Shown one piece after another: positions 1 through 64,000 of a stretch of 64,000 nucleotides of DNA. The translations under genes were made by a program, and so were the position numbers. The notes beneath the pieces are model-generated. The model saw nothing but the letters and a program-made list of their open reading frames with translations, did not search any database and was not told the DNA's origin. This stretch comes from Acidobacteriota bacterium (GTDB taxonomy: Bacteria; Acidobacteriota; Thermoanaerobaculia; Multivoradales; Multivoraceae). Location: assembly GCA_039026915.1 (NCBI GenBank), contig JBCCLJ010000005.1, positions 9,654 to 73,653 of the forward strand, given 5' to 3'. Position 1 is the stretch's first letter; each line of letters starts with the position of its first letter.

Positions 1-800
1 TGCGTCGCGAGACCGAGCTCTTCTTCGAGCATGTTCTGCGCAGCGGCGCCGCGGCCGACGAGTTGCTCACCGCGGAATACTCGTTCGTCAACGAGCGCTT
101 GGCGCGCCACTACGGTCTGCGCGGCGTCGTCGGCGACCGCTTTCGCCGCGTCAGCTTGGCCAGCACGGAGCGTCGCGGCCTGCTCGGACACGGCAGCGTG
201 CTGACGTCGACCTCTCACGCCGACCGCACCTCGCCCGTGCTGCGCGGCAAGTGGATCATGGGCGTCCTGCTCGGCAGTCCGCCGCCGCCGCCGCCGCCCG
301 ACGTGCCCGACCTCGAAGCCACCGAAGAGGTCGCGCACGGGCGACGACTCACCGTGCGGGAACGCATGGAGATGCACCGGGCCAACCCCGCCTGCGCTTC
401 CTGCCACGACGTCATCGATCCTCTGGGCCTCGCCCTGGAGACGTACGACGTGACCGGAGCCCGCCGCATCAAGGACCAGGGACTCCTGGTCGACGCGACG
501 GGCGAGATGTACGACGGTCGCGAGCTGCGCGGCGTCGAGCAGCTGCGCGGTGCGCTGCTGGACTACCGGCCTGCATTCCTGACGAACCTGACGGTGAACC
601 TGATGTCTTACGGACTCGGTCGCCGGATCGAGGCGCCCGACATGCCCGAGGTGCGACGGATCGCGCGGCGCGCCGCGGCCCGCGGCGACCGTCTCGACGC
701 CTACGTTCGCGAGGTCGCTCTGAGTCCTTCCTTTCGAGCCAACGACCGGGTGCAGGGAGCCTCTGCACCCCCTTCCGAAGAGACGCGGCGTCGCCGCTGA
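1..800 (+). CDS. DUF1592/DUF1588/DUF1585-type protein, C-terminal part (5' end lies outside the window)
   Basis: Frame 3 is open from the window edge (RRETELFFEHVLRSG...) to TGA 798-800. Motifs typical of the family: LLTAEYSFVNERLARHYGL, a poly-Pro tract GSPPPPPPPDVPDL, and CASCHDVIDPLGLALE. Lies directly upstream of a DUF1552-type gene, the canonical pairing. Confidence 0.75.
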   Translation, partial: RRETELFFEHVLRSGAAADELLTAEYSFVNERLARHYGLRGVVGDRFRRVSLASTERRGLLGHGSVLTSTSHADRTSPVLRGKWIMGVLLGSPPPPPPPDVPDLEATEEVAHGRRLTVRERMEMHRANPACASCHDVIDPLGLALETYDVTGARRIKDQGLLVDATGEMYDGRELRGVEQLRGALLDYRPAFLTNLTVNLMSYGLGRRIEAPDMPEVRRIARRAAARGDRLDAYVREVALSPSFRANDRVQGASAPPSEETRRRR

Positions 801-821
801 CCGCCTCCACTGGAGAGCCTG

Positions 822-2228
822 ATGATCAACTCCAAGAAGAAGCTCCCGAGACGCACCGTTCTGCGCGGTGTCGGCGCTGCGGTGGCGCTGCCCTTCCTCG
901 ACGCGATGGTGCCGGCCGGAACGGCCTGGGCGAGGCCGGGTGCGACGCGTGACGCGGCACAGGCCGAGGATCCGGCGCGTCTACTGTGCATCGAGATGGT
1001 GCACGGCGCTGCGGGCAGTAACGACTGGGGCGCGACGCAGAACTACTGGTCGCCGGCTGCGACCGGGCGCGACTTCGACCTTTCGCCCACCGCTCTCTCT
1101 TCGCTCGAGCCGTACCGCGACCGACTGACCATCGTCAGCAACACCGACTGTCAGCAGGCGGAGGCTCTCGAAGCCGATGAGATCGGCGGCGACCACTACC
1201 GCTCGAGCGCCGTCTTCCTGACGCAGAGCCACCCGCGTCAGACGCAGGGTTCCGACGTCCTCGCGGGCACCTCTCTCGACCAGCTCTACGCCGCTCGCTA
1301 CGGGCAGGAGACGTCGGTCCCGTCGATGCAGCTGTGTATCGAGAACGTCGATCAGGCCGGCGGTTGCGACTACGGCTACGCCTGCGTGTACTCGGACACG
1401 GTGAGCTGGCTGTCGCCGACCGAGCCGCTGCCGATGATCCGCGATCCGCGCGCCGTCTTCGACCGGCTCTTCGGCGTCGGCGGAACTCCCGAGCAGCGCG
1501 CCGCGCGCGCCGCGAGCCGTCGCAGCGTGCTCGACTGGATCGTCGACGAGGTCGCTCATCTGCAGCGCGAGGTCGGTGCCGAAGATCGGCTGCGACTCGA
1601 CCGCTATCTGACCAATGTGCGCGAACTGGAACGACGCATCCAGAAGGTCGTCGAGCGCAACAGCTCGGGCGAGGCGCGTGCGCTCCCCGAAGCCCCCGCC
1701 GGAGTCCCCGACTCGTTCGGCGAGCACGTGCGGCTCATGTTCGACCTGCAGGTGCTGGCGTTCGCTTCGGACGTCACTCGCGTCTTCTCCTTCAAACTCG
1801 GTCGCGATGCTTCGGCTCGCGTCTATCCGGAGAGCGGGATCGACAAGGGCTTTCATCCGCTGTCGCACCACGGCGACAAGCACGAGGTCATCGAAGAGTT
1901 CGCCGAGCTGAACCGCTACCACGTTTCGCACGTTCCGTATCTGCTCGAGCGTCTGGAAGAGGTCACCGAAGGCGATCAGACGCTCCTCGACAAGACGGTC
2001 GTGCTCTACGGCTCCCCGATGGGCGATCCCAACCTGCACAATCACCGACGCTGCCCGCTCTTCCTGGCGGGGGGCGGCAACGGTGCTCTCGACGGCGGCG
2101 TGCACCTGAAGGCCGACGACGGTACGCCGATGGCCAACGTCATGCTCGACCTACTGCATCGGCTCGGTCTCGAAGACCTCGACCAGTTCGGCGACAGCAA
2201 CGGCACCGTGTCGCTCGCGGCGGGCTGA
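822..2228 (+). CDS. DUF1552 domain protein with Tat-type signal
   Basis: ATG 822. N-terminus KKKLPRRTVLRGVGAAVALPFLDAM is twin-arginine-like. 468 aa, and its position immediately after a DUF1592/1588 gene matches the known pair. Confidence 0.8.
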   Translation: MINSKKKLPRRTVLRGVGAAVALPFLDAMVPAGTAWARPGATRDAAQAEDPARLLCIEMVHGAAGSNDWGATQNYWSPAATGRDFDLSPTALSSLEPYRDRLTIVSNTDCQQAEALEADEIGGDHYRSSAVFLTQSHPRQTQGSDVLAGTSLDQLYAARYGQETSVPSMQLCIENVDQAGGCDYGYACVYSDTVSWLSPTEPLPMIRDPRAVFDRLFGVGGTPEQRAARAASRRSVLDWIVDEVAHLQREVGAEDRLRLDRYLTNVRELERRIQKVVERNSSGEARALPEAPAGVPDSFGEHVRLMFDLQVLAFASDVTRVFSFKLGRDASARVYPESGIDKGFHPLSHHGDKHEVIEEFAELNRYHVSHVPYLLERLEEVTEGDQTLLDKTVVLYGSPMGDPNLHNHRRCPLFLAGGGNGALDGGVHLKADDGTPMANVMLDLLHRLGLEDLDQFGDSNGTVSLAAG

Positions 2229-4117
2229 TGCGACGCCTGCGCTGGGTTCTTGCGGTTGCCTTGCTGGCGGTGGTTCCGGGCCTGGCTGCTGCGTCGACGG
2301 ACACCGTGGTCGCCGCGGCGCGCGTCGGCGACGAAGCCCGCGTACGCGAGCTCTTGCGCAGCGGTGCCGACGTCGCCGAGCCAGAGGGCGACGGCATGAC
2401 CGCGCTGCACTGGGCGGCGCACAATGGCGACGCCACCGTCGCCCGCATGCTCGTCGTCGCGGGCGCGGATCTCGAGGCAGGGACTCGCGTCGGACGCTAC
2501 CGCCCGCTGCACGTGGCGACGCGATCTGGGAGCTCGGACGTGGTCGCGGTACTCATCGAAGCCGGAGCCGACGTCGATGCTGGGACGACGGCGGGCGGCG
2601 GTCGTGCGCTGCACTTCGCGGCCGAGTCCGGCGATCTCGAGAGTCTGCGCCACCTGCTCGCTGCGGGTGCAGAGATCAACGCGGGCGACGAGGCCTGGAT
2701 GCAGTCGCCCTTGCTCTACGCCGCGGCGCGGGGGCGCACAGCCGCCGTTCAGCTCCTGCTCGAAGGCGGCGCCGACATCGAATCGGCGAGTCGCGTCGTC
2801 TGGGTTCCCGAGAAAGCGACGGCGGAGCGTCAGGCGCGACGCAAGCGGGCCCAGAGACGCAGGGCGCTCGCGGCGCTGGAGACGCCGGAGGAGGACGACG
2901 CCTCGGGCGACGCAGCGAAGACGGAACCGGAGAAGCCGGCAGACGCCCCTCGAGAGCCGTCTTCGAAGGACGATCTGACCGAGTCTCCCGACCCTCGCGA
3001 CGAGCCGGCTCCCGAACCCGCGTCCGAGAAGGCAGCCGAGACGGAGTCCGAAGTCTCTTCGCTCGAAGACTGGCAGCTCAGCGAGCCTTCCAAGGCCCAG
3101 AAGGTCGGCTTCGCGCCCGGCTACCACGATCTCGTCGGCGGGCACGGTGGCCTGACCGCGCTGCACCTGGCCGCGCGCGAAGGTCACGTCGAAACCGTGC
3201 TCGCGCTTCTCGATCGCGGCGCGCGCATCGATCGACCGAGCGGCGGCGACCAGACGACGGCTCTGATGTTCGGCGTCATCAACGGCCACTTCGATCTGGC
3301 CATGGAGCTTCTTGGGCGCGGGGCCGATCCGAACGCGCTCACGGCGGCCGGCGCGAGCCCGCTGCACGCGGTCCTCAACACTCAGTGGGCCCCCAAAGCG
3401 AGCTATCCGCAGCCGGGTGCCTATCGACAGCAGGAGACGGACTACCTCGAGCTGATGGAGGCGCTGCTGAAAGCGGGCGCTCGACCCAACGTCCGGCTCA
3501 GCAAGCATCTCTGGTACGTGTCGTACAACTTCGAGCAGCTCGAAGACATGACCGGTGCGACCCCGTTCTGGCGCGCCGCCTACGCGACCGACGTCGAGGC
3601 CATGCGCCTGCTGCACCGCTACGGAGCCGATCCCACGATCCCCACGAGCAAGCTGCCGCCGCGCCGGCGGGTCGATCCGAGCCTCAAGTCCGGCCTCGCC
3701 GCCAAGAACGATCTCTCGGGGGTGCCGCCGGTCGAGACCGGAGGTCCGCATCTTTCGCCGCTTCATGCAGCCGCGGGCGCGGGCTATGGCGAGCGCTTCT
3801 CCGGCCACGCCCACCGTCACGTGCCCGACGGTTGGATGCCGGCGGTGCGCTACCTGGTCGAGGAGCTGGGGCTCGATGTCCGCGCCCGCGACCACAAGGC
3901 CTTCACGCCGCTGCACAACGCAGCGGCCCGCGGTGACGACGAGATGGTCCTCTATCTCATCTTTCGCGGTGCCGACGTGCACGCCAAGACGCGCAAAGGG
4001 CAGACGACCGCAGACATGGCCAACGGACCGGTGCAGCGCGTCAGGCCGTACGAGTCGACGCTGGCACTGCTCGAGAGCCTCGGCGTGGTCAACAACGGCA
4101 ACTGCCTGTCCTGCTGA
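2228..4117 (+). CDS. secreted ankyrin-repeat protein
   Basis: ATG 2228-2230 overlaps the DUF1552 stop TGA 2226-2228 (cTGATGc). Signal peptide MRRLRWVLAVALLAVVPGLAAAS. Repeated ANK consensus: GMTALHWAAHNGDATVARMLVVAGADLEAG, RALHFAAESGDLESLRHLLAAGAEINAG, LTALHLAAREGHVETVLALLDRGARID, FTPLHNAAARGDDEMVLYLIFRGADVHA. A charged Pro/Glu-rich linker sits mid-protein. The 927-aa track ORF from 1334 is an upstream extension that overlaps the previous gene. Confidence 0.85.
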   Translation: MRRLRWVLAVALLAVVPGLAAASTDTVVAAARVGDEARVRELLRSGADVAEPEGDGMTALHWAAHNGDATVARMLVVAGADLEAGTRVGRYRPLHVATRSGSSDVVAVLIEAGADVDAGTTAGGGRALHFAAESGDLESLRHLLAAGAEINAGDEAWMQSPLLYAAARGRTAAVQLLLEGGADIESASRVVWVPEKATAERQARRKRAQRRRALAALETPEEDDASGDAAKTEPEKPADAPREPSSKDDLTESPDPRDEPAPEPASEKAAETESEVSSLEDWQLSEPSKAQKVGFAPGYHDLVGGHGGLTALHLAAREGHVETVLALLDRGARIDRPSGGDQTTALMFGVINGHFDLAMELLGRGADPNALTAAGASPLHAVLNTQWAPKASYPQPGAYRQQETDYLELMEALLKAGARPNVRLSKHLWYVSYNFEQLEDMTGATPFWRAAYATDVEAMRLLHRYGADPTIPTSKLPPRRRVDPSLKSGLAAKNDLSGVPPVETGGPHLSPLHAAAGAGYGERFSGHAHRHVPDGWMPAVRYLVEELGLDVRARDHKAFTPLHNAAARGDDEMVLYLIFRGADVHAKTRKGQTTADMANGPVQRVRPYESTLALLESLGVVNNGNCLSC

Positions 4118-4254
4118 AGCTCGCGGCGTCGGCGACAGGGCGAGCCGATCGACGATCGTCCGGCTGCGGGCTCGAAGTCGAGTGCTCGGGGACGAGGCGA
4201 CAGAAGGCGAAGAGGCAAAGGAAATAGCAGGCGGCCGACGAGCGTCTAGCCTCT

Positions 4255-6453
4255 GTGATCCCCGAAATCCCGTTGCGGTGGTGGGCGCCGGTCGCCGTCC
4301 TCGTCGGCACGCTCGCGCCGACCTTCGCTCAGCCGCCCGCCGAGCGCCCGGCCCTCCGCGCCCGCGGTCTCGAGACTCCTCCCGTGATCGACGGGCAGGT
4401 GCTCGAGGATCCGGTTTGGTCCGGCGTCGATGCCGCGACCGACTTCTGGCAGGTCGAGCCTCTCGAGGGCGACGCCTCGGAACGCACGGAGGTTCGCATC
4501 GCCTTCACCGAAGAGCACCTCTATGTCGGGGTCGTCTGCTTCGACACGGAGCCCGATCGGCTCGTGATCGGCGATACGCGCCGCGACTCCCGGCTCGGCG
4601 AGTCCGACAGCGTGCGGCTGATCTTCGACACCTTTCGCGACGGTCAGAACGGCTTTCTCTTCGGCACCAACGCGGCCGGCATCGAGTACGACGCGCAGAT
4701 CACCGAGCAGGGCGGCCAGCGCAGCCGGAGAGGACCTCCCTCGGGGTTCAACCTCGACTGGAACACTGCCTGGCAGGTCGAAGCCCTGGTGGGTGACTTC
4801 GGCTGGAGCGCGGAGTTCGCGATCCCGTTTCGTTCGCTGCGCTATCCGGGCGGTCGCGAGCAGATCTGGGGCTTCAACGTCGAGCGGGTGATCGGTCGCA
4901 AGCTCGAGCGTTCGTACTGGGCCTCGATGGATCGGCGCTGGCGCATCTCCCGTGTCTCCGAGGCGGGACGTCTGTTCGGCTTGGCCGTGCCGAAGCAGCG
5001 CAACCTCAACGTCACGCCCTACGTGCTCGGCTCGGGGCGCAGCGTCGATGAAGAGGACGACTCCGAGGTCGATTTCGGTGTCGACGTGAAGTACGGCGTC
5101 ACGCCTTCGCTGATCCTCGACGTCACCTACAACACCGACTTCGCCCAGGTCGAAGCGGACGACCAGCAGGTCAACCTGAATCGCTTCAACCTCTTCTTCC
5201 CGGAGAAGAGACCGTTCTTTCTCGAGAACGCCGGGCTCTTCTCCGTCGGCAGTCCGGGCGAGCTGCAGCTCTTCTTCAGCCGCCGCATCGGCATCCAGGA
5301 CGGCCGGCAGGTGCCGATCCTCGGCGGTGCGCGGCTGTCGGGCCGCGCCGCGGGGCTCAACGTGGGCTTTCTCAACATGCAGAGCGAGGAGGCGCGCGAC
5401 GAGGATGGAGAGGTGCTGCCGGCAGCGAACTTCTCGGTTGCGCGGGCCGTCAAGGAGCTGCCCAACCGTTCGGCGGTCGGTGTCATGGCGGTGCACCGCC
5501 AGGAGACCGGCTCGTCAGCGGACGGCGACGCACGCAACACGGCCTACGCCGTCGACGGCCGCTGGGGCATCGGTCGGAACCTCGATCTCCAGGCGTACGC
5601 AGCCGGCTCGTCGACGCCCGACATCGAGGACGATGAGTATGCCTTCTCGCTGAGCGCCAACTACTCGTCGAGGCGCTGGCGCGCCGGCGTCGGCTATACC
5701 GAGGTCGGCGAGGGTTTCAATCCCGAGGCGGGCTTCTTGAGCCGGACGGCCTATCGCCGGCCCTCCTTCTTCGTGCAGCGCACCGTTCGTCCCAAGGACA
5801 AGTTCGGCATCCTCGAGATCCGGCCTCGCATCTTCCTGGTCACCTTCGAGGACTTCGACGGCTTCGAAGAGACGACCTTCCTCTCGGTCGGCGGCGACAT
5901 CGAGTGGCAGAACGGTTTTCAAATCAGCGCTTCGACCGGCCGCAACACGGAGGGCGTGAAGGAGGCCTTCGATCTGACCGACAACGTCACCATTCAGCCG
6001 GGCACCTACGAGGTCACAGACAGCCGGGTCTCGATCGAAACGACACGCGCTCGGGCGATCAGCGTGCGCGGGACCCTGCGCCACGGCGGCTTCTTCAACG
6101 GTGAGCGCGACGGCCTCAACGTCGACGTCCTGCTGCGAGCCGGCGAGCGGCTGACGTCGTCGATCGGCTGGTCCGTCAACGAGCTCGACTTCGGCAGCGA
6201 GGTGTCGAGCACGAACCTCGGTAGCCTCAGGGCGACCTACTCGTTCACCAACAACCTGTTCCTCGAGGCCCTGATCCAGTACAACGACGTCGCCGATCTC
6301 GTCTCCAGCAACCTGCGCTTCTCGTGGCTGCAGAGGTCGAACACCGGCCTCTTCGTGGTCTACAACGACAATCGCGGCATCGGCGCAGAGGGAGCACCCC
6401 CGGATCGCTCGGTGATCGTGAAGTTCTCGAAGTTCTTCGACGTGTTCGACTGA
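4255..6453 (+). CDS. CBM9-like / DUF5916 family protein (predicted outer-membrane beta-rich protein)
   Basis: N-terminal signal (WWAPVAVLVGTLAPTFAQP), then PPVIDGQVLEDPVWSGVDAATDFWQVEP, typical of the CBM9-like module that precedes DUF5916. The C-terminal two thirds show alternating-hydrophobic beta-strand patterns (LRATYSFTNNLFLEALIQYND..., GLFVVYNDN). GTG start at 4255 is uncertain. Confidence 0.7.
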   Translation: MIPEIPLRWWAPVAVLVGTLAPTFAQPPAERPALRARGLETPPVIDGQVLEDPVWSGVDAATDFWQVEPLEGDASERTEVRIAFTEEHLYVGVVCFDTEPDRLVIGDTRRDSRLGESDSVRLIFDTFRDGQNGFLFGTNAAGIEYDAQITEQGGQRSRRGPPSGFNLDWNTAWQVEALVGDFGWSAEFAIPFRSLRYPGGREQIWGFNVERVIGRKLERSYWASMDRRWRISRVSEAGRLFGLAVPKQRNLNVTPYVLGSGRSVDEEDDSEVDFGVDVKYGVTPSLILDVTYNTDFAQVEADDQQVNLNRFNLFFPEKRPFFLENAGLFSVGSPGELQLFFSRRIGIQDGRQVPILGGARLSGRAAGLNVGFLNMQSEEARDEDGEVLPAANFSVARAVKELPNRSAVGVMAVHRQETGSSADGDARNTAYAVDGRWGIGRNLDLQAYAAGSSTPDIEDDEYAFSLSANYSSRRWRAGVGYTEVGEGFNPEAGFLSRTAYRRPSFFVQRTVRPKDKFGILEIRPRIFLVTFEDFDGFEETTFLSVGGDIEWQNGFQISASTGRNTEGVKEAFDLTDNVTIQPGTYEVTDSRVSIETTRARAISVRGTLRHGGFFNGERDGLNVDVLLRAGERLTSSIGWSVNELDFGSEVSSTNLGSLRATYSFTNNLFLEALIQYNDVADLVSSNLRFSWLQRSNTGLFVVYNDNRGIGAEGAPPDRSVIVKFSKFFDVFD

Positions 6454-6464
6454 GGAGATCGACG

Positions 6465-7217
6465 ATGAGATGGCTTGCGACCCTCGCTCTTCTGGCCATC
6501 GCGGTCTTCGCGCCGGAGGCCGCGAAGGCCCAGAATCGCTGCTACAACTGTCATCTCGCCCAGCAGCGTGAGGAAGACGCCGATCACCTGCGGGACTGGC
6601 GCGATTCGGTCCACGACCGCGCCGGCGTCGGCTGTGAGGACTGCCACGGCGGTGACGCCGGCACGCTGGTCCAGCTTCGGGCACATCGCGGCGTGCTGCA
6701 CAGCCTCCTCAGGAAGTCACCGACACACTGGAAGAACCTGCCGTCGACCTGCGGTGGCTGCCACGAGACGCTCTTCGCCGCGGCACAGCGAAGCGCTCAC
6801 TGGGCGCTCTTCTCCGAAGGAGAGCGGCGCGCTCCGTCGTGTGCGACCTGCCACGGACCCCTCGCCGTCGCGGGTCTCGGGTCGGGCGGTCTGAGCGGGC
6901 AGTGCTCGACCTGCCATGAAGCGGATTCCGAAGTTGGCCGCCAGATGGGGCGCAGGAGCTATCTCGCCAGAATTCGGGAGGTGCGGGCTGTCGTGCAGCG
7001 CGTCGGGCGTCGTGTCCTGCAGATCCGCGATCCCGGCGTGCGGCACGACGCGGGGGCCGTCTACTTCGACGGCCAGCAGACCTGGGAGGAGGCGATGGAA
7101 GAAGCCCACGCCTTCGAGCTGACCGAGATGCTGGAGTCGCTCGATCGAGCGGAGGATCGACTGCTGGAGCTCGAGTCGGCGCTCGCTGAAATGAACGAAG
7201 AACAGCGCGAGCGCTGA
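6465..7217 (+). CDS. pentaheme c-type cytochrome (secreted)
   Basis: ATG 6465 preceded by GAGGAG (6453-6458), 11 nt after the stop of the previous gene. Signal peptide MRWLATLALLAIAVFAPEAAKA. Five CXXCH motifs: CYNCH, CEDCH, CGGCH, CATCH, CSTCH. C-terminal Glu/Leu-rich helical tail. Confidence 0.85.
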   Translation: MRWLATLALLAIAVFAPEAAKAQNRCYNCHLAQQREEDADHLRDWRDSVHDRAGVGCEDCHGGDAGTLVQLRAHRGVLHSLLRKSPTHWKNLPSTCGGCHETLFAAAQRSAHWALFSEGERRAPSCATCHGPLAVAGLGSGGLSGQCSTCHEADSEVGRQMGRRSYLARIREVRAVVQRVGRRVLQIRDPGVRHDAGAVYFDGQQTWEEAMEEAHAFELTEMLESLDRAEDRLLELESALAEMNEEQRER

Positions 7218-7242
7218 CCGTTCGTACACCCCAACAAACGAA

Positions 7243-7272
7243 GGCCGTCCGAGACACGTGTCTCGAACGGCC
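7243..7272. terminator. bidirectional hairpin terminator between convergent cytochrome and glnII genes
   Basis: ggccgtccgagacac/gtgtctcgaacggcc is a near-perfect 15-bp inverted repeat with one mismatch. T-rich runs flank it on both strands (TTCGTTTGTTGG on the minus strand, GTGTTTG on the plus strand). Confidence 0.6.
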
Positions 7273-7307
7273 CACGCGGTGTTTGACGGGCGAAGTGACG
7301 TGAAGTC

Positions 7308-8324
7308 TTAGAGCGCTTCCTTCGTGGTTTTCACGATGGCGGCCGCGACCTTGTAGGGGTCGGCGTTGGAAGCCGGGCGGCGGTCTTCGAGGCGACCCTT
7401 CCAGCCGTCTTCGATGGTGCCGACCGGAATGCGGATCGAAGCACCACGATCCGAGACGCCGTAGCTGAACTTGTCGATCGACTGGGTCTCGTGCTCACCG
7501 GTGAGGCGCTGGTCGTTGTCGGCGCCGTAGACGGTGATGTGGCGCTCGATGTTCTTGCCGAACTCTTCGCAGATCGTGGTGAAGAGCTCCTCGTTACCGG
7601 CGTCGCGCATGGCGCCGTTGGAGAAGTTGGCGTGCATGCCGGAGCCGTTCCAGTCGGTGGCGCCGAGCGGCTTCGGATGGTAGTTGATGCCGAGCCCGTA
7701 GGACTCGCCGACGCGCTCGAGCAGGTAGCGTGCGACCCAGGTCTCGTCGCCGGCGCGGGCAGCGCCCTTGGCGAAGACCTGGAACTCCCACTGGCCCGTG
7801 GCGACCTCGCCGTTGATGCCTTCGACGTTGATGCCGGCCTCGAGGCAGATGTCGAGGTGCTCTTCGACGAGGTCACGGCCGAAGGCGTTCTTGGCGCCGA
7901 CCGAGCAGTAGTAGGGCCCCTGCGGCGGGGGATAGCCGCCGCCCGGAGGGAAGCCGGGAGGGTTGTCGATCGCGGGATCCCACAGGAAGTACTCCTGCTC
8001 GAAGCCAAACCAGAAGTCGTCGTCGTCGTCCTCGATCGTGGCGCGGCCGTTGGATTCGTGCGGCGTGCCGTCGGCGTTGAGGACCTCGGTCATGACGAGG
8101 TAGCCGTTCTTGCGGCAGGGGTCCGGAAAGATCGCGACCGGCTTCAGCAGGCAGTCGGAGGAGCTGCCGTCGGCCTGCTCGGTGGAGCTGCCGTCGAAAG
8201 ACCACATCGGGCAGTCTTCGAGCTTGCCGCTGAAGTCGCGTTCGATACGGGTCTTGCCGCGCAGGCTCTGCGTCGGCTTGTAGCCGTCGAGCCAGATGTA
8301 TTCGAGTTTGGACTTGCTCATCAA
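7308..8324 (-). CDS. glnII: glutamine synthetase type II (eukaryote-like GSII)
   Basis: 338 aa. KLEYIWLDGYKPTQSLRGKT..., WSFDGSSTEQA, FGFEQEYF, GINVEGINGEVATGQWEFQ, NGSGMHANFS, GADNDQRLTGEHET, SDRGASIRIP and LEDRRPASNADPY are collinear with rhizobial GlnII as I recall it. AGGAG lies 8 nt upstream of the ATG. Confidence 0.93.
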   Translation of the reverse strand: MMSKSKLEYIWLDGYKPTQSLRGKTRIERDFSGKLEDCPMWSFDGSSTEQADGSSSDCLLKPVAIFPDPCRKNGYLVMTEVLNADGTPHESNGRATIEDDDDDFWFGFEQEYFLWDPAIDNPPGFPPGGGYPPPQGPYYCSVGAKNAFGRDLVEEHLDICLEAGINVEGINGEVATGQWEFQVFAKGAARAGDETWVARYLLERVGESYGLGINYHPKPLGATDWNGSGMHANFSNGAMRDAGNEELFTTICEEFGKNIERHITVYGADNDQRLTGEHETQSIDKFSYGVSDRGASIRIPVGTIEDGWKGRLEDRRPASNADPYKVAAAIVKTTKEAL

Positions 8325-8436
8325 AATCTCCTGAATGGGATAAGGATTCTCGGGGGTTCAGGCGCTTCGCCCTCGGGACCGCGCACGGATGCACGGCCGA
8401 GACTTCCGCGGACAAGGACGTTTTCGTCGAGAGTTC

Positions 8437-8451
8437 GCAACTGCTGTGCCA
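8437..8451 (-). promoter_or_regulatory. sigma54 (-24/-12) promoter upstream of glnII
   Basis: Minus strand reads TGGCACAGCAGTTGC, i.e. TGGCAC-N5-TTGC, matching the RpoN consensus TGGCAC-N5-TTGCW. It lies about 113-127 nt upstream of the glnII ATG. Confidence 0.65.
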
Positions 8452-8709
8452 GTTGACCTTCGGCCGCGTTGGTGCCCGGTATCGCTGATTTCGCGGGAGT
8501 TTTTGCGAAGTGCCGCGGACCACGGATCCGGTGCGATGGAACACTTTTGTCGCCTGCCCTCTGAAGGAGGTTGCCCTAGAGGGTGTTCCTCAACGGAACT
8601 CGCGCAGAATGTGAGTGTTAGGGGTTTTTTCGGCGAATACAACAAATTTGTCGGAGAATCACCGTTGGGGCACGAAAATGTACAGATTTTCGAGGTGCCT
8701 CGAGCGGCG

Positions 8710-10293
8710 TCACGCCGCGCGCGTGAGATCGCGGGAAGGTTCGGACGAGACCCTTGTGGACTTGCGCGCTGGGACGAATGCGAAGCAAGCCGCCAGGAGC
8801 ACTGCCAGGACAAGAAGGGATGCATCGACCGGTAGAGACCTCACGAACCAGAAGTCCGCCGTCACGAGGTCGTAGGCTGCGATGCCTCCCAGAGCTGCGG
8901 CCGAGGCGAGCCCGCCGGCGCGCACCATGAACCGAAGGCGCGGCACGGCGAAGAGCAGCGCGACGTAGCCGACCCAGACGGCGAAGAAGACCGTCGCGGC
9001 CTGCAGGCCGCTGACCCGTGCCGCTCCGATCGAAACGCAGGTCGCGAGGACCTGGCCGATGCAGACGCCGAGGATGAGTCGCTCGAGGATCTGAAAGGAG
9101 CGCAGATCGGCGCGCTCTCGCCGGCGTCGTTCGAGCCACAGGTAGAGCCCGGAGCCGACGCAGAGGGTCAGAAGCAGCCCGGAGACGAAGTAGAGAAGCT
9201 TGAGAAAACCGCCACCGAACGTCCCGAAGTGGAGAAGCGACGTGAGGGACATCAGCCGGGCCCCGATGCCGCGTCCGTTGAACGTCTGGACGTAGAGAGT
9301 CTCGCCGGTGACGAGGCTGAGCCGGTGGCTTTCGGGGGCGTCGAGGGTGCGCTGCGGGGCTTCGGCGAGATCGAGGGTGATCTCGGCGGCCTGATCGCCG
9401 TAGTGGGTCAGCACGAGGCGACTGACTTCGTATCCCGGGTGTTGAGCTTCGAAGTCCTCGACCAGCGGTCCGATCGGCAGCATGTCTGCCGTTTCGCCGA
9501 CGAACTCCTGCGATTTTCCACTGAACGCCTCGACGGCCTTGTCGAGGTCTCCACCGAAGGCGCTGAGGACCATGACCGGCGCGAACAGGGTGAACAGCCC
9601 GAGCAGCGCCCCAGTGAAGGAGAGCATGCCGCCGAAGAGCAGGCTCCACGTACCGACCTGCTTGTGCAGATCGCTGAAGCTCATGCGCAGGCTGGGTCGC
9701 CAGCGCAACAGGAAGATCTCTCGCACCAGCTGGGGATGCGCGGCAACCCCGCTGATGATCGAGATCATCAGGAAGAGACCGGCAAAGCCGACGAGCATGC
9801 GGCCGATCACCGGCAGCTGGAGGTGGGTGTGCAGGCCCGTATGGAAAGACAGGGCCGATTCGCCGACTTCGATCTGCTCGCCGTTCGCAGGGTCCCAGTG
9901 CTTGTAGTGCCACTTGCCGTCTTCGAAGAAGCTTGCAGACAGCGTCGGATGACTCTCTGACGGCAGCTCCAGGAAGACGCGGCTGTCGGTCCGCTGCGCC
10001 TCTTCCCCGCCCTCTTCACCCGGGGCGGGCGACGGTTCGGCTCTCGCTCGAGGATCCACTTCGGCCATGGCCAGAGCGACCAGGTCGCCGATCGGCTGAG
10101 GGTTCGATGCCGGCTCGAGGCGCAGCTCCGGCTGCTCCCAGGTCGCGAGCTCGTGCTCGACGATGGCGACCGAGCCCGAAAGGCAGACGACGAAAATGAC
10201 CAGGCCGGCGACGATGCCTGTCCAGGAGTGGAGGTCGTAGTGCAGCTTGTACTGCCGCTTGGAGATGCCGAAGGGGCCTACCTTTTTGCTCAT
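8710..10293 (-). CDS. PepSY-associated TM-helix protein (PiuB-like iron-regulated membrane protein family)
   Basis: 527 aa. N-terminus SKRQYKLHYDLHSWTGIVAGLVIFVVCLSGSVAIVEHEL is typical of the PepSY_TM family. Several further TM segments and a LHFGTFGG motif near the C-terminal part. Confidence 0.8.
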   Translation of the reverse strand: MSKKVGPFGISKRQYKLHYDLHSWTGIVAGLVIFVVCLSGSVAIVEHELATWEQPELRLEPASNPQPIGDLVALAMAEVDPRARAEPSPAPGEEGGEEAQRTDSRVFLELPSESHPTLSASFFEDGKWHYKHWDPANGEQIEVGESALSFHTGLHTHLQLPVIGRMLVGFAGLFLMISIISGVAAHPQLVREIFLLRWRPSLRMSFSDLHKQVGTWSLLFGGMLSFTGALLGLFTLFAPVMVLSAFGGDLDKAVEAFSGKSQEFVGETADMLPIGPLVEDFEAQHPGYEVSRLVLTHYGDQAAEITLDLAEAPQRTLDAPESHRLSLVTGETLYVQTFNGRGIGARLMSLTSLLHFGTFGGGFLKLLYFVSGLLLTLCVGSGLYLWLERRRRERADLRSFQILERLILGVCIGQVLATCVSIGAARVSGLQAATVFFAVWVGYVALLFAVPRLRFMVRAGGLASAAALGGIAAYDLVTADFWFVRSLPVDASLLVLAVLLAACFAFVPARKSTRVSSEPSRDLTRAA

Positions 10294-10318
10294 GATGACG
10301 ATCCTCGGAGTTCGGGGC

Positions 10319-10648
10319 TCAAGGCTTGAGAAAGATGTAGCCGGCAGCGGCCAAGAGGAGCAGCGAGACGAGCGAGATCAGGGCTCTCTTCCACGCCCTC
10401 TTTCCGGTCCGGGCGAAGAGAATCCAGATCATGGCGATCGGCATGGCCAGCGTCGCCGCCAGTCCCCCCTGGAGGGCCTGGTCGAGGCCGTCGTACCCGG
10501 GAACCCAGAGCGTGACGACCAGGCCGGTCGCGACGCCGACGAGGAAACCACCGATCAGTGACGCGCTGATGCGGCCCCGCCAACCGACCTCGATGTCGGT
10601 GTCGGTGGGGCCGGAGGGAGTGGCCAGGACGCGCTCGGGACCCGTCAT
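10319..10648 (-). CDS. small membrane protein, DUF3649-like
   Basis: Start at the internal ATG 10646-10648, which overlaps the upstream gene stop (ATGA). Three hydrophobic segments. IAMIWILFARTGKRAWKRAL resembles DUF3649 proteins that accompany PepSY genes (family assigned from memory). Confidence 0.5.
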   Translation of the reverse strand: MTGPERVLATPSGPTDTDIEVGWRGRISASLIGGFLVGVATGLVVTLWVPGYDGLDQALQGGLAATLAMPIAMIWILFARTGKRAWKRALISLVSLLLLAAAGYIFLKP

Positions 10649-10983
10649 AGCGAGGTCCCCACGGCGACGGCGGCGAGCACCAGCGTGCTGAGGCCGAAGA
10701 AGCCCACGGTGCGCTGTGCCAGCTTCGGAAAGAGGCTGAGCCAGGCCGTGACGAAGGAGGCTCCGAGCCCGAGTGCGAGTGCCCACCAGGGCAGCGCGCG
10801 CGGCCAGCCGAGGGCCGCAAGGTAGCCCGCGAGAGAGAGCGCGAGCGCGGTCCATCCGAGCCGTGAGAGCCAGGTAGGAGCACGCTTGGAACTCGACCCG
10901 GTGCGCTTCCAGTTGGCCGTCGTCGAGGAGGCGAGAGCGCTCAAGGCGAAGACGACCGCAGAGGTCGCCGCGACGGCGGTCAA
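10645..10983 (-). CDS. small membrane protein, DUF3325-like
   Basis: TTG start at 10983. The pattern LSRLGWTALALSLAGYLAALGWPRALPWWALALGL resembles DUF3325 proteins found next to PepSY/PiuB genes (from memory). First gene of a three-gene minus-strand operon. Confidence 0.5.
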   Translation of the reverse strand: MTAVAATSAVVFALSALASSTTANWKRTGSSSKRAPTWLSRLGWTALALSLAGYLAALGWPRALPWWALALGLGASFVTAWLSLFPKLAQRTVGFFGLSTLVLAAVAVGTSL

Positions 10984-11075
10984 GGTTCGCGCCTCGTCGG
11001 CGCGCCGGTGCTGATCATTGGCCGATCTTGGACCAGATCGGTCCTCTTTTCAACGGACCAGCGCCTGCGGCCCTG

Positions 11076-12443
11076 CTACTTGACGAGTCGCGTGTCGGGG
11101 TACGCGGCGCGCCAGCCGAACCAGAAGGCGCGCTGCGCCGAGAAGCGCTCGAGAGTGCGTCCGTCCGTCGAGGTCAGGCCGGCTTCGCTCAGCGTCCACT
11201 CGTTGCCCTCGACGTCGGTCGCCGTCTGATCGCGATCCCACTTCTTGAATTTCAGCCCGCCGGTCTCGTAGGCGCGGTTGCCGCCGGTGCGATCGGTGAG
11301 GACGACGAAATCGGTGCCGTTGAGGGTGTCGTGGTAGACGGGCTGCTTGTTGAGGAACTTGGCGGAGATCGCCAGGGACTCTTTCTCTCCGGTCCTCGGA
11401 ATGAAGGTGAGTACCTCGTCCTTGTTCTTGAGCCGCTTGTCGCTGTCCGGCACGTTGAACATCAGCTCGTCGGTGGCGAAGTACTCCTTGTAGGCGACGC
11501 CCTCGCCGTAGTCCCGGTCGTAGCCGGTGTCGAGCGACAGCACCTTGGTGTCTGGATGACGGCGCTTCCACTCCTTCCAGCGGGTCGTGACGACGCTCCC
11601 GGGGCGCAGCTGAATGTCCTTGCCGACGAGCGGTCCGATGACCGGCGAGCCGGCCATCGTGCTCCAGAGCGTCTGCGTCGCCTTGTCGAACATGAGCTTG
11701 TTCGAGCGGTAGAGGAAGCCGCTCGTGCCGAGTTCGTGGTTCGTTCCCTCGAATTCGGTCTCGTACAGGATGACGGTGCCACACAGCGTGCAGTAGACGC
11801 CGGCCACCGGGACGCCGCCGACGGTGTCGACGAACATCTCGTGCCAGGCCAGGATGCGCTTCGGATAGGCCCGTGCGTCACCGTTGACTTCGATGCCGAA
11901 GACGACGTTGGCGTCCTGCATGTAGGTCGCCTCGTCAGCGTTGATCATCTTCGGTGATCGCAACGGGGGGATGCCGTCCTGCTTGACGCCGCCCCAGCGC
12001 ACTTCATCGAGGCGGATGGTCGACGTCCTCTCGGTGTCGAAGTAGCCGCCGAAGAGCGGATCCAGATTGCTGTACAGCTGGCTCTTGAACTCGGCGTAGT
12101 CGGGGTGCAGCTCCGGCGGCTTCGACCAGATCCACTCGTACCACTCGTCGAGCTCGTTGCCGATCTGCTGTCCCGTCTGCTGGCGGAGAGCGCGCATGCC
12201 GAGTTTCTGCACGTCCGGCTGCCGCGAGAACCTCAGGACCTCGACCATCATGACCGCGAAGCCAGGGTGCCAGTTCTTGGAGATGCGCTGGATCGCCGCG
12301 GGGCGCTGCGCGACGTCGCCGACGAGCAGGGACAGAAATTCGGCGGAGGGGTCGAAGTCGGCCTCGGCAGCGTCGACGGTCGGAGCCGTGAGGAGCAGGA
12401 GAGCGAGGCAGAGGATCGAGGGCAAGAGTCGGGTGTGGGTCAT
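11076..12443 (-). CDS. DUF3179 domain protein (secreted)
   Basis: Signal peptide MTHTRLLPSILCLALLLLTAPTVDA. Core DGIPPLRSPKMINADEATYMQDANVVFGIEVNGDARAYPKRILAWHEMFVDTVGGVPVAGVYCTLCGT is the DUF3179 signature. Confidence 0.8.
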   Translation of the reverse strand: MTHTRLLPSILCLALLLLTAPTVDAAEADFDPSAEFLSLLVGDVAQRPAAIQRISKNWHPGFAVMMVEVLRFSRQPDVQKLGMRALRQQTGQQIGNELDEWYEWIWSKPPELHPDYAEFKSQLYSNLDPLFGGYFDTERTSTIRLDEVRWGGVKQDGIPPLRSPKMINADEATYMQDANVVFGIEVNGDARAYPKRILAWHEMFVDTVGGVPVAGVYCTLCGTVILYETEFEGTNHELGTSGFLYRSNKLMFDKATQTLWSTMAGSPVIGPLVGKDIQLRPGSVVTTRWKEWKRRHPDTKVLSLDTGYDRDYGEGVAYKEYFATDELMFNVPDSDKRLKNKDEVLTFIPRTGEKESLAISAKFLNKQPVYHDTLNGTDFVVLTDRTGGNRAYETGGLKFKKWDRDQTATDVEGNEWTLSEAGLTSTDGRTLERFSAQRAFWFGWRAAYPDTRLVK

Positions 12444-12704
12444 GAGCTCTCCGATGGGGGCGTCGAGTGGCGCGAGGGGAGGGGGGCTTTCAAGGACGTC
12501 TTACGGCGCCGGTGGCCCTTCCGGATTGACCGATTCTGCTCGCGTTTGGATCGTTCGGTGGATCCGAGTCGCTTCCGCTGCGCGCCGGCGCAGCAACTTT
12601 TCGAGGCGGATGTCGTAGGATATTGACAGTGTCAAGATTGAGTCCGGCGGCGACTCGCTGCTCGCTCTGGAGACCGCGCTCCTCAACTCAGGAGGCCTCG
12701 AACG

Positions 12705-14285
12705 ATGTCCAACAGATTCTTTTCTCTCTCGCACCGCACTGGAGTCGGCCTGCTCGCCGCATTCGTCGCGCTCCCCGCTGTGGCCTCGAACGGAGCCACG
12801 ATGGACCGTCCGACCTTTGTCGACGACATTGCACCACTGCTGCACGAGAACTGCAGTAGCTGTCATCAGCCCGACGAAATCGGTCCCATGGCGCTGCGCA
12901 GTTACGACGAGGTGCGTCCGTGGGCCAAGTCGATCGCCAAGGCGGTCAAGAACCGCGATATGCCGCCGTGGGATGCCGACCCTGGCTTCGGACCTTTCAC
13001 CAACGACATCAGCCTCTCGGAAGAGCAGATCGACACCGTGGTGCGATGGGTGGACGCCGGTGCACCGCGCGGTGACGGCGACGAACCGGCGTGGCAACCG
13101 CCGGAGACAGCGGGGGAGTGGCAACTCGGCGAGCCCGACTGGGTCTATGAGTTCGACAGCTACGACGTCGCCGCCGACGGTCCCGATCAGTTCAAAGTCG
13201 TGCCGATCCCGACGGGCTTCGAAGAAGACCGCTGGATCAAGGCCGTCGAAGTTCTGCCGGGGGACCCCTCCGTCGTGCATCACTTCATCCTCTGGCGCGC
13301 CGACGAGAGCAACAGCAACCAGGACGCCTGGCTCGCCGGTTGGGCGGCCGGTGCGCCTCCGGGAGTCTTTCCCGAGAAGACCGCACGCCTCCTCCCCAAG
13401 GGCCGCAATCTGCTGGGCGACTTCCACTACCACCCGACGGGCAACGCTGCGAGCGACAAGACCCGTATCGGCCTGCACTTCGCGGATCCCGAAGAGATCG
13501 ACAAGGAGTTCGTGAACCTCTGGATTCTCAATGCCAGCTTCAAGATCCCGGCGGGCGATCCGAACTACCAGGCCAAGGCCTCCTACGTCTTCCCGCAGGA
13601 CGTCGTCGTGCGCTCGCTCGCGCCGCACATGCATTACCGCGGCAAGGACATGAAGTACACGGCCTACTACCCGAACGGCACGGTCGAGGAGCTGCTCAGC
13701 GTGAGTCGCTACGACTTCAACTGGCAGGGCGGTTACGACTTCGAGGAGCCTCGACATATGCCGGCAGGTACCAAGGTCGAGGTCGTCGCGCACTGGGACA
13801 ACTCTCCGGACAACCCTCATAACCCGGATCCCACCGTCGACGTCACGTGGGGCGTCGAGTCCGAGGACGAAATGCTCATCGGCTTCCTCGACTACACGGT
13901 CGTGGAGGGTGTGAGTCCGAAGCCCGTCAGCCTGGTTCTCGGCAAGCTCGCCGAGCTCTCCGAGGAGTTCCCGGGTGAGGTCTGGCGCTTCGACGCCGTG
14001 CGCACGCCCGGAGGCGAGCCCGAGCCCATGGCGGTGCATCTGCCGAAGGACGGCTCTGCCGGCGGCTGGTACGTGCAGATGGGCACTCTCGTCCTGCCGG
14101 CGCCGATCCAGGAGGTCGTCTGGGAAGGCAACACGGTGACCGCCAAGGCGATGATCCCCGGCCAGACGATGGAGATCGAGGGGCAGCTGCAGGACGATGG
14201 CTTTCTCGACCTGTCGATGGGCGGCGGAACCATGAAGGGCAGCCCCGCGGAGCTCGAGGCCAAGCGCCAGATTCCGCAAGGTTGA
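12705..14285 (+). CDS. secreted fusion: mono-heme cytochrome c domain + PHM/DBH-like copper type II monooxygenase fold
   Basis: AGGAGG lies 10 nt upstream of ATG 12705, followed by a signal peptide. CSSCH at 12852-12866. Copper-site-like ligands appear in the PHM order: VVHHFILW (13278-13283), FHYHPTG (13425-13433), HMHYRGKDM (13626-13634), SEDEMLIGF (Met codon 13872-13874). Confidence 0.65.
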   Translation: MSNRFFSLSHRTGVGLLAAFVALPAVASNGATMDRPTFVDDIAPLLHENCSSCHQPDEIGPMALRSYDEVRPWAKSIAKAVKNRDMPPWDADPGFGPFTNDISLSEEQIDTVVRWVDAGAPRGDGDEPAWQPPETAGEWQLGEPDWVYEFDSYDVAADGPDQFKVVPIPTGFEEDRWIKAVEVLPGDPSVVHHFILWRADESNSNQDAWLAGWAAGAPPGVFPEKTARLLPKGRNLLGDFHYHPTGNAASDKTRIGLHFADPEEIDKEFVNLWILNASFKIPAGDPNYQAKASYVFPQDVVVRSLAPHMHYRGKDMKYTAYYPNGTVEELLSVSRYDFNWQGGYDFEEPRHMPAGTKVEVVAHWDNSPDNPHNPDPTVDVTWGVESEDEMLIGFLDYTVVEGVSPKPVSLVLGKLAELSEEFPGEVWRFDAVRTPGGEPEPMAVHLPKDGSAGGWYVQMGTLVLPAPIQEVVWEGNTVTAKAMIPGQTMEIEGQLQDDGFLDLSMGGGTMKGSPAELEAKRQIPQG

Positions 14286-14315
14286 CCCCCCGGGGCAGAC
14301 CCCGACGAGACCTTT

Positions 14316-14349
14316 GGGCCGAGGAGTTGTTTCAGCTTCTCGGCCCTTT
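14316..14349 (+). terminator. rho-independent terminator after 12705..14285
   Basis: GGGCCGAGGAG-uuguuucag-CUUCUCGGCCC forms an 11-bp stem with one G.U pair, followed by TTTCCT. Confidence 0.6.
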
Positions 14350-14474
14350 CCTCGTCTGTCCACGGCGACCTATCCCAAGTCCGTCCTCATTTATTTACGA
14401 TCGTGCATACTGGAAAGCAACGTTCAAGGGGGCGGTCCGAGCTCGCGTGAGGGCGCCGTCCGCGGGGAGAGTGG

Positions 14475-15182
14475 ATGCGAAGACGAGCCTGTGGTCAGAG
14501 AGAGTCTTGGTCGCTCCTCGTTTGCACGTTGGCCGTCGTCGCCCTCGCGCTGCCGCTCGCCGGCTGCGACGACGACGATCTTTTCGACCCGTTCGACGTC
14601 ACCGGCAACGGACGCATCCGCAGCGAGTTCCGTGACGTGCGCAACTTCGACGGCGTCGCGCTGCTCGGCGTCGGCGACCTGGAGATCGTCCAGAGCGGCC
14701 AGGAGTCGCTGATCATCACCGCGGACGAGAACCTGCTCGACCGACTCTCGTCAGACGTCTTCGGAGGCGAGCTGGTCCTCTCCGTCGATTCGAATCGTGA
14801 GATTCTGCCGTCGCGCACGATCGAGTACCGAGTCGAGGCGATCGATCTCGTGTCCGTTGCGCTCGTGGGCGTGGGCGACGTCGACGTTCGTTCCGTCGAT
14901 ACGGCGGAGCTCTTCATCGATCTCGCGGGGATCGGCGACGTCGATGTCCGGGGAGTTGCCGACTTCCAGGAGATCCGCATCACCGGCGTCGGCGACTACG
15001 ATGCGCCGAACCTTGCGAGTGCCGAGGTCGATGTCGATCTCACGGGGCCCACGCGGGTGACCGTCAGAGTTCGCGATCGCCTGACCGGGACTGTCGGAGT
15101 GAACTCCGAGTTGGAGTACTTCGGGGATCCGATCGTCGACGTCGACGGCGGCGGACGCGTACGACGACTCGGGCCTTTCTGA
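14475..15182 (+). CDS. DUF2807 (GIN-domain, putative auto-transporter-adhesin head) lipoprotein
   Basis: Lipobox LPLAGC. Pattern GNGRIRSEFRDVRNFDGVALLGVGDLEIVQSG...LIITADENLLDRL, then repeated VGDVDV/IGDVDV/VGDYDA strands, typical of DUF2807. Confidence 0.7.
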   Translation: MRRRACGQRESWSLLVCTLAVVALALPLAGCDDDDLFDPFDVTGNGRIRSEFRDVRNFDGVALLGVGDLEIVQSGQESLIITADENLLDRLSSDVFGGELVLSVDSNREILPSRTIEYRVEAIDLVSVALVGVGDVDVRSVDTAELFIDLAGIGDVDVRGVADFQEIRITGVGDYDAPNLASAEVDVDLTGPTRVTVRVRDRLTGTVGVNSELEYFGDPIVDVDGGGRVRRLGPF

Positions 15183-15372
15183 TTCATGTGGACGATTGTG
15201 GCGGCGGTGCTCGAGCAGCACGGCTTCGAGATGCAGTGGCCGCCGAACCTCGACGTCGTCGACGGTCTGCTGCGCTGCTTCGATCGTCCGTACGCAGAGG
15301 CCTACGGCGCAAGCTGTCGACGTCCCTGAGCGCCTGACGCGGCTCGCCGCGGAGCTACGGTAGTCTCGCGCC

Positions 15373-17979
15373 TTGTCGTTGCAAAGCCATATCGAGCGTC
15401 GCAAGCGCTGGGCGAGTCCGGGGTTCAAGGCCTCGCTACTCGGACTGCTTGCGTTGGGAGGCTGCCACTTGTCGACCGACACCGATCCGTCTCGCCCCGA
15501 GACGGGCGTGCCGTTGGTGCTGGCGCAGGAGCGTGCGTCCCGCATTAGCGACCTACACTACGAACTTCGGCTACGCCTCGAGAAAGACCCCGGCCAGCCG
15601 ATCCTCGGGAGCTCGACGATTCGCTTCGCGATCGCCGAGACGGGCCGACCCATCTACCTCGACTTCGCGCCGGAGATCGGTGGCCGCGGGCGCGCGGAGT
15701 CCTGGGTCAGCTCACTGACGGTCAACGGTGAGGCGGTCGAGCCTGTGCACGAAAGCGAGCACGTCGAGCTCCCTGCGCAGGCGCTGCGCTCGGGAACGAA
15801 CGAGGTCGTGATCGACTTCGTTGCGGGCGACACCTCGCTCAACCGTCAGGAGGACTTCCTCTACACGCTCTTCGTTCCGGATCGCGCTCGGACCGCCGTT
15901 CCGATCTTCGATCAGCCGGATCTGAAGGCGCGGTACACGCTGTCGCTCGACGTGCCCGCTGGCTGGGAAGCAGTAGCGAACGGCGCGGAGGTCGGTCGCC
16001 GTGAGACCGGCGAGCGCATCGCGCTCGAGTTCGCCGAGACGCTGCCGATTCCGACGTATCTCTTCGCTTTCGCTGCCGGGAAGTTCGAGGTTGCGGTCGC
16101 GGAGCGTGCCGGGCGCACGCTGAGGCTTCTGCATCGCGAGTCGGACGCCGAAAAAGTCGCTCGCAACCTCGAGACCGTCTTCGATCTGCACGGAACCGCT
16201 CTCGAGTGGCTCGAGGACTACACGGGCATCGACTACCCGTTCGCAAAGCTCGACGTCGCGCTGATCCCGGCCTTCCAGTACGGCGGTATGGAGCACGTGG
16301 GCAGCATCTTCTATCGCGACCGCAGCCTCTTTCTCGACGACACGCCGACGCAGAGCGACCTGCTTGGCAGGGCCAGTCTGATCGCGCACGAAGTTGCTCA
16401 CATGTGGTTTGGCAACCTCGTGACGATGACCTGGTTCGACGACGTCTGGCTCAAGGAGGTCATGGCGAACCTCTTCGCCGCGAAGATCGTGCATCCCTCC
16501 TTTCCCGAGGTCGACCACGATCTGCGTTTTCTTCTGGCGCATCACCCGCGGGCCTATGGCGTCGATCGCACGGCGGGTGCGCATCCGATTCGTCAGGAGC
16601 TCGACAACCTTGCCGAGGCGGGAAGCCTCTACGGCGCGATCATTTACCAGAAGGCGCCGATCGTCCTGCGGCAACTGGAGGAGCGCCTCGGCGAAGAGCG
16701 CTTTCGCGCCGGACTGCGTCGCTACCTCGAACGCTACTCCTACGGCAATGCAACCTGGCAGGAGCTCGTCGCTGCCCTGGCGGAGGGAAGCGAGCTCGAT
16801 CTTTCGGCCTGGAGCAACGCGTGGGTCAGTGAGCCGGGACGCCCGCAGGTCGCCGTCGAGCGCAGCGGCCCGGTGGCCACTCTGCGCCCGAATGATCCAG
16901 GCGGTCGATCGCGTTCCTGGCCGCAGAGCTTCAGCGCCGCGACCGTAGCGCCCTCGGGAGAATTGGGGGCCCTGCAAGCGGTCGAGATCGACGCGGAGAG
17001 CGTCCGTGTGGACGCGCCGCTTTCGGACGCCCTGCTGCCCGACGCGACGGGCCTCGGCTACGGCGACTTCGTTCTCGACGAGGCCAGCCGAGCCTTCTTT
17101 CTCGAGGAACTCCAGGAGGTGCAGAGTCCGCTGGCGCGCGCGAGCGCCTGGCTCGCTCTCTGGGACGACATGCAGGAAGGAAGAGTCGCGCCGGAGCGCC
17201 TGCTCGCCGTGGCTCTCCGCGCGGTGGAGGAAGAGTCGAACGAGCTCTTGCTGTCCCGGATTCTGGGAGACCTGCGCGAGCTCTACTGGCGCTTCTTGAA
17301 CCGCGAGGAACGGCAGCGTCTGGCGCCGGAGCTCGAACGCGCTCTCTGGGAGCGCGTCGAGACCGACCGTCGGGCCACCGTCAAGAGCAGCGTGCTGCGT
17401 GCCTATCGTGATCTTGCACTCACCGACGAGGCCACGGCGCGGCTCGCCGAGCTGTGGCGGGGCTCCCTCGCCGTGCCGGGTGTGACGCTGTCGCCGTCCG
17501 ACCGTACGGCCCTGGTCGTCGCACTCTCGGTTCGGGCCCATCCTGACGCCAAATCGATGCTCGAGGATCAGCTGCGGCAGCTCGAGAACGTCGATCAGCG
17601 GAGGCGACTCGAGTTTCTGCGGGGTGCACTCTCGGCCCGCGCGGAGGATCGCACAGCCTTCTTTGCCAATTTGGCCGATCCAGCCGCTCGCGCTCGCGAG
17701 CCCTGGGTGCTCGAAGCGCTGCGCGCCCTGCATCATCCGCTGCGTGCGGAGAGCGCGATCCGATTTCTGCCAGAGGCTCTGGAGCTTCTCGAAGAGGTCC
17801 AGCGCACGGGAGACATCTTCTTTCCGCTTGGCTGGCTTTCGGGGAATCTCTCGGGGCACTCGTCTTCCGAGGCCGTTGAGGCCATCGACGCCTATGTCGC
17901 CGGTCACCCCGATCTTTCGCCGAAGCTCCTCGGCAAGCTGGAGCAGGCGGCCGATCCGGTGCGCCGCGCGGCGCGCTGA
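15373..17979 (+). CDS. M1 family zinc aminopeptidase (lipoprotein)
   Basis: HEVAHMWFGNLVTMTWFDDVWLKE is the HEXXH-X18-E motif. Exopeptidase-motif variant FQYGGMEHVG. Lipobox LALGGC near the N-terminus. TTG start at 15373 is uncertain. Confidence 0.85.
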   Translation: MSLQSHIERRKRWASPGFKASLLGLLALGGCHLSTDTDPSRPETGVPLVLAQERASRISDLHYELRLRLEKDPGQPILGSSTIRFAIAETGRPIYLDFAPEIGGRGRAESWVSSLTVNGEAVEPVHESEHVELPAQALRSGTNEVVIDFVAGDTSLNRQEDFLYTLFVPDRARTAVPIFDQPDLKARYTLSLDVPAGWEAVANGAEVGRRETGERIALEFAETLPIPTYLFAFAAGKFEVAVAERAGRTLRLLHRESDAEKVARNLETVFDLHGTALEWLEDYTGIDYPFAKLDVALIPAFQYGGMEHVGSIFYRDRSLFLDDTPTQSDLLGRASLIAHEVAHMWFGNLVTMTWFDDVWLKEVMANLFAAKIVHPSFPEVDHDLRFLLAHHPRAYGVDRTAGAHPIRQELDNLAEAGSLYGAIIYQKAPIVLRQLEERLGEERFRAGLRRYLERYSYGNATWQELVAALAEGSELDLSAWSNAWVSEPGRPQVAVERSGPVATLRPNDPGGRSRSWPQSFSAATVAPSGELGALQAVEIDAESVRVDAPLSDALLPDATGLGYGDFVLDEASRAFFLEELQEVQSPLARASAWLALWDDMQEGRVAPERLLAVALRAVEEESNELLLSRILGDLRELYWRFLNREERQRLAPELERALWERVETDRRATVKSSVLRAYRDLALTDEATARLAELWRGSLAVPGVTLSPSDRTALVVALSVRAHPDAKSMLEDQLRQLENVDQRRRLEFLRGALSARAEDRTAFFANLADPAARAREPWVLEALRALHHPLRAESAIRFLPEALELLEEVQRTGDIFFPLGWLSGNLSGHSSSEAVEAIDAYVAGHPDLSPKLLGKLEQAADPVRRAAR

Positions 17980-18122
17980 CGCCCGTCGGCGGTGCATTCG
18001 GCTCGCGGCTGCGTCGGCGGTCGGGCGTGGGAGAATAGCGCCAACGTAACCCCTGCCGGCCCTCGGGCTGCTCCTGCCTCTCTTCCGGACGGCTTCGACC
18101 GCCCGGGCCTTGGAGATCCTCT

Positions 18123-19901
18123 TTGCCTCTCGATCAGATTCTGCTGCTCCTGGTGATCGCCTTCACGATGGCCGCCTTCGTGCGTGAATGGCTGCCCATC
18201 GATCTCGTCGCTCTCAGCAGCCTTGCACTCATGCTTCTCCTCGGTCTCGTGACCCCCGAGGAGGCCGTCAGCGGCTTCTCCAACAAGGCCGTCATCACCG
18301 TGATGATGATCTTCATCCTCAGTCAGGGCCTGCTGAAGAGCGGCCTGATCAGCAAGCTGGCTCACCGCCTGGCCGGTATGTCCGGCGCATCCCACTGGCG
18401 CGGCACGGTCCTCCTGCTGACGGTCGCCGGCATCCTCTCGGCGTTCATCAACAACGTCGCAGCGCTGACGATCTTCATGCCGGTGAGCATCCACATCGCT
18501 CACCACTACCGCGTGAGTCCGTCGAAGGTCCTCCTGCCGCTCTCCTACGCGACGATCTTCGGCGGCGGCTGCACGCTCATCGGCACGTCGACGAACCTTC
18601 TGATCAGCTCGCTCTCGGACGACTACGGTTTTCGGCCGTTCACGATGTTCGAGTTCGTCAGCCTCGGATCCCTGCTCTTCGGCATCGGCATGGTCTACAA
18701 CGTGCTCGTGATGATGCGTTTTCTGCCGGACCGTGAGAGTGAGGGTTCCCTCGAGAGCCGCTACCTCGGCGGCTACCTCACGGAGCTCGAAGTTCTGGAA
18801 GGCTCGAAGATCGCCGGCAACACGATCATCGACGAGCAGGTGAACGAGAAGTTCCACGTCAGCGTGCTGCAGGTGCACCGCGGAGACGAGAACCTGCCGG
18901 AGATTCACCGGGTCGAACTGGAACCTGGAGATCGACTCGTTCTGCAGGGCGGCGTCGACGACATCGTCTCGTTCTCCGAGCAGCGCGGCCTGCGACTGCT
19001 GCGCAAGGGCGAGGCCGAGGAAGAGATCGAGACGGGCGACAACGTTCTCGTCGAGGTGCAGGTGAGTCCGTCGTCGCGACTCGTCGGCGGCAGTCTCAAG
19101 AGCCTCGATTTTCGACGCCGATTCGGCGCTCAGGTGGTCGCGCTACGCCGAACCGGCGAGATCATCCGGGAGAAGCTCGGCGACGTGCGCCTCGAGCGCT
19201 GGGACACACTGCTCGTCTTCGGTCCTCGACGCAAGGTCGAGTCCTTCGCTGCCCGTGACGACTTCGTCAACCTGCAGGAGCTGAGCGTGCATCTGCAGCT
19301 GCGCCGCAACTGGTGGATTTCGCTGAGCATCATGCTCGCGGTGGTCGGCGTCGCGTCCTTCGGTGTGATGGACATCATGACCGCTTCGATCCTCGGCGCC
19401 GTTGCGCTCCTCGTCACTCGTCGCCTGACGATGCAGGAGGCCTACGCCTCGATCAACTGGACGGTCATCTTTCTCGTTGCTGCAATCCTGCCGATGGGCA
19501 AGGCGATGGTGAACACCGGCCTTGCCGGCCGCGTCGGCGACCTGATCCTCGCGGCGAGCGCCGGCTCCGGCACGTTCGTGCTGCTGAGCATCCTCTACCT
19601 CTCGACGACGATGCTCACCGAGATCATGTCGAACAACTCGACCGCGGTTCTCATGGTGCCGGTCGCGATTTCGATCGCGGAGAGCATGTCGACCGATCCG
19701 TTTCCGCTGATCATCACCGTCGCCTTCGCCGCGGCGGCGAGCTTTCTGACGCCGATGGGCTACAAGACGAACGCCATGGTCTACGGCCCGGGCGGCTACC
19801 GCTTCCTGGACTACATCAAGTTCGGTGCGCCGCTGAAGCTCATCTTCTGGGGAGTTTCGATGGCCATCATCCCGATGATCTGGCCGTTGCAAGGAATCTG
19901 A
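18123..19901 (+). CDS. SLC13/DASS-family permease with central TrkA-C (RCK_C) domains
   Basis: 592 aa, polytopic. N-terminus LLLLVIAFTMAAFVREWLPIDLVALSSLALMLLLGLVTPEEAVSGFSNKAVITVMMIFILSQGL is typical. The soluble middle (EVLEGSKIAGNTII..., VEVQVSPSSRLVGGSLKSLDFRRRFGAQVVALRR) looks like two TrkA-C domains. TTG start. Confidence 0.8.
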   Translation: MPLDQILLLLVIAFTMAAFVREWLPIDLVALSSLALMLLLGLVTPEEAVSGFSNKAVITVMMIFILSQGLLKSGLISKLAHRLAGMSGASHWRGTVLLLTVAGILSAFINNVAALTIFMPVSIHIAHHYRVSPSKVLLPLSYATIFGGGCTLIGTSTNLLISSLSDDYGFRPFTMFEFVSLGSLLFGIGMVYNVLVMMRFLPDRESEGSLESRYLGGYLTELEVLEGSKIAGNTIIDEQVNEKFHVSVLQVHRGDENLPEIHRVELEPGDRLVLQGGVDDIVSFSEQRGLRLLRKGEAEEEIETGDNVLVEVQVSPSSRLVGGSLKSLDFRRRFGAQVVALRRTGEIIREKLGDVRLERWDTLLVFGPRRKVESFAARDDFVNLQELSVHLQLRRNWWISLSIMLAVVGVASFGVMDIMTASILGAVALLVTRRLTMQEAYASINWTVIFLVAAILPMGKAMVNTGLAGRVGDLILAASAGSGTFVLLSILYLSTTMLTEIMSNNSTAVLMVPVAISIAESMSTDPFPLIITVAFAAAASFLTPMGYKTNAMVYGPGGYRFLDYIKFGAPLKLIFWGVSMAIIPMIWPLQGI

Positions 19902-19904
19902 GTC

Positions 19905-22106
19905 ATGAAGTCGACCTTCTGGATTTCGCGATCCGCGCTGTTGCTCATCGCGCTGTGTGCTTCGGCCTGCTCTGACGCCGGAGCGCCGAGCGCACCGCCG
20001 ATCGACGGCAAGGCGCTGACGCTCGAACGGCTCTACTCTCAGCCGAACCTCATCGGCACGGCGCCAACTGCGCCCGTCTGGTCGCCCGATGGCCAGCGGC
20101 TCGCCTTCCTGTGGAACGACGAAGGTCTCAACTTCCGAAGTGCCTGGGTCGTCGACACCGACGCTCCCGACGCTCCGGAACGATGGACCGAGCTCGAGGC
20201 GCCGAGCGCTGCCGAGCTCGACGACCCGTATGCGGCGGCGGTCGAGGCCGAGCGCGTCGAGCGAGAGCCCGGCATCACGTCTCTCCAGTGGCACCCCGAC
20301 GGCGAGCGACTGGTCTTCGCCCGGCGAGCGAGCTGGTTCGTCGCCGCGAAGGGTGCCGAGCCGCAGCCGCTGGTCGACGGCGCGCGGAATGTAACCTTCT
20401 CGCCGGACGGTGAGCGTCTCGCCTTCCTTCGAAGCGGCGAGGTCTGGGTCGCTGCCGCAGCGGGGAGCGGAGCGAGGCAGCTGACGTCACTCTCCGCGGA
20501 CGGTGTCGGCGTCGCTTCGTTTCGGTGGGCCCCTTCCGGCGACCGCCTCGCCGTCGTGGTCGACGATCGATCCGAGGTCACCGAGAGGCTGATTCCGGAC
20601 TACCTCTCGGAGGAGACCTCCGTCACTCCGATACGCCGCGCCTATCTCGGCGAAGCCGTACCGACGCAGAGCGTCGCCGTCGTGGCCCTGACCGGCGCTG
20701 CCACGAAGCTGAGCCTCGCCCAGCCGGAGCCGCCGCTGGTCTCCAGCGTGCGCTGGTCGCCGGACGGCGAGCACCTCGCCGTGGACACGAGCGACCTCTA
20801 CGCCAAGGACCGCCGCCTCTTCCGTGTCGATCCGAACGGTCGCGAGCCCTCGCAGCTCCTTGCGCAGGACGCCGATGACGAGAACGAGACGCTTTACTTC
20901 TGGCGCGCCGAGTGGTCGACCGACGGCGAGAGCGTCTTCTTCCTCTCGGATCGCGAGACCGACTTTCACGTCTGGGCCGCGCCGCGTGAGGGGGGCGACG
21001 CCGTCGCCTGGACTTCGGGCGAGGGTGCCGTCGCCGAGTTCTGGCCGACGGCGGAGGGACTCTTCTACGTCGGCCATCGCGGCGTCGCCGAAGAGCGGCA
21101 TCTCTTCTTTGTCGGTGCACCGGGTGAGGAACCGGTGAAGGTGACGCAGTCCTCCGGGACGCACGCACCGGTCGTCGCGCCTGGGGGAGAGTGGGCTGCG
21201 AGCGCCTTCTCCGCGGAAGACACACCGCCCGACCTGTTGCTCACCGAGGTCGAGTCAGCTCGTGAAGTACGCGTCACCGATTCGCCGCTGGCCGAGTTCG
21301 ACGACTACGCCTGGGCGACCCCCGAGTACGTCACTTTCACCAGTCACGTCGACGGCACGACGCTGCACGGTCGTCTCACCGTGCCGCCCGGTCTCGACCG
21401 GTCGAAAGGCAGAGTGCCGGCGATTCTCGGCTCGGTCTATACCGACAGCGTGCGCAATCAGTGGGGGGGCCGCACCGCCCACCCCACCTGGGGCCTCGAC
21501 CAGTACCTCGTTCAGCAGGGCTACGTCCTGCTCAACGTCGACATGCGCGGCAGCTGGGGCCGAGGCCGCGAGCACCGTCGCGGGATCCGCCTCGACTACG
21601 GCGGCATGGACATCGAAGACCTGGAGAGTGGCGTGCGCTACCTGGAGTCGCTGGGCTTCGTCGACATGGACCGCGTGGGCCTCTGGGGCTCGAGCTATGG
21701 CGGCTTGATGACGTCGATGTCGCTCTTCCGCAAGCCGGGACTCTATGCTGCCGGCATCGCGGGCGCCCCGGCGACCAACGTCTGGCACGCACTCCCGGCA
21801 CAGATGACCGTCATGATGCGTCCGCAGGATCAGCCCGAGGAGTACGCCGATTCGTCGCCCTTCCTCCACGGTCACGGCCTCGAAGACCCGCTGATGATCA
21901 TCCACGGCATGCGCGATCGCGTCGTGCTCTACAAGGACTCGCTGACCCTGGTGCAGCGCTTGCTGCAGATGGACAAGGACGTCGAGCTGGTCACGCTGCC
22001 GAACGCCGGACACGGCTGGGACAACGAGGGCTTGGCACAGACGCGCTTTGCCTTTCGGCGCATGGTGGACTTCTTCGACCGGCACTTGAAGGGGGAAGCG
22101 GAGTGA
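19905..22106 (+). CDS. S9 family serine peptidase (prolyl oligopeptidase/DPP-like) with N-terminal beta-propeller, lipoprotein
   Basis: ATG lies 3 nt after the transporter stop. Lipobox LIALCASAC. Repeated WSPDG/FSPDG propeller motifs. Catalytic elements GLWGSSYGG (Ser), IHGMRDRVV (Asp), NAGHGW (His). Confidence 0.85.
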   Translation: MKSTFWISRSALLLIALCASACSDAGAPSAPPIDGKALTLERLYSQPNLIGTAPTAPVWSPDGQRLAFLWNDEGLNFRSAWVVDTDAPDAPERWTELEAPSAAELDDPYAAAVEAERVEREPGITSLQWHPDGERLVFARRASWFVAAKGAEPQPLVDGARNVTFSPDGERLAFLRSGEVWVAAAAGSGARQLTSLSADGVGVASFRWAPSGDRLAVVVDDRSEVTERLIPDYLSEETSVTPIRRAYLGEAVPTQSVAVVALTGAATKLSLAQPEPPLVSSVRWSPDGEHLAVDTSDLYAKDRRLFRVDPNGREPSQLLAQDADDENETLYFWRAEWSTDGESVFFLSDRETDFHVWAAPREGGDAVAWTSGEGAVAEFWPTAEGLFYVGHRGVAEERHLFFVGAPGEEPVKVTQSSGTHAPVVAPGGEWAASAFSAEDTPPDLLLTEVESAREVRVTDSPLAEFDDYAWATPEYVTFTSHVDGTTLHGRLTVPPGLDRSKGRVPAILGSVYTDSVRNQWGGRTAHPTWGLDQYLVQQGYVLLNVDMRGSWGRGREHRRGIRLDYGGMDIEDLESGVRYLESLGFVDMDRVGLWGSSYGGLMTSMSLFRKPGLYAAGIAGAPATNVWHALPAQMTVMMRPQDQPEEYADSSPFLHGHGLEDPLMIIHGMRDRVVLYKDSLTLVQRLLQMDKDVELVTLPNAGHGWDNEGLAQTRFAFRRMVDFFDRHLKGEAE

Positions 22107-23782
22107 GACCCAGCGAACGGCGACGGTTCTCCCTCCGAGCGCAGGGCGTCTGCGCTTTCGCCCTCCTCGCTCTCATACTCCTTTCCACCCCCCTCCTTTC
22201 CCAACCCAACAACCCCGGCTGGGACGACCTCGTGACGCTCGACCGCGAGCTCGCGAGGCTTCAAGCCTGGCCCCGCAGCGAAGGGAACGACCCGTCGGCG
22301 TCACTCACCGCCGAGGCGATCGCCGCCCGTTCCGACGCAGCGGCGTCGCTTCGCACACGCCTCGAAGCTCTCGACCCGCAGGAGTGGTCCGTCGCCGGGA
22401 AGGTCGACTACCTCGTGGTCTGGGCGCAGCTCAACGGCGTCGACTTCGAGCACCGCGTCACCAGACCCTGGCAGCGCGATCCGATCGTCTACCACTCGCT
22501 CGTGCAGCGGATTCCGTACGCCGAGCTGCCGCTCGAAGGCGCTTCGGCGAAGCGCTTCTCCGATCAGCTCCGCGCCGTACCGGCCATCGTCGAACACGCC
22601 AAGGCGAACCTCACGGAGCCGCTCGGCGAGCTCGCCGACCTCGCGCTCTTTCATCTCGAGAACTTCGACGGCGTCGGGCAGGGGCAGCCGTACCGCGACG
22701 ACCCGCCGGCGGGCACGCTCGGCTGGTACGACGATCTTTGCGGCCGCGTCGCCGAGCATGCGGCAGCGGAAGTCGAGTCCTGTGCCGTCGCTCGCGAGGC
22801 GGTTGCTTCGTACCGCGACTGGCTCCGGTCGGAGCGCTCCTCGATGGAGGCGAACGCCGGCATCGGCGCAGAGAACCTCGAATGGTACGTGCGCAACGTG
22901 CGGCTCCTGCCCTTCACAGCAGCGGAGATGAGCGTGCTCGGGCAGCGCGAGTACCACCGCTACCACGCCGCCTACCGGATCGCGCGCAACCGCAACCGCA
23001 CTCTGCCGGAGCTCGAGCTGACGAGGAGCAAGGAGCAGCACCAGGAGCGCACGCGCGAATCCGAGCAGCAGATTCGTGCGCTCGTCGCGGCGCAGGAGCT
23101 GCTGACCTTCCCCGAAGGTACGCCGGCCGAATTCGACACGGACACCTTCTGGAGCCCACGCGCCGCGACCGACCGGCACTTCTGGGAAGAGCTGCAGTTT
23201 CGCAACACCTTCAACAATCACATCCACGCGTCGGTCCCGGGCCATCGCTTCGACGGCGTCGTTGCGCGCGGCGTCGAGAATCCGATCCGTCGGCGCTCGC
23301 GCGACAGCTCGCGCGCCGAGGGCTGGGCGACCTATCTCGAAGAGATGTTTCTGCTCGCCGGACTGACGCGGGACGTGCCGCGCGCCGACGAGCTCTTCTA
23401 TGTGGCGTTGATGAAGCGTGCGAGCCGCATCTACGCCGAGTTCGGCATGCACGCCGGCACGCTGAGTCTCGACGAGGCAAACCGCACGATGATCGACACC
23501 GTGCCTTACATGGAGGAAGACCTCGGTCGTTACGACCTCGAGGGCTACCTGCGGCGTCCGGGCTCGGGCAGCGGCTACATCATCGGCAAGGTGCAGCTCG
23601 AGCAGCTGCTCTCCGAGCGTGCTCTGCAGCTTGGCGACGACTTCCATCTCGGCACGTTCCACGACGAGATTCTTCGGGCTGGGCTGATTCCCTTCACTCT
23701 CTTTCGCTGGGAGCTGCTCGGGATGAGCGATGAGGTCGCGCCGCTCTGGAAGGCGGCGACGGGGCGGGAGCTCACCGAGTGA
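22103..23782 (+). CDS. DUF885 family protein
   Basis: GTG 22103 overlaps the S9 stop (GTGA). Signal-like FALLALILLSTPLLSQP. C-terminal YLRRPGSGSGYIIGKVQLEQL plus HIHASVPGH resemble DUF885. The 773-aa track ORF is an upstream extension that overlaps the S9 gene. Confidence 0.7.
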   Translation: MRPSERRRFSLRAQGVCAFALLALILLSTPLLSQPNNPGWDDLVTLDRELARLQAWPRSEGNDPSASLTAEAIAARSDAAASLRTRLEALDPQEWSVAGKVDYLVVWAQLNGVDFEHRVTRPWQRDPIVYHSLVQRIPYAELPLEGASAKRFSDQLRAVPAIVEHAKANLTEPLGELADLALFHLENFDGVGQGQPYRDDPPAGTLGWYDDLCGRVAEHAAAEVESCAVAREAVASYRDWLRSERSSMEANAGIGAENLEWYVRNVRLLPFTAAEMSVLGQREYHRYHAAYRIARNRNRTLPELELTRSKEQHQERTRESEQQIRALVAAQELLTFPEGTPAEFDTDTFWSPRAATDRHFWEELQFRNTFNNHIHASVPGHRFDGVVARGVENPIRRRSRDSSRAEGWATYLEEMFLLAGLTRDVPRADELFYVALMKRASRIYAEFGMHAGTLSLDEANRTMIDTVPYMEEDLGRYDLEGYLRRPGSGSGYIIGKVQLEQLLSERALQLGDDFHLGTFHDEILRAGLIPFTLFRWELLGMSDEVAPLWKAATGRELTE

Positions 23783-24972
23783 CTCTGCCGCTCGAGGGCC
23801 TGCGGATCGTCGATCTGACGGCGGTCGTCTCGGGCCCGATGGCGACGCAGATGCTCGCCGACCAGGGCGCCGACGTCGTCAAGATCGAGCCGCTGCCGGC
23901 GGGCGAGCTGAACCGACTGCTCGGCACGAGGCGTGGCCCGGTGACGTCGCTCTACGAGACGATCAACAAGGGCAAGCGCTCCGTGGGTCTCGATCTCAAG
24001 GACGAGCGCGGTCGCGAGATTCTGGCGCAGCTCATCGAAGGCGCCGATGCGCTCGTCGAGAACTTCCGCCCCGGCGCCCTCGAGCGTCTCGGCTTCTCGG
24101 AGGCCAGGCTGCGCGAGCTGCAGCCCGAGCTCGTCTTTGCCTCGATCACCGGCTTCGGTCCGGACGGCCCCTACTCGGGTCTTCGCGTTTACGACGCCAT
24201 CGTGCAGGCCGTCTCGGGCATGGCCGCGATCCAGGGCAATCCCGAGACCGACGTACCCGAGCTCGTCCGCAATCTGGCCTGCGACAAGATCACCTCGCTC
24301 ACGGCGGCTCAGGCGATCACCGCTGCACTGCTGCACAAGGTCCGTACCGGTAGAGGCTCACGCGTCGAGCTGTCGATGCTCGACGCCTCGATCGCCTTTC
24401 TCTTTCCGGACGGTTTCAACAACGAGATGTTCCTGGGCGACGAAGAACTCGGCGACGCGGAGATGACGCCCCGTCTCGACACCTATCGCCCCTACGCGAC
24501 GAGCGACGGCTCGGTGACGCTGATGATCGTCTCCGACAAGGACTGGGCGGCGACCTGTCGCGCGGTGGGCAGGGAAGAGCTGATCGAGCACCCGCTCTTT
24601 CTCGACGCTCGCCTCAGGCGCCAGAATCCAGGCGAGCTGCGAGCAGCCATGGAAGAAGCGCTGGCGCCGCTACCGACCGATCACGTCGTGCACCGCATGG
24701 AAGAGGAAGGCGCACCCTGTGCTCGCGTCAACTCGCGCGACCAGGTGCTCGATGATCCGCAGGTACGTCACAGCGGAATCCTGCACGTGCACCGCCACCC
24801 GCACGCGGGTCGCATGATCGCGGCGCGAGGGCCGGCGATCTTCGATGGCGAGCGTCAGGTGCCGGAGACGCCGGCGCCGCTCTTCGGAGAGCACACCGAC
24901 GAGGTGCTCGAGGAGCTCGGTTTGAACTCCTCGAGCCGAGCGGCGCTCCGTCAGTCGGGTGTCATCGCCTGA
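23779..24972 (+). CDS. family III CoA-transferase (CaiB/BaiF family)
   Basis: GTG 23779 overlaps the DUF885 stop (GTGA). N-terminus PLEGLRIVDLTAVVSGPMATQMLADQGADVVKIEP is the family hallmark. Confidence 0.85.
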   Translation: MTLPLEGLRIVDLTAVVSGPMATQMLADQGADVVKIEPLPAGELNRLLGTRRGPVTSLYETINKGKRSVGLDLKDERGREILAQLIEGADALVENFRPGALERLGFSEARLRELQPELVFASITGFGPDGPYSGLRVYDAIVQAVSGMAAIQGNPETDVPELVRNLACDKITSLTAAQAITAALLHKVRTGRGSRVELSMLDASIAFLFPDGFNNEMFLGDEELGDAEMTPRLDTYRPYATSDGSVTLMIVSDKDWAATCRAVGREELIEHPLFLDARLRRQNPGELRAAMEEALAPLPTDHVVHRMEEEGAPCARVNSRDQVLDDPQVRHSGILHVHRHPHAGRMIAARGPAIFDGERQVPETPAPLFGEHTDEVLEELGLNSSSRAALRQSGVIA

Positions 24973-24989
24973 CGCCTTCGGCTGTCTCG

Positions 24990-26153
24990 TTAGAACGGCG
25001 GTCGCGCAAAGACCGAGAAGCGAGTCCTGACGATCTTGAAGTTGGAAGTACCCAAGCTCAGCGGGCTCGTCGAGAACACCCAGTCTTCGGTCACGGCAAA
25101 GAATGGGCCGAGCATCTCGTCCAGGCAGCAGGGCGGGACCAGCTGATCGTCTTGCAACCATCCAGAGGGCACCCTGCGGTAGCGAAGTATGGCACCGTGT
25201 TCTGTACCGAGGTAGCCGCCGACGGAGAATTCAGGCTTGCCGACGTAGACGACGGGGCCGTCCGTTCCGATCTCGTGAAAGCCGTCCGTTCCCGGGATCG
25301 CGTCGAAGGCGTCATAGTAGCCGTTGGTGCCGCGCAGACTGTGGAACACGGTGTCCGACGGTTCATCTCCCAGAACGAGCGCGCCCCCGCCCATATCGAT
25401 CGTGATCCCGTTACCTTCGTGCTCGTTGGGTGTTTGCAGGATCTGCCAGAGCACCCAATTCTGGTGCGCTGTGCGCCGGAGAATGGCAATGCCCGATTGG
25501 AAAGAGCCGGAGGCTCGGCTCACCGGAAAGGCCGCGTAGTCACCGTCGATGTCGACGGCCTCTCGGCCACCCCAGAAGCCGAAATCGACGGTCCAGCCGC
25601 CCCATGACGGGTCGAGTCCACCCCAGACCTTGAGCCAGGCGCCGAGCTGCAAGTCGTACTCGAAGAGGTCTACGGCAGGGCGCCTCGAGCCCCGTGCCCC
25701 GCAGACCTCGTAAGCGATCAGCAGTCTGCCGGAGGAGTCCGCAGCAAGACGGTCGATGTTTCCGCTGACGGTGAGGATCGGCTGGAAGCTTCCTCCGACC
25801 GCGTGAAGTCTGGAGTAGACCGGCCTGGGGCTGCAGGCTTGATCTCCCGAGAAGGCCTGAGCGTAGTAGGTCGCGGCGGCGTCGATGGCTCCTACGGCGT
25901 TTTGCTTGTCTTCGCGATACGTGACGACCCAAGCGCCGGTGCGCGAGCTCCGCTCCATGATGTCTACGACGTCGCCCCGGAAGATCACGGCTCGATCGCC
26001 GTGAGCATCGACCTCCCAGGTCGAGGTGTCGATCACTTGGGTGTGATCGGGCTGCCAGTCGTTCGCCAGGGCGGGCATCGCCAGGCAGGACAGGGAAAGA
26101 GTGGCCAGAAGAGTTCTTGTGCGCTTCGAGCGGTCGGTTGCTGTTCGGCTCAT
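24990..26153 (-). CDS. hypothetical secreted protein (no family recognised)
   Basis: Best start is ATG 26153 (MSRTATDRSKRTRTLLATLSLSCLAMPALA, a signal peptide). Trp/Gly-rich, beta-rich-looking sequence. Divergent from the ECF sigma gene. Confidence 0.5.
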   Translation of the reverse strand: MSRTATDRSKRTRTLLATLSLSCLAMPALANDWQPDHTQVIDTSTWEVDAHGDRAVIFRGDVVDIMERSSRTGAWVVTYREDKQNAVGAIDAAATYYAQAFSGDQACSPRPVYSRLHAVGGSFQPILTVSGNIDRLAADSSGRLLIAYEVCGARGSRRPAVDLFEYDLQLGAWLKVWGGLDPSWGGWTVDFGFWGGREAVDIDGDYAAFPVSRASGSFQSGIAILRRTAHQNWVLWQILQTPNEHEGNGITIDMGGGALVLGDEPSDTVFHSLRGTNGYYDAFDAIPGTDGFHEIGTDGPVVYVGKPEFSVGGYLGTEHGAILRYRRVPSGWLQDDQLVPPCCLDEMLGPFFAVTEDWVFSTSPLSLGTSNFKIVRTRFSVFARPPF

Positions 26154-26297
26154 GGGTTGCTCCCGTAGGGTTCGATGGCGTGGGCGCAGGGCGCCCTCTC
26201 CTTTGCACCAACTCCGGAAGCCGAGTAAGCGAACGCTCCTCAAGTCCTAGAATGACCAGGCAGGGGGAAGAGGGAGGCACCCCGGGGCAGGGAACAC

Positions 26298-26873
26298 TTG
26301 AACAGAGACCACTTGGACAGGGACCTCGAATCGACGGCAACGCTGATCCGGCGCATCCAGGAGGGTGACCTCGAGGAGCGTGAGCGCCTGGTTTCCCGCT
26401 GCTTGAGCCCGCTCAAGAGCTGGGCGCGTGGCCGGCTGCCGGCGCATGCGCGCGGCCTCGCTGACACCGACGATCTGGTCCAGGTGACGCTCATGCGCGC
26501 CGTCAACAACCTCGACCGCTTCGAGCCGCAGCGCGAAGGCGCCTTTCTCGCTTACGTGCGGACGATTCTGGTCAACGCCGTGCGCAACGAGCTGCGTCGC
26601 GCCGGTCGCAAGCCACCGCCCGACCCGCTCGAGGTGGAGCCGAGAGCCTTCGAGCCTTCGGTGGTCGATCGGCTCGTGAGCGAAGAGACGCTGGCCTCCT
26701 ACGAGTTCGCCCTCGAACAGCTCCCACTCGGTCAACGACAGGCGGTCATTCTGCGCGTCGAATTTGGCATGAGCTTCCCCGAGATCGCCGTCGAGCTCGA
26801 CGAGTCCTCGGCCGACTCGGTGCGCATGAAGGTCTCGCGCGGGCTCGCGAAGATCGCCCGCACCATGGAGTGA
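26298..26873 (+). CDS. ECF-type sigma-70 family RNA polymerase sigma factor
   Basis: LIRRIQEGDLEERERLVSRCLSPLKSWARGRL...DDLVQVTLMRAVNNLDRFEPQREGAFLAYVRTILVNAVRNELRR is region 2. LPLGQRQAVILRVEFGMSFPEIAVELDESSADSVRMKVSRGLAKI is the region 4 HTH. TTG start is uncertain (alternative TTG at 26313). Confidence 0.85.
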   Translation: MNRDHLDRDLESTATLIRRIQEGDLEERERLVSRCLSPLKSWARGRLPAHARGLADTDDLVQVTLMRAVNNLDRFEPQREGAFLAYVRTILVNAVRNELRRAGRKPPPDPLEVEPRAFEPSVVDRLVSEETLASYEFALEQLPLGQRQAVILRVEFGMSFPEIAVELDESSADSVRMKVSRGLAKIARTME

Positions 26874-26877
26874 GCCC

Positions 26878-29382
26878 TTGGCTGCAGAACGCGAAGATCT
26901 CGAGCGCTTGGCTGCGGCGATTGCCGAGGGTCGGACCGTCGACTGGCCGTTGGAGATCGGTGCTGAGGAAGCGAGCCCAGAGCTCGACAATCTGCGCGCT
27001 CTGGCTGGGATTCAGGAGCTCTTCGCACGGCAGGGTCGTGACGAGGAGCGGCCGCGCGGAACGCCGTCCTTCCGCTGGGGACATCTCAAAGTCGGAGAGC
27101 TGCTGGGGCGAGGCGCCTATGGCGAGGTCTATCGAGCCTTCGATACGGTGCTGCAGCGTCAAGTCGCGCTCAAGCTGCGTCGTGGAGACCAAGCGGACGG
27201 TCAGGCCTACATTGCCGAGGCGCGGCGCCTGGCGCAGGTCCGGCATCCGCACGTGCTGGCGGTGCACGGTGCCGATGTGCACGACGGGCGCGTCGGTCTC
27301 TGGGCCGATCTGATCGAAGGCTCGACGCTCGACGAGGTCCTCGACGCGCGCGGTGCGCTCCCGGAGGCCCAGGTGCTCGACGTCGCAGCTGCCTTGGCGA
27401 GCGCGCTGGAGGCGGTGCATGCGCAGTCCCTCGTGCACGGCGACGTCAAGGGCTCGAACGTCATGCTCGAGGGCGCAACACCGGTCCTCATGGACTTCGG
27501 CGCCGGGACCGACCTGCAGTCTTCCGGCTCCAGCACAGCTGCCGGCTCTCCGCTCTCCATGGCTCCCGAGCTCTTCCGAGGCATCGCTCCGAGTGCGGCG
27601 GGCGATCTCTACGCTCTGGGCGCGCTGCTCTTTCGCCTGCTGAACGGCCGGTACCCCGTGGAGGCGGAATCGCTCGACCAACTGCGACGAATCCACGAAG
27701 AGGGCAAGGTCGTTCAGGCGGGGCGCGGCCCCCTCCGAAAGCTCGCCGCTGACCTCCTTGATGCGCGGCCGGAGCAGAGGCCGACGGCGGCCCGCGTCGT
27801 CGAGCGTGTCGAGACGCTGCGCCGCGCACCGGCGCTGCGGCGTCGACGTCGGGCGATGGCCGCGATCATCGGCGTCCTGGTCCTCGGCGTTCTGGCCACC
27901 TCAGCGGGTCTCGTCGAAGCGCGCCGCTCCGAGCGTCGTGCACAGACCCTGAGCCAGTTCCTCCGCGACGTTCTGGCGAAGCCGCAGCTCGCGTCGAAAG
28001 GACCGAACGTTCGAGTCACCGACGTCGTCCGCGAAGCTGCGCTTCGCCTCGAGGAGGACGAGGGTCTCGACCCGGATTTGCGGCTGGAGCTGCTGGACAC
28101 TCTGGGCTTCACCTACTCTCAGCTCGGCCTGGACCAGCAGTCTCTGGCTCTCAACGCCGACGCGCTTCGACTCGCGGAGGAACTGCGGCCGCCCGGAGAC
28201 CCACTCGTCTTGCGCTTGGCGACTCGGCTGGCTCTGAATCGTCTGGAGATGGGAGAGCTCGAAGCGGCTCGGGATGCGCTGCTCGCGCTGGAGGGGGACG
28301 TGGACAAGTTGCCCATCGGGCACGCGACGCGCCCGTACTACCTGCGCTCTCGCTCCAGTCTCGCGGATGCGGAGGGTGACGGGGATTCAGCGCTGCGGCT
28401 GGCGCGTGAGGCCGTCGAGGCCGGGTCGGCCGGCAGGGCGGACGACGAGTATCCCTTCCGTCTGGCGCAGTCGGACCTGGGCGAGATGCTGCTGAGGATG
28501 GGTGAGTACGAGCCGGCGGAGGAGCTGCTGCGCGAGAGCCTGCAGTGGTACGAGAGGCGCTTCGGCCTGCGGAACTTCAGCTCGTTGGTGGTCCGCACCC
28601 TGCTCGCGGAGGCGCTCGATCGACAGGGGCGCACCGCAGAGGCAATCCCCGTGATGCGGCAGGTCGTCACCACGGCCCGCGACTGGCTCGGCGAGGACGA
28701 GCCCCGATATGCCGCGGCGCTGGCGAACTTCAGCACGCTTCTGGGCACGACCGGCCAGTTCGAGGAGGCGCTGGAGGTCAGTCTCGAGACGCAGAGGCTG
28801 CTCGAACGAGATCCCGTCGAGAACGAGGGACCGCTTCTCACCTTGCTCAACAACCGCGGCAAGCTCTACTTCGACCTCGGTCGCTACCAGGAGGCGGAGG
28901 GCGCCTACCGCCAGGCGTTGGCGGGTTGGCTGCGTCGACCACTCAAGAACCCCAACGAGCTCGTCGTTCGCTTCAATCTTTCGGAGGTCCTTCTGCTCAG
29001 CGGGCGTCCCGAAGCGGCCCTCGCTGAGGCGCGAAGAGCACGTCCGCTCATGGTCGAGCGCACCCAGGAGGACCATCTCTTCGTTCTGGTGACCGACGGC
29101 GTCATCGGCGGCTCCCTGAGCGAGCTCGGGCGCCTGAAGGAGGCGGAGAGAGTTCTCGAGCGAGCGGTCGAGCGTTCGGTGGCCGTGCTGGGTGCAGGTC
29201 ATCCTTCGACGCTCGACAACGAGCTCTATCTCGCCCGGAACGAATGGCGACTCGGGAGGCGCAGCGAAGCTCTTGCTCGTGCGGAGCGCGTCGCTGAAGG
29301 ACGGGGTGCCGTCTTTGGAGACGAGCATGGCGAGACCCTCGAGGCGTGGGATCTCGTTGCGGAGTGGCGCGCCGCACCGTGA
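26878..29382 (+). CDS. membrane Ser/Thr protein kinase with C-terminal TPR domain
   Basis: TTG 26878 lies 7 nt after GGAG and 4 nt after the sigma stop. Kinase motifs LGRGAYGEVY, VALK, HGDVKGSNVM (non-RD), MDFGAG, MAPE. One TM helix MAAIIGVLVLGVLATSAGLV. About 480 aa of TPR-like repeats follow. Confidence 0.85.
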   Translation: MAAEREDLERLAAAIAEGRTVDWPLEIGAEEASPELDNLRALAGIQELFARQGRDEERPRGTPSFRWGHLKVGELLGRGAYGEVYRAFDTVLQRQVALKLRRGDQADGQAYIAEARRLAQVRHPHVLAVHGADVHDGRVGLWADLIEGSTLDEVLDARGALPEAQVLDVAAALASALEAVHAQSLVHGDVKGSNVMLEGATPVLMDFGAGTDLQSSGSSTAAGSPLSMAPELFRGIAPSAAGDLYALGALLFRLLNGRYPVEAESLDQLRRIHEEGKVVQAGRGPLRKLAADLLDARPEQRPTAARVVERVETLRRAPALRRRRRAMAAIIGVLVLGVLATSAGLVEARRSERRAQTLSQFLRDVLAKPQLASKGPNVRVTDVVREAALRLEEDEGLDPDLRLELLDTLGFTYSQLGLDQQSLALNADALRLAEELRPPGDPLVLRLATRLALNRLEMGELEAARDALLALEGDVDKLPIGHATRPYYLRSRSSLADAEGDGDSALRLAREAVEAGSAGRADDEYPFRLAQSDLGEMLLRMGEYEPAEELLRESLQWYERRFGLRNFSSLVVRTLLAEALDRQGRTAEAIPVMRQVVTTARDWLGEDEPRYAAALANFSTLLGTTGQFEEALEVSLETQRLLERDPVENEGPLLTLLNNRGKLYFDLGRYQEAEGAYRQALAGWLRRPLKNPNELVVRFNLSEVLLLSGRPEAALAEARRARPLMVERTQEDHLFVLVTDGVIGGSLSELGRLKEAERVLERAVERSVAVLGAGHPSTLDNELYLARNEWRLGRRSEALARAERVAEGRGAVFGDEHGETLEAWDLVAEWRAAP

Positions 29383-29508
29383 AGGGTCGTGCGCCGCCGC
29401 TCGTTCCGCTACGCTCGCCTCTCGAACCTCCAGCACCCCACCGAAACCCCGGGCTCAATCGTCCGCCGAAACGCCGTGGCGAGCTCTCTCGGAAGGCCTC
29501 TTCTGTCG

Positions 29509-31137
29509 ATGAAAAAACTGCGCTCTCTCCTTCTCGTCGCGGCGTTCTCCGCGGTTCTCTGTTGTAGCGGTAGCGAGCCTCCCAAGGCGCCGGTCAGGGC
29601 CACGGACGCCGCCGAGGAGTCCTCTTTGCGCGAGCGCCTGGAGGAGCCGATCGACCTGATTCCCGCGGCCCTCGGCGACTACGACTGGCCGATCACGACG
29701 ACCGTGGCGAAAGCTCAGGAGTACTTCAACCAGGGCATGCAGCTGCGCTGGGCGTTCAACGTGCCGGAGTCGACACGGTCGATGGTCGAGGCGCGCCGCG
29801 CCGATCCGGACTGCGCGATGTGCTGGTGGGGGGAGGCTTTCACGCTCGGGTCGTTTCTCAACGGCAAGATGAGCTCGGACAAGGCCGTCTTGGCGCGCGA
29901 AGCGATCCTGAAGGCACAGTCGCTGTTGGGTCGTAGCGCGACCCCTGTCGAGAAGGCGCTCATCGAGGCCTCGCTCGTGCGCTATCCGGAGGACTTCGAT
30001 CCCAAGGAACGCGAGACGTCGGACCAGGCTTTTGCCGACGCGATGGCCAAGGTCTACGCGGAGTTCCCGGAGCACGACGAGGTGGGCACGATCTACGGCG
30101 TTGCGCTCTTCCAGCTCGAAGAGCGGCGCGGCGACCGTGACCTCGAAGATCCGGACCTCATTCGCCTGCACGGCGTGTTGACCTCGGTGCTCGATCGCGA
30201 CGTTCGTCATCCAGGCGCCTGCCATCTCTACATCCACGCCACCGAGTCGAGTCAGGATCCAGGACTGGCCCTCGGCTGCGCGCGGCATCTGGGCGACTCG
30301 ATGCCCGTGGCGAGCCACATCCAGCACATGCCTTCGCACACCTGGAACGAAGTTGGGATGTGGCCCGAGTCGGTGCGTGCCAACACCCTCGCCTGGCAAG
30401 CGGACCAGCGGGCGAAGGACGGCGAGGGCTTCTCCTACGCACCGAGCCACAACCTGCACATGCTGCTCTTTGCCGCGAGCATGGATGGGCAGGGCGCCGT
30501 CGCGATGCAGGCGGCCCGCGACTACGCGCGTGTCGGCGGCAACACGATGCACCTGGTCCTGACCCTTCTGCGCTTCGGCCGCTTCGAGGAAGTTCTCGAG
30601 GTGAAGAGCAAGCCGGGAGGCGCCGTCGCCGCGGGGATGTGGGACTTCGCCCAGGGCTACGCCGCCCTACGCACGGACGATGCGGAGGCTGCGCAGGAGT
30701 CGTTGAGAAAAGTGCAGGCTGCGGTGGAGGAGTTCCCCGATGCCACCTTCCGGTTCCACAAGGCGACGCAGATCCTGGCTCTCGTGGAAGAGGTGCTGAG
30801 GGGCGAGATCCTCCGAGCTGAAGGAGACCTCGACGGCGCGATCGCCGCCTTCGAGCGGGCTGTCGAGCTCGACGACCAGCAGGACTACGACGAACCCGAG
30901 CCGATCCCCTTCGCCGCGCGTGACTGGCTCGGCGCCGCCCTGCTCGAGGCCGAGCGCTTCACCGACGCGGAGACCGTCTACCGCGCCGGGCTCGTCGACC
31001 ATCCCCACAACGTCTGGTCGCTGCATGGACTCAAGCAAGCGCTGGCGGCGCAGGGCAAGACCGATGCAGCCGTCGACGCGGACTTCGAGAAGAGCACGGC
31101 GCGCACGGACGCCTGGATCAAGGCGTCGCGGTTCTAG
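29509..31137 (+). CDS. TPR-repeat protein, secreted/possible lipoprotein
   Basis: ATG 29509 (MKKLRSLLLVAAFSAVLCCSG). Helical-repeat sequence; the C-terminal part YRAGLVDHPHNVWSLHGLKQALAAQGK is TPR-like. The 582-aa track ORF has an upstream extension. Confidence 0.6.
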   Translation: MKKLRSLLLVAAFSAVLCCSGSEPPKAPVRATDAAEESSLRERLEEPIDLIPAALGDYDWPITTTVAKAQEYFNQGMQLRWAFNVPESTRSMVEARRADPDCAMCWWGEAFTLGSFLNGKMSSDKAVLAREAILKAQSLLGRSATPVEKALIEASLVRYPEDFDPKERETSDQAFADAMAKVYAEFPEHDEVGTIYGVALFQLEERRGDRDLEDPDLIRLHGVLTSVLDRDVRHPGACHLYIHATESSQDPGLALGCARHLGDSMPVASHIQHMPSHTWNEVGMWPESVRANTLAWQADQRAKDGEGFSYAPSHNLHMLLFAASMDGQGAVAMQAARDYARVGGNTMHLVLTLLRFGRFEEVLEVKSKPGGAVAAGMWDFAQGYAALRTDDAEAAQESLRKVQAAVEEFPDATFRFHKATQILALVEEVLRGEILRAEGDLDGAIAAFERAVELDDQQDYDEPEPIPFAARDWLGAALLEAERFTDAETVYRAGLVDHPHNVWSLHGLKQALAAQGKTDAAVDADFEKSTARTDAWIKASRF

Positions 31138-31214
31138 CGGAGGGGCGGAAGCGGTCCGATAGAGGATGCGCTGGTTCTCTCCGCGCCTGTCGGGAGACGA
31201 CCCCTTTCTGGTCC

Positions 31215-31352
31215 ATCCCACGTCACTTCCACTGCAGAGAAGTGACGGAACACCTCACGGTTCTGAGGGTTCGCTGCGGGCTGGTCGGGGACGTCTGCAT
31301 CGAGCGCCGCTGAGCCGACGTGGCGAGCTGCGCATCCTGGGCGCCCGCCTCG
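31215..31352 (-). pseudogene. 3'-terminal remnant of a paralogue of lipoprotein gene 32622..33380
   Basis: Minus-strand translation ...ALDADVPDQPAANPQNREVFRHFSAVEVTWD aligns with the C-terminus ...QQLDFYIRSPEKNEANHPNREVFDHFFAMEVTWR* of 32622..33380. My hand alignment of 31218-31274 against 32628-32684 gives about 44/57 identical nt. An in-frame stop lies upstream (31353-31355), there is no start codon, and the original stop is lost. Confidence 0.55.
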
Positions 31353-31463
31353 TCATGAATCGGTGACACAGGGCACCGCGTGCTGGCTTCACACTCTTGC
31401 CGGGCCGAACCCAGACGGCAGACGGCGACAGGCCCTCGACGACTCCAGACCCGGGAGGTGACC

Positions 31464-32555
31464 ATGGCCGAGACCAGCCGGCAGGACGTGATCGACACCG
31501 TCGAGCACATCAACGACGATCACGCCGAGGAGATCCGAAGCATCGCACTCGTCTACGTCGACGAGCAGGCGGAGCAGGCCAGGCTGCTGGATATCCACGA
31601 TCGAGGACTGGAGATCGAGGTCGAGTCGCGGGGCGAGCTGCAGCGTCGCTCGGTACCGTTCTCGTTCAGCGGCGAGCCGGAAGACAAGGTGCTCTTCCTC
31701 GCCTACCAGGCGATGGTGAAGCTGCGCAAGCTGCCTCAGGGCACTCGCACGAGGTACCTCGAGTTCGTCGAGCGGCAGACCGTGAGCCCCAACATGCTTC
31801 GGCTGATCTTTCGCAGCGAGTCACCTCTGCCAGAAGATGCAGGGCACGCCTTCCTCTTTTCTCTCCGTTCGCTGAAACCGAACAAGCGCCGCAAGGTGAG
31901 AGAGCCGACGGAGATGGGGTTCGGCATGCGCGTCGGGTTTCAGGCCATGCTGTGGGCGATGAAGGTCCTGCGGCCGGGCACCCGGAAGAAGCTGCTGGAG
32001 TCGATGTACAACGGGTCGCGCTACTACAGCCTGCGCAAGGTCACGGCGCCTGCGGGAGGAGATTCGTGGCTCGCCTGGGTCGACGTTTTCCATCACGGCT
32101 CGTCCCCCGGCGGCAACTGGGCGACCGGCCTGTCGAGCGGTGACCTCGTCAAGACCACCGCCGAGCACCAGGAGAAGACCGAGCACCTGGGCGCCGGCCG
32201 CATGCTGCTGATTGCCGACGAAACGGGGATGCCGACCATGGCCGAGCTGCTCGAACGCTGGGAGAACTCCACGCCGCCTGTCCTGATCGTCCTGACGAAG
32301 GAAGAATCTGAGCAGTCCTACATTGACGAGGAGCTCCTTCCGGTTGGAAGCGAGATTCACCGAATCGTGGGTGGGAGGGGGGACGCCGAGACGACGCTCC
32401 TTGCGCTGCTTGGACAGCTGCCCGCAATCGACGGCGCGTGGGGTGGCTTGGAGCAGACACAGGCGAAGCTGACTCGCAAGTACCTGAGGGAGCACCACGG
32501 GCTCGGTCTGGGCGAGAACCGGATCCGCGGCTACTGGCAGGCCAAAGAAGACTGA
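31464..32555 (+). CDS. siderophore-interacting-protein (SIP/ViuB)-like FAD reductase with N-terminal DUF2470-like domain
   Basis: ATG 31464 follows GGGAGG. N-terminus DVIDTVEHINDDHAEEIRSIALVY is DUF2470-like. YLEFVERQTVSPNMLRLIFRS looks like an FAD-binding barrel. LLIADETGMPTMAELLERW and RGYWQAK are SIP C-terminal hallmarks. Confidence 0.65.
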   Translation: MAETSRQDVIDTVEHINDDHAEEIRSIALVYVDEQAEQARLLDIHDRGLEIEVESRGELQRRSVPFSFSGEPEDKVLFLAYQAMVKLRKLPQGTRTRYLEFVERQTVSPNMLRLIFRSESPLPEDAGHAFLFSLRSLKPNKRRKVREPTEMGFGMRVGFQAMLWAMKVLRPGTRKKLLESMYNGSRYYSLRKVTAPAGGDSWLAWVDVFHHGSSPGGNWATGLSSGDLVKTTAEHQEKTEHLGAGRMLLIADETGMPTMAELLERWENSTPPVLIVLTKEESEQSYIDEELLPVGSEIHRIVGGRGDAETTLLALLGQLPAIDGAWGGLEQTQAKLTRKYLREHHGLGLGENRIRGYWQAKED

Positions 32556-32570
32556 GCCAAGGAAGACTGA
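32541..32570 (+). repeat. 15-bp tandem duplication spanning the stop codon of 31464..32555
   Basis: gccaaagaagactga | gccaaggaagactga, 14/15 identical. The second copy supplies an in-frame back-up TGA at 32568-32570. Confidence 0.8.
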
Positions 32571-32578
32571 GGATCTGA

Positions 32579-32599
32579 GGCAAGCTCTCTCGGCTTGCC
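32579..32599. terminator. hairpin between convergent genes
   Basis: ggcaagc-tctctcg-gcttgcc gives a 7-bp perfect stem. No clear U-tract. Confidence 0.35.
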
Positions 32600-32621
32600 G
32601 AGGGCGCGCCTCATACGGCTC

Positions 32622-33380
32622 CTACCTCCACGTCACTTCCATCGCGAAGAAGTGATCGAACACTTCGCGATTCGGATGGTTCGCCTCGTTCTTCTCCGGC
32701 GAACGGATGTAGAAGTCGAGCTGCTGCGCGGCAGGGTTCACCGCGCCGGCCGGTGACGTCTGCCCGGGAACCGAGTGCAGGACCTCGAGCGTGTCGCGGT
32801 CGCGCATGCCCTGGGTCACCATGAAGTGGATCTGGTAGTCCTCATAGAGCACCTCGCCGTCGAGCGACGCGCGACCGGTGCCCCAACCGGCGACGTAGAG
32901 CAGGCTCTTCGGCCAGTTGGCGTCGCCGCAGCCGGCGTCGCCGTGCTCGAAGAGGAAGGCGGCGATGCCGCCGTCCTGGCAGGGGTTGAACTCGACGATC
33001 TCTTCGAGCTCGACGACGTAGCGGCCTTCCGGAAGATCGAGCTCGGCGCGGAAGGTGCCGGTGTTGTCGATCTCGTTCACGTCGAGCTCGATCGCACCGC
33101 CCACCTCGCGCAGATTCGACGCGTCGTCGCCCATGTGATCCCAGGGGCTCTCGTCGCCGAGCGTGCCGGCCTGGTAGATCTTCGCACCGCGGATGCGGAA
33201 GCGGCCGTCGTAGAGGGCGTGCTGCTCGGGCGTGTAGATGCCGAGTGCGGTCTCCGGCTGAAGGCGAGCGCCGGGCTCCGGGGTCGCTCTTTCGGTGGGT
33301 TCGATGTCGGCGGCCGGGGGCGCGCAGGCCCCCGTCAGAAGGCTGATCGAAAGCAGGGTGAGAGCGGTGACTTTGTGCAC
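32622..33380 (-). CDS. hypothetical lipoprotein
   Basis: MHKVTALTLLSISLLTGAC has a lipobox (LLTGAC). No family recognised. A truncated paralogue remnant lies at 31215..31352. Confidence 0.6.
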   Translation of the reverse strand: MHKVTALTLLSISLLTGACAPPAADIEPTERATPEPGARLQPETALGIYTPEQHALYDGRFRIRGAKIYQAGTLGDESPWDHMGDDASNLREVGGAIELDVNEIDNTGTFRAELDLPEGRYVVELEEIVEFNPCQDGGIAAFLFEHGDAGCGDANWPKSLLYVAGWGTGRASLDGEVLYEDYQIHFMVTQGMRDRDTLEVLHSVPGQTSPAGAVNPAAQQLDFYIRSPEKNEANHPNREVFDHFFAMEVTWR

Positions 33381-33453
33381 GAGTGTCTCCTGGATGCGTC
33401 GTAGACTGGCTCTTCACCAGTCTACGTCGCTGTATCTCCGGAGGGTTCTCGCT

Positions 33454-36400
33454 GTGCGACCGCTCATGACTTCCCGTTCATCCTGGTTCTCGCTCTTGCT
33501 GATCACGGTTACGCTCGGCGCGGTGACGGCTTCGACGTCGCTCGCTCAGGACGAGACCCCTTGGCCCGAACGCCCGGCCGAAGATCTCGCCGGCCTTTCG
33601 CTGCGCCACCTCGGGCCGGCGCTGATGTCGGGGCGCATCGCCGACATCGCCATCCACCCCGAGCACCGCAGCACCTGGTACATCGCGGTCGGCTCGGGGG
33701 GCGTCTGGAAGACGACGAACGCTGGAACGACGATCGAGCCGATCTTCGACGGCGCCACGAGCCCCAGCGGCGGCTCGTACTCCGTCGGCGACGTGACGCT
33801 CGACCCGAACGCTCCGGACGTCGTCTGGGTGGGCACGGGCGAGAACGTCAGCGGTCGGCACGTCGGTTACGGCGACGGCGTTTATCGCTCGATGAACGGC
33901 GGCGCGAGCTGGGAGCACATGGGCCTCACGGATTCGGAGCACGTGTCGCGCATCGTCGTCGATCCGCGCGACTCGAACGTCGTCTTCGTCGCGGCCGAAG
34001 GTCCGCTGTGGAGCGACGGCGGCGACCGCGGCGTCTTCAAGTCCGACGATCGCGGCGCGACGTGGCGCAACGTGCTCGAGATCTCGAACAAGACCGGCGT
34101 CGCCGATCTGCAGATGGATCCGAAGAACCCGGACGTGATGTACGCCGCCGCGTACCAGCGCCGTCGCACGGTGTGGTCGCTACTCGCCGGCGGGCCGGAA
34201 TCCGGCATCTACAAGAGCACCGACGGCGGTGAGACGTGGCGCGAAGTGACCGTCGGGCTGCCGTCGGGGGACATGGGCAAGATCGGTCTCGCGATCTCGC
34301 CGTTCGATTCGAAGGTCGTCTACGCGACGATCGAGGCGAAGCCGGAGAGCGCCGGTTTCTATCGCTCGGTCGACGCCGGCGAGAGCTGGGAGCACCGCAA
34401 CAGCTACCACTCGGGCGGCACTGGACCTCACTACTACCAGGAGATCTACGCCTCGCCGCACAGCGACGGCCGGGTCTACCAGATGGACGTCTTCATTCAC
34501 GTCACTGAGGACGGCGGTGGCTCCTTCCGCCGCGTCGACGGCGGGGAAGACAAGCACAGCGACAACCACGCTCTCGCCTTCTGGCCGGACGATCCGAGCT
34601 ACCTACTCGCCGGGACGGACGCCGGCGTCTACGAGAGCTTTGATGCGGGCGTGACCTGGAAGTACGTCACCAACCTGCCGGTGACGCAGATCTACAAGGG
34701 CGCGGTCGACAACGACTTTCCGGCCTACAACATCATCGGCGGCACGCAGGACAACGGCACGATCTACGGCCCGGTGCGCACCTTCAATCAGCACGGCGTG
34801 CGCGACCAGGACTGGACCGTGCCGTACGGCGCCGACGGCTACGACACGGCAATCGACCCGGAGAACCCGGACATCGTCTACGTCTCCTGGCAGATGGGGC
34901 ATCCGCTGCGCTTCGATCGCGCGACGGGCGAGCTCACGGAGATCCAGCCGCAGCCCGAGCCCGGCGATCCGGTCGATCGCTTCAACTGGGACGCGCCGCT
35001 GCTCATCTCGCCGCACGATCCGGCGCGCCTCTACTACGGATCGCAGCGGGTTTTTCGCAGCAACGATCGCGGCGACTCCTGGAGCCCGGTCTCCGGCGAC
35101 CTGACGCGCGGCACCACGCGCTACGAGATGAGGACCGACGGCAAGGTGCGCAGCGTCGACGCGCTCTGGGGCAACTCCGCCATGTCCTGGTATGCGACGC
35201 TCACGTCGATCACCGAGTCGCCGCTCGTCGAGGGTCTGCTCTACACCGGTTCGGACGACGGCTCGATTCACATCAGCGAGGACGGCGGTGCCAACTGGCG
35301 CCGCGCCGAGCTGCCGCGCAGCGTGCCCGAGCGCGCCTTCGTCAATCAGGTTCGTGCTTCGCTGCACGACGCTGACACGGTCTTCGCGGTGCTCGACAAC
35401 CACAAGGAGGGGGACTATCAGCCCTACCTGCTGGTGAGTCGCGATCGCGGTCGTCGCTGGCAGTCGCTGAAGGGCGACCTGCCCGATCGCCAGATCCTCT
35501 GGGCGATCGCGCAGGACCACGTCTCTGCGAACCTCCTCTTCGTCGGTGCCGAGCGAGGCGTCTACGTTTCGCTCGATGCGGGCGAGCACTGGCGCCTCGT
35601 GGCGGGCTCGCCGAAGATCCCGTTCCGCGATCTCGACATCCAGCGTCGCGAGAACGATCTCGTCGCTTCGTCGTTCGCGCGCGGCTTCTACGTGCTCGAC
35701 GACTACACCCCGCTGCGCGCACTCGCCGAGGGAGAGGCCTCGGGCACGACGCTGTTCGCTCCGCGCCGTGCGCTCTGGTTTCACCCGACGCTGCTGCTGC
35801 AGAACCGCGGCAAGGGCGCCAAGGGCACCGACTACTGGGCCGCAGAGAACCCGCCCTACGGCGCGATCTTCACCTACTACCTCGAAGACTCGGTCGTCTC
35901 TCGAGGCGATGCGCGCCGCGCGGCAGAAGGGGAGCTCGACGACGGCGCTGACGTGCCGCTGCCGAGCCTCGACGAGTTGCGCGCCGAGAACGACGAGGCG
36001 GCGACACGCGTTCTCCTGATCGTGCGCGACGACGAGGGCCGTGAGGTGCGCCGCGTCGAAGGACCGACATCGGAGGGTATCCACCGCGTCGCTTGGGATC
36101 TCCGCTACCCGAGCTTCGAGCCGGTCGCGCTCGAGCTGCCGACGGATCTGCCGCCTTGGTTCGACCCGCCGGTCGGGCCGATGGCTCCTCCGGGCCGCTA
36201 CACCGTCGAACTGGTGCGCGTCGGTCCCGGGGGCCTCGAAACGCTGGCTGCGGCAGTGCCGTTCGACGTCGAAGCGATCTTCGAGCCGGCGCTCGGCGAG
36301 CAGGACGCAGAGGACGTGCTGACGCTGCAGCAGGAGACCGGAAGGCTCTACCAGCGTGCTCTCGGCGTCGCTCAGGAGACCGGACGCGCGCTCGACCGCC

Positions 36401-36774
36401 TGGCACACCTCGAGCACGCCGTCGTGCAGGGGCCCGCCGTCGAGCTGTCGCTGCTCGAGCAGGTCGAGTCGCTGCGCACGGCAGCACGGGCGCTGCAGCG
36501 CGAGCTCTGGGGTGACGACGTGCTGTCTTTTCTCCAGGAGCCGAGCTCGCCGTCCCTCCTCGGTCGGCTGCAGACGGTGATCGGAGGCCACTGGAGCTCG
36601 CGGCACGGCCCGACGCAGACGCATCGTCGCAACGTGGAGGTCGTGCGCGAGGCACTGCCCGACGTGCTCGAACGCGCGGAAGCGCTGCTCTACGAGCGGC
36701 TACCGGCCCTCGAAGCTTCGGTCGACGCCGCGGGCGGACGAAGGACTCCGGGCCGTCGACCCGAAGAGCAGTAG
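33454..36774 (+). CDS. Asp-box (BNR) repeat, sortilin/VPS10-like double beta-propeller protein
   Basis: At least nine SxDxGxxW-type Asp-boxes: SMNGGASWEH, SDDRGATWRN, STDGGETWRE, SVDAGESWEH, SFDAGVTWKY, SNDRGDSWSP, SEDGGANWRR, SRDRGRRWQS, SLDAGEHWRL. Signal peptide SWFSLLLITVTLGAVTASTSLA. Start is GTG 33454 (9 nt after GGAGGG) or ATG 33466. Confidence 0.8.
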   Translation: MRPLMTSRSSWFSLLLITVTLGAVTASTSLAQDETPWPERPAEDLAGLSLRHLGPALMSGRIADIAIHPEHRSTWYIAVGSGGVWKTTNAGTTIEPIFDGATSPSGGSYSVGDVTLDPNAPDVVWVGTGENVSGRHVGYGDGVYRSMNGGASWEHMGLTDSEHVSRIVVDPRDSNVVFVAAEGPLWSDGGDRGVFKSDDRGATWRNVLEISNKTGVADLQMDPKNPDVMYAAAYQRRRTVWSLLAGGPESGIYKSTDGGETWREVTVGLPSGDMGKIGLAISPFDSKVVYATIEAKPESAGFYRSVDAGESWEHRNSYHSGGTGPHYYQEIYASPHSDGRVYQMDVFIHVTEDGGGSFRRVDGGEDKHSDNHALAFWPDDPSYLLAGTDAGVYESFDAGVTWKYVTNLPVTQIYKGAVDNDFPAYNIIGGTQDNGTIYGPVRTFNQHGVRDQDWTVPYGADGYDTAIDPENPDIVYVSWQMGHPLRFDRATGELTEIQPQPEPGDPVDRFNWDAPLLISPHDPARLYYGSQRVFRSNDRGDSWSPVSGDLTRGTTRYEMRTDGKVRSVDALWGNSAMSWYATLTSITESPLVEGLLYTGSDDGSIHISEDGGANWRRAELPRSVPERAFVNQVRASLHDADTVFAVLDNHKEGDYQPYLLVSRDRGRRWQSLKGDLPDRQILWAIAQDHVSANLLFVGAERGVYVSLDAGEHWRLVAGSPKIPFRDLDIQRRENDLVASSFARGFYVLDDYTPLRALAEGEASGTTLFAPRRALWFHPTLLLQNRGKGAKGTDYWAAENPPYGAIFTYYLEDSVVSRGDARRAAEGELDDGADVPLPSLDELRAENDEAATRVLLIVRDDEGREVRRVEGPTSEGIHRVAWDLRYPSFEPVALELPTDLPPWFDPPVGPMAPPGRYTVELVRVGPGGLETLAAAVPFDVEAIFEPALGEQDAEDVLTLQQETGRLYQRALGVAQETGRALDRLAHLEHAVVQGPAVELSLLEQVESLRTAARALQRELWGDDVLSFLQEPSSPSLLGRLQTVIGGHWSSRHGPTQTHRRNVEVVREALPDVLERAEALLYERLPALEASVDAAGGRRTPGRRPEEQ

Positions 36775-36803
36775 GTGGGCGCTCGAGGCTTCGGGCCTTG
36801 GGC

Positions 36804-37595
36804 TCAGACGGTCAGGAGGACGGCCAGGAGCGTCGAGATCGTGATGATCTGGACGAGGACCAGATACGAGCCGCAGAGTAAGACGAAGCGCAGGAGCGTT
36901 CCCAGCCACTTGGCCGGGTAGAGAGCCCGATAGGCGAAGAAGATGTACCCAGCGAGAATCAGGATCACCAGAAGGCTGGCGACCGCCATCAGCATCTGAG
37001 GCAGGTAGAGCATGCCGAGCGAGAAGGTCGAAAAGGCGACCTGAGCGCTGGCGACGTGCAGCCCGAAGACGGCGTGCTTCTGCAGGAGCTCCCTGCGGTG
37101 CAGCAGCTTGAGCGCGAGGGCGAGGCCAATTGGCGTGAAGAGGTTGAACACCGGAAAGAGGAGGTTGATACGCGCGTCGTAGATGCGCCGAACCTCTGGA
37201 TCGACGAGGTCGATGCCAAAACGTCCCTTGAGGGAAGTCAAAACCGTGGGATCGATCGACGCGCTGAGCGAGCTGAGATCGAGCACGCCGATCCCGCTCA
37301 TCGCCGCGAGTGCGACCGCACTGACGATCAGGTACAGGCGAAACGGGTGCGTGTAGGGCTGGCGATGACCCTCGAGGTAGAGCTCGGTCAGTCGGCCCGG
37401 CTTCGTCAGCAGGAGCCTCAACGTGCGCGCGAGGCGAAAGTCGAGGCCGAGGGCGTGATCGAGGCCGACGCGAAGCCACTCGCCCATCGTCGACAGTCCC
37501 AGCGTCGAGTCCTGTCCGCAGGCGTCGCAGTAGCGTCCCGAGAGCTCGTGGCCGCAGTTCTCGCAGGTCGCTCTCGTTTCGAGGGCTTCGCTCAT
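36804..37595 (-). CDS. DUF3667-like membrane protein with N-terminal zinc ribbon
   Basis: ATG 37595. CENCGHELSGRYCDACGQ zinc-ribbon motif followed by several TM helices, as in DUF3667. Confidence 0.65.
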   Translation of the reverse strand: MSEALETRATCENCGHELSGRYCDACGQDSTLGLSTMGEWLRVGLDHALGLDFRLARTLRLLLTKPGRLTELYLEGHRQPYTHPFRLYLIVSAVALAAMSGIGVLDLSSLSASIDPTVLTSLKGRFGIDLVDPEVRRIYDARINLLFPVFNLFTPIGLALALKLLHRRELLQKHAVFGLHVASAQVAFSTFSLGMLYLPQMLMAVASLLVILILAGYIFFAYRALYPAKWLGTLLRFVLLCGSYLVLVQIITISTLLAVLLTV

Positions 37596-37717
37596 GACGT
37601 CGGGCCGGGTGTTCGGGAGGCGGTTCGTGAGTCTTCTGTGAACTATCTCGCGGATGCTCTTTTCCAGCACCCATCTCCAGCGAGCTCGTTCACCAGAGGG
37701 CATTCGAAGTGAGAATC

Positions 37718-39001
37718 ATGCCAGCGATGCACACACGCTATCTCAGCCTCCTCCTCGCCAGCTGCTGCCTCGCAGGGCTGGCAGCGGATCCGATCGCAGC
37801 TCAGTCCGTTGCGACGTGCGAAGCCTCCGACCAGACCCACTGTCTGATGGAGCGTTTCGAAGTGACCGTCGAGTGGCGCGACTTTCGCGGGAACACCGGC
37901 TCTGCTCGCACCGTACCGGGAGCATCGGACGACTCCGGACTCTTTTACTTCTTTGCTCCGGAAAATTTCGAGATGCTGGTGAAGGTTTTGGACGGCTGCT
38001 TCCTGACGAACCGCGTCTGGGTCTTCGCCGCCGCGACGACCGACGTCGAGTACACGCTGCGCGTGCGCGACGTCGGCACGGGCGAGACGGCCTCCTACTT
38101 CAATCCGCTGGGCCGCGCCGCGCCGGCGATCACAGACATCGAGGCGTTGGACTCCTGCTCGCTCCTGCCTTCGGCCCGGCTCGCCTCAGCTCTGCGCACG
38201 CCTGTGCCCGGGAACGTCGTCGTCACCGAGCCTCTGCAGGTCCTCGAGCGCTCGGGCCGGGAGATCCCGAAGGCTTGCAGCGAGACGCCTGACGCTCTGT
38301 GTCTGACCCGTGGCCGCTTTCGGGTCGAGGTCGAATGGACCGACTTTCAGGGAGGCTCCGGAGTCGGCAGCGTGGTGCCTCTCGATTCGAGCGACTCCGG
38401 CCTCTTCTGGTTCTTCGACGCCGACAACTGGGAGATGCTGGTCAAGGTCATCGACGGCTGTGCGCTGAATCAGAGGTTCTGGGTCTTCGCCGCCGCGACG
38501 ACTAACGTCGAGTACCTGCTGCGTGTGACCGACACCGACACCAACACCGTGCGTGAGTACCGCAATCCGCTCGGGCGTGCCGCGCCAGCAACGACCGACA
38601 CCGATGCGTTTGCGACGTGCCCCGCCGGCGGGGGGGGTGCTTCTTCAGCGCCCGTGATCACGGGCGGTCGGCTCTTTCAGCGGAACTCTTCGACAGAGTT
38701 CGAGATCGACTTCACCGACGCGGACGGCGACATGAGCGAGCGGGCCGGCTACGAGGTCAGAGCAAGCGCTCCGGGCCTCTCCTGCAGTTTCAGCACGCTC
38801 GGTGACGACACTCCCGACGATCGCCTCGATCGCCTCGATCGCGGCACGATCGAGGTCGAGCTGGAGGGCGGCGGTTTGATCATTCCCGGGGCGCGGGTGA
38901 CCTTCCAAGTCGAAGATGCGGCGGGGAACCTGAGCAACGTCTTCGTCTTCACGAATCTCCTTCGCCCGTTCGAGTGCCCGGGCTCGCTCTCCGACTTCTA
39001 G
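37718..39001 (+). CDS. secreted protein with two tandem copies of an uncharacterised ~115-aa four-Cys domain
   Basis: Signal peptide (start GTG 37709, ATG 37718 or ATG 37727). Copy 1 is 37817..38157, copy 2 is 38276..38620. The shared core is RF.V.VEW.DF.G..G....VP...SDSGLF.FF...N.EMLVKV.DGC.L....WVFAAATT.VEY.LRV.D........Y.NPLGRAAPA.TD. Distinct C-terminal ~125 aa. Confidence 0.7.
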   Translation: MPAMHTRYLSLLLASCCLAGLAADPIAAQSVATCEASDQTHCLMERFEVTVEWRDFRGNTGSARTVPGASDDSGLFYFFAPENFEMLVKVLDGCFLTNRVWVFAAATTDVEYTLRVRDVGTGETASYFNPLGRAAPAITDIEALDSCSLLPSARLASALRTPVPGNVVVTEPLQVLERSGREIPKACSETPDALCLTRGRFRVEVEWTDFQGGSGVGSVVPLDSSDSGLFWFFDADNWEMLVKVIDGCALNQRFWVFAAATTNVEYLLRVTDTDTNTVREYRNPLGRAAPATTDTDAFATCPAGGGGASSAPVITGGRLFQRNSSTEFEIDFTDADGDMSERAGYEVRASAPGLSCSFSTLGDDTPDDRLDRLDRGTIEVELEGGGLIIPGARVTFQVEDAAGNLSNVFVFTNLLRPFECPGSLSDF

Positions 39002-39333
39002 AGCGTCTTCCGGACTTCGTGCCCTTCGAGGTTCGCGCAGAGTCCGCGGGCCCGAGAACCGTAGTCTGAAGGGATTCGAGCTGTAGGACGATCGGCAGAC
39101 GCTGCGCAGAGTTTCCGAGGGCAGACCAGGATTCGCGCCGCTTCTTCGAGGGCCGCGGCGCGCAGAGGATCTACACGCGGCGACCGCACCGTGCGGCCGC
39201 GCTGCGTCAGGGATTCTTGACGCGGCTTTGAATTCCTTCTGGCGCAGTTGGCACTGCGGCTCCCTACACTCCGCACCGTCGCGACCGTCAGGTTTCGACG
39301 ATCCCTTGAACTGTCTTTCGGAAGCCCTCGCCG

Positions 39334-42300
39334 ATGTTCCTTGCCCGCCCCTTGCTTTTGCTGTGCCTTCTCGGTCTCCTGCTGGCGCCTTCAGCAGCGC
39401 AGTCTCAACCCGAGGCCGATGTCCTCGTCACCAACGCCCCGCAGGCCCTCCTGGGCGAGTCGATCGAGCTGCAGCTCGATTTTTCGAACGTAGCGGCGGA
39501 CAGTCAGGATGTCGGCTACGGACCCTTCGTCGACGTCGTTCTGCCGATCAACGGAGCGGACGGCAATGCGGGCAGCGAGACGGCGGACGGACTGACCTTC
39601 GTGAGCGCCGACTACCTCGGCGCCGCCATCTCCGCTACACAGCTCACCTTTCCGGACGATGGTCGGGACACCGGTTGCGTCGAGCATCCCTTTGCCGAGT
39701 CCGACACGGCCACTCCGCTGATCGTCTGCGGCACGCCGGGCGACGTGCTCCTGGTTCTGCCGCTTCCTTTCGGCTCTTACGTGCCCACTCAGCCGGCGTC
39801 GACGATCGACCTGAAGCTCGACGTCAGCGCGCTCGCGGATCTCGGGGTGGGACTACCGGTCCATCATCGAGCCGGTTTCCGGTTCGGTGCGGATCCGCTC
39901 GACAACGCCTGCTGCGACCCGAGCCTGGTCAGTGCCGCTTCGAACGATTCGACGACCTGGCCCTCGACTGAGGTGACCCCGGAGCTCCTGGCCGTTCGCA
40001 AGGAGTACCTCGGCCCCGAGAACGAGACTTCGACCGGGCCGAACTTCCCGCGTCAGTACCGCATCGTTCTCGATCTCGCCGACGGCCAGAGCATCTCCGA
40101 CGTCGACGTCATCGAGGACTTGCCGGACAGCCTCGCTTACCTGCGTCTGGTGTCGACCTCGCCCACGGCGACCGTGCTGGCCGAGCCGACCGTGGGAGAG
40201 GCGAGCTCCTCGCCGACCAACCGTCTGCACGTCAATTTCTCCTCCGTCACCGGCACCGCATCGAACAACGACGCCGAGGTGGTTCTCGAGTTCTTCGTGC
40301 CGCGAACGGACGCGACCGGCAGCGCGGTCGTGCCAGCGGCCAGCGGCGACGACACGACAGCAGAGAACCAGGTCACGGCTCTCGGAGACTGGTCGCCCGT
40401 GGACGGCAGGGACCCGTCGGGCACCGACAACGTCTCGTTCGACGCCAGTGGTCCCGAGCACACGCTGTCGCAGCAGGCCCTCTCGATTCAGAAGGGCGTA
40501 GCGATCGCCGCGAACAGCGGTGCGTCCAGTGCGACACCGGGCGACGTGCTCGAGTACACCCTCGAGATTCAGGTCTCGGACTTCTTCGCGGTGAGCTCCG
40601 TCGTCGTCACCGACGTGCTCTCCGACGGCCAGTCGTTCGATCAGAGCTTCACACCGACGCTCCGCCTCACCGAGCACGGCTCGACGACGAGCGCGGGTTT
40701 CGATGCAGCGAACTTCACAGTCAGCGCCGACAAGTCACCCGGAGCCAGTGCACCGAACACCGGCCGGACCACGCTGACCTTCGACCTTTCCAGCGAGCTC
40801 GTGACGAGGGGCGCCGACGCTCTCTTTCTTGGCGGTTGTGTGCCCGTCGGTGGGACCGGCGGCACTCCTCCGGACTGCTCGACTTTCGATCAGGGAGCGA
40901 CAACGGCGACGGTCGTCTTCCGAGCGGTCATCGACGAGGACTTCTCCGACGACTTCCCGTCAGGCGACGCTTCCGTCGATCAGGGCGATTCGCTGAGCAA
41001 CGATGCCGTCGTCGATTCGGCGCTGCACGACGTGGTCGAGCTGCAGGCCACCGCGGCCACGGAAGCCGACGACACCGCCGCCGGAGTCAAGCTCGTCTTC
41101 GGCTCGATCAGCAAGTCGATCTATGCGATCGACGGCAACACGAGCTTCGCTCAGCCGATCGAGATCAGCCCGGGAGACGAGATCACCTACCGGCTCGAGG
41201 TCACGATGCCATCGGCGGACTTCGAGAACCTGGTCCTCAGCGACTACCTGCCGCTTCCTGTCTTCTCGGCCCCGGAGGTCACCCAGCTGCTTTCCCAGGC
41301 CGACGCCACCGTGCCCGCCGCCGGCACGATCAAGTTCGGCGCCACGGATACGCTCCTCGCTCTCGCCGGCGCCCCGAGCTGGAGCGTTCAGGCGGCCTCG
41401 AACCGCCTGGTTCTCGACTACGGCGACTTCGATGCGGTGGGCAGCGGTCCGGTCAAGATCGACGTGCTCTTCACGGTCACCGTCAGCGACGATCCGTTTG
41501 CCGACGACCTGCTGCTGACGAACCAGATGCACCTGGAGCAGGCGAGCACCAACGGCGGCGTGCACGTCGCCGACGCGATCGTCCAGTTTCGTCTGCGTCA
41601 GCCCCTGCTGCGCTTCACCAAGGGCGCGATCTCTTCCGACCAGCCGGACGCCACATTCACCCCGTCGGTCGTCGGGCCGAGCCTCGTCGGGACCGTCTCC
41701 TCGGACGACCTCGCCGCGACCCCTGTCGGCTCGGACGTCGCCGACGTCGATGCCGGCGACCTCGTCACCTTTGCGCTGGTCGTCGAGAACGTGGGCGGCA
41801 GCGGCGCCTTCGATCTCGTCGTCAACGACGCTTTGCCTGCCGGGCTCACTGTTCCTGCGGGCGGTATCGACCTGACCGTCCGTCGGGGCGACGGCTTGAT
41901 CTTGCAGACGAGTGCTCTGGGGCCCTTTGGCGATGATCGTGACCTCTTCGAAAACGGCCTCGAGATCGTCGACCCTTCCGGCGAAGCAGCCTGCCAGGAG
42001 TACTCGGCGAGCGGCGGTTCCAACGTCGTGCTGTTGACCTACGAGCTCGAGGTCGCCGACGCCGCGGCCGTGCCGGAAGCCGTCTTCGAAAATGACGCCG
42101 GTCTTCTGCAATACGGCGGCGACGACGGCTCGGGAAGCAGCGCCAATCACGTCTTCGGGACGACGGAGTTCCGCGACAGCGTCTCGATTGAGATCGCGAC
42201 TCCCCAGATCGAGAAGGACCTGACGCTCACCAGCGAGCCCCACACTCCGGACTCGGACCCCGGTCGGCCTCTTGCGATTGGCGAGGCCGCGACCTACCGC

Positions 42301-45300
42301 ATCGTCGTCACGGTTCCCGAGGGTGTCTCTCCCCAGGTGAAGCTCACCGATCAGGTCAGCAGCGGAGTGCGTATCGAGAGCGTCGACCAGGTGACGGCGA
42401 CCCCAGGACTCTCGACGTCCGTTGCCGGTGGCTTCGGCGCCGTCCGCACGGGTGCCGTCGTCTCCGGGGATGGACGCGGCGTGACCCTCGATTTCGGTGA
42501 CCTCACCAATGCCAATCGAGCCAACGGCACCGCCGATACCATCAGCGTCTACGCGACGGTGCGCGTTCAGAACGATCCCGAGGCCTCCTCCGGCACGGCC
42601 GTCACCAACTCGGCCACGTGGAGCTGGGACGGCGGTCAGGTTGGCGACTCAGCCCAGCAGGCTCTGGTCGTGGAGCCGGCGCTCGAGATGAGCAAGGACG
42701 TCAGCCCAGGCAACGGCGATGCGGGCGACACCGTGTCCTTCACGCTGACGGTGACACACGCTGGCGCTTCGACGGCGGACGCCTTCGACCTCGTCCTCAC
42801 AGACGCACTCTCGGATCCCGATCTCGCGCTGGTCGACGGCACGGTTTCGGCGCCGGGAGGTACGGTCGTCCGCGGCAATGGCGGGGAAGGCGATGTCGAG
42901 GTGCGCTACGACAGCCTTGCCCTTGCCGGCTCTGCCATCGTCACCTTCGACGCCGTCTTGCTGAACTCCGTCGTCGCAGGTGACATTCTGACCAACGTTG
43001 CCGAGCTCTCTTGGGACAGCCTCCCGGGCGAGGTCGCCGAGCGCAAGTACGGCCCGACGAGTGCCGGTGCTCAGGTGACGATCGGCATTCCGGATCTGTC
43101 GAAATCGGTGCTGTCGACGTCAGAGACCTCGACCGATGCTGCGCAGTACTCGCCGACGGTCGAAGACCTCACTCTCGGGGAAGAGGTCACCTTCCGGATC
43201 GTGGCGACGCTCCCCGAGGGCGTGACGGCGCAGGTGTTGATCGTCGATTCGATGCCGTCCTCCGCCAGCGGCGTTCTCGAAGCGATCTCTGCGCAGGTCA
43301 TCAGCGTCGGCGGCTCACTGACGCCCGCGGTGCCCAGCCCCACGCCGTCGTTCTCGGACGTGAACCTCGGCGACGGTCTCGACGATCGAGTGAGCTTCGA
43401 CTTCGGCCAGGTGACGAATGCGCCAGACGGCGTCGTCAGCGCTGGCGACCAGATCGTTCTGGAGATCGTGGCTCGGGTCGCCGACGTCGCGGCGAACCGC
43501 GGCGGTCGAGCTCTGACGAATACGGCCCTGATCGACTTCGACGGAGCGCTGCAGCCGACGGCCACGGTCGATGTCGAAGTGGTCGAGCCGCTCCTCGAGG
43601 TCGACAAGTCCGGTGATGAGACGACCGGTGACGCCGGTGACATCGTGCGTTTCGTGGTCGAAGTGCGGCACGACCCGGCGACCTCGGCACGCGCCTTCGA
43701 CGTGCTCATCGAGGATGAGCTGCCGCCGGGGCTGAGCTTCTACGGCAATCTGCAGAGCACCGGTACGGCCGAGCCCAGCACGCTCTCAGAAGCGAGCAAC
43801 ACGGTGACCGCCGTCTGGGACGAGCTGGACGTCGGTGAGGTCGGTCGCTTCGAGTTCGACGCCATCGTCGATCTGGGGGTTTTTCCCGGCGAGAACCTGA
43901 CCAACGAGGCCATGCTGAGCTGGGATTCGCTGCCCGCGGACGACGATCCGCCGGGCGAGCGCACGGGCTCTGACAGTGATGAGCACGTCTTCACGGTGAC
44001 GCTGCCCGGCGTCGACAAAACGGTCTTCTCGACCTCCGAGAGCTTCACCGGTACCGCCCAGAGTGGGCCGGAGCCGGATCTCACGATCGGTGAGCAGGTG
44101 ACCTATCGAGTCGTTCTGACTCTGCCGGAAGGCACGGTCACCGACACGACGATCGTCGATCAGCTGCCCAAGGGCTCCGCCGTTCTCGCGCTCGAGAGCT
44201 CGCGGGTCGTGCGGGTTGGTACCGCGCTCGGCGGCGCCGGTCTTCCCTCTGTCGGCGCTGCGGGAACGGCGTCGGATACCGATGCAGATGGCGTCGACGA
44301 CCGCGTCCAGTGGACTCTGGGCACCGTCGTCAACACCCCGGATGGCTCCGAGAACGCCCAGGACGAGATCGAGGTCGAGGTCGTGGCCCGGGTCATCGAC
44401 GTCGCCGCCAATTCCTACGGTGACGACGATCTGGTGAACCTCGCGACGCTCTCGCACGCCGACGGCAGCGCCATGGACTCAGCTCTGGTCGACGTGGTCG
44501 AGCCTCAGCTCCAGATCACGAAGTCAGCCAGTTCGACTCTGGTCGACGCTGGCGACACGATCCGCTTCGACCTCCAGATCGATCACATCTCGGCGTCGAG
44601 CGCCGACGCCTTCTCGCTCGTCGTCGTCGACGCACTGCCGAGCTCCGGGCTGTCCTGGGCCGGCAACGGCACGGTCGTTTCGGACTGCGACGGCCTGGTC
44701 GTCGACTCCACCAGTCTGCCGACGGTTCGCTTCGACGTCAGCGAGCTGACGAGAGCCGACGAGACCTGCACCATTTCCTACGACCTCGATGTGGAGAACA
44801 CGGTGCAGCCGGCGCAGTCCTACGACAACACCGCGTCTCTCGACTACGACTCCCAGCCGACCTACGTCGCCGGCGAGACACGTCGGAGGACGACGAGCGA
44901 CATGGAGACCGTGACGATCCTCGCCCCGGGCCTGATGAAGATCACCGACACCACGAGCCTCGACGACACCGGGATGACGCAGTTCGGCGCCTCGCGTCCC
45001 GACCTGGCGATCGGCGAGCAGGTCGACTACGAGCTCACCGTCGTCTTTCCGGAAGGCGTGACCGAGAACGCGGTGGTCACCGACCTGATGCCCGCAGATT
45101 CCCAGACCGGCATCGTCGAGGTCATCGGCGCTTCGGTCTCGTCGATCGGCGGTCAGCTGGTCGCGACCGGCTCGGGATCGCCGGTGCTCAGTGACACGCG
45201 CCTCGACGACGGTCTCAACGACACGGTCACCTTCGACTTCGGTCGGGTCACCAACACCCCCGACGGTTCCAACACGCCCGCCGATCGGATCGTCCTGACG

Positions 45301-48300
45301 GTGACCGGTGTGGTCGTCGATCTGCCCGAGAACGTTGCCGGAGACGTCCTGTCGAACTACGCCGAGCTCGCCTTCGCCACCGGCGGTCCGCTGTCCGATA
45401 CGGCCGAGATCGACGTCGTCGAGCCGGAGCTGGAGCTCGGCAAGTCCATGGGACCGATGGCGGCGCATCGAATCCCGATCTCGCTCTCCGTCGAGAACAC
45501 CGGGTCTGCACCCGCCTACGAAGTGAGGGTGGAAGACGTGCTCGATGACTCGCTCTACGATCTCGACTCCTTTGCTTCGATCGCCGCGCCGACCGGCTTC
45601 GTGCTCGAAGCTCTGGACGAAGGAAGTCAGCTGCGCATCGTTCTGCGTGCCGATCCGGCCTCGAGCTCACCCGACAACGTGATCCTTCCGGGTGAGACGG
45701 TCTCGGCGGACTTCGAGATCGACGCGCTGCGCGGCGCGTCGTCGCCTTCGGCGCTCCCCAATGTGGCCGACGAAGTCGGCGCGACGACCCTTCCGGGGAC
45801 GGATCCGAAGGAGCGCGATGCTTCGGGAAGCACGGTCAGCGTGACGCTCGATCTGCCGATCCTCGAGTCCGACAAGACAGCCTCGCTGCTCGCCGACGCG
45901 GACAACTCGGGCACGGTCTCGCCGGGAGACACGGTGCGCTACGAAGTGGCGTTGACGAACTCGGGCGCCGGCGCGGCCACGGACCTCGTGCTGCAGGACA
46001 CTCCTGACGCCAACACGTCGCTCGTCATCGGCACGGTGGTCGTCGGCGGCTCGGAGGTCGTCGTCTCGGGCAACGGGGCCGGCGACGTCGACGTTCATGT
46101 CACCCTCGCGTCCTTGGCGGCGGGACAGACCTCGACCGTGCAGTACGACGTCGTCGTGGCGCCTGCCCTCGCAGCGGGCATCGAGACGGTCACGAACCAG
46201 GGTGTCTGGACGAGCACGGAAGTCGACCCCGTGGCGACCGATGACCCGTCGGTCCCGGGCTTCGCGGATGCGACGATCGTGCCGGTCGACGCTGCACCGG
46301 ATCTCGGGGTCAGCAAGACCGACGGCGACGAAGACGCGATTCCCACGGGCTTGTTGACCTATCAGGTCACGTACGCGAACGGCGGCAATCAGGACGCCAC
46401 CGGTGTCACGGTCACGGAGACGGTGCCCGACCACTCGATCTATCTCGCGCCGAACAGCAACTACGCATGGTCATGCCCGGACGGCAGCACTGCCGGAACG
46501 CAGTGTGTTGCCAACGTCGGCTCGCTGGCAGCGGGTGCCGGCGGCTCGTTCACCTTCGCTGTCCGGGTCGTCGACCCGCTTCCGGGCGGCGTCACGGCAC
46601 TCGCCAACACCGTGACGATCCAGGACGACGGCTCCAACGGCGACGATCTCGACCTGTCCGACAACCAGGGCTCCGACACCACGCCGATCAACGCCTCGCC
46701 GGGCTTGACGCTGACCAAGTCGGACGGCGATGCGGTCGCCCTCTTCGGTTCGCCGGTCGTCTACACCCTCAGCTACAGCAACGACGGCAACCAGGTCGCT
46801 CAAGGCGTCGTGCTCACCGAAACGGTGCCGGCCGACACGATCTTCGACGCCGCGGCCAGCGCGCCTTCGTCGTGGAGCTGCGGTGATGCCAGCTCCGCCG
46901 GCACGGAGTGCACTCTCTCGCTGGGGCAGTTGGCGGTCGGTGCGAGCGGATCGGAGACGTTCGCGGTGCGCACCTTGGCCTCCGCGGGCGAGGGCGGTCT
47001 TGTGCAGAACACCGCCACGATCCGCGATGACGGCAGCGGTGCTTCGGGGCAGCCCGTCACGGAGAGCGCCAGCGACACGACGCCAGTGCGTGCTCCGACC
47101 CTCACCAAGACGCTGCTGACGTCCGGCGATCTCGTCATCGGACAGGAAGCGATTCTGCGGATCGAGGTCGGCCTGCCCGAAGGAGCCAGCGCCAGCGGCG
47201 TCACGCTGGTGGATGCGCTGCCTCTCGAGCTGCTGGCCGTGCGCCAGGAGAACGGCAGCGCCAGTGCGGGCCTCACCTACTCGGGCTCGCTGGCGGCCGA
47301 CATCGAGTCCGACAGCTTCACCTGGACCCTGGGTGACGTCAGCAACACCGACGGCGACAGCGGGACTCAGGAGAGTTTCGTCTTCGATGTCGTCGTCCAG
47401 GCGAGAAACGTGCTGACGGCGCAGGCGGGCACGATGCTGACGACGACCGCGACGCTCACGTTCGGCGGTCAGACGCGGGACGCTTCGGTCGATCTGAGCA
47501 TCCTCGAGCCCGATCTTTCGCTCGACACATCTTTCGACCAGCTCACGTCCGGGCCCGGTGAGACGGTCACCGTTCGTTGGGAGATCGCGCACACGCAGGC
47601 GAGTGGTGCCTCGGCCCACGATCTGGAGCTGGTGACCGTTCTTCCGGAGGGCCTCACCTACGCGGGCGGCGTCACAGCAGAGCAGGGGCCAGCGCCGACG
47701 GTCGATGCCACGGGCCTGCCCGAGCTGCGCATGACGGTGGCGGAGCTCGAGCAGAACTGGGACGAGTCCAACCCTCTGGTCATCACCTTCGACGTCACCA
47801 CGTCAGGCAGCCTGACCACGCGAGAGACCGTCGACAGCGAAGTGCGGCTCGAGTGGTCCAGCATCGTCGGCGTCCCGGCGTTGCCGGTTCCCGACGATCC
47901 CGCGTCCGGAGAGCGCACCGGCGACAGCGGAGATCCCGGTGGTGCGGCCAACGACTATGTGGCCGAGTCGACCTCGCAGCTCAACAACACCGCGGTCTTT
48001 TCCTTCGAGGATCTGCGAGAAGACGAGACGCTGTCGAACGACTTCGACTACAACGACTTCGTCATCACCGTTGGCGTCACCGAGGAGGTGAATGAGGAGA
48101 ACGAGTGGACCCGCATCGAACTCCTCGTCCGGGCGGAGGCGCGTGGAGCGGCGTTCAATCACGAGCCCTTTCTCGACGTCGGGCTCGAAGGGCCGATCGA
48201 CATTACGCTCGAGACCTACGACGCCGCCGGCGTCCTGACAGGGATCAGTCAGAGCTCGCAGAACGCCACGTTCGTCGAGTCGATCCCGATCTTTGCGGAC

Positions 48301-51300
48301 TCCTACACGGCGCTGCCTTCGTGGCAGGGCGGTTCGTTTCCGTTCACCTCGAATACCGACGCCGCGCAGACTTCGGCCAACCGCGTCGACGGTCTCACGA
48401 CCCGCGTGATCCTCGAGGTTGGAGATCCCAGTCTCAACCCGCGGGTCGTCGACGATCCAGAGACGCTGCATCTCGACGAGGCGACCAATCACCTTCTGGG
48501 CCCGTGGATTCGGGTGCTCAACACCGGACAGGAGATCTACCAGCGTTGGCGCCACCGCGGCGCGACGCAGGATCTCGTGACGGCGGAGCTCTACGGCTCG
48601 AGCACGCCGCTCCTCGGCTTCGGACTCGATCAGGCGACGATCTTCGAGGCGGCGTGGTCGTGGCCGGTCGAGCAGGAGCCGATCTGGGACGCGTATCCCG
48701 AGTTCGTCGACTACACCTACTCCGGATCGACCTCTTTCACCGACTGGTTCGACAGTCCCGCGAGCGGTTTGACCTGGCCGGTGAGCGGCGCCAACCTGGC
48801 GACGCTGCGTCAGGGATCGACGGTGACGTTGCCCCAGGGTTCCTTCGCCTTTACGCACGTCTTCGACTCGCCGCTCAACAGCGCCCCCGCAGTCGCCGAT
48901 CTCGATCGAGACGGCAGCTACGAGGTGGTTGTCGGCTCCTTCCTCAACTGGATCGCCGTACACGGCGCCGACGGAGCGCTGCAGACGCTGATCGATCCGG
49001 CACCGGGGCAGGATCTGTCGTCGGTGTCGTCGGTCGTGGTTGCCGATCTGCTCGGCGACGCGTCGCTCGAGATTCTTCGCGGCTATGACGATGGCGTGAT
49101 TCGCGTCTTCGATGCGAGCGGCGATGAACTGCAGACCTTCCAGCTCGACGGCACCGTCAAGTCGACCCCCGTCGTCGGTGACGTCGACGGCAACGGCAGC
49201 CGTGAACTCTTCGTTCTGGGCGGCGACGCCCGTCTCTACGGTTTCTCGTCGACCGGTGCCCCTCTGCCGGGCTTTCCGCTGGCGGTCGGCGGGCCGGAGG
49301 ACGTTTCGAACAACTGGGTGATCATGCCGTCACCGCTTCTGGCGAACGTCGACGAGTCAGGCTCGCTGGAGGTCGTCGCGGTAACCGCGTCCGGGCGGGT
49401 GCACGTGGTCGGCCTCGATGGGCAATCCCTGCCGGGATGGCCCGTCGATCTCGAGCGGACGGTCCTAGCCTCGCCGGCCGCGGCGAATCTCGATGGATCG
49501 GGCGGTCTCGAGATCGTCATTGCTGACGACCAGGGCGGAGTGACGGCGCTGGGTTCGACCGGGGTCGTCGTCTGGGAGAGTCAGCGCAGCTTGGGAGGCC
49601 CCTCCTCGCCGGCGGTGGGCGATCTCGAAGGCGACGGCTCGCTGGAAGTGGTCGTCGGTTCGATGGATGGCCGGATCTACGCGTACGCCGCCGACGGTTC
49701 CGAGAAGAGCGGTTGGCCGGTGACCACCGCCTCTCAGGTGCAGAGCTCGCCTTCGCTGGTCGACTTCGACGATGACGGCGACGACGAGGTCTTCGTCGGC
49801 TCGTTCGACACCCGCCTCTACGGTCTCGACGGCGACGGCTCCGCTCTGCCGCTCTCCGGTGGAGGGACCTTTCCGGTGGCTCTCGGTGCGGTGCTCGTCT
49901 CCAGCCCCGCGGTGGTCGATCTGCAGGGCGACGGCACGCCCGAGATCGTCGTCGGCTCCTACGACCGCAATCTCTACGCGGTGGAGGCAGGCGGTAGCGT
50001 GCGTCCTCTCGCCAACCTTTGGGGCCAGTTCCGGGGCTCCGCCACGAACCAGGGTACGGCGTCCGAGAGCTTCGTGGAACTCGCCGATCTGAGCGTCGCG
50101 GTGGACGACAACGTCGACTCGGTCGTTGCGGGAACGCAGCTCAACTGGACGGTGCTCGCCCAGAACGCGGGTCCGGACGACGTGCTCGGCGCGACGCTCC
50201 AGGCGACCGTCTCGCCGGAGCTGAGCGGCCTCAGCTGGTCCTGCTCGTCGGCGCTCGGCGCCTGCGGCACCGCCAACGGCAGCGGCGCGCCGGACCTCTC
50301 GCTCGATCTTCCCAGCGGCGCTTCGGCGACGATCACAGTGCAGGCGACGGTGGCCTCTTCGGCCACGGGCACGGTGCCCTTCAGCGCGTCGATCGGTGTG
50401 CCTGCCGGCTTCGCCGACTCGGCGACGGGCAACAACGAGTCCGCCGAGTCGACGCCGGTCGAGCTCGTTGCCGACGTCGGTGTCACGATCAGCGACCGCT
50501 CGAGCTACTACGCACCTGGTAGCCGTCTGCGCTACACGGTCGCCGTATCGAATGACGGCCCCTCGGACGCTTCTGGTACGGCGCTTCAGGTCGCCCTGCC
50601 CGAGGAGTTGAGCTCTGTCTCCTGGACTTGCAGTGCGGGCGGTGGAGCCAGCTGCGCTGCGAGCGGCAGCGGTGCCCCCGATCTGACGCTCGATCTTCCT
50701 GAGGGCGCGCTGGCGGTCTTCTCGGTCTCCGGCGATGTCGATCCCGACGCCGTCGGTGTGCTGACGGCGTCGGCGACGGTCTCCGTCGCTACCGGAATCA
50801 GCGATCCGGTCAGCTCCAACGACGTCGCTTTCGACGAGTCGTCGGCAACGACGCAGAACGACGCCCCCACGGTCGAAACGGTGACCTCACTCTCGGACGA
50901 CGTTCTCGAAGCGTGCCGCGCATCGACCGAACCACTGCAGGGCCTGAGGCTCCTTTTCTCCGAGCCGATGCGCAACAGCGGCGGATCGACTTCGGTCGGC
51001 GACCTCGACAATCCTCAGTCCTACCTGCTGGTGAGCAGCGGCGCGGATCGGGATCTTCAGACCGTCGACTGCGCCGGACCGGCGGGCGACGATCAAGAGG
51101 TGGCGCTGAGCGCAGTCTACGCCGGTGCTGGGTCCACGTCGGTCTCGTTGGAGGTCGACGACCTCGGTCTGCTCGACGGCGCGTATCGGCTGTTTGCCTG
51201 CTCGACGCTCGAGGACCAGGACGGGACGGTGATCGACGGTGACGGTGACGGCTTCGGAGGTGATTCGTTCCGGTTCGATCTTCGAGTCGACTCCGGCAAC

Positions 51301-51837
51301 CTGGTGACGGACGGTCACTTCGACTGCGACCTCGGAGGGTGGCAGGTCGAGGCACCCCCTTCAGAGCTCATCTTCGACGCCACGACCGATGCTGATGACG
51401 CTCAGATCTCGGGCTCGGCTGCGGTCGTCGATCTGACGGGGGCGCCCGACTACACCCTCTCGCGGTGTCTGCCGGTCGAGGGTGCGGAAGGTGTGGCACT
51501 GAGGGTCAGGACTCTGACCGACGCACCGGCCGGTGTCGCCGTCGATCTGAAGATCGGCTGCGAGGTCTTCTCGGACGCGTCCTGCTCGGGCTCGCCCCTG
51601 CTGGAGTACGAGGACCGGATCGAGCTGACGGATTCGTCGGGAGCCTGGAACCACCTGGCGCTGACGGCGCCGTCTCTCGAAGACGCCCTCTCGGCACGAT
51701 GCGCCGTCGCCGTCGAGCAGAAGCAGGGCTTCGGCTTCGAGGTCCGTTTCGATCAGCTGTTCCTTCAGCAGGGCATCTTCGAGAACGGCTTCGAGAAGGG
51801 AATGCTCGGCTGGAGCGAGAAGGCCGACGGTCCCTGA
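39334..51837 (+). CDS. giant (4167 aa) secreted repeat protein: DUF11-type/Ig-like repeats, LruC-like domain, FG-GAP beta-propeller, C-terminal jelly-roll-like domain
   Basis: One uninterrupted ORF. Signal peptide MFLARPLLLLCLLGLLLAPSAAQS. Five alternating module pairs (..IGE.VTYR.V.TLPEGV.. then VVEP.L...K..). More DUF11-like units follow (e.g. DLGVSKTDGD...YQVTYANGGNQDATGVTVTETVP). NDFDYNDFVITV block at 48037. Seven DxDxDG...E.VVGS blades at 48880..50060. Confidence 0.9.
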   Translation: MFLARPLLLLCLLGLLLAPSAAQSQPEADVLVTNAPQALLGESIELQLDFSNVAADSQDVGYGPFVDVVLPINGADGNAGSETADGLTFVSADYLGAAISATQLTFPDDGRDTGCVEHPFAESDTATPLIVCGTPGDVLLVLPLPFGSYVPTQPASTIDLKLDVSALADLGVGLPVHHRAGFRFGADPLDNACCDPSLVSAASNDSTTWPSTEVTPELLAVRKEYLGPENETSTGPNFPRQYRIVLDLADGQSISDVDVIEDLPDSLAYLRLVSTSPTATVLAEPTVGEASSSPTNRLHVNFSSVTGTASNNDAEVVLEFFVPRTDATGSAVVPAASGDDTTAENQVTALGDWSPVDGRDPSGTDNVSFDASGPEHTLSQQALSIQKGVAIAANSGASSATPGDVLEYTLEIQVSDFFAVSSVVVTDVLSDGQSFDQSFTPTLRLTEHGSTTSAGFDAANFTVSADKSPGASAPNTGRTTLTFDLSSELVTRGADALFLGGCVPVGGTGGTPPDCSTFDQGATTATVVFRAVIDEDFSDDFPSGDASVDQGDSLSNDAVVDSALHDVVELQATAATEADDTAAGVKLVFGSISKSIYAIDGNTSFAQPIEISPGDEITYRLEVTMPSADFENLVLSDYLPLPVFSAPEVTQLLSQADATVPAAGTIKFGATDTLLALAGAPSWSVQAASNRLVLDYGDFDAVGSGPVKIDVLFTVTVSDDPFADDLLLTNQMHLEQASTNGGVHVADAIVQFRLRQPLLRFTKGAISSDQPDATFTPSVVGPSLVGTVSSDDLAATPVGSDVADVDAGDLVTFALVVENVGGSGAFDLVVNDALPAGLTVPAGGIDLTVRRGDGLILQTSALGPFGDDRDLFENGLEIVDPSGEAACQEYSASGGSNVVLLTYELEVADAAAVPEAVFENDAGLLQYGGDDGSGSSANHVFGTTEFRDSVSIEIATPQIEKDLTLTSEPHTPDSDPGRPLAIGEAATYRIVVTVPEGVSPQVKLTDQVSSGVRIESVDQVTATPGLSTSVAGGFGAVRTGAVVSGDGRGVTLDFGDLTNANRANGTADTISVYATVRVQNDPEASSGTAVTNSATWSWDGGQVGDSAQQALVVEPALEMSKDVSPGNGDAGDTVSFTLTVTHAGASTADAFDLVLTDALSDPDLALVDGTVSAPGGTVVRGNGGEGDVEVRYDSLALAGSAIVTFDAVLLNSVVAGDILTNVAELSWDSLPGEVAERKYGPTSAGAQVTIGIPDLSKSVLSTSETSTDAAQYSPTVEDLTLGEEVTFRIVATLPEGVTAQVLIVDSMPSSASGVLEAISAQVISVGGSLTPAVPSPTPSFSDVNLGDGLDDRVSFDFGQVTNAPDGVVSAGDQIVLEIVARVADVAANRGGRALTNTALIDFDGALQPTATVDVEVVEPLLEVDKSGDETTGDAGDIVRFVVEVRHDPATSARAFDVLIEDELPPGLSFYGNLQSTGTAEPSTLSEASNTVTAVWDELDVGEVGRFEFDAIVDLGVFPGENLTNEAMLSWDSLPADDDPPGERTGSDSDEHVFTVTLPGVDKTVFSTSESFTGTAQSGPEPDLTIGEQVTYRVVLTLPEGTVTDTTIVDQLPKGSAVLALESSRVVRVGTALGGAGLPSVGAAGTASDTDADGVDDRVQWTLGTVVNTPDGSENAQDEIEVEVVARVIDVAANSYGDDDLVNLATLSHADGSAMDSALVDVVEPQLQITKSASSTLVDAGDTIRFDLQIDHISASSADAFSLVVVDALPSSGLSWAGNGTVVSDCDGLVVDSTSLPTVRFDVSELTRADETCTISYDLDVENTVQPAQSYDNTASLDYDSQPTYVAGETRRRTTSDMETVTILAPGLMKITDTTSLDDTGMTQFGASRPDLAIGEQVDYELTVVFPEGVTENAVVTDLMPADSQTGIVEVIGASVSSIGGQLVATGSGSPVLSDTRLDDGLNDTVTFDFGRVTNTPDGSNTPADRIVLTVTGVVVDLPENVAGDVLSNYAELAFATGGPLSDTAEIDVVEPELELGKSMGPMAAHRIPISLSVENTGSAPAYEVRVEDVLDDSLYDLDSFASIAAPTGFVLEALDEGSQLRIVLRADPASSSPDNVILPGETVSADFEIDALRGASSPSALPNVADEVGATTLPGTDPKERDASGSTVSVTLDLPILESDKTASLLADADNSGTVSPGDTVRYEVALTNSGAGAATDLVLQDTPDANTSLVIGTVVVGGSEVVVSGNGAGDVDVHVTLASLAAGQTSTVQYDVVVAPALAAGIETVTNQGVWTSTEVDPVATDDPSVPGFADATIVPVDAAPDLGVSKTDGDEDAIPTGLLTYQVTYANGGNQDATGVTVTETVPDHSIYLAPNSNYAWSCPDGSTAGTQCVANVGSLAAGAGGSFTFAVRVVDPLPGGVTALANTVTIQDDGSNGDDLDLSDNQGSDTTPINASPGLTLTKSDGDAVALFGSPVVYTLSYSNDGNQVAQGVVLTETVPADTIFDAAASAPSSWSCGDASSAGTECTLSLGQLAVGASGSETFAVRTLASAGEGGLVQNTATIRDDGSGASGQPVTESASDTTPVRAPTLTKTLLTSGDLVIGQEAILRIEVGLPEGASASGVTLVDALPLELLAVRQENGSASAGLTYSGSLAADIESDSFTWTLGDVSNTDGDSGTQESFVFDVVVQARNVLTAQAGTMLTTTATLTFGGQTRDASVDLSILEPDLSLDTSFDQLTSGPGETVTVRWEIAHTQASGASAHDLELVTVLPEGLTYAGGVTAEQGPAPTVDATGLPELRMTVAELEQNWDESNPLVITFDVTTSGSLTTRETVDSEVRLEWSSIVGVPALPVPDDPASGERTGDSGDPGGAANDYVAESTSQLNNTAVFSFEDLREDETLSNDFDYNDFVITVGVTEEVNEENEWTRIELLVRAEARGAAFNHEPFLDVGLEGPIDITLETYDAAGVLTGISQSSQNATFVESIPIFADSYTALPSWQGGSFPFTSNTDAAQTSANRVDGLTTRVILEVGDPSLNPRVVDDPETLHLDEATNHLLGPWIRVLNTGQEIYQRWRHRGATQDLVTAELYGSSTPLLGFGLDQATIFEAAWSWPVEQEPIWDAYPEFVDYTYSGSTSFTDWFDSPASGLTWPVSGANLATLRQGSTVTLPQGSFAFTHVFDSPLNSAPAVADLDRDGSYEVVVGSFLNWIAVHGADGALQTLIDPAPGQDLSSVSSVVVADLLGDASLEILRGYDDGVIRVFDASGDELQTFQLDGTVKSTPVVGDVDGNGSRELFVLGGDARLYGFSSTGAPLPGFPLAVGGPEDVSNNWVIMPSPLLANVDESGSLEVVAVTASGRVHVVGLDGQSLPGWPVDLERTVLASPAAANLDGSGGLEIVIADDQGGVTALGSTGVVVWESQRSLGGPSSPAVGDLEGDGSLEVVVGSMDGRIYAYAADGSEKSGWPVTTASQVQSSPSLVDFDDDGDDEVFVGSFDTRLYGLDGDGSALPLSGGGTFPVALGAVLVSSPAVVDLQGDGTPEIVVGSYDRNLYAVEAGGSVRPLANLWGQFRGSATNQGTASESFVELADLSVAVDDNVDSVVAGTQLNWTVLAQNAGPDDVLGATLQATVSPELSGLSWSCSSALGACGTANGSGAPDLSLDLPSGASATITVQATVASSATGTVPFSASIGVPAGFADSATGNNESAESTPVELVADVGVTISDRSSYYAPGSRLRYTVAVSNDGPSDASGTALQVALPEELSSVSWTCSAGGGASCAASGSGAPDLTLDLPEGALAVFSVSGDVDPDAVGVLTASATVSVATGISDPVSSNDVAFDESSATTQNDAPTVETVTSLSDDVLEACRASTEPLQGLRLLFSEPMRNSGGSTSVGDLDNPQSYLLVSSGADRDLQTVDCAGPAGDDQEVALSAVYAGAGSTSVSLEVDDLGLLDGAYRLFACSTLEDQDGTVIDGDGDGFGGDSFRFDLRVDSGNLVTDGHFDCDLGGWQVEAPPSELIFDATTDADDAQISGSAAVVDLTGAPDYTLSRCLPVEGAEGVALRVRTLTDAPAGVAVDLKIGCEVFSDASCSGSPLLEYEDRIELTDSSGAWNHLALTAPSLEDALSARCAVAVEQKQGFGFEVRFDQLFLQQGIFENGFEKGMLGWSEKADGP

Positions 51838-51847
51838 GCTCAGGGAG

Positions 51848-52720
51848 CTACTCGGCTCCCGAAGAGACCGCCGCCTTGGCATCGAGGTGCTGGCTGAACC
51901 AGCGGACCAACGCTTCGGTGGCGGTCGCTTCGTGCTCCCCGCGGAAGCCGTGTCCGGCCCCCTCGAGGACGACCAGCTCCGTCGTTACGCCTTCCTTTTG
52001 AAAGGCGGCGTGAATGCGCTGGCTGGTGCTCAACGGGACGAGCTCGTCGGCGGTGCCGTGCACCAGCAGCGTCGGCGGATCGTCCTTGGAGACGTAGAGG
52101 ACCGGTGAGATGTCGTCGGCGAGCTCGGAGTCGAAGTCCAGAGCGGGGAAGCGGTCATTCGGGCCGACGATCGGCTGCAGGTCGACGGGCGGGAAGTAAG
52201 CGACGACGGCCGCCACTCGGGCGTCTCCCGCGTCGCCCTCCTTGCCGACCGCCGACTCGGAGGCCGCGCCGAGCATCAGCGAGAGGTGCCCTCCGGCGCT
52301 TCCGCCGAAGACGCCGAGACGGTCGGCGTCGACGTTCCACGCCGAAGCGTTGTCGCGAATGTGTGCGAGCGCCTTGCGAACGTCGACGACCGCCTCGGGT
52401 ACCTTGAACATCGGGCTCGAACCGTGGCGGACCATGAAGACGGTGAAGCCGCGTTCGAGGAGTGCAGAGAAAGTCGGCTGCTGCGGGGCCATCGACGGAT
52501 CGAACCAACGTGAGACCCAGCCGCCGCTCACCATGAAGAGCACGGCGGCACCGTTCGGTGTCGCAGGGCTGACCACGTCGTAGGTGAGCGCCATGCCCAT
52601 CTTGTGTCCGTAGACGACGTCGGCATCGATCGCGGGCGCGGTGTCCTGGGGCTGTCCGAACGTCGGAGCCACCGTCAAAGCGAGGCCGACGGCGACGAAG
52701 GCAGAGCGAAAGCGTCTCAT
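51848..52720 (-). CDS. secreted alpha/beta hydrolase (esterase / dienelactone-hydrolase-like)
   Basis: Signal peptide MRRFRSAFVAVGLALTVAPTFG. VLFMVSGGW (oxyanion region), GVFGGSAGGHL (GxSxG), LLVHGTADELVP (Asp), EGAGHGF (His). Confidence 0.8.
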   Translation of the reverse strand: MRRFRSAFVAVGLALTVAPTFGQPQDTAPAIDADVVYGHKMGMALTYDVVSPATPNGAAVLFMVSGGWVSRWFDPSMAPQQPTFSALLERGFTVFMVRHGSSPMFKVPEAVVDVRKALAHIRDNASAWNVDADRLGVFGGSAGGHLSLMLGAASESAVGKEGDAGDARVAAVVAYFPPVDLQPIVGPNDRFPALDFDSELADDISPVLYVSKDDPPTLLVHGTADELVPLSTSQRIHAAFQKEGVTTELVVLEGAGHGFRGEHEATATEALVRWFSQHLDAKAAVSSGAE

Positions 52721-52830
52721 GACTGTCTCCTGTGGTTGTGGGGTGAGCTTAGCCGTTCAGCGGTGGTACGGTCGGGTCTCCCCCTGTCATCTTTGCCGGG
52801 ACCCGCGCGGTTCGGGCCGGAGGTTTGCTG

Positions 52831-53583
52831 ATGAAGGCCCGTAGCGCCCTCTCCCTGATGCTCTTGTCGTGCCTCGGAATCGGTGCTTGTTCGTCACCCC
52901 CGGAGGGTGGCGATGCGTCACCGACGCCGATGAGCGGCGAGGAGCTGCTCGACGCCATGATCGCCTTTCACGATCCTCAGGGCCTGTGGGCGACCTCCCG
53001 GCTCGCTCTGGGGCTCGACGAGTCGCGCCCCGACGGCAGCGTACGGAAGACGAGCGTCTTCATCGATCCGCTCGCCGGCTCGACGCTCATCGAGACTCAG
53101 CGCGATGGACGCGATGTGTCGATGAGCGTCAGCGACGCCGAGGTCACCGCAACGGTCGACGGGCGTCAGCCGACGCCGGAGGAGGCGGAGTCGCTGCGAC
53201 TGACGCCCGACCAGGCGACGCGCATGCGCAACTACTACGTCTACCTCTATGGTCTTCCGATGAAGCTGCGCGATCCTGGAACGCTGATCGATTCAGAGGT
53301 GAGGCGGACCGAAGTCGAGGGCCGCGAAGCTCTGGTGCTGCGCGTCACCTACGACCCCGAGGTGGGAGGCGATACCTGGCTCTTCTACGCGGATCCGGAG
53401 ACGTTCGAGATGTTCCGCTACCAGTTCTTCCACGACGAGAGCGCCGGGGATGGCGAGTACATCGTTTTGGAGGGGCTGGCGGAAGTCGGTGGGCTGAAGC
53501 TGCCTGCCGCTCGGACCTGGTTCACGAACCAGGGGGACGAGCTACTCGGTACCGACACGATCCGGGAGACGAGCACGCTTTGA
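52831..53583 (+). CDS. hypothetical lipoprotein (possibly DUF6503-like)
   Basis: ATG 52831 lies 7 nt after GGAGG. Lipobox LSCLGIGAC. The pattern WLFYADPETFEMFRYQFFHDESAGDGEYIVLEGL...LKLPAARTWF resembles a lipoprotein family I recall as DUF6503 (memory only). Confidence 0.5.
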   Translation: MKARSALSLMLLSCLGIGACSSPPEGGDASPTPMSGEELLDAMIAFHDPQGLWATSRLALGLDESRPDGSVRKTSVFIDPLAGSTLIETQRDGRDVSMSVSDAEVTATVDGRQPTPEEAESLRLTPDQATRMRNYYVYLYGLPMKLRDPGTLIDSEVRRTEVEGREALVLRVTYDPEVGGDTWLFYADPETFEMFRYQFFHDESAGDGEYIVLEGLAEVGGLKLPAARTWFTNQGDELLGTDTIRETSTL

Positions 53584-53648
53584 GTTCTCGAGTTGCTGCT
53601 GGTTCTCGGGTTGCCGATCTTTGGAATTCCGCGACTCACACCATTTTT

Positions 53649-53700
53649 TTGGACGGGTTGTCCGGTTCATTGGACGCGAGCGGTTTATTCGACGTATGCT
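53649..53700 (+). promoter_or_regulatory. candidate promoter with direct repeat TTGGACG-N14-TTGGACG
   Basis: Locally AT-rich intergenic stretch. TTGGACG at 53649-53655 and 53670-53676, 21 bp centre to centre. The second copy could be a -35, with TATGCT (53695-53700) as a -10 at a long 19-bp spacer. Confidence 0.25.
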
Positions 53701-53728
53701 ATATGAGCATTTCGGAAAGGGGCACCTG

Positions 53729-53956
53729 ATGGCGCAGCCTGTACTGTTGGATACCGAGATCGAATTGGATGCGAAGGCGCTGGCGTCTTTCGATGAGCGG
53801 CCCCGCCCGCGGCGGGTCGCCGCCCGGGAGCCCCGGAGGCCGCGCTATCCCGGTGAATCGGCCGTCTCGCGCTGGCACAGGTATTCCGACTGGTGGGCCT
53901 GGGGCGCCGCAGCGTTGACCGTCGTATCGGTCGTCGCTCTCTTCGCCTGGGGCTGA
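53729..53956 (+). CDS. small hypothetical C-terminally anchored membrane protein
   Basis: ATG 53729 follows GAAAGGGG. 75 aa, basic/Pro-rich, ending in the Trp-rich TM helix WWAWGAAALTVVSVVALFAWG. The longer 111-aa track ORF would read through the AT-rich promoter-like DNA. Confidence 0.35.
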   Translation: MAQPVLLDTEIELDAKALASFDERPRPRRVAAREPRRPRYPGESAVSRWHRYSDWWAWGAAALTVVSVVALFAWG

Positions 53957-54068
53957 CGCCCGCCCAGCAGACGCCTTCCGGTGGAGCGGGAGTCGGTCCA
54001 TCCGAGTGTGAGTCCTCGCCACCGCCTGGCGTCGCAGCCTTTCGGGGGCGGTGGTTTATAGTCGACTC

Positions 54069-55214
54069 ATGAAGAACCGCCGAAGAGCCGTCGCTCCGAG
54101 CGTCGCCGTCGCGCTGCTGCTGGCAGCGTCGCTCACGCCGGCGCTGGCCGACGGGGAGACGACGGTTCTCCATCTCGACCGAGTCGTCGAGCTCGAACAG
54201 ACGCTCGCCGACCCCACCGACCTCTGGGTCACCCCCGAGGACCTGACGCGCATCAACGACTTCGTGCTGAAGCCCGAGGGCGCCTGCCTGGACGATCTCT
54301 GTATCCCGATTCCGCGGGGTGAAGGCAGTGACTTCGTCGTCGAGAGCGAGGGCGAGACCTGGTTCAGCCTGACCGCCTTCGCCCGCAAGGTCGGGCAGGA
54401 GTACGTCGCGGACCGCGAGAGTCGCGTCTGGAGCTTCGGAGCCGTGCCGGCGGTGCGCAGCTCGTTTCTGACACGGGCCCAAGCTCCGGAGTTCGTTCTG
54501 CCCGATCGTCAGGGCGAGCCGGTGAGACTCTCCGAGTTTCGCGGTCGCAAGGTGCTGCTGCTCAGCTGGGCCTCCTGGTGAGGATGCTCCAGGGACCTGC
54601 CAGGTTGGCAGGCTTTGTACGAAGAGCTGAAGGATGACGGCTTCGAAGTCATCGCCGTTGCTCAGGATACGGCGGGTGACGCCGCGGCGGGCCCCTTCTA
54701 CGAAGCGGCCAAAGCCACCTTCACGACGCTCATCGACACCAAGCACACGCTGAGCGCGCTCTACGGGATGGTCAACGTGCCGACCGGAGTGCTCATCGAC
54801 GAGGACGGGCAGGTCGTCCGTTTCGACGAAGGCACCTACACGCGCGAGTACCAGGCCGGAACGCTGAGCTTCGGTACCAACGACTACCTGCCGATCGTGC
54901 GCGACTGGGTCGCCCGCGGAGCGGCGAGCGAGTTCGTTCAGGAGGCCGCGGAGATCGCGGACTCCGTCGGTCGCCGAACCGATGCCGAAGCCCGCGCCGA
55001 TGCGGCTTTTCGACTCGCTACCCACTTCGAGCTTCAGGGCGATCGCGAGCGCGCCGTCGTCTACTGGCGCCAGGCGCAGGAGCTGAACCCCGACAGCTGG
55101 AACTACCATCGGCAGGAATGGTCGTACGATCCCGGAAGTGCCGGTGCCAAGTGGTTCCAGAAGTTCCAGAAGCTCGAGGGCAAGCCGTACTACGCACCGC
55201 TGCGTAAGCCCTGA
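54069..55214 (+). CDS. periplasmic TlpA/ResA-like thioredoxin-fold protein, probable selenoprotein (TGA 54579-54581 read as Sec; motif W-A-S-W-U-G-C)
   Basis: Track ORFs 54051..54581 and 54615..55214 share a frame and are separated only by TGA 54579-54581. Read-through gives GRKVLLLSWASW-U-GCSRDLPGWQALYEELKDDGFEVIAVAQD. Signal peptide MKNRRRAVAPSVAVALLLAASLTPALA. A SECIS-like hairpin lies just downstream. Confidence 0.65.
54590..54617 (+). promoter_or_regulatory. candidate bacterial SECIS hairpin
   Basis: 5'-CAGGG(A)CCUGCC-AGGUU-GGCAGGCUUUG-3'. The 6-bp perfect upper stem is 54596-54601/54607-54612. The lower stem has a bulged A and G.U pairs. The apical loop carries GG/U, 23-27 nt from the U of the UGA. 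Confidence 0.5.
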
Positions 55215-55268
55215 ACTCTCCGGTCGGTCGCCGGCCGCGAGACGTCACTGCCGTTGAAGGAGAATCGC

Positions 55269-56543
55269 GTGAAGACGATGACGAAGGTCGTCCTTTCGGC
55301 GGCTTCCGCCGCCTCGATGGTGCTCTGGGGCTGCGCTCCGCCCGTTGCCGAGGAGGCTCAGCCGGTCGACGGTGCGCCTGCCGAGAAGCAGCTGGCGGCT
55401 GCAGGGCGCTCCGACTCTCTCGATGGCCTCGTCCGAGAGCCGATGATCGTGCGACACCCCGCGGGCAGGCTCTTCGTCTCGGGCTACGGTTCGCAGGTGA
55501 CGGGGACGAACCCGGAGTCGAGCCCGCTGCTGTGGAGTAGCGACGACGACGGCGCCACCTGGAAGCCTGTCGATGTCGGCGACAGCTCGGTGGGAGCGGC
55601 CGGCAACTCGGATGTCGATCTGCACGTCGGCCCCGAGGGCACGTTGTATTTCGCGTCGATGGGCTTCGACCGAGCCGAACGGGCCGGCACGCACATTGCG
55701 ATCGGGGCGAGCGCCGACGGCGGCGAGAGCTGGGCCTGGAACCGTATCTCGGAGACGAAGTTCGACGATCGGCCCTGGGTCCGCGCGACACCGAGCGGCA
55801 CCGCACACGCGATCTGGAACGACGGTGAAGGCGTGCGCCACGCGGTCAGCTCCGACCGCGGCCAGAGTTGGGAAGAGCGCGACGCGATCTACGAGCGCGG
55901 CGGCTCGAGCCACTTTGCCGTGGGTCCGTCCGGCGAGTTGGCTGTGCGGATTGCACCGATCTCGGCCTCGGGCAACGTCTTCGACGAGGGGCTCGAGCTT
56001 CTCGCGGTGAGCGCCGACGACGGTACGACGTGGACCACCCACGCGGTCCCCGGTGACCGTCAGTGGGATCCCACCTTCTCGGATCCGAACGTCGTGCCGC
56101 GCTGGGTCGAGCCGATCGCGTGGACTGACGACGGGCGGCTCCACGCCCTCTGGAGCGAGGGTGCCGTCGTCCAGTTCGCGACGTCGTCGGACCGCGGCGA
56201 GAGCTGGAGCACCGGCGAGCTCACTCCGGTCGAGGGCATCGCCTTCTTTCCCTACATGATCGCCGACGGGAATGCGCTCGTCGCGACGTGGTTCGAGCAG
56301 GACGGCGAGGAGCTCTACACGCGTCTGGCTCGGATCGATGGAGGCGAAGCCAGCGAGGCGACGCTCAGCGAGCGCTTCCAGCCCGACTCCTTTCTGGAAG
56401 CCCCCGATCCCACGGTGCGCAACTCGGCCGGGGAGTACGTGCCGCCTCTGGTGCTGCCGAACGGTCGTCACCTCGTCGTGACTCCGATCCAGGACAAGGC
56501 AAACGAGCGGTGGGGCTTTACGACCTGGAGCTTCGAGCTCTAG
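55269..56543 (+). CDS. Asp-box (BNR) repeat sialidase-fold lipoprotein
   Basis: GTG 55269 lies 6 nt after GAAGGAG. Lipobox MVLWGC. Asp-boxes SSDDDGATWKP, SADGGESWAW, SSDRGQSWEE, SADDGTTWTT, SSDRGESWST. Confidence 0.75.
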   Translation: MKTMTKVVLSAASAASMVLWGCAPPVAEEAQPVDGAPAEKQLAAAGRSDSLDGLVREPMIVRHPAGRLFVSGYGSQVTGTNPESSPLLWSSDDDGATWKPVDVGDSSVGAAGNSDVDLHVGPEGTLYFASMGFDRAERAGTHIAIGASADGGESWAWNRISETKFDDRPWVRATPSGTAHAIWNDGEGVRHAVSSDRGQSWEERDAIYERGGSSHFAVGPSGELAVRIAPISASGNVFDEGLELLAVSADDGTTWTTHAVPGDRQWDPTFSDPNVVPRWVEPIAWTDDGRLHALWSEGAVVQFATSSDRGESWSTGELTPVEGIAFFPYMIADGNALVATWFEQDGEELYTRLARIDGGEASEATLSERFQPDSFLEAPDPTVRNSAGEYVPPLVLPNGRHLVVTPIQDKANERWGFTTWSFEL

Positions 56544-56728
56544 GAGCGGGCTCGGCCTCAGCAACGGCTCGGTCGTGGTCAGTGCTCCCAGCGCTCCCGA
56601 AGACTCGGGGCGGGGACCTTGGTCCGATCCCACGTCGCTCCGCTCCTGGGATGACGCTGAGGGAGGCTCCTGGACTGCGCGTGCAGGCGGCGTTCGTTCT
56701 CCGAGCAGGGTGAGCCCCGTTCGCCTCG

Positions 56729-57928
56729 CTACCGCTCTAGCTCTTCCGCTCCAAACCAGGCGTGCCGAATCGACTTCCTCTCTTCGGGATGCTCTTCCGT
56801 TCGCGGAAGGTGCACGCTGTAGGTGACGTGGATCGTGCCGTCCTTGCCTTCGATCGCTGACGGGTAGGAGAACCGCCCGCTCTTCGGGGCCTCGTCCTCG
56901 AGCCGCAGCGCCGTGCGAAACGTACGTCCTTCGTCATTGGACAAGGAGACGGTGAGGCGATGGCGTCCGTCGGGCACGTCGTTGTGAACGACGAGGACGC
57001 GGCCGTCGCGCAGACGCAACGCGTCGACGCCGGCACCGGAGTCGACGAGCTGCTCGTGATCGCGCACCGTGCTCCATGTGGCTCCGCCGTCCCGCGACTC
57101 CGAGACGAGCACCTTCTTCGGCGGCGGGCCGTTGTCGCGCATGTACGCGACGACGGCCCCGTCAGCGCGCTCGATGAGGCTCGGCTGAACGTTGCCACCG
57201 CCGACGATCGGCTCGCTCATCTGCCACGTGGCGCCGTCGTCGTCGCTGAAGGTGGTCATGGAGAAGGAGAAGCCGTCGGAGTACAGGCCGACGAGGAGTC
57301 GGCCGGTCGAGAGCTGGATCGGGTGCGGCCTCGTGAACCAGCCGAGGCGCCGTGTCAGCTTGTCTTCGGCGAGGTCGAGGTTGCGGTCCCTCCAGTCGCG
57401 GACGGCGTCGGGCAGCGATTGCTCGTCGAGGCCGATCGCGGCGAGGTAGTCGGCGGTCTTGGCCCGCACCGCATTCGGGAAGTCGTCCCCCGGTTTCATA
57501 TGCAGAACGAACTCGCGTTCCCAGTCCGGCGGCCCGGTGCCCCACTCCTCGGCGACCTTCACCTTCATCAGTGCGGTCTCCCAGAGATTGGCGAGGATCG
57601 TCGGGTAGAGGAGCCAGAGCTTCCCCTCGCGATCGACGAGCAGAGTGCAGTTCGTGTCGGGGAAGCCCGGGGTATCCGCGACCAGGAAGGGCTCACTCCA
57701 GCGCGCCTGCCGCGGACGCCGCACGGCGCCGTAGATCGCCACGTCGTCAGCCTTGCGCTCACCCGAACCGCGGAACCAGACGACGAAGAGACCGCCGTCG
57801 GGAGTCTCGACGAGGGAGGAACCGTGATTGTGCAGGGACTCGAAGGGCAGCACCAGCTCCGAAGACGGCTCCGCGCTCGCCGCGAGGGCGGTGAACAGGA
57901 GCGCCGTCCCAGCGACGAGGAGGTGCAT
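56729..57928 (-). CDS. Asp-box (BNR) repeat exo-alpha-sialidase-like protein, secreted
   Basis: ATG 57928 (MHLLVAGTALLFTALAASA signal). Asp-boxes SDDDGATWQM, SRDGGATWST, SNDEGRTFRT. The PSLIE...AYMRD pattern is typical of the sialidase-like BNR_2 fold. Confidence 0.7.
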   Translation of the reverse strand: MHLLVAGTALLFTALAASAEPSSELVLPFESLHNHGSSLVETPDGGLFVVWFRGSGERKADDVAIYGAVRRPRQARWSEPFLVADTPGFPDTNCTLLVDREGKLWLLYPTILANLWETALMKVKVAEEWGTGPPDWEREFVLHMKPGDDFPNAVRAKTADYLAAIGLDEQSLPDAVRDWRDRNLDLAEDKLTRRLGWFTRPHPIQLSTGRLLVGLYSDGFSFSMTTFSDDDGATWQMSEPIVGGGNVQPSLIERADGAVVAYMRDNGPPPKKVLVSESRDGGATWSTVRDHEQLVDSGAGVDALRLRDGRVLVVHNDVPDGRHRLTVSLSNDEGRTFRTALRLEDEAPKSGRFSYPSAIEGKDGTIHVTYSVHLPRTEEHPEERKSIRHAWFGAEELER

Positions 57929-58051
57929 GAACGACCGTGTGGGTCCGGGGTGCGGGGAAGAAAGGCGCGCGAGCGCCGAGGCGGGCGGGTGACGCATCCG
58001 TGGATGTTAAACGGAGCTCGTCGCCGCAGGCCCGCGTGCGAGGATGGAGCC

Positions 58052-58549
58052 GTGGCGAAGTCGACGGCAACCCGTGCACTGCAGCTCCTGGTCCGTGAAG
58101 GCGTCGCGCACGAAGTGCACGAGTACGAGCTCGAGGTGGGCGCGGACGACACGACCTACGGTGAGCAGGTCGCGGCGGCTCTCGGAAGAGAACCGGAACG
58201 GCTCTACAAGACGCTGGTCGCCGATCTTCAGACCGGGAAGGGGCGCGAGTCGGTCGTCGCCATCGTGCCGGTTTCGGGACTCCTCGATCTCAAGGCGCTC
58301 GCCAAAGCGGCCGGGGGCAAGAAGGCCGAGATGGCGGATCCGTCGGCCGCGGAGCGGCTGACGGGCTACGTGACGGGCGGCATCAGCCCGTTCGGCCAAC
58401 TGCGGCCGCTGCGCATCTTCGCCGACGAGACACTGGAGCTCTGGGAGACGATCTGCGTCAGCGCGGGACGACGCGGGCTGCAGGTCGAGCTCGAACCGGC
58501 GGAGCTCTTGCGGCTCTGCGAGGCGACGATCGCCGACCTTTCGCGCTGA
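58052..58549 (+). CDS. ybaK: Cys-tRNA(Pro)/Cys-tRNA(Cys) deacylase YbaK
   Basis: TRALQLLVREGVAHEVHEY...YKTLVAD...VVAIVPVSGLLDLKALAKAAGGKKAEMADPSAAERLTGYVTGGISPFGQ is the YbaK/EbsC pattern. GTG 58052 is chosen for the typical ~160-aa length (alternative ATG 58004). Confidence 0.8.
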   Translation: MAKSTATRALQLLVREGVAHEVHEYELEVGADDTTYGEQVAAALGREPERLYKTLVADLQTGKGRESVVAIVPVSGLLDLKALAKAAGGKKAEMADPSAAERLTGYVTGGISPFGQLRPLRIFADETLELWETICVSAGRRGLQVELEPAELLRLCEATIADLSR

Positions 58550-58599
58550 AGCGTCAGGACCAGCTCCCGCTGCGTCGCGACTTGCACTAGGCTCCGAAC

Positions 58600-59763
58600 A
58601 TGAGCTCGTGGAAGTCTCACTTCTCGCGTTTCTTCGACGCCAACGAGGGCACGCTGCACTTCGCCGCCCACAGTCATCACTACTGGCCCGACGTCACCTT
58701 CGAGGCGCAGCGGGACGTCTGGCGCGACGCCGCGGCGCACGTCGACTCGAAGTGGGACAAGGTGTTCTCCGAGGTCCTTCCGCAGTCGCAGGAGCTCGTC
58801 GCACGCGCGATCGGAGGGAGCGACCCACGGTCGATCGCCTTCGCGGTCAACACCCACGAGCTGCTGTTACGCGTCGTCTCGTGCATCGAGCGTTCGCCGG
58901 TCCGCATCCTGACGTCGGACGCCGAGTTCCACTCCTTCTCGCGTCAGGCACAGCGCTGGCAGGAAGCCGGCGTGGCCAAGATGGAGATCGTCCCTGCCGA
59001 GCCCTTCGACACCTTCGAGGAGCGTTTTCTGGAACGCGCGAGCGGTGACCACGATCTGGTCTACGTCAGCCACGTGGCCTTCAACTCAGGCTTCGTCTTC
59101 GAGCGCTTGGAGGAGCTTGCAGCGTCCGTACCGAAAGAGGCTCTCCTCGTGCTCGACGGCTACCACAGCTTCATGGCGCTGCCCTTCGACTGGAGCGCCG
59201 TCGAAGACCGCGCCTTCTATCTCTCCGGTGGCTACAAGTACGCCATGGCGGGGGAGGGCTGCTGCTTCCTGGTCTGCCCTCCTGGGATCGCCGAACGGCC
59301 CGTGAACACCGGCTGGTACAGCGTCTTCGGCGACCTGCAGAAGCCCAAGGAGCCTGGAACCGTGCCGTATGCGGCCGACGGCATGCGCTTCTTCGGCTCG
59401 ACCTTCGATCCGAGCGGTCTCTACCGACTTCGGGCCGCGCTCAGCCTATGGCAGCGAGAGGGTGTCACTGCAGAGGCGATCCACCGTCACGTCGTCGAAC
59501 TGCAGTCGCGCTTCCTCGAGGCCGTGGCGAGCGGTACCGCGGGTCCGCTGCAAACCGACGACCTGGTGCCGCCGGTCTCAGATCGGCGACGTGGCCACTT
59601 TCTCACCTTTCAGCGTCCGGACGCCCCGGCGCTACACGAGGGGCTGAAGGCGGCCGGGGTGGTCACCGACGTGCGGGGCGATCGGCTGCGCTTCGGTTTC
59701 GGGGTCTACCAGGACTCGGACGACGTCGAGCAGCTCTGTGCACGCCTCAGCGCTGTCGGCTGA
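58600..59763 (+). CDS. kynU: kynureninase-family PLP enzyme (class V aminotransferase fold)
   Basis: LSGGYKYAMAGEGCCFL (PLP-Lys region, compare CTYKYLNGGPG), TGWYSVFG, RRGHFLTF and GVVTDVRGDRLRFGFGVY are collinear with the Pseudomonas KynU C-terminal half as I recall it. Convergent with tryptophan 2,3-dioxygenase. Confidence 0.65.
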   Translation: MSSWKSHFSRFFDANEGTLHFAAHSHHYWPDVTFEAQRDVWRDAAAHVDSKWDKVFSEVLPQSQELVARAIGGSDPRSIAFAVNTHELLLRVVSCIERSPVRILTSDAEFHSFSRQAQRWQEAGVAKMEIVPAEPFDTFEERFLERASGDHDLVYVSHVAFNSGFVFERLEELAASVPKEALLVLDGYHSFMALPFDWSAVEDRAFYLSGGYKYAMAGEGCCFLVCPPGIAERPVNTGWYSVFGDLQKPKEPGTVPYAADGMRFFGSTFDPSGLYRLRAALSLWQREGVTAEAIHRHVVELQSRFLEAVASGTAGPLQTDDLVPPVSDRRRGHFLTFQRPDAPALHEGLKAAGVVTDVRGDRLRFGFGVYQDSDDVEQLCARLSAVG

Positions 59764-59779
59764 GTCGTGCTCGGATGAG

Positions 59780-60937
59780 CTACTTGCCCGGCTCGTAGCG
59801 AAAGCCGTAGGTCTCGGCTCCGTCGATGTCCGGTAGTGCGTCTTTGCGGAGGAGCAGGGTGCGCGTCGCCCAGAGCTCCTTGAAGACGCGGTACTCGAGC
59901 GCCGTGCGGTCGAGGTACTGCACTCCAGCAGAGCCGCCGGTGCCGGTGCGGTTGCCGATGAGGCGCTCGACCATGCGGGCGTGGCGCTGCCTGAAGACGA
60001 TGAAGCTCTGTTCGAGGGTGACGGCGGCGTCGACGACCGCGCGCGGCCAGGCGAGCAGTGGGTGTTCGCGGTAGCTCTCGATGAACAGGATGGCGGCGCG
60101 CGTGCGCATCGTCAGAAAGCGCTCCTCCTCGGGCACGTCCTGCGCGGTCATGTGATCACGGGCGCTCTGCGTCTCGCGGCGGTAGCGGTCGGCGAGCCGC
60201 TGCTCGTCCTCTGCGGTCAGAGCGAACGAGATGGCGCGCTCGGCCAGCGACTCCATCTCGCGCTTCTGGGAGGCGAGGTACTTCTCGACGAACTCGGTGA
60301 CCACCTCGTCATCTCCGTCGTCGTCGGGCTCCGAGCCTTCGATCGGAGTGCGGGCGAGCCAGGCGAGGAGCGCTTCGTTGAGTGACGGTGGATCGTCGAG
60401 TCGCGCCTGCACGCGACGGTAGGCGTCCGACTCCGAGCCATCCGGGTGCCGCAATGCCTGCATGTAGGTCTCGTGGCCGAGCGGAATGCGCTCGTCGCGA
60501 GAGAGTCCCATGAGAATCTCGATCTCCCGCAGCTGAGCCGACTGAAAGCCGCTCGCTGGATAGAGCTTGTCGCGAAAGCCCATGTAGTCGCGCGTCGTCA
60601 TCGTCTCCATGAGGGAGAAGTGGCTCGCCGCGTGGCGCAGGATTTCCGACATGCGTGCGAAGCCGCGCACAGCGGCTCCGAGCGCCGTGTCCGGCACGTA
60701 CTTCTGCGCGAAGAAGTCGCGTGTCGCCTGCAGCTCGCGCAGGAGGAGCTTGAACCAGAGCTCGTCGATCTGATGGATCGTGATGAAGAGGACTTCGTCG
60801 TTGCCGAGGCTTTCCTCCGACTCCGCAACGCCGTTTTGCAGCGCGAGGAGCTCTTCGACCTTGACGTAGTTCCAGTAGGTGACCGGCTTTGGCCTCTCCT
60901 CGTCCGTCTCGCTCTCGCCGCGCTTCCCGTCGCTCAC
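59780..60937 (-). CDS. kynA: tryptophan 2,3-dioxygenase
   Basis: YWNYVKVEELLALQ, DEVLFITIHQIDELWFKLLLREL, YMGFRDKLYPASGFQSAQLREIE, HARMVERLIGNRTGTGGSAGVQYL are TDO signatures. GTG 60937 overlaps the DoxX stop (GTGA). 385 aa. Confidence 0.88.
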   Translation of the reverse strand: MSDGKRGESETDEERPKPVTYWNYVKVEELLALQNGVAESEESLGNDEVLFITIHQIDELWFKLLLRELQATRDFFAQKYVPDTALGAAVRGFARMSEILRHAASHFSLMETMTTRDYMGFRDKLYPASGFQSAQLREIEILMGLSRDERIPLGHETYMQALRHPDGSESDAYRRVQARLDDPPSLNEALLAWLARTPIEGSEPDDDGDDEVVTEFVEKYLASQKREMESLAERAISFALTAEDEQRLADRYRRETQSARDHMTAQDVPEEERFLTMRTRAAILFIESYREHPLLAWPRAVVDAAVTLEQSFIVFRQRHARMVERLIGNRTGTGGSAGVQYLDRTALEYRVFKELWATRTLLLRKDALPDIDGAETYGFRYEPGK

Positions 60938-61344
60938 GGTTCGCGTCGCACGCCGAGCTGCGTGAAGATCAGCGCGGCCCCCGTCATCGTCAGGCCCTTG
61001 AGGAAGAAGGACATCTGAATGCCGCGCATCATGTCGTCGGTTGCTTTGACCATCTCATAGCCATGCACGACGAAGGTCACGGGCACGAGAAAGATCGCGA
61101 CCAGCCAGGCGCCGAGCTTCGGCTTCCAGTTGAAGAGGATCATGACGGCGCCAGCCAGCTCGACGACGCCCGAGATGAGCACCCAGAACACCTTCGCGGG
61201 AGCCGCCTCCGGCATGAGCGAGACGTAGCCGTCGATGTCGGTGAAGTGGGTGATGCCGGAGAGGAAGAAGATCAGGGTGAAGAGAACGCGACCGGCGATG
61301 CCGATCGCCGGATGGTGAATCTCGACGTCGTTGCTGGAGCTCAT
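60934..61344 (-). CDS. DoxX family membrane protein
   Basis: 136 aa, four TM segments. GRVLFTLIFFLSGITHF...VVELAGAVMILFNWKPKLGAWLVAIFLVPVTFVVH is the DoxX pattern. Confidence 0.75.
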   Translation of the reverse strand: MSSSNDVEIHHPAIGIAGRVLFTLIFFLSGITHFTDIDGYVSLMPEAAPAKVFWVLISGVVELAGAVMILFNWKPKLGAWLVAIFLVPVTFVVHGYEMVKATDDMMRGIQMSFFLKGLTMTGAALIFTQLGVRREP

Positions 61345-61379
61345 GAGAGTCCCTTCTGTGAAGAACGGCGGTGCGCGCG

Positions 61380-62027
61380 CTAGCGCACGTAGCCAATGAT
61401 CGCAATGAAGTGTGCGACCGATCCTGCCATGACGAAGAAGTGCCAGATGCCGTGCGCGTGCCTCACGAGGTAGGTCGAGGTGGGGCGCTTGATCTTGTCG
61501 AGCAGGTAGAAGCAGACGCCGGTCGTGTAGGTCACGCCTCCGGCAAGGAGCCAGACGAAGCCGGCGCCGGGGAGCGACGCCCGGACGCTGGCGAAGTCGA
61601 TGACGCAGAGCCAGCCCATGGCGAGGTAGATCGAAAGCTGCAGAACCTTCACGGCCTTGCCTGTGAGAAAGACCTCGGAGAGCACGCCGATGACAGCGAG
61701 GATCCAGACGGCGAGCAGCAGCTTCCAGCCGCCGCGTTCGCTCATGCTGATCAGAGTGATCGGCGTATAGGTGCCGGCGATGAGGAGGTAGATAGAGATG
61801 TGATCGAAGAGCCGGAAGAGCTGCTTGACCTTCGACGGTTTGAAGCTGTGGTAGAGCGTCGACATCGTGTACGCCAGCACCAGGGAAAAGCCGAAGACGC
61901 AGAAGCCGACGATCACTTTCGGTCGACCGATGTCGATGCTGACCGAGATCAGTGCGCCCATCCCGAGGAGGGCGAATACGGTCCCGACGAGATGGGTGAT
62001 GCTGTTGAGCTTTTCTCCGGCGTACAT
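61380..62027 (-). CDS. hemolysin III / PAQR family channel protein
   Basis: ATG 62027 (MYAGEKLNSITHLVGTVFALLG). Seven TM segments. STLYHS, FDHISIYLLIAGTYTP, and the terminal HAHGIWHFFVMAGSVAHF are hlyIII motifs. Confidence 0.85.
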   Translation of the reverse strand: MYAGEKLNSITHLVGTVFALLGMGALISVSIDIGRPKVIVGFCVFGFSLVLAYTMSTLYHSFKPSKVKQLFRLFDHISIYLLIAGTYTPITLISMSERGGWKLLLAVWILAVIGVLSEVFLTGKAVKVLQLSIYLAMGWLCVIDFASVRASLPGAGFVWLLAGGVTYTTGVCFYLLDKIKRPTSTYLVRHAHGIWHFFVMAGSVAHFIAIIGYVR

Positions 62028-62132
62028 GGTGGGCGTCCTAGGTGTCGCTGGCTCCCGCGTGTGGTCTCTGTGCGAGTCTAGACCAACCGCGAAGCCATCC
62101 AGCAAACGCCCCCAAGAGTTGCTTCGATCGCG

Positions 62133-63071
62133 TCAGTCGAACCGCAACTCCGGCAGCTTCGCGACGATTTCCTCGCGTTGATCGGCCCACTGCTTCGGCA
62201 GCGACAGAGTGCTGCCGAGCTCCTCGAGCGGCTCGTCGACGGTCCAACCCGGGTCGAGGTTGGAGAACTCGACGTTGATGCCGCCGGGCTCGGTCATGTA
62301 CATCGAGTGGAACCACTTGCGATCGCGCAGGTCGGTAAGGATCAAGCCAGCACCGCTGAGCACCCTCCAGAGCATTTCCATCTGCTCCTTGGACTCGACG
62401 GTCAGCGCCACATGGTGAATGCCGCCGAGGCCCCAGTGGCCCCAAGGAAGATCGGCGCCATCGAGCAGATCGATGAAGCCGGTCGCACCGTCGTCGGCGA
62501 ACGCGATGCGCGTGCGGCCGTTCTCCTCGCCGACGACTTTGCCCTGCAGGAGCTGAGTGAAAAAGCCCAGGCTGAGCTCGGGGAGGCGAGAGATCAGCGT
62601 CGAGCTGTGGAAGCCACGGACCTTGTTCGTGTCGTCGAGATCGCCGAGGGCCGGCGGGTTGCGCTCGTCGTCATGCTCGATCAGCTCCGACGGGATGCCG
62701 GAGGGGTCCTGGTAGCCGAGGACCGCTTCGCCGAAGCGCTCGCCGCGTCGCTCGGTCGGCAGACCGTGTGCCTTCAGGCGCTCTTCCCAGAAGTCGAGAG
62801 AGCCTCTGGGCACCGAGAAGGCAACGTCGCTGATCGTGCCGCGCCCGCGCTTCCAGGGCGGCAGCGGCGTGTCTTCGAAGAAGAAGTTGGTCATGATCGT
62901 GCCGGCGTTGCCGTCGTGATCGCCGTAGAAGAGGTGCCACTGGTCGGCCGTCTCGTGGTTGATCGTTTTCTTGACCCGGCGCAGGCCCAGAACCTTCGTG
63001 TAGAAGTCGTGGTCCTTCTGACCATCGGTCGCGGCTCCGGTGATGTGGTGCAGTCCTGTGACCCAGGTCAT
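62133..63071 (-). CDS. two-domain VOC (glyoxalase/bleomycin-resistance fold) ring-cleaving dioxygenase-like protein
   Basis: ATG 63071 follows GAGGAG. GLHHITGAATDGQKDHDFYTKVLGLRRVKKTINHETADQWHLFYGD and a second GGIHHVALTV...FHSMYMTEPGGINVEF module. Confidence 0.75.
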   Translation of the reverse strand: MTWVTGLHHITGAATDGQKDHDFYTKVLGLRRVKKTINHETADQWHLFYGDHDGNAGTIMTNFFFEDTPLPPWKRGRGTISDVAFSVPRGSLDFWEERLKAHGLPTERRGERFGEAVLGYQDPSGIPSELIEHDDERNPPALGDLDDTNKVRGFHSSTLISRLPELSLGFFTQLLQGKVVGEENGRTRIAFADDGATGFIDLLDGADLPWGHWGLGGIHHVALTVESKEQMEMLWRVLSGAGLILTDLRDRKWFHSMYMTEPGGINVEFSNLDPGWTVDEPLEELGSTLSLPKQWADQREEIVAKLPELRFD

Positions 63072-63120
63072 GGTGCTCTCCTCAGCGCTGGTTCTCGTAC
63101 TCGGGCGTTCTGTGGTGTAA

Positions 63121-63136
63121 CATAACATATGTTATG
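63121..63136. promoter_or_regulatory. 16-bp perfect palindrome, candidate TetR operator
   Basis: CATAACATATGTTATG lies in the 62-bp divergent intergenic region. It overlaps the TetR start codon (ATG 63134-63136) and is the most AT-rich spot of the region. Confidence 0.55.
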
Positions 63137-63724
63137 GACGTCGTTTCGAAGCCTGACCGACGAAAACGCGCCGCGCGGGGTGATTCGCTGCCGTCGGAGG
63201 CGCCGAGCGAGCGCGTCTGGATCGAGGGAGGTCTCGAGCTGTTGCGAGACGGTGGGCACTCCGCCGTCAAGCTCCATGCGCTGGCGACGCACGTTGGCCT
63301 GACGACCGGTAGCTTCTACCACCACTTCGGCGGCATGGCCGACTATCTCGAGCGTCTGGCTCAGGCTTTCGGTGACGACGAGCTCTTGGCGGTGCTGCGA
63401 AGGTCTCAGCACGACGATCCGCAAGAACAGCTGGAGCGTTATTGGCGCCTTCACCGCGAGCTTCGCGGTGACGAGCTGGCCTCGGCAATGTACGCGTGGG
63501 CGCGAAGCTACGCCCCGGCGGCTCGGTCCGTCGCCGTCGCGGAGGAGCGCGTCGCTGCCTTCCTGGCAGAGACGTTCCAGAGGCTCGGTAGCGACCGGTT
63601 GACCGCTCGTGCGCAGGCCGCGCTGCTGCTTTCGGCAGGGGCGGCCCGCGGGGCCGGCAGTGTTGCGCTCGCCGATCAGAGACTGCGTCAGCGCATGGTG
63701 GAGATCGTCGTCGCGGCGCGCTGA
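63134..63724 (+). CDS. TetR/AcrR family transcriptional regulator
   Basis: N-terminal HTH RVWIEGGLELLRDGGHSAVKLHALATHVGLTTGSFYHHFGGMADYLERLA. 196 aa. Divergent from the VOC gene. Confidence 0.85.
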   Translation: MDVVSKPDRRKRAARGDSLPSEAPSERVWIEGGLELLRDGGHSAVKLHALATHVGLTTGSFYHHFGGMADYLERLAQAFGDDELLAVLRRSQHDDPQEQLERYWRLHRELRGDELASAMYAWARSYAPAARSVAVAEERVAAFLAETFQRLGSDRLTARAQAALLLSAGAARGAGSVALADQRLRQRMVEIVVAAR

Positions 63725-63792
63725 GTGAGCCCGGCGCTTGCCAGCCGTCGAGGGACTGCTAGGGTTTCGGAACCTGCCTCGCCGAGCGCTCC

Positions 63793-64000
63793 GTGACAGA
63801 AGCTTCCTCACAGACCCTTCGGGGTCGCAAGATCCTCGTGACCGGCTCGACGCGCGGCATCGGCCAGGCGATCGCGGTTACAGCTGCCGAGCAAGGCGCG
63901 ACCGTCGGCGTGCACGGTCGACGAGATCTCGACGTCCAGAGAGCGGCACGAGAGATCGCCGCCGCGGGCGGCAGGGCCTTGCCTTTCGTTGCCGACTTCA
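63793..64000 (+). CDS. short-chain dehydrogenase/reductase (SDR), 5' part (runs off window)
   Basis: GTG 63793, then RKILVTGSTRGIGQAIAVTAAEQGATVGVHGRR (TGxxxGIG Rossmann motif). Open to the window end. Confidence 0.7.
   Translation, partial: MTEASSQTLRGRKILVTGSTRGIGQAIAVTAAEQGATVGVHGRRDLDVQRAAREIAAAGGRALPFVADF

What the first reader, a model, noticed from the sequence alone, without database searches (positions are those of the whole stretch)
39334..51837. 12.5-kb single ORF encoding a 4167-aa acidic surface protein with no recognisable outer-membrane export or anchoring signal
The ORF is uninterrupted and starts with a classical Sec signal peptide. I see no RTX GGxGxD repeats, no LPXTG, no PEP-CTERM-like hydrophobic/basic tail, and no autotransporter beta-barrel. 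No obvious T9SS C-terminal domain, T1SS, T5SS or usher gene lies nearby. The protein ends ...QQGIFENGFEKGMLGWSEKADGP. The flanking genes are a secreted duplicated-domain protein (upstream, same strand) and a convergent esterase. How such a protein reaches or stays at the cell surface is unexplained by this window. The last ~180 aa (about 51300..51837: NLVTDGHFDCDLGGWQVE...) look like a CBM4/9-type jelly roll.
Basis: partly seen in the sequence, partly recalled or inferred. Interest (0 to 1): 0.6.

Follow-up and report, generated by a model that had tools for sequence, protein, structure and literature searches.

The report
Giant acidobacterial adhesin with orphan C-terminal tag
This is a real 4,167-residue stalk-like surface adhesin of an uncultured Acidobacteriota bacterium; where its relatives carry a membrane-anchor signal, it ends in a worn copy of a short peptide that also ends about 20 other exported proteins of the genome and looks like an undescribed sorting or anchoring tag.

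Summary
The ORF (39334..51837, 4167 aa) is real. It has coding periodicity, no long DNA repeats, an identical copy in a second assembly, and a collinear 48%-identical ortholog. It is a Sec-exported fibrillar adhesin: a three-Ig head, about 15 isopeptide-type (DUF11/CLIPPER, RrgB-D2) stalk domains, an LruC domain, an FG-GAP propeller, two more DUF11 domains and a jelly-roll-like end.

I found no LPXTG, PEP/IPTL-CTERM tail, T9SS CTD, RTX repeats or autotransporter barrel.

The terminal "GFE.G...W" peptide is not random. In this genome 19 of 23 such motifs lie within 15 residues of a stop codon. They sit on unrelated Sec- or Tat-exported proteins. Counts in the 61 class genomes searched are 88, 77, 60, 23, 20, 8, 6, 1, 1, and none in the other 52.

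Homologous adhesins carry TM-type tails, sortase fusions or dockerins in the same slot. The ortholog carries a canonical tag.

Caveat: a profile built without the giant's own tail scores that tail at only 11 bits, so it is a degenerate copy. No partner machinery was found; a cohesin-bearing secretin and C25 peptidases were tested and did not track the tag.

This scan had already flagged the same tag in other Acidobacteriota genomes. I found no paper, Pfam or NCBIfam model for it.

The parts
39334..39402 (+). Sec-type signal peptide (aa 1-23, MFLARPLLLLCLLGLLLAPSAA|QSQ)
   Evidence: Read from the translation. There is no lipobox and no Tat motif. Homologs begin with comparable signal peptides.
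39403..40488 (+). Conserved N-terminal head of three Ig-like beta-sandwich domains (aa 24-~385)
   Evidence: No Pfam hit. The head is conserved at 32-52% identity in 90 of 119 homologs. The AlphaFold2 model has pLDDT 87.3 and pTM 0.80. Foldseek matches integrin alpha leg domains, AgI/II C-terminal domains (3opu, 5dza, 4ofq), the GBS80 pilin and SdrG.
40492..47943 (+). Stalk of about 15 alternating isopeptide-type Ig-like domains (DUF11/CLIPPER, DUF7507, DUF7619, RrgB_K2N D2), aa ~387-2870
   Evidence: PF01345 scores 249.8 bits in 10 stretches, TIGR01451 203 bits and TIGR04226 160 bits. Fifteen of the 31 lysines sit 130-200 aa apart in the context h-x-h-x-K-[STDG] at domain starts.
48034..48750 (+). 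LruC domain / DUF4842 (aa 2901-3139)
   Evidence: NCBIfam TIGR04456 scores 47.4 bits (cut-off 36). Pfam PF16130 and PF13448 also hit.
48883..50001 (+). FG-GAP / VCBS-type beta-propeller (aa 3184-3556)
   Evidence: PF13517, PF25292 and PF13570 hit this stretch.
50083..50829 (+). Two further DUF11/CLIPPER (CARDB-like) domains (aa 3584-3832)
   Evidence: PF01345 hits 3714-3832 and PF07705/PF01345 hit 3584-3703.
50869..51297 (+). Unassigned beta-rich spacer with a Ca-type DGDGDG loop (aa ~3846-3988)
   Evidence: No Pfam hit. It is conserved in ortholog P0003 and in the metagenomic fragment P0193.
51298..51771 (+). Jelly-roll-like last domain (aa 3989-4146): starts NLVTDGHFDCDLGGW, ends VRFDQLFLQQ
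   Evidence: No Pfam or NCBIfam hit. AlphaFold predicts eight strands at pLDDT 56-81. The domain is homologous to P0003, P0193 and P0161. It has the same start and end pattern as motif-initiated repeats in other proteins.
51772..51834 (+). Terminal 21-aa peptide GIFENGFEKGMLGWSEKADGP: a diverged copy of the hFxDGFESGD(L/T)SxWSxxxP C-terminal tag
   Evidence: It keeps the family's invariant F, E, G and W. The homologous position in P0003 is a canonical tag scoring 35.3 bits. A profile built without this tail scores it at only 11.3 bits, E about 1 genome-wide.
37709..39001 (+). Upstream secreted 430-aa protein with a duplicated Cys-containing domain; link to the giant gene unproven
   Evidence: No Pfam hit. 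The same domain ends Calx-beta proteins that lie next to two other tagged genes, on contigs C221 and C217. The gene is not conserved next to ortholog P0003.

Best explanation
The gene encodes a fibrillar adhesin of about 425 kDa. The protein is exported to the periplasm by Sec (inferred from the signal peptide). Its long stalk of Ig-like domains is probably stabilised by intramolecular isopeptide bonds (inferred from family membership and the lysine pattern). The stalk carries a three-Ig head at the N-terminus and an LruC/propeller/jelly-roll module near the C-terminus.

Its delivery beyond the periplasm, or its retention on the cell, is most likely governed by the last ~21 residues. These are a diverged member of a short, TM-less C-terminal tag with consensus hFxDGFESGD(L/T)SxWSxxxP-stop. 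In this genome and in a patchy set of related Acidobacteriota, the tag ends many unrelated Sec- or Tat-exported proteins.

I read the tag as an address or anchoring peptide that is read after inner-membrane export by a dedicated, still unidentified partner. It would be the functional counterpart of the IPTL-CTERM-like tails, sortase signals or dockerins that occupy the same position in homologous adhesins.

What is shown: the protein's architecture; the positional specificity, cargo diversity and patchy distribution of the tag; and the slot equivalence.

What is inferred: that the tag sorts or anchors, that this worn copy still works, and every step of the pathway.
For: Architecture. DUF11 is the CLIPPER isopeptide stalk domain of fibrillar adhesins (PMC12617251).

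Positional specificity of the tag.
- 19 of 23 motif occurrences in ORFs of at least 150 aa end within 15 aa of a stop.
- Five hits outside the profile's training set (C129, C339, C375, C318, C38; the weakest, C38, only 11.2 bits at E 1.2) all lie 0-3 aa from a stop.
- 17 of 20 sampled hits in six other genomes are followed by a stop within 0-7 aa.

Cargo.
- The tagged proteins are unrelated: M12B proteases, a C25 peptidase, GH44, DUF1501, a dihaem peroxidase-like protein, GSDH, FG-GAP and beta-helix proteins.
- They carry Sec signals, or twin-arginine (Tat) signals on the two DUF1501 proteins. So the tag is read after export.
- Short Pro/Gly linkers precede the tag.

Distribution.
- Counts in the 61 class genomes are 88, 77, 60, 23, 20, 8, 6, 1, 1, and 0 in 52 others, including all 6 genomes of the sister genus. 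This is the pattern expected of a cargo set tied to an accessory system.

Slot equivalence.
- By a regular-expression sort of their last residues, at least 82 of 119 homologs (about 70%) end in TM+basic tails, sortase domains or dockerin-like or other recurrent terminal motifs.
- The two class relatives with this adhesin (G311, G331) end in IPALG/IPMLG + hydrophobic helix + LRR tails and have 1 and 0 tags genome-wide.
- A paralog in this genome has a Pfam IPTL-CTERM hit at 22.1 bits.
- Ortholog P0003 carries a canonical tag (35.3 bits, E 3.5e-8) aligned to the giant's tail.
Against: - A profile built without the giant's own tail scores that tail at only 11.3 bits, E about 1 over 67,138 ORFs. 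The tail is not recovered genome-wide at E<=10. The 35.6 bits were circular, because the tail was in the alignment.
- The tail has lost the consensus S and D and has a one-residue deletion, so it may be decaying.
- Among the best 150 matches worldwide, the motif is mostly internal or N-terminal (296 and 35 occurrences against 21 C-terminal). There it is the first strand of repeated jelly-roll-like domains. It is therefore not intrinsically a terminal signal.
- No partner was found. The cohesin on the T2SS-type secretin occurs in tagless genomes and is missing from the most tag-rich one. C25/PorU-like peptidases occur in about 25 tagless genomes. There is no PorV.
- There is no experimental evidence on localisation or processing of any tagged protein.
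- Tandem tags in some metagenomic proteins fit a binding module better than a cleaved signal.
Confidence: 0.5

Rival explanations
1. The terminal peptide is a non-covalent docking module (beta-strand or hairpin complementation, dockerin-like), not a secretion or sorting signal. It would tie exported proteins to a jelly-roll/ConA-like receptor domain or to one another. Outer-membrane passage would happen by a general route such as the T2SS-type machine.
For: - The motif matches the first strand of repeated jelly-roll-like domains in hundreds of other proteins.
- Some metagenomic proteins end in two or three tandem tags (P0181, P0176, P0196, P0142), as binding repeats do.
- Four adhesin homologs carry dockerin-like ends in the same slot.
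- The genome has two secretins.
Against: - No receptor was identified.
- The one candidate docking module tested, the cohesin-like end of the secretin at contig C7 63480-65984, does not co-occur with the tag.
- This genome has almost no internal copies of the motif (4 of 23). Orphan jelly rolls lacking a first strand were not looked for.
Confidence: 0.22
2. In this particular protein the tail is a decaying relic and has no role. The adhesin would be released into the medium, or held by something else: its own domains binding the envelope, or a partner such as the upstream duplicated-domain protein.
For: - The leave-one-out score is only 11.3 bits.
- Identity to the ortholog's tag is 8 of 21 residues, no higher than in the neighbouring domain, which is 36-38% identical.
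- The upstream protein's domain recurs beside two other tagged genes.
Against: - The eight conserved residues are exactly the family's key positions (I, F, G, F, E, G, L, W). The four invariant columns F, E, G and W are all kept.
- Another tagged protein (contig C4) has the same one-residue deletion.
- The peptide still ends the protein 7 residues after the W, as in the family.
- The upstream gene is not conserved next to the ortholog.
Confidence: 0.2
3. The ORF, or its end, is an assembly or annotation artefact: a collapsed repeat, a chimeric join, or a truncated gene whose true C-terminal anchor lies elsewhere.
Against: - There are no long or near-identical DNA repeats in the ORF.
- GC and GC3 are uniform along it.
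- An identical sequence with the same downstream genes is present in a second assembly.
- The 3932-aa ortholog is collinear and ends at the same point with the same kind of peptide.
- A convergent gene starts 10 bp after the stop.
Confidence: 0.03

Closest known systems
DUF11/CLIPPER fibrillar adhesins (e.g. Acinetobacter silvestris B9T28_05395; PDB 9IFR; PMC12617251)
   Same: Signal peptide, an N-terminal adhesive head, a long tandem stalk of DUF11/CLIPPER and related CnaA-like Ig domains with a lysine at the start of each domain, giant size, and occurrence in a Gram-negative bacterium.
   Different: The characterised example ends in an OmpA-like anchoring domain, and most homologs end in TM-type sorting tails or sortase modules. 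This protein has none of these. Instead it adds LruC, propeller and jelly-roll modules plus the short tag.
T9SS C-terminal domain (Por_Secre_tail, TIGR04183) with PorU/PorV
   Same: A C-terminal signal without a TM helix, on many unrelated Sec-exported hydrolases and adhesins of one genome. A C25-family peptidase that itself bears the signal is also present (contig C35).
   Different: The T9SS CTD is a folded Ig-like domain of 70-100 aa; this tag is about 20 aa. There is no CTD model hit and no PorV. The PorU model matches only the generic C25 domain, at 179 bits against a cut-off of 420. C25 homologs do not track the tag.
PEP-CTERM/exosortase, IPTL-CTERM, GlyGly-CTERM/rhombosortase and LPXTG/sortase signals
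   Same: A short conserved motif at the extreme C-terminus of a genome-specific, patchily distributed set of exported proteins. It occupies the same slot in homologous adhesins.
   Different: All of those are tripartite: a motif, a hydrophobic helix and a basic end. This tag has no hydrophobic segment and is acidic, so it cannot be held in the inner membrane for a transpeptidase of that kind.
Dockerin-cohesin and other terminal docking modules
   Same: A small terminal module appended by a linker to diverse secreted enzymes. Some adhesin homologs carry dockerin-like ends, and tandem copies of the tag exist in other organisms.
   Different: The tag has no EF-hand-type Ca loops. The only cohesin-like module tested does not co-occur with it.
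T1SS giant RTX adhesins (LapA, SiiE, MpIBP)
   Same: Giant, acidic, repetitive Ig-like stalk adhesins of Gram-negative bacteria.
   Different: Those lack Sec signal peptides and carry RTX repeats and a T1SS C-terminal signal. This protein has a Sec signal and no RTX repeats, and the genome has no HlyB-type exporter above the cut-off.

Membership tests
DUF11/CLIPPER isopeptide-domain fibrillar adhesin | Multiple PF01345/TIGR01451 domains above the curated cut-off | tested here: met
   PF01345 scores 249.8 bits (cut-off 24.6) in 10 stretches. TIGR01451 scores 203 bits and TIGR04226 160 bits.
DUF11/CLIPPER isopeptide-domain fibrillar adhesin | Conserved first-strand lysine available for a Lys-Asn/Asp isopeptide bond in each domain | tested here: met
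   Fifteen of 31 lysines lie in the context h-x-h-x-K-[STDG], 130-200 aa apart. K223 and K387 are invariant in 22 homologs. Bond formation itself cannot be tested with these tools.
DUF11/CLIPPER isopeptide-domain fibrillar adhesin | N-terminal signal peptide and adhesive head | tested here: met
   The signal peptide is seen by inspection. The head model has pLDDT 87 and resembles MSCRAMM, AgI/II and integrin-leg Ig domains. The ligand is unknown.
T9SS cargo (type A/B CTD) | C-terminal Por_Secre_tail domain, plus PorV/PorU/SprA in the genome | tested here: not met
   There is no CTD hit in the last 367 aa at E<=1. There is no PorV. PorU-model hits are below the cut-off. The SprA search was uninformative because its controls were silent.
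PEP-CTERM / IPTL-CTERM / LPXTG tripartite sorting signals | Motif followed by a hydrophobic helix and a basic cluster at the C-terminus | tested here: not met
   The tail ...GIFENGFEKGMLGWSEKADGP has no hydrophobic stretch, and no PF18203 or related hit. By contrast, the paralog on contig C35 hits PF18203 at 22.1 bits.
T1SS RTX adhesin | No Sec signal, RTX GGxGxD repeats, HlyB/HlyD/TolC exporter | tested here: not met
   A Sec signal is present, there is no RTX model hit, and no HlyB-type match reaches the cut-off.
T5SS autotransporter / two-partner secretion | C-terminal beta-barrel or N-terminal TPS domain | tested here: not met
   No such Pfam or NCBIfam hits anywhere in the protein.
hFxDGFESGD(L/T)SxWS C-terminal tag (undescribed; operational definition) | Significant match to a tail profile built without the sequence itself | tested here: inconclusive
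   The tail scores 11.3 bits, E about 1 over 67,138 ORFs. The invariant F, E, G and W are kept. The ortholog's tail at the same position scores 35.3 bits.
hFxDGFESGD(L/T)SxWS C-terminal tag (undescribed; operational definition) | Motif ends within about 15 residues of the stop, on a protein with an N-terminal export signal, in a genome with many such proteins | tested here: met
   The W lies 7 residues before the stop. A Sec signal is present. About 20 tagged ORFs occur in the genome.
CBM4_9 / ConA-like jelly roll (last domain) | Match to a family model or a confident fold | tested here: inconclusive
   There is no Pfam hit at E<=1. The AlphaFold model is all-beta but of low confidence. Only the start and end motifs are similar.

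The most novel reading that the evidence does not exclude
The ~20-residue acidic, TM-less peptide hFxDGFESGD(L/T)SxWSxxxP-stop is the address label of a previously undescribed protein-sorting or surface-attachment pathway of diderm Acidobacteriota. It would act on both Sec and Tat substrates after inner-membrane export, and this 425-kDa adhesin would be one of its cargoes. The label would have been recruited from the first strand of a ConA-like jelly roll, which hints at recognition by strand complementation.
Probability: 0.35. Interest if true: 0.8.

Novelty: new variant of a known kind. Interest (0 to 1): 0.58.

Why it matters
Acidobacteriota are abundant in soils and sediments, yet almost nothing is known about how they display enzymes and adhesins on their surface.

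All established short C-terminal sorting signals (LPXTG, PEP-CTERM, GlyGly-CTERM, PGF-CTERM) depend on a membrane helix. The only TM-less one, the T9SS CTD, is a folded domain.

A 20-residue TM-less tag shared by dozens of Sec and Tat substrates per genome would point to a new recognition principle. It would also give a simple way to predict the surface or secreted proteome of these uncultured bacteria.

For the adhesin family itself, it shows that the anchor slot is exchangeable between relatives: TM tail, sortase, dockerin or tag.

Tried and rejected
1. Rejected. It is present in all 14 genomes of the order, including 8 tagless ones, and absent from G163, which has 88 tags.

2. C25/PorU-like peptidases as the tag-processing enzyme. 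They are present in all 7 tag-rich genomes and absent from the 6 tagless sister-genus genomes, but they also occur in about 25 tagless genomes. The best hits to the C53-type query are in tagless genomes. The C65/G163-type subfamily is also found in tagless G258, G319 and G301. They are not discriminating.

3. T9SS. There is no PorV. The SprA search was uninformative because its controls were silent.

4. T1SS. Only generic ABC exporters are present.

5. Neighbourhoods of the tagged genes.
- In this genome, the only recurrences are AMP-binding enzymes (probably chance), the DUF1501 partner gene and the upstream-protein domain.
- Tag-dense clusters in G163 and G267 showed no shared non-cargo gene.

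6. Synteny with ortholog P0003. None.

7. AlphaFold of the last 328 aa with a two-sequence alignment. It was too poor to use, with pLDDT 40.

8. Word-based protein searches with a tag tail and with the C-terminal 328 aa. Each returned only the query itself.

9. Literature searches for the motif and for Acidobacteriota sorting signals. Nothing relevant was found.

The genome holding P0003 could not be searched.

11. My own first score for the giant's tail (35.6 bits) was circular, and I withdrew it after the leave-one-out test.
Full report
**1. The observation**

The ORF 39334..51837 (+) is uninterrupted and gives 4167 residues. The ATG is the first start codon, eight codons after the upstream in-frame stop. 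GC is 0.67/0.50/0.84 at codon positions 1/2/3 and even along the gene.

Direct DNA repeats inside the ORF are short (at most 40 nt) and diverged (at most 75% identical). The repeated protein domains are therefore old, and a collapsed repeat is unlikely.

A second public assembly (GCA_038748275.1) has a contig that starts inside the gene. It encodes an identical 4078-residue stretch followed by the same downstream genes. A 3932-residue protein from another MAG (P0003, GCA_041156725.1) aligns collinearly: 48% identity over residues 21-2517, 43% over 2201-3709 and 36% over the last 460.

The genome is a 7.4-Mb, 450-contig MAG, estimated 95% complete and 0.5% contaminated. A fragment of the same protein cluster is named 'Acidobacteriota bacterium' by NCBI.

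**2. What the protein is**

After a Sec-type signal peptide comes a head of about 360 residues with no Pfam hit. This head is the most conserved part of the family: 90 of 119 homologs cover at least 75% of it at 32-52% identity.

With a 22-sequence alignment, AlphaFold2 gives a confident model (pLDDT 87.3, pTM 0.80) of three beta-sandwich domains. Foldseek matches integrin alpha leg domains, the C-terminal domains of streptococcal antigen I/II adhesins, the GBS80 pilin and SdrG. E-values run from 1e-10 to 1e-5. TM-scores are low (0.2-0.33), as expected for multi-domain models.

The stalk follows, from about residue 387 to 2870. It carries DUF11 (PF01345, 249.8 bits, 10 stretches), DUF7507, DUF7619, TIGR01451 (203 bits) and the isopeptide-forming fimbrial D2 domain TIGR04226 (160 bits).

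DUF11 was recently renamed CLIPPER. It was shown by crystallography to be a CnaA-like domain with an intramolecular isopeptide bond, and it forms stalks of fibrillar adhesins in Gram-negative bacteria (PMC12617251).

The protein has only 31 lysines (0.7%). Fifteen of them sit 130-200 residues apart in the same context, hydrophobic-x-hydrophobic-x-K-[STDG], at domain starts. This fits first-strand isopeptide lysines.

Downstream of the stalk come:
- an LruC domain (TIGR04456, 47.4 bits, residues 2901-3139);
- an FG-GAP propeller (3184-3556);
- two more DUF11 domains (3584-3832);
- an unassigned beta-rich segment;
- a last domain of about 160 residues.

The mature protein is about 425 kDa with pI 4.05.

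**3. No known sorting signal**

No RTX, LPXTG, PEP-CTERM, IPTL-CTERM, T9SS CTD or autotransporter model hits the protein. The last 367 residues hit nothing at E<=1.

In the genome I found:
- no PorV;
- only below-threshold C25-domain matches to the PorU model (179 bits against a cut-off of 420);
- two secretins;
- one weak exosortase-family match;
- one sortase;
- no HlyB-type exporter above the cut-off.

The SprA search was uninformative because its controls were silent.

**4. The terminal peptide is one of a family**

Of 23 occurrences, 19 end within 15 residues of a stop codon. One of these (contig C135) looks spurious.

The aligned tails give hFxDGFESGDLxxWSxxxP, with F, E, G and W invariant.

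The bearers are unrelated: two M12B metalloproteases, a C25 peptidase, GH44, two DUF1501 proteins, a dihaem peroxidase-like protein with Big/PKD domains, a glucose/sorbosone dehydrogenase, an FG-GAP protein, a beta-helix protein and several with no Pfam hit.

All complete tagged proteins have N-terminal export signals. The two DUF1501 proteins have twin-arginine signals. So the tag, if it is read at all, is read after Sec or Tat export. Short Pro/Gly linkers usually precede it.

A profile of 17 tails finds five further hits outside its training set (C129, C339, C375, C318, C38). All lie 0-3 residues from a stop, though the weakest (C38) scores only 11.2 bits at E 1.2.

**5. Distribution of the tag**

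With the tail profile, counts at E<=1e-4 in 61 genomes of the class are:

| Genome | Tags |
|---|---|
| G163 | 88 |
| G005 | 77 |
| G117 | 60 |
| G267 | 23 |
| this genome | 20 |
| G129 | 8 |
| G173 | 6 |
| two further genomes | 1 each |
| 52 others | 0 |

The 52 genomes with none include all six genomes of the sister genus in the same family.

In a 301-genome sample of the phylum, 20 genomes had any match, and most of those had a single one.

Of 20 hits sampled from six other genomes, 17 are followed by a stop within 0-7 residues, typically ...W-S-A-T-V-P-stop.

Neither Pfam nor NCBIfam (June 2026 release) has a model that hits the tails. I found no paper that mentions the motif in this sense.

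Two earlier follow-ups of this scan, on other Acidobacteriota genomes, reached the same reading of this tag. I treated them as leads and repeated the positional and distribution tests myself.

**6. A complication from the global search**

A profile search of 1.84 billion representative proteins found 2306 proteins at E<=1e-3. The ranking sums domain scores, so the top 150 are mostly multi-copy proteins. Their 352 motif occurrences split as 296 internal, 35 within the first 70 residues and 21 C-terminal.

In these proteins the motif starts a repeated domain of about 180-290 residues that ends ...Y-D-V-x-F-D-D-v. That makes it the first strand of a jelly-roll/ConA-like domain.

The giant's own last domain is of this kind. 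It starts NLVTDGHFDCDLGGW and ends VRFDQLFLQQ, and is then followed by the orphan tag.

Other proteins show the peptide as a free-standing module. It occurs after PT linkers, inserted in a loop of the homologous last domain (P0193, P0161), and in two or three tandem copies at C-termini (P0181, P0176, P0196, P0142).

So the tag looks like a first strand that has been recruited as an independent terminal module. This keeps a docking (strand-complementation) role in play beside a secretion-signal role.

**7. Slot equivalence**

The tails of 119 homologs were sorted by regular expressions on their last residues. Only some were checked against models, so the counts below are approximate:

| Type of ending | Homologs |
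|---|---|
| Fused sortase domain | 32 (33 with P0079; see below) |
| Short motif + hydrophobic helix + basic end (IPTL-like 25, other 8, LPXTG-like 4) | 37 |
| NRFxxEFL-type tail | 15 |
| xLPxxRR end | 9 |
| Dockerin-like | 4 |
| GFESGD-type tag (true case) | 1 (P0003) |
| Other or truncated | 20 |

P0003 is the only true tag. A second regex hit, P0079, is really a sortase fusion.

Some of the helix-containing tails weakly match Pfam IPTL-CTERM (15.7-18.7 bits, below the cut-off of 20.8), and others do not match at all.

Within the class, the adhesin head occurs in only 4 of 61 genomes. The copies in G311 and G331 (4100 and 3859 residues) end in ...VPAIPALG/VPIPMLG + hydrophobic helix + LRR. 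Those genomes have 1 and 0 tags.

This genome also has a DUF11 paralog on contig C35 that passes the Pfam IPTL-CTERM threshold at 22.1 bits.

Thus the same adhesin family uses a TM-type tail in genomes without the tag, and the tag in a tag-rich genome.

**8. How good is the giant's own tag?**

My first score (35.6 bits) was circular, because the giant's tail was in the alignment. A profile built from the 17 other tails scores the giant's last 40 residues at 11.3 bits, E about 1 for 67,138 ORFs. The protein is not recovered in a genome-wide search at E<=10.

The tail keeps I-F-x-N-G-F-E-x-G-x-L-x-W. It has K and M where the consensus has S and D, and one residue fewer between G and W, as in the tagged protein on contig C4.

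The ortholog's tail scores 35.3 bits (E 3.5e-8) and aligns to the giant's tail at the end of the homologous domain.

I conclude that the tail is a diverged descendant of a canonical tag. Whether it still works is open.

**9. Search for a partner**

I located it at contig C7 63480-65984 and tested co-occurrence. The module is present in all 14 genomes of the order, tagless ones included, and absent from G163. I rejected it.

C25 peptidases occur in all seven tag-rich genomes and in none of the six sister-genus genomes, but also in about 25 tagless genomes. Neither subfamily tracks the tag.

Neighbourhoods of the tagged genes gave no recurrent non-cargo gene, with one exception. The duplicated domain of the protein just upstream of the giant gene also ends Calx-beta proteins next to two other tagged genes. 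This is a weak lead, and the ortholog's locus does not share it.

**10. Verdict**

The gene is a genuine new member of the DUF11/CLIPPER fibrillar adhesins.

Its unexplained targeting is best explained by a short TM-less C-terminal tag. That tag is real, position-specific, cargo-diverse and patchily distributed in Acidobacteriota, and it is undescribed in the databases and literature I could search.

The giant's copy is degenerate, no machinery is known, and nothing has been tested at the bench.

I give 0.5 to the sorting/anchoring reading for this protein, 0.22 to a pure docking module, 0.2 to a functionless relic and 0.03 to an artefact.

Noticed in passing
window 37709-39001; own genome contigs C221 (L013:4631-8545, -) and C217 (L012:4-2918, -): The duplicated Cys-containing domain (~115-150 aa) of the secreted protein upstream of the giant gene has no Pfam hit. 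The same domain ends two Calx-beta repeat proteins that lie directly beside two other tag-bearing genes.
   Followed up: partly
own genome contig C35 (L004:7584-11615, -, and L004:4004-7615, -); contig C65 3926-8412: A DUF11 adhesin paralog with a Pfam IPTL-CTERM hit (22.1 bits) lies immediately upstream of a tag-bearing C25 peptidase. On C65, another C25 peptidase is convergent with a protein ending ...IPTAGTWGLILFGLLIAGVGVRFLRF. The sorting enzyme for IPTL-CTERM is, to my knowledge, unknown, so a C25 link may be worth testing.
   Followed up: partly
own genome contig C53 16309-24049: The genome's only sortase (PF04203, 81 bits) follows a 691-aa protein ending LPIGG + hydrophobic helix + RR. 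Two kilobases away is a PorU-like C25 peptidase (1141 aa) whose end, ...LIFETGFES..., weakly resembles the tag (14.6 bits).
   Followed up: no
own genome contigs C77 (L005:4001-5374) and C85 (L006:2208-3605): Two DUF1501 proteins with twin-arginine signals (SRRSFM, NRRQFL) carry the tag. Tat substrates are therefore among the cargo. Each is preceded by a homologous gene of about 590 aa.
   Followed up: partly
window 39334-51837: Lysine is strongly depleted: 31 in 4167 residues. About half of the lysines sit at the predicted isopeptide positions, which suggests selection against surface lysines.
   Followed up: partly
L035 (G117:C87:50443-50700): Two convergent genes both end in canonical tags, and their ends overlap by about 20 bases.
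   Followed up: no
proteins P0181, P0176, P0196, P0142, P0193, P0161 (metagenomic): Two or three tandem copies of the tag occur at C-termini. A copy of the tag is also inserted in a loop of the domain homologous to the giant's last domain.
   Followed up: partly
own genome contig C4 26642-28636 (L001:4004-5995, -): This tagged ORF has a signal-peptide-like segment, but no ATG, GTG or TTG in its first 120 codons. It may use an unusual start, or there may be a local sequence error.
   Followed up: no

What the first reader, a model, noticed from the sequence alone, without database searches (positions are those of the whole stretch)
54069..55214. In-frame TGA at the redox-active position of a TlpA/ResA-like protein, with a SECIS-like hairpin: probable selenoprotein split in two by ORF calling
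Track ORFs 54051..54581 and 54615..55214 are in the same frame. The only stop between them is TGA 54579-54581. Reading through gives ...FRGRKVLLLSWASW-[TGA]-GCSRDLPGWQALYEELKDDGFEVIAVAQD... The TGA therefore sits where periplasmic thioredoxin-fold reductases (TlpA/ResA/DsbE) carry the N-terminal nucleophilic Cys, and a resolving Cys follows two residues later (U-G-C). The protein has a signal peptide. Eight nt after the TGA an RNA hairpin can form (54590..54617: CAGGG(A)CCUGCC-AGGUU-GGCAGGCUUUG). Its G/U-containing apical loop lies 23-27 nt from the UGA, which is the geometry expected for bacterial SECIS elements. From memory, a curated family is named for exactly this motif (ResA-like WAxxUGC), so the family is probably known. 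The U-x-C spacing, rather than CxxC, then fits that family and is not an error. No Sec-decoding genes are visible in this window.
Basis: partly seen in the sequence, partly recalled or inferred. Interest (0 to 1): 0.75.

Follow-up and report, generated by a model that had tools for sequence, protein, structure and literature searches.

The report
Known UGC selenoprotein gene, split by ORF calling
The two adjacent ORFs are one gene for a secreted thioredoxin-fold protein whose in-frame TGA almost certainly encodes selenocysteine; it belongs to a predicted selenoprotein family that is already catalogued, so the finding is correct but ordinary.

Summary
TGA 54579-54581 is the only stop between two same-frame ORFs. 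Reading through gives a 381-aa protein (54069-55214) with the motif W-A-S-W-U-G-C.

- The best family match is NCBIfam NF041054, "ResA-like WAxxUGC motif-containing protein" (285 bits; curated cut-off 300).
- 67 of 80 related species genomes and 65 of 71 distinct metagenome sequences carry TGA at exactly this codon. The rest carry TGC or TGT.
- All 131 distinct TGA forms have a 6-bp hairpin 14 nt after the UGA. It shows compensatory synonymous changes (Leu CUG/UUG with Gln CAG/CAA, p = 2e-9). It is degraded in most Cys forms.
- The window's hairpin (-15.3 kcal/mol) meets all four published bacterial SECIS criteria.
- Both halves of the gene show similar purifying selection.

The family is already known. 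[quoted passage not shown] No experimental characterisation appears in what I read.

Not testable here: whether this genome has selA, selB, selC and selD. None lies in the 64 kb. The substrate is unknown, and no gene neighbour is conserved.

Small additions: the N-terminal domain with an invariant C-x4-C matches no Pfam family or solved fold. Rare relatives have TGG or AGA at the Sec codon and keep the hairpin.

The parts
54069..55214 (+). Whole gene: 381-aa precursor of a UGC-motif, TlpA/ResA-like selenoprotein, including the internal UGA (Sec171) and the terminal TGA at 55212-55214
   Evidence: Read-through translation. It aligns along its full length with Cys homologues of 370-400 aa at 40-54% identity. 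NF041054 E = 7e-85.
54069..54146 (+). Predicted signal peptide (residues 1-26, MKNRRRAVAPSVAVALLLAASLTPALA|D)
   Evidence: Read directly from the sequence. Homologues also start with hydrophobic leaders, some of them Tat-like RRxFL. No predictor was run.
54150..54452 (+). N-terminal beta-rich domain (residues 28-128) with invariant K68, G71, C73 (54285-54287) and C78 (54300-54302), plus nearly invariant P69 and P80
   Evidence: Invariant columns in alignments A1 and A4. AF2 model has pLDDT 95. No Pfam hit. No PDB fold match, best E = 1.1.
54477..54854 (+). Thioredoxin-fold domain (residues 137-262) carrying W-A-S-W-U171-G-C173
   Evidence: Pfam AhpC-TSA 76 bits and Redoxin 64.5 bits. PDB profile hits to ResA, TlpA and 3kcm. 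Foldseek on a homologue model matches ResA with target TM-score 0.76-0.82 and rmsd 1.3-1.6 A for the tight local alignments.
54579..54581 (+). UGA read as selenocysteine (residue 171)
   Evidence: Same codon is TGA in 67 of 80 genome loci and TGC/TGT in 13. With metagenome loci added: 131 distinct TGA sequences and 19 Cys.
54596..54612 (+). Conserved core of the bacterial SECIS hairpin: stem CCUGCC/GGCAGG, loop AGGUU (54602-54606)
   Evidence: -10.4 kcal/mol. 92.8% of cells paired over 67 distinct sequences. Two pairs show compensatory changes, with 0 of 500 shuffles as high. Fisher p = 2e-9 and 3e-9.
54590..54617 (+). Extended hairpin in this window only: lower stem CAGGG/CUUUG with bulged A54595
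   Evidence: -15.3 kcal/mol. The lower five pairs are not conserved in register across the family, at roughly 40% paired.
54876..55211 (+). C-terminal helical domain (residues ~270-381) with one TPR-like repeat (310-342) and invariant W344, N345, R348, Q349, Y374 and Y375
   Evidence: Pfam TPR_2 and TPR_1, both below the gathering score. Invariant columns. Helices in the AF2 model of the homologue.

Best explanation
Window 54069-55214 is a single gene for a secreted (periplasmic) 381-residue selenoprotein. It belongs to the catalogued 'UGC-containing TlpA/Prx-like' family (NCBIfam NF041054, WAxxUGC).

How decoding works (inferred, not shown for this organism): during translation, the hairpin 14 nt downstream of UGA 54579-54581 recruits SelB carrying Sec-tRNA(Sec). 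The core of the hairpin is 54596-54612. Its GGU-containing loop lies 23-27 nt from the UGA. Selenocysteine is therefore inserted instead of terminating the chain.

What the protein does (inferred from the fold): Sec171 sits where ResA and TlpA carry their N-terminal nucleophilic Cys, at the start of the first helix of the thioredoxin fold. The resolving Cys173 follows after only one residue (U-G-C). That is ResA's W-C-x-x-C motif shortened by one residue. By analogy with the family fold, the protein cycles between selenol/thiol and an intramolecular selenenylsulfide to exchange with disulfides or thiols of an unknown periplasmic partner.

Other domains: a family-specific N-terminal domain with an invariant C-x4-C pair and a C-terminal helical (TPR-like) domain probably contribute substrate binding or an internal relay. 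This is speculation.
For: - One reading frame with a single internal TGA.
- Top family hit is NF041054 WAxxUGC_long, E = 7e-85. The next hits are ResA and TlpA. Pfam gives AhpC-TSA and Redoxin.
- Full-length Cys homologues have W-A-S-W-C-x-C at the aligned column. About 45 database fragments of ~210 aa begin just after the motif; these are split Sec forms.
- TGA at the same codon: 67 of 80 species-representative genomes, spanning Acidobacteriota, Planctomycetota, Gammaproteobacteria and others, and 65 of 71 distinct metagenome sequences.
- Hairpin: it is at a fixed position in all 131 distinct Sec forms. The Leu/Val codon is always NUG (131 of 131), against 8 of 19 in Cys forms.
- Compensatory synonymous changes: CUG..CAG 43, UUG..CAA 9, mismatch 1 (p = 2e-9). 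GAC..G 31, GAU..A 21 (p = 3e-9).
- Local hairpin energy is -9.1 kcal/mol in Sec forms against -4.9 in Cys forms (p = 3e-9).
- All four published bacterial SECIS criteria are met (PMC13188914, Fig. 2 legend; energies).
- dN/dS is similar upstream (0.17-0.46) and downstream (0.25-0.57) of the TGA.
- Fold: ResA/TlpA for the central domain.
- The family is listed as a predicted selenoprotein family in PMC2398784 and PMC13188914.
Against: - No selA, selB or selD homologue and no tRNA-Sec lie in the 64 kb, so the host's ability to decode Sec is unverified.
- No other selenoprotein gene is in the window.
- The NF041054 score (285.4) is below the curated cut-off of 300.
- Taken alone, the window's hairpin is not energetically unusual (z = -1.0).
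- In a 66% G+C genome, the peptide L-P-G-W-Q written in the usual codons CUG and CAG would form most of the core stem anyway. Two of five Cys forms with the same peptide keep all six pairs.
- Function and substrate are inferred only from the fold. No conserved gene neighbour helps.
- No experimental study of the family turned up in the papers read.
Confidence: 0.9

Rival explanations
1. Pseudogene. A Cys codon (TGC or TGT) mutated to TGA, leaving a dead gene whose two halves are still recognisable.
For: TGA is one substitution from TGC or TGT. Cys forms of the family exist. Sec machinery is not seen in the window.
Against: The same TGA occurs in 131 distinct sequences across phyla, together with a co-varying hairpin that Cys forms mostly lack. 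The downstream half is as conserved as the upstream half. There are no further stops or frameshifts.
Confidence: 0.03
2. Relic in a genome that has lost Sec decoding. The gene descends from a true selenoprotein gene, but here UGA now terminates, so only the 170-residue N-terminal fragment is made.
For: The Sec-decoding trait is patchy in bacteria. No sel gene is visible in the window. Relatives exist in which the Sec codon has become TGG or AGA while the hairpin remains, so the position does change.
Against: The 3' half shows no decay and dN/dS is well below 1. The hairpin here is the most stable of the sequences examined apart from one. 64 kb is about 1-2% of a typical genome of this kind, so absence of sel genes from it says nothing.
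Confidence: 0.05
3. Sequencing or assembly error at one base of a TGC or TGT codon.
For: A single-base difference would be enough. Reads are not available to me.
Against: The closest relatives (L046 at 64% and L004 at 62% identity; L001-L003) all have TGA plus the hairpin. The window carries the full Sec-form signature: D-L-P-G-W-Q, CUG/CAG and GAC..G.
Confidence: 0.02

Closest known systems
NCBIfam NF041054 'ResA-like WAxxUGC motif-containing protein' (WAxxUGC_long). [quoted passage not shown] 2026 (PMC13188914).
   Same: Exact W-A-x-x-U-G-C motif with in-frame TGA. The three-domain protein aligns along its full length. Cys homologues carry C-x-C. E = 7e-85 to the model.
   Different: It scores 285.4 bits against the curated cut-off of 300. 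Undoubted Sec-form relatives range from 253 to 336 bits, so the cut-off covers only part of the homologous group. The closest sequences found are 62-64% identical.
ResA / TlpA / DsbE / StoA periplasmic thiol-disulfide oxidoreductases (e.g. PDB 1st9, 1su9, 1jfu, 3kcm)
   Same: Thioredoxin fold: target TM-score 0.76-0.82, rmsd 1.3-1.6 A for the tight local alignments, 30-35% identity over ~115 residues. W-x-x-W precedes the nucleophile. A cis-Pro loop (N-V-P) is present. Extracytoplasmic location is predicted.
   Different: The active site is U-G-C (or C-x-C), one residue shorter than C-x-x-C (alignment to 3kcm). Sec replaces the nucleophilic Cys. It has an extra N-terminal domain of about 100 residues and a C-terminal helical domain of about 110 residues. 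There is no conserved linkage to cytochrome c maturation or Sco/Cox genes.
Bacterial SECIS elements (consensus model of Zhang & Gladyshev, as summarised in PMC13188914)
   Same: Hairpin inside the coding region just 3' of UGA. 6-bp upper stem. 5-nt loop N-G-[G/U]-N-U with G in the second position. 20 nt between the UGA and the loop. -10 to -15 kcal/mol.
   Different: No Rfam family matches it. The stem is written entirely in the codons of a conserved peptide, D-[LV]-P-[GV]-W-Q, so RNA and protein constraints are superimposed. SelB binding is untested.
Peroxiredoxins (Pfam AhpC-TSA, PF00578)
   Same: PF00578 is the best Pfam hit, at 76 bits and above the gathering score. This is why the 2008 paper called the family 'Prx-like'.
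   Different: It lacks the P-x3-T-x2-C peroxidatic motif. The residues at -3 and -7 from U171 are Ala and Leu. Profile and fold searches rank ResA and TlpA above peroxiredoxins.

Membership tests
NF041054 WAxxUGC_long / UGC-containing TlpA (Prx-like) selenoprotein family | W-A-x-x-U-G-C motif with the U encoded by an in-frame TGA | tested here: met
   W167-A-S-W-U171-G-C173; TGA at 54579-54581.
NF041054 WAxxUGC_long / UGC-containing TlpA (Prx-like) selenoprotein family | HMM score at or above the curated cut-off (300 bits) | tested here: not met
   285.4 bits, E = 7.2e-85, scored with C in place of U. Six Sec-form relatives scored 253-336 and three Cys forms 264-325. The shortfall reflects a narrow cut-off, not a different family.
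NF041054 WAxxUGC_long / UGC-containing TlpA (Prx-like) selenoprotein family | Full-length 'long' architecture: N-terminal C-x4-C domain, thioredoxin fold and C-terminal helical domain | tested here: met
   Collinear alignment over 91-100% of the query with 370-400-aa homologues. Invariant residues occur in all three parts.
Bacterial selenoprotein gene (general) | UGA aligns with Cys in homologues | tested here: met
   Cys is in that column in 22 of 25 aligned homologues. 13 of 80 genome loci have TGC or TGT there.
Bacterial selenoprotein gene (general) | SECIS hairpin meeting the consensus: loop of 3-9 nt, stem of 4-16 bp, G in the first two loop positions, 16-37 nt from UGA to loop, MFE <= -7.5 kcal/mol | tested here: met
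   Loop AGGUU, 6-bp stem, 20-nt spacing, -10.4 kcal/mol (core) and -15.3 kcal/mol (extended). Covariation.
Bacterial selenoprotein gene (general) | Coding conservation continues 3' of the UGA | tested here: met
   51-64% amino-acid identity and dN/dS 0.25-0.57 downstream, similar to upstream.
Bacterial selenoprotein gene (general) | Host genome encodes selA, selB, selC (tRNA-Sec) and selD | not testable with these tools
   Only 64 kb is available and none lies in it. The window's contig was not found in the look-up index.
Bacterial selenoprotein gene (general) | Selenium is actually incorporated | not testable with these tools
   This needs 75Se labelling or mass spectrometry.
TlpA / ResA / DsbE C-x-x-C oxidoreductases | Thioredoxin fold with a W-x-x-W context before the nucleophile | tested here: met
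   PDB profile hits at E = 1e-19 to 5e-23. Foldseek match to ResA with target TM-score ~0.8, using a model of Cys homologue P0002.
TlpA / ResA / DsbE C-x-x-C oxidoreductases | C-x-x-C active-site spacing | tested here: not met
   U-G-C. The HMM alignment to 3kcm places a one-residue gap inside W-C-P-P-C. The Cys forms are all C-x-C.
TlpA / ResA / DsbE C-x-x-C oxidoreductases | Genomic association with cytochrome c maturation or Cu-oxidase assembly genes | tested here: not met
   No ORF cluster is shared by more than 8 of 82 loci. The window neighbours are a hydrolase, DUF6503 and BNR proteins.
Peroxiredoxin (AhpC/TSA) | P-x3-T/S-x2-C peroxidatic motif | tested here: not met
   The sequence before U171 is L-L-L-S-W-A-S-W, with Ala at -3 and Leu at -7.

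The most novel reading that the evidence does not exclude
The family may not be a ResA-like reductase. It could instead be a periplasmic oxidase, isomerase or peroxide/selenium-handling enzyme. Its strained one-residue U-G-C selenenylsulfide would give it a much more oxidising, PDI-like chemistry. That CxC motifs behave this way in engineered thioredoxin is recalled from memory and was not checked here. The N-terminal C-x4-C domain, of unassigned fold, might act as an internal redox relay or metal site. Nothing in my evidence excludes this. No experiment on the family turned up.
Probability: 0.25. Interest if true: 0.45.

Novelty: new member of a known kind. Interest (0 to 1): 0.25.

Why it matters
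- Annotation: the two ORFs should be merged into one selenoprotein gene. Standard ORF callers and the public protein collections split most members of this family. About 45 fragments of ~210 aa turned up.
- Organism: the gene implies that the organism, probably an Acidobacteriota-like bacterium, decodes Sec.
- Biology: this is a widespread, uncharacterised extracytoplasmic selenoprotein of soil and marine bacteria with an unusual U-x-C site.
- SECIS example: the comparative data give a clean case of a bacterial SECIS written inside a conserved peptide and supported by synonymous-site covariation.
- None of this changes current understanding.

Tried and rejected
- Rfam at gathering thresholds and at permissive E-values finds nothing relevant. 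The only hit is a chance miRNA match at E = 5.8.
- Single-sequence folding significance is not informative in G+C-rich DNA.
- tblastn of E. coli SelA, SelB and SelD against the window and against the 6-kb flanks of 83 related loci finds no hit. The sel genes are therefore not linked to this gene, and the trait in this genome cannot be tested.
- Search for other TGA-split genes in the window: the other same-frame, coding-like ORF pairs (stops at 798-800, 19899-19901, 29380-29382 and 62133-62135) are ordinary adjacent genes with their own starts and leaders.
- Conserved gene neighbourhood across 82 loci: none.
- Exact look-up of the window's contig through the neighbouring protein: not on record.
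Cys homologue P0002 was modelled instead. Model coordinates are not exposed, so distances between the N-domain cysteines and the active site could not be measured.
- Fold search of the N-terminal domain against the PDB: nothing below E = 1.
- A literature search for 'WAxxUGC' returns nothing. The family was found under other names.
- A bioRxiv paper on MauE CXC motifs concerns a membrane protein and is not relevant.

Full report
**1. Observation**

- ORFs 54051..54581 and 54615..55214 are in the same frame.
- Translating 54069-55214 gives 381 codons with a single internal stop, TGA at 54579-54581.
- The context is ...RKVLLLSWASW-U-GCSRDLPGWQALYEEL... Sec would be residue 171. A Cys (TGC 54585-54587) follows at residue 173.
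- The N-terminus, MKNRRRAVAPSVAVALLLAASLTPALA|DGE, has the form of a signal peptide. I judged this by eye only.
- The hairpin CAGGG(A)CCUGCC-AGGUU-GGCAGG-CUUUG is at 54590-54617. RNAfold predicts it. Folded alone it gives -15.3 kcal/mol, and its 17-nt core gives -10.4 kcal/mol.
- In 66% G+C DNA this stability is unremarkable on its own: z = -1.0, and 31 of 200 shuffles fold as well. The case has to rest on comparison with relatives.
- The second track ORF's TTG start (54615) lies inside the 3' arm of the hairpin.
- The simple scan finds no promoter or terminator between the two halves.

**2. What the protein is**

I scored the protein with C in place of U.
- Its best NCBIfam match is NF041054, "ResA-like WAxxUGC motif-containing protein" (WAxxUGC_long): 285.4 bits, E = 7e-85, curated cut-off 300. 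ResA, TlpA and StoA models follow.
- Pfam gives AhpC-TSA and Redoxin over residues 137-252, plus one sub-threshold TPR repeat at 310-342.
- A profile of the family hits solved ResA, TlpA and related thioredoxin-fold proteins over residues ~125-258.
- The alignment to 3kcm shows W-A-S-W-C-.-G-C against W-A-T-W-C-P-P-C. The active-site motif is therefore one residue shorter than the usual C-x-x-C.
- An AF2 model of a 54%-identical Cys homologue (P0002) is confident (pLDDT 91, pTM 0.88). Its central domain superposes on ResA with target TM-score 0.76-0.82 and rmsd 1.3-1.6 Å for the tight local alignments.
- The N-terminal ~100 residues contain invariant K68, G71, C73 and C78, with nearly invariant P69 and P80. 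They model confidently from the window's own sequence (pLDDT 95).
- That domain has no Pfam match and no neighbour among solved folds (best E = 1.1).
- The C-terminal third is helical, with invariant W344, N345, R348, Q349, Y374 and Y375.

**3. Is the TGA a selenocysteine codon?**

A protein search returned two kinds of hit:
- about 66 full-length homologues (355-431 aa) with W-A-S-W-C-[GQRKLAM]-C;
- about 45 fragments of ~210 aa that begin just after the motif (MDLPGWQ..., MYEEL...). This is what gene callers produce from a Sec form.

DNA confirms this.
- The closest fragment's contigs have TGA at the aligned codon, with an upstream 169-aa ORF.
- Of the 80 best loci from species-representative genomes, 67 have TGA at exactly this codon and 13 have TGC or TGT.
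- The TGA forms come from Acidobacteriota (several classes), some Planctomycetota, Gammaproteobacteria (Pseudohongiellaceae, SAR86), Rhodothermaeota, Hydrogenedentota and others.
- 9 of the 13 Cys forms are Planctomycetota.
- Metagenome contigs add 65 distinct TGA and 6 distinct Cys sequences.
- Between the window and six Sec-form relatives, dN/dS is 0.17-0.46 upstream of the TGA and 0.25-0.57 downstream. dS is near saturation, so the ratios are approximate. The 3' half is under the same kind of selection as the 5' half.
- A nonsense mutation, an assembly error or two independent genes cannot explain this pattern.

**4. The hairpin**

- All TGA forms carry a stem [CU][CUG]UGCC / GGCA[GA][GA] with a 5-nt loop N-G-[GU]-N-U. 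The stem starts 14 nt after the UGA.
- Over 67 distinct sequences, 92.8% of the cells of the six pairs are standard pairs. Sliding the partners by 1-3 columns gives 28-66%.
- Two pairs change on both sides in 30 cells, and 0 of 500 shuffles reach the observed covariation.

The stem lies in the codons for D-[LV]-P-[GV]-W-Q, so the informative changes are synonymous ones.
- The first base of the Leu codon tracks the third base of the Gln codon: CUG..CAG 43, UUG..CAA 9, CUG..CAA 1, UUG..CAG 0 (Fisher p = 2e-9).
- The third base of the Asp codon tracks the first base of the codon after Gln: C..G 31, U..A 21, C..A 7, U..G 1 (p = 3e-9).
- These counts ignore phylogenetic non-independence. Both variants nevertheless occur in several clades.
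- The Leu/Val codon ends in G in 131 of 131 distinct Sec forms, against 8 of 19 Cys forms.
- The Sec-form peptide is almost always DLPGW or DVPVW. Cys forms show twelve variants.
- Local folding energy averages -9.1 kcal/mol in Sec forms and -4.9 in Cys forms (p = 3e-9).
- As a control, I looked at five Cys forms that keep the DLPGWQ peptide. Two keep all six pairs and three do not (CUC, or CUG with CAA). The peptide therefore favours the stem but does not enforce it.

The window's hairpin satisfies every published criterion of the bacterial SECIS consensus (PMC13188914, Fig. 2 legend):
- loop of 3-9 nt;
- stem of 4-16 bp;
- G in the first two loop positions;
- 16-37 nt from UGA to loop (20 here);
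- MFE ≤ -7.5 kcal/mol.

The five extra lower pairs present in the window (54590-54594 with 54613-54617) are not conserved in register elsewhere.

**5. What could not be shown**

- The window has no tRNA, no Rfam hit and no SelA, SelB or SelD homologue.
- It has no other TGA-interrupted gene. The four other same-frame ORF pairs are ordinary neighbours.
- 64 kb is a small fraction of such a genome, so this absence is uninformative.
- The contig is not in the look-up index, and the rest of the genome is not available to me.
- The sel genes are not linked to this gene in the 83 related loci either.
- Function beyond "extracytoplasmic thiol/selenol oxidoreductase" is inference.
- No neighbour is conserved across loci.
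- In the window the neighbours are an α/β hydrolase, a DUF6503 protein, two BNR-repeat proteins, a kynureninase-like protein and tryptophan 2,3-dioxygenase.

**6. Comparison with what is known**

- The family was reported as "Prx-like (UGC-containing)" in the Global Ocean Sampling selenoproteome. That study found 46 selenoprotein sequences in 15 samples and 855 Cys homologues, and found the family more abundant in non-marine samples (PMC2398784).
- NCBIfam has a curated model for it.
- The window protein falls 15 bits short of that model's cut-off. Undoubted Sec-form relatives score 253-336 bits and Cys forms 264-325 bits. The cut-off simply covers a subset of the homologous group.
- It is not a canonical TlpA/ResA, because the spacing is U-x-C, there are two extra domains, and there is no Ccm or Sco gene context.
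- It is not a peroxiredoxin, because it lacks the P-x3-T-x2-C motif.

**7. Verdict**

- I put the selenoprotein reading at about 0.9. The remainder is mostly the possibility that this particular genome no longer decodes Sec.
- The gene is a new member of a catalogued but experimentally uncharacterised family, at 62-64% identity to the nearest sequences found.
- Interest is low. The main practical consequence is to correct the annotation.

The modest additions here are:
- the synonymous-site covariation evidence for the SECIS element;
- the unassigned N-terminal C-x4-C domain;
- rare relatives in which the Sec codon is TGG or AGA while the hairpin is intact.

Noticed in passing
L086:1501-2655; L087:1501-2661; L088:1501-2661: Three related contigs have a sense codon one base away from TGA at the Sec position: AGA (Arg) in L086 and TGG (Trp) in L087 and L088. 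All keep the SECIS-type hairpin intact (GAUCUGCCAGGCUGGCAGA; GACUUGCCAGGCUGGCAAG). They could be recent losses of the catalytic residue, base-call errors, or natural inactive variants. L087 and L088 may derive from the same reads.
   Followed up: partly
window 54150-54452 (+): The N-terminal domain of the selenoprotein has invariant K68, G71, C73 and C78. It models at pLDDT 95 but matches no Pfam family and no solved structure (best Foldseek E = 1.1). It may be an undescribed small beta-rich domain specific to this family.
   Followed up: partly
window 39310-51837 (+): A single 4175-codon ORF with coding-like composition. It carries five DUF11 repeats, FG-GAP and beta-propeller-like segments, DUF7619 and DUF7507. 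It is probably a giant cell-surface protein.
   Followed up: partly
window 58591-59763 (+) and 59780-61054 (-): A kynureninase-like aminotransferase class-V protein and a tryptophan 2,3-dioxygenase lie convergently next to each other, which suggests a kynurenine pathway for tryptophan breakdown.
   Followed up: no
window 3-800 and 801-2228 (+): Two coding-like ORFs in the same frame are separated only by TGA 798-800. The second has its own Met and a Tat-like leader (RRTVLRGVGAAVALPFL). I judged them ordinary adjacent genes, not a second selenoprotein. No family search was run on them.
   Followed up: partly
L007 (~6000-7113); proteins P0042, P0061: Some orthologues have twin-arginine (Tat-like) leaders (MKRSEFLAVAGG, MQRRDFLRLAG, MKRRSFLLASG), whereas the window's leader looks Sec-type. 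The export route of this selenoprotein may therefore differ between lineages.
   Followed up: no
window 53685-55109 (-): A 474-codon antisense ORF overlaps the whole selenoprotein gene. Such shadow ORFs are common in this G+C-rich window. An equivalent antisense ORF clusters across 79 related loci only because it mirrors the conserved gene.
   Followed up: yes
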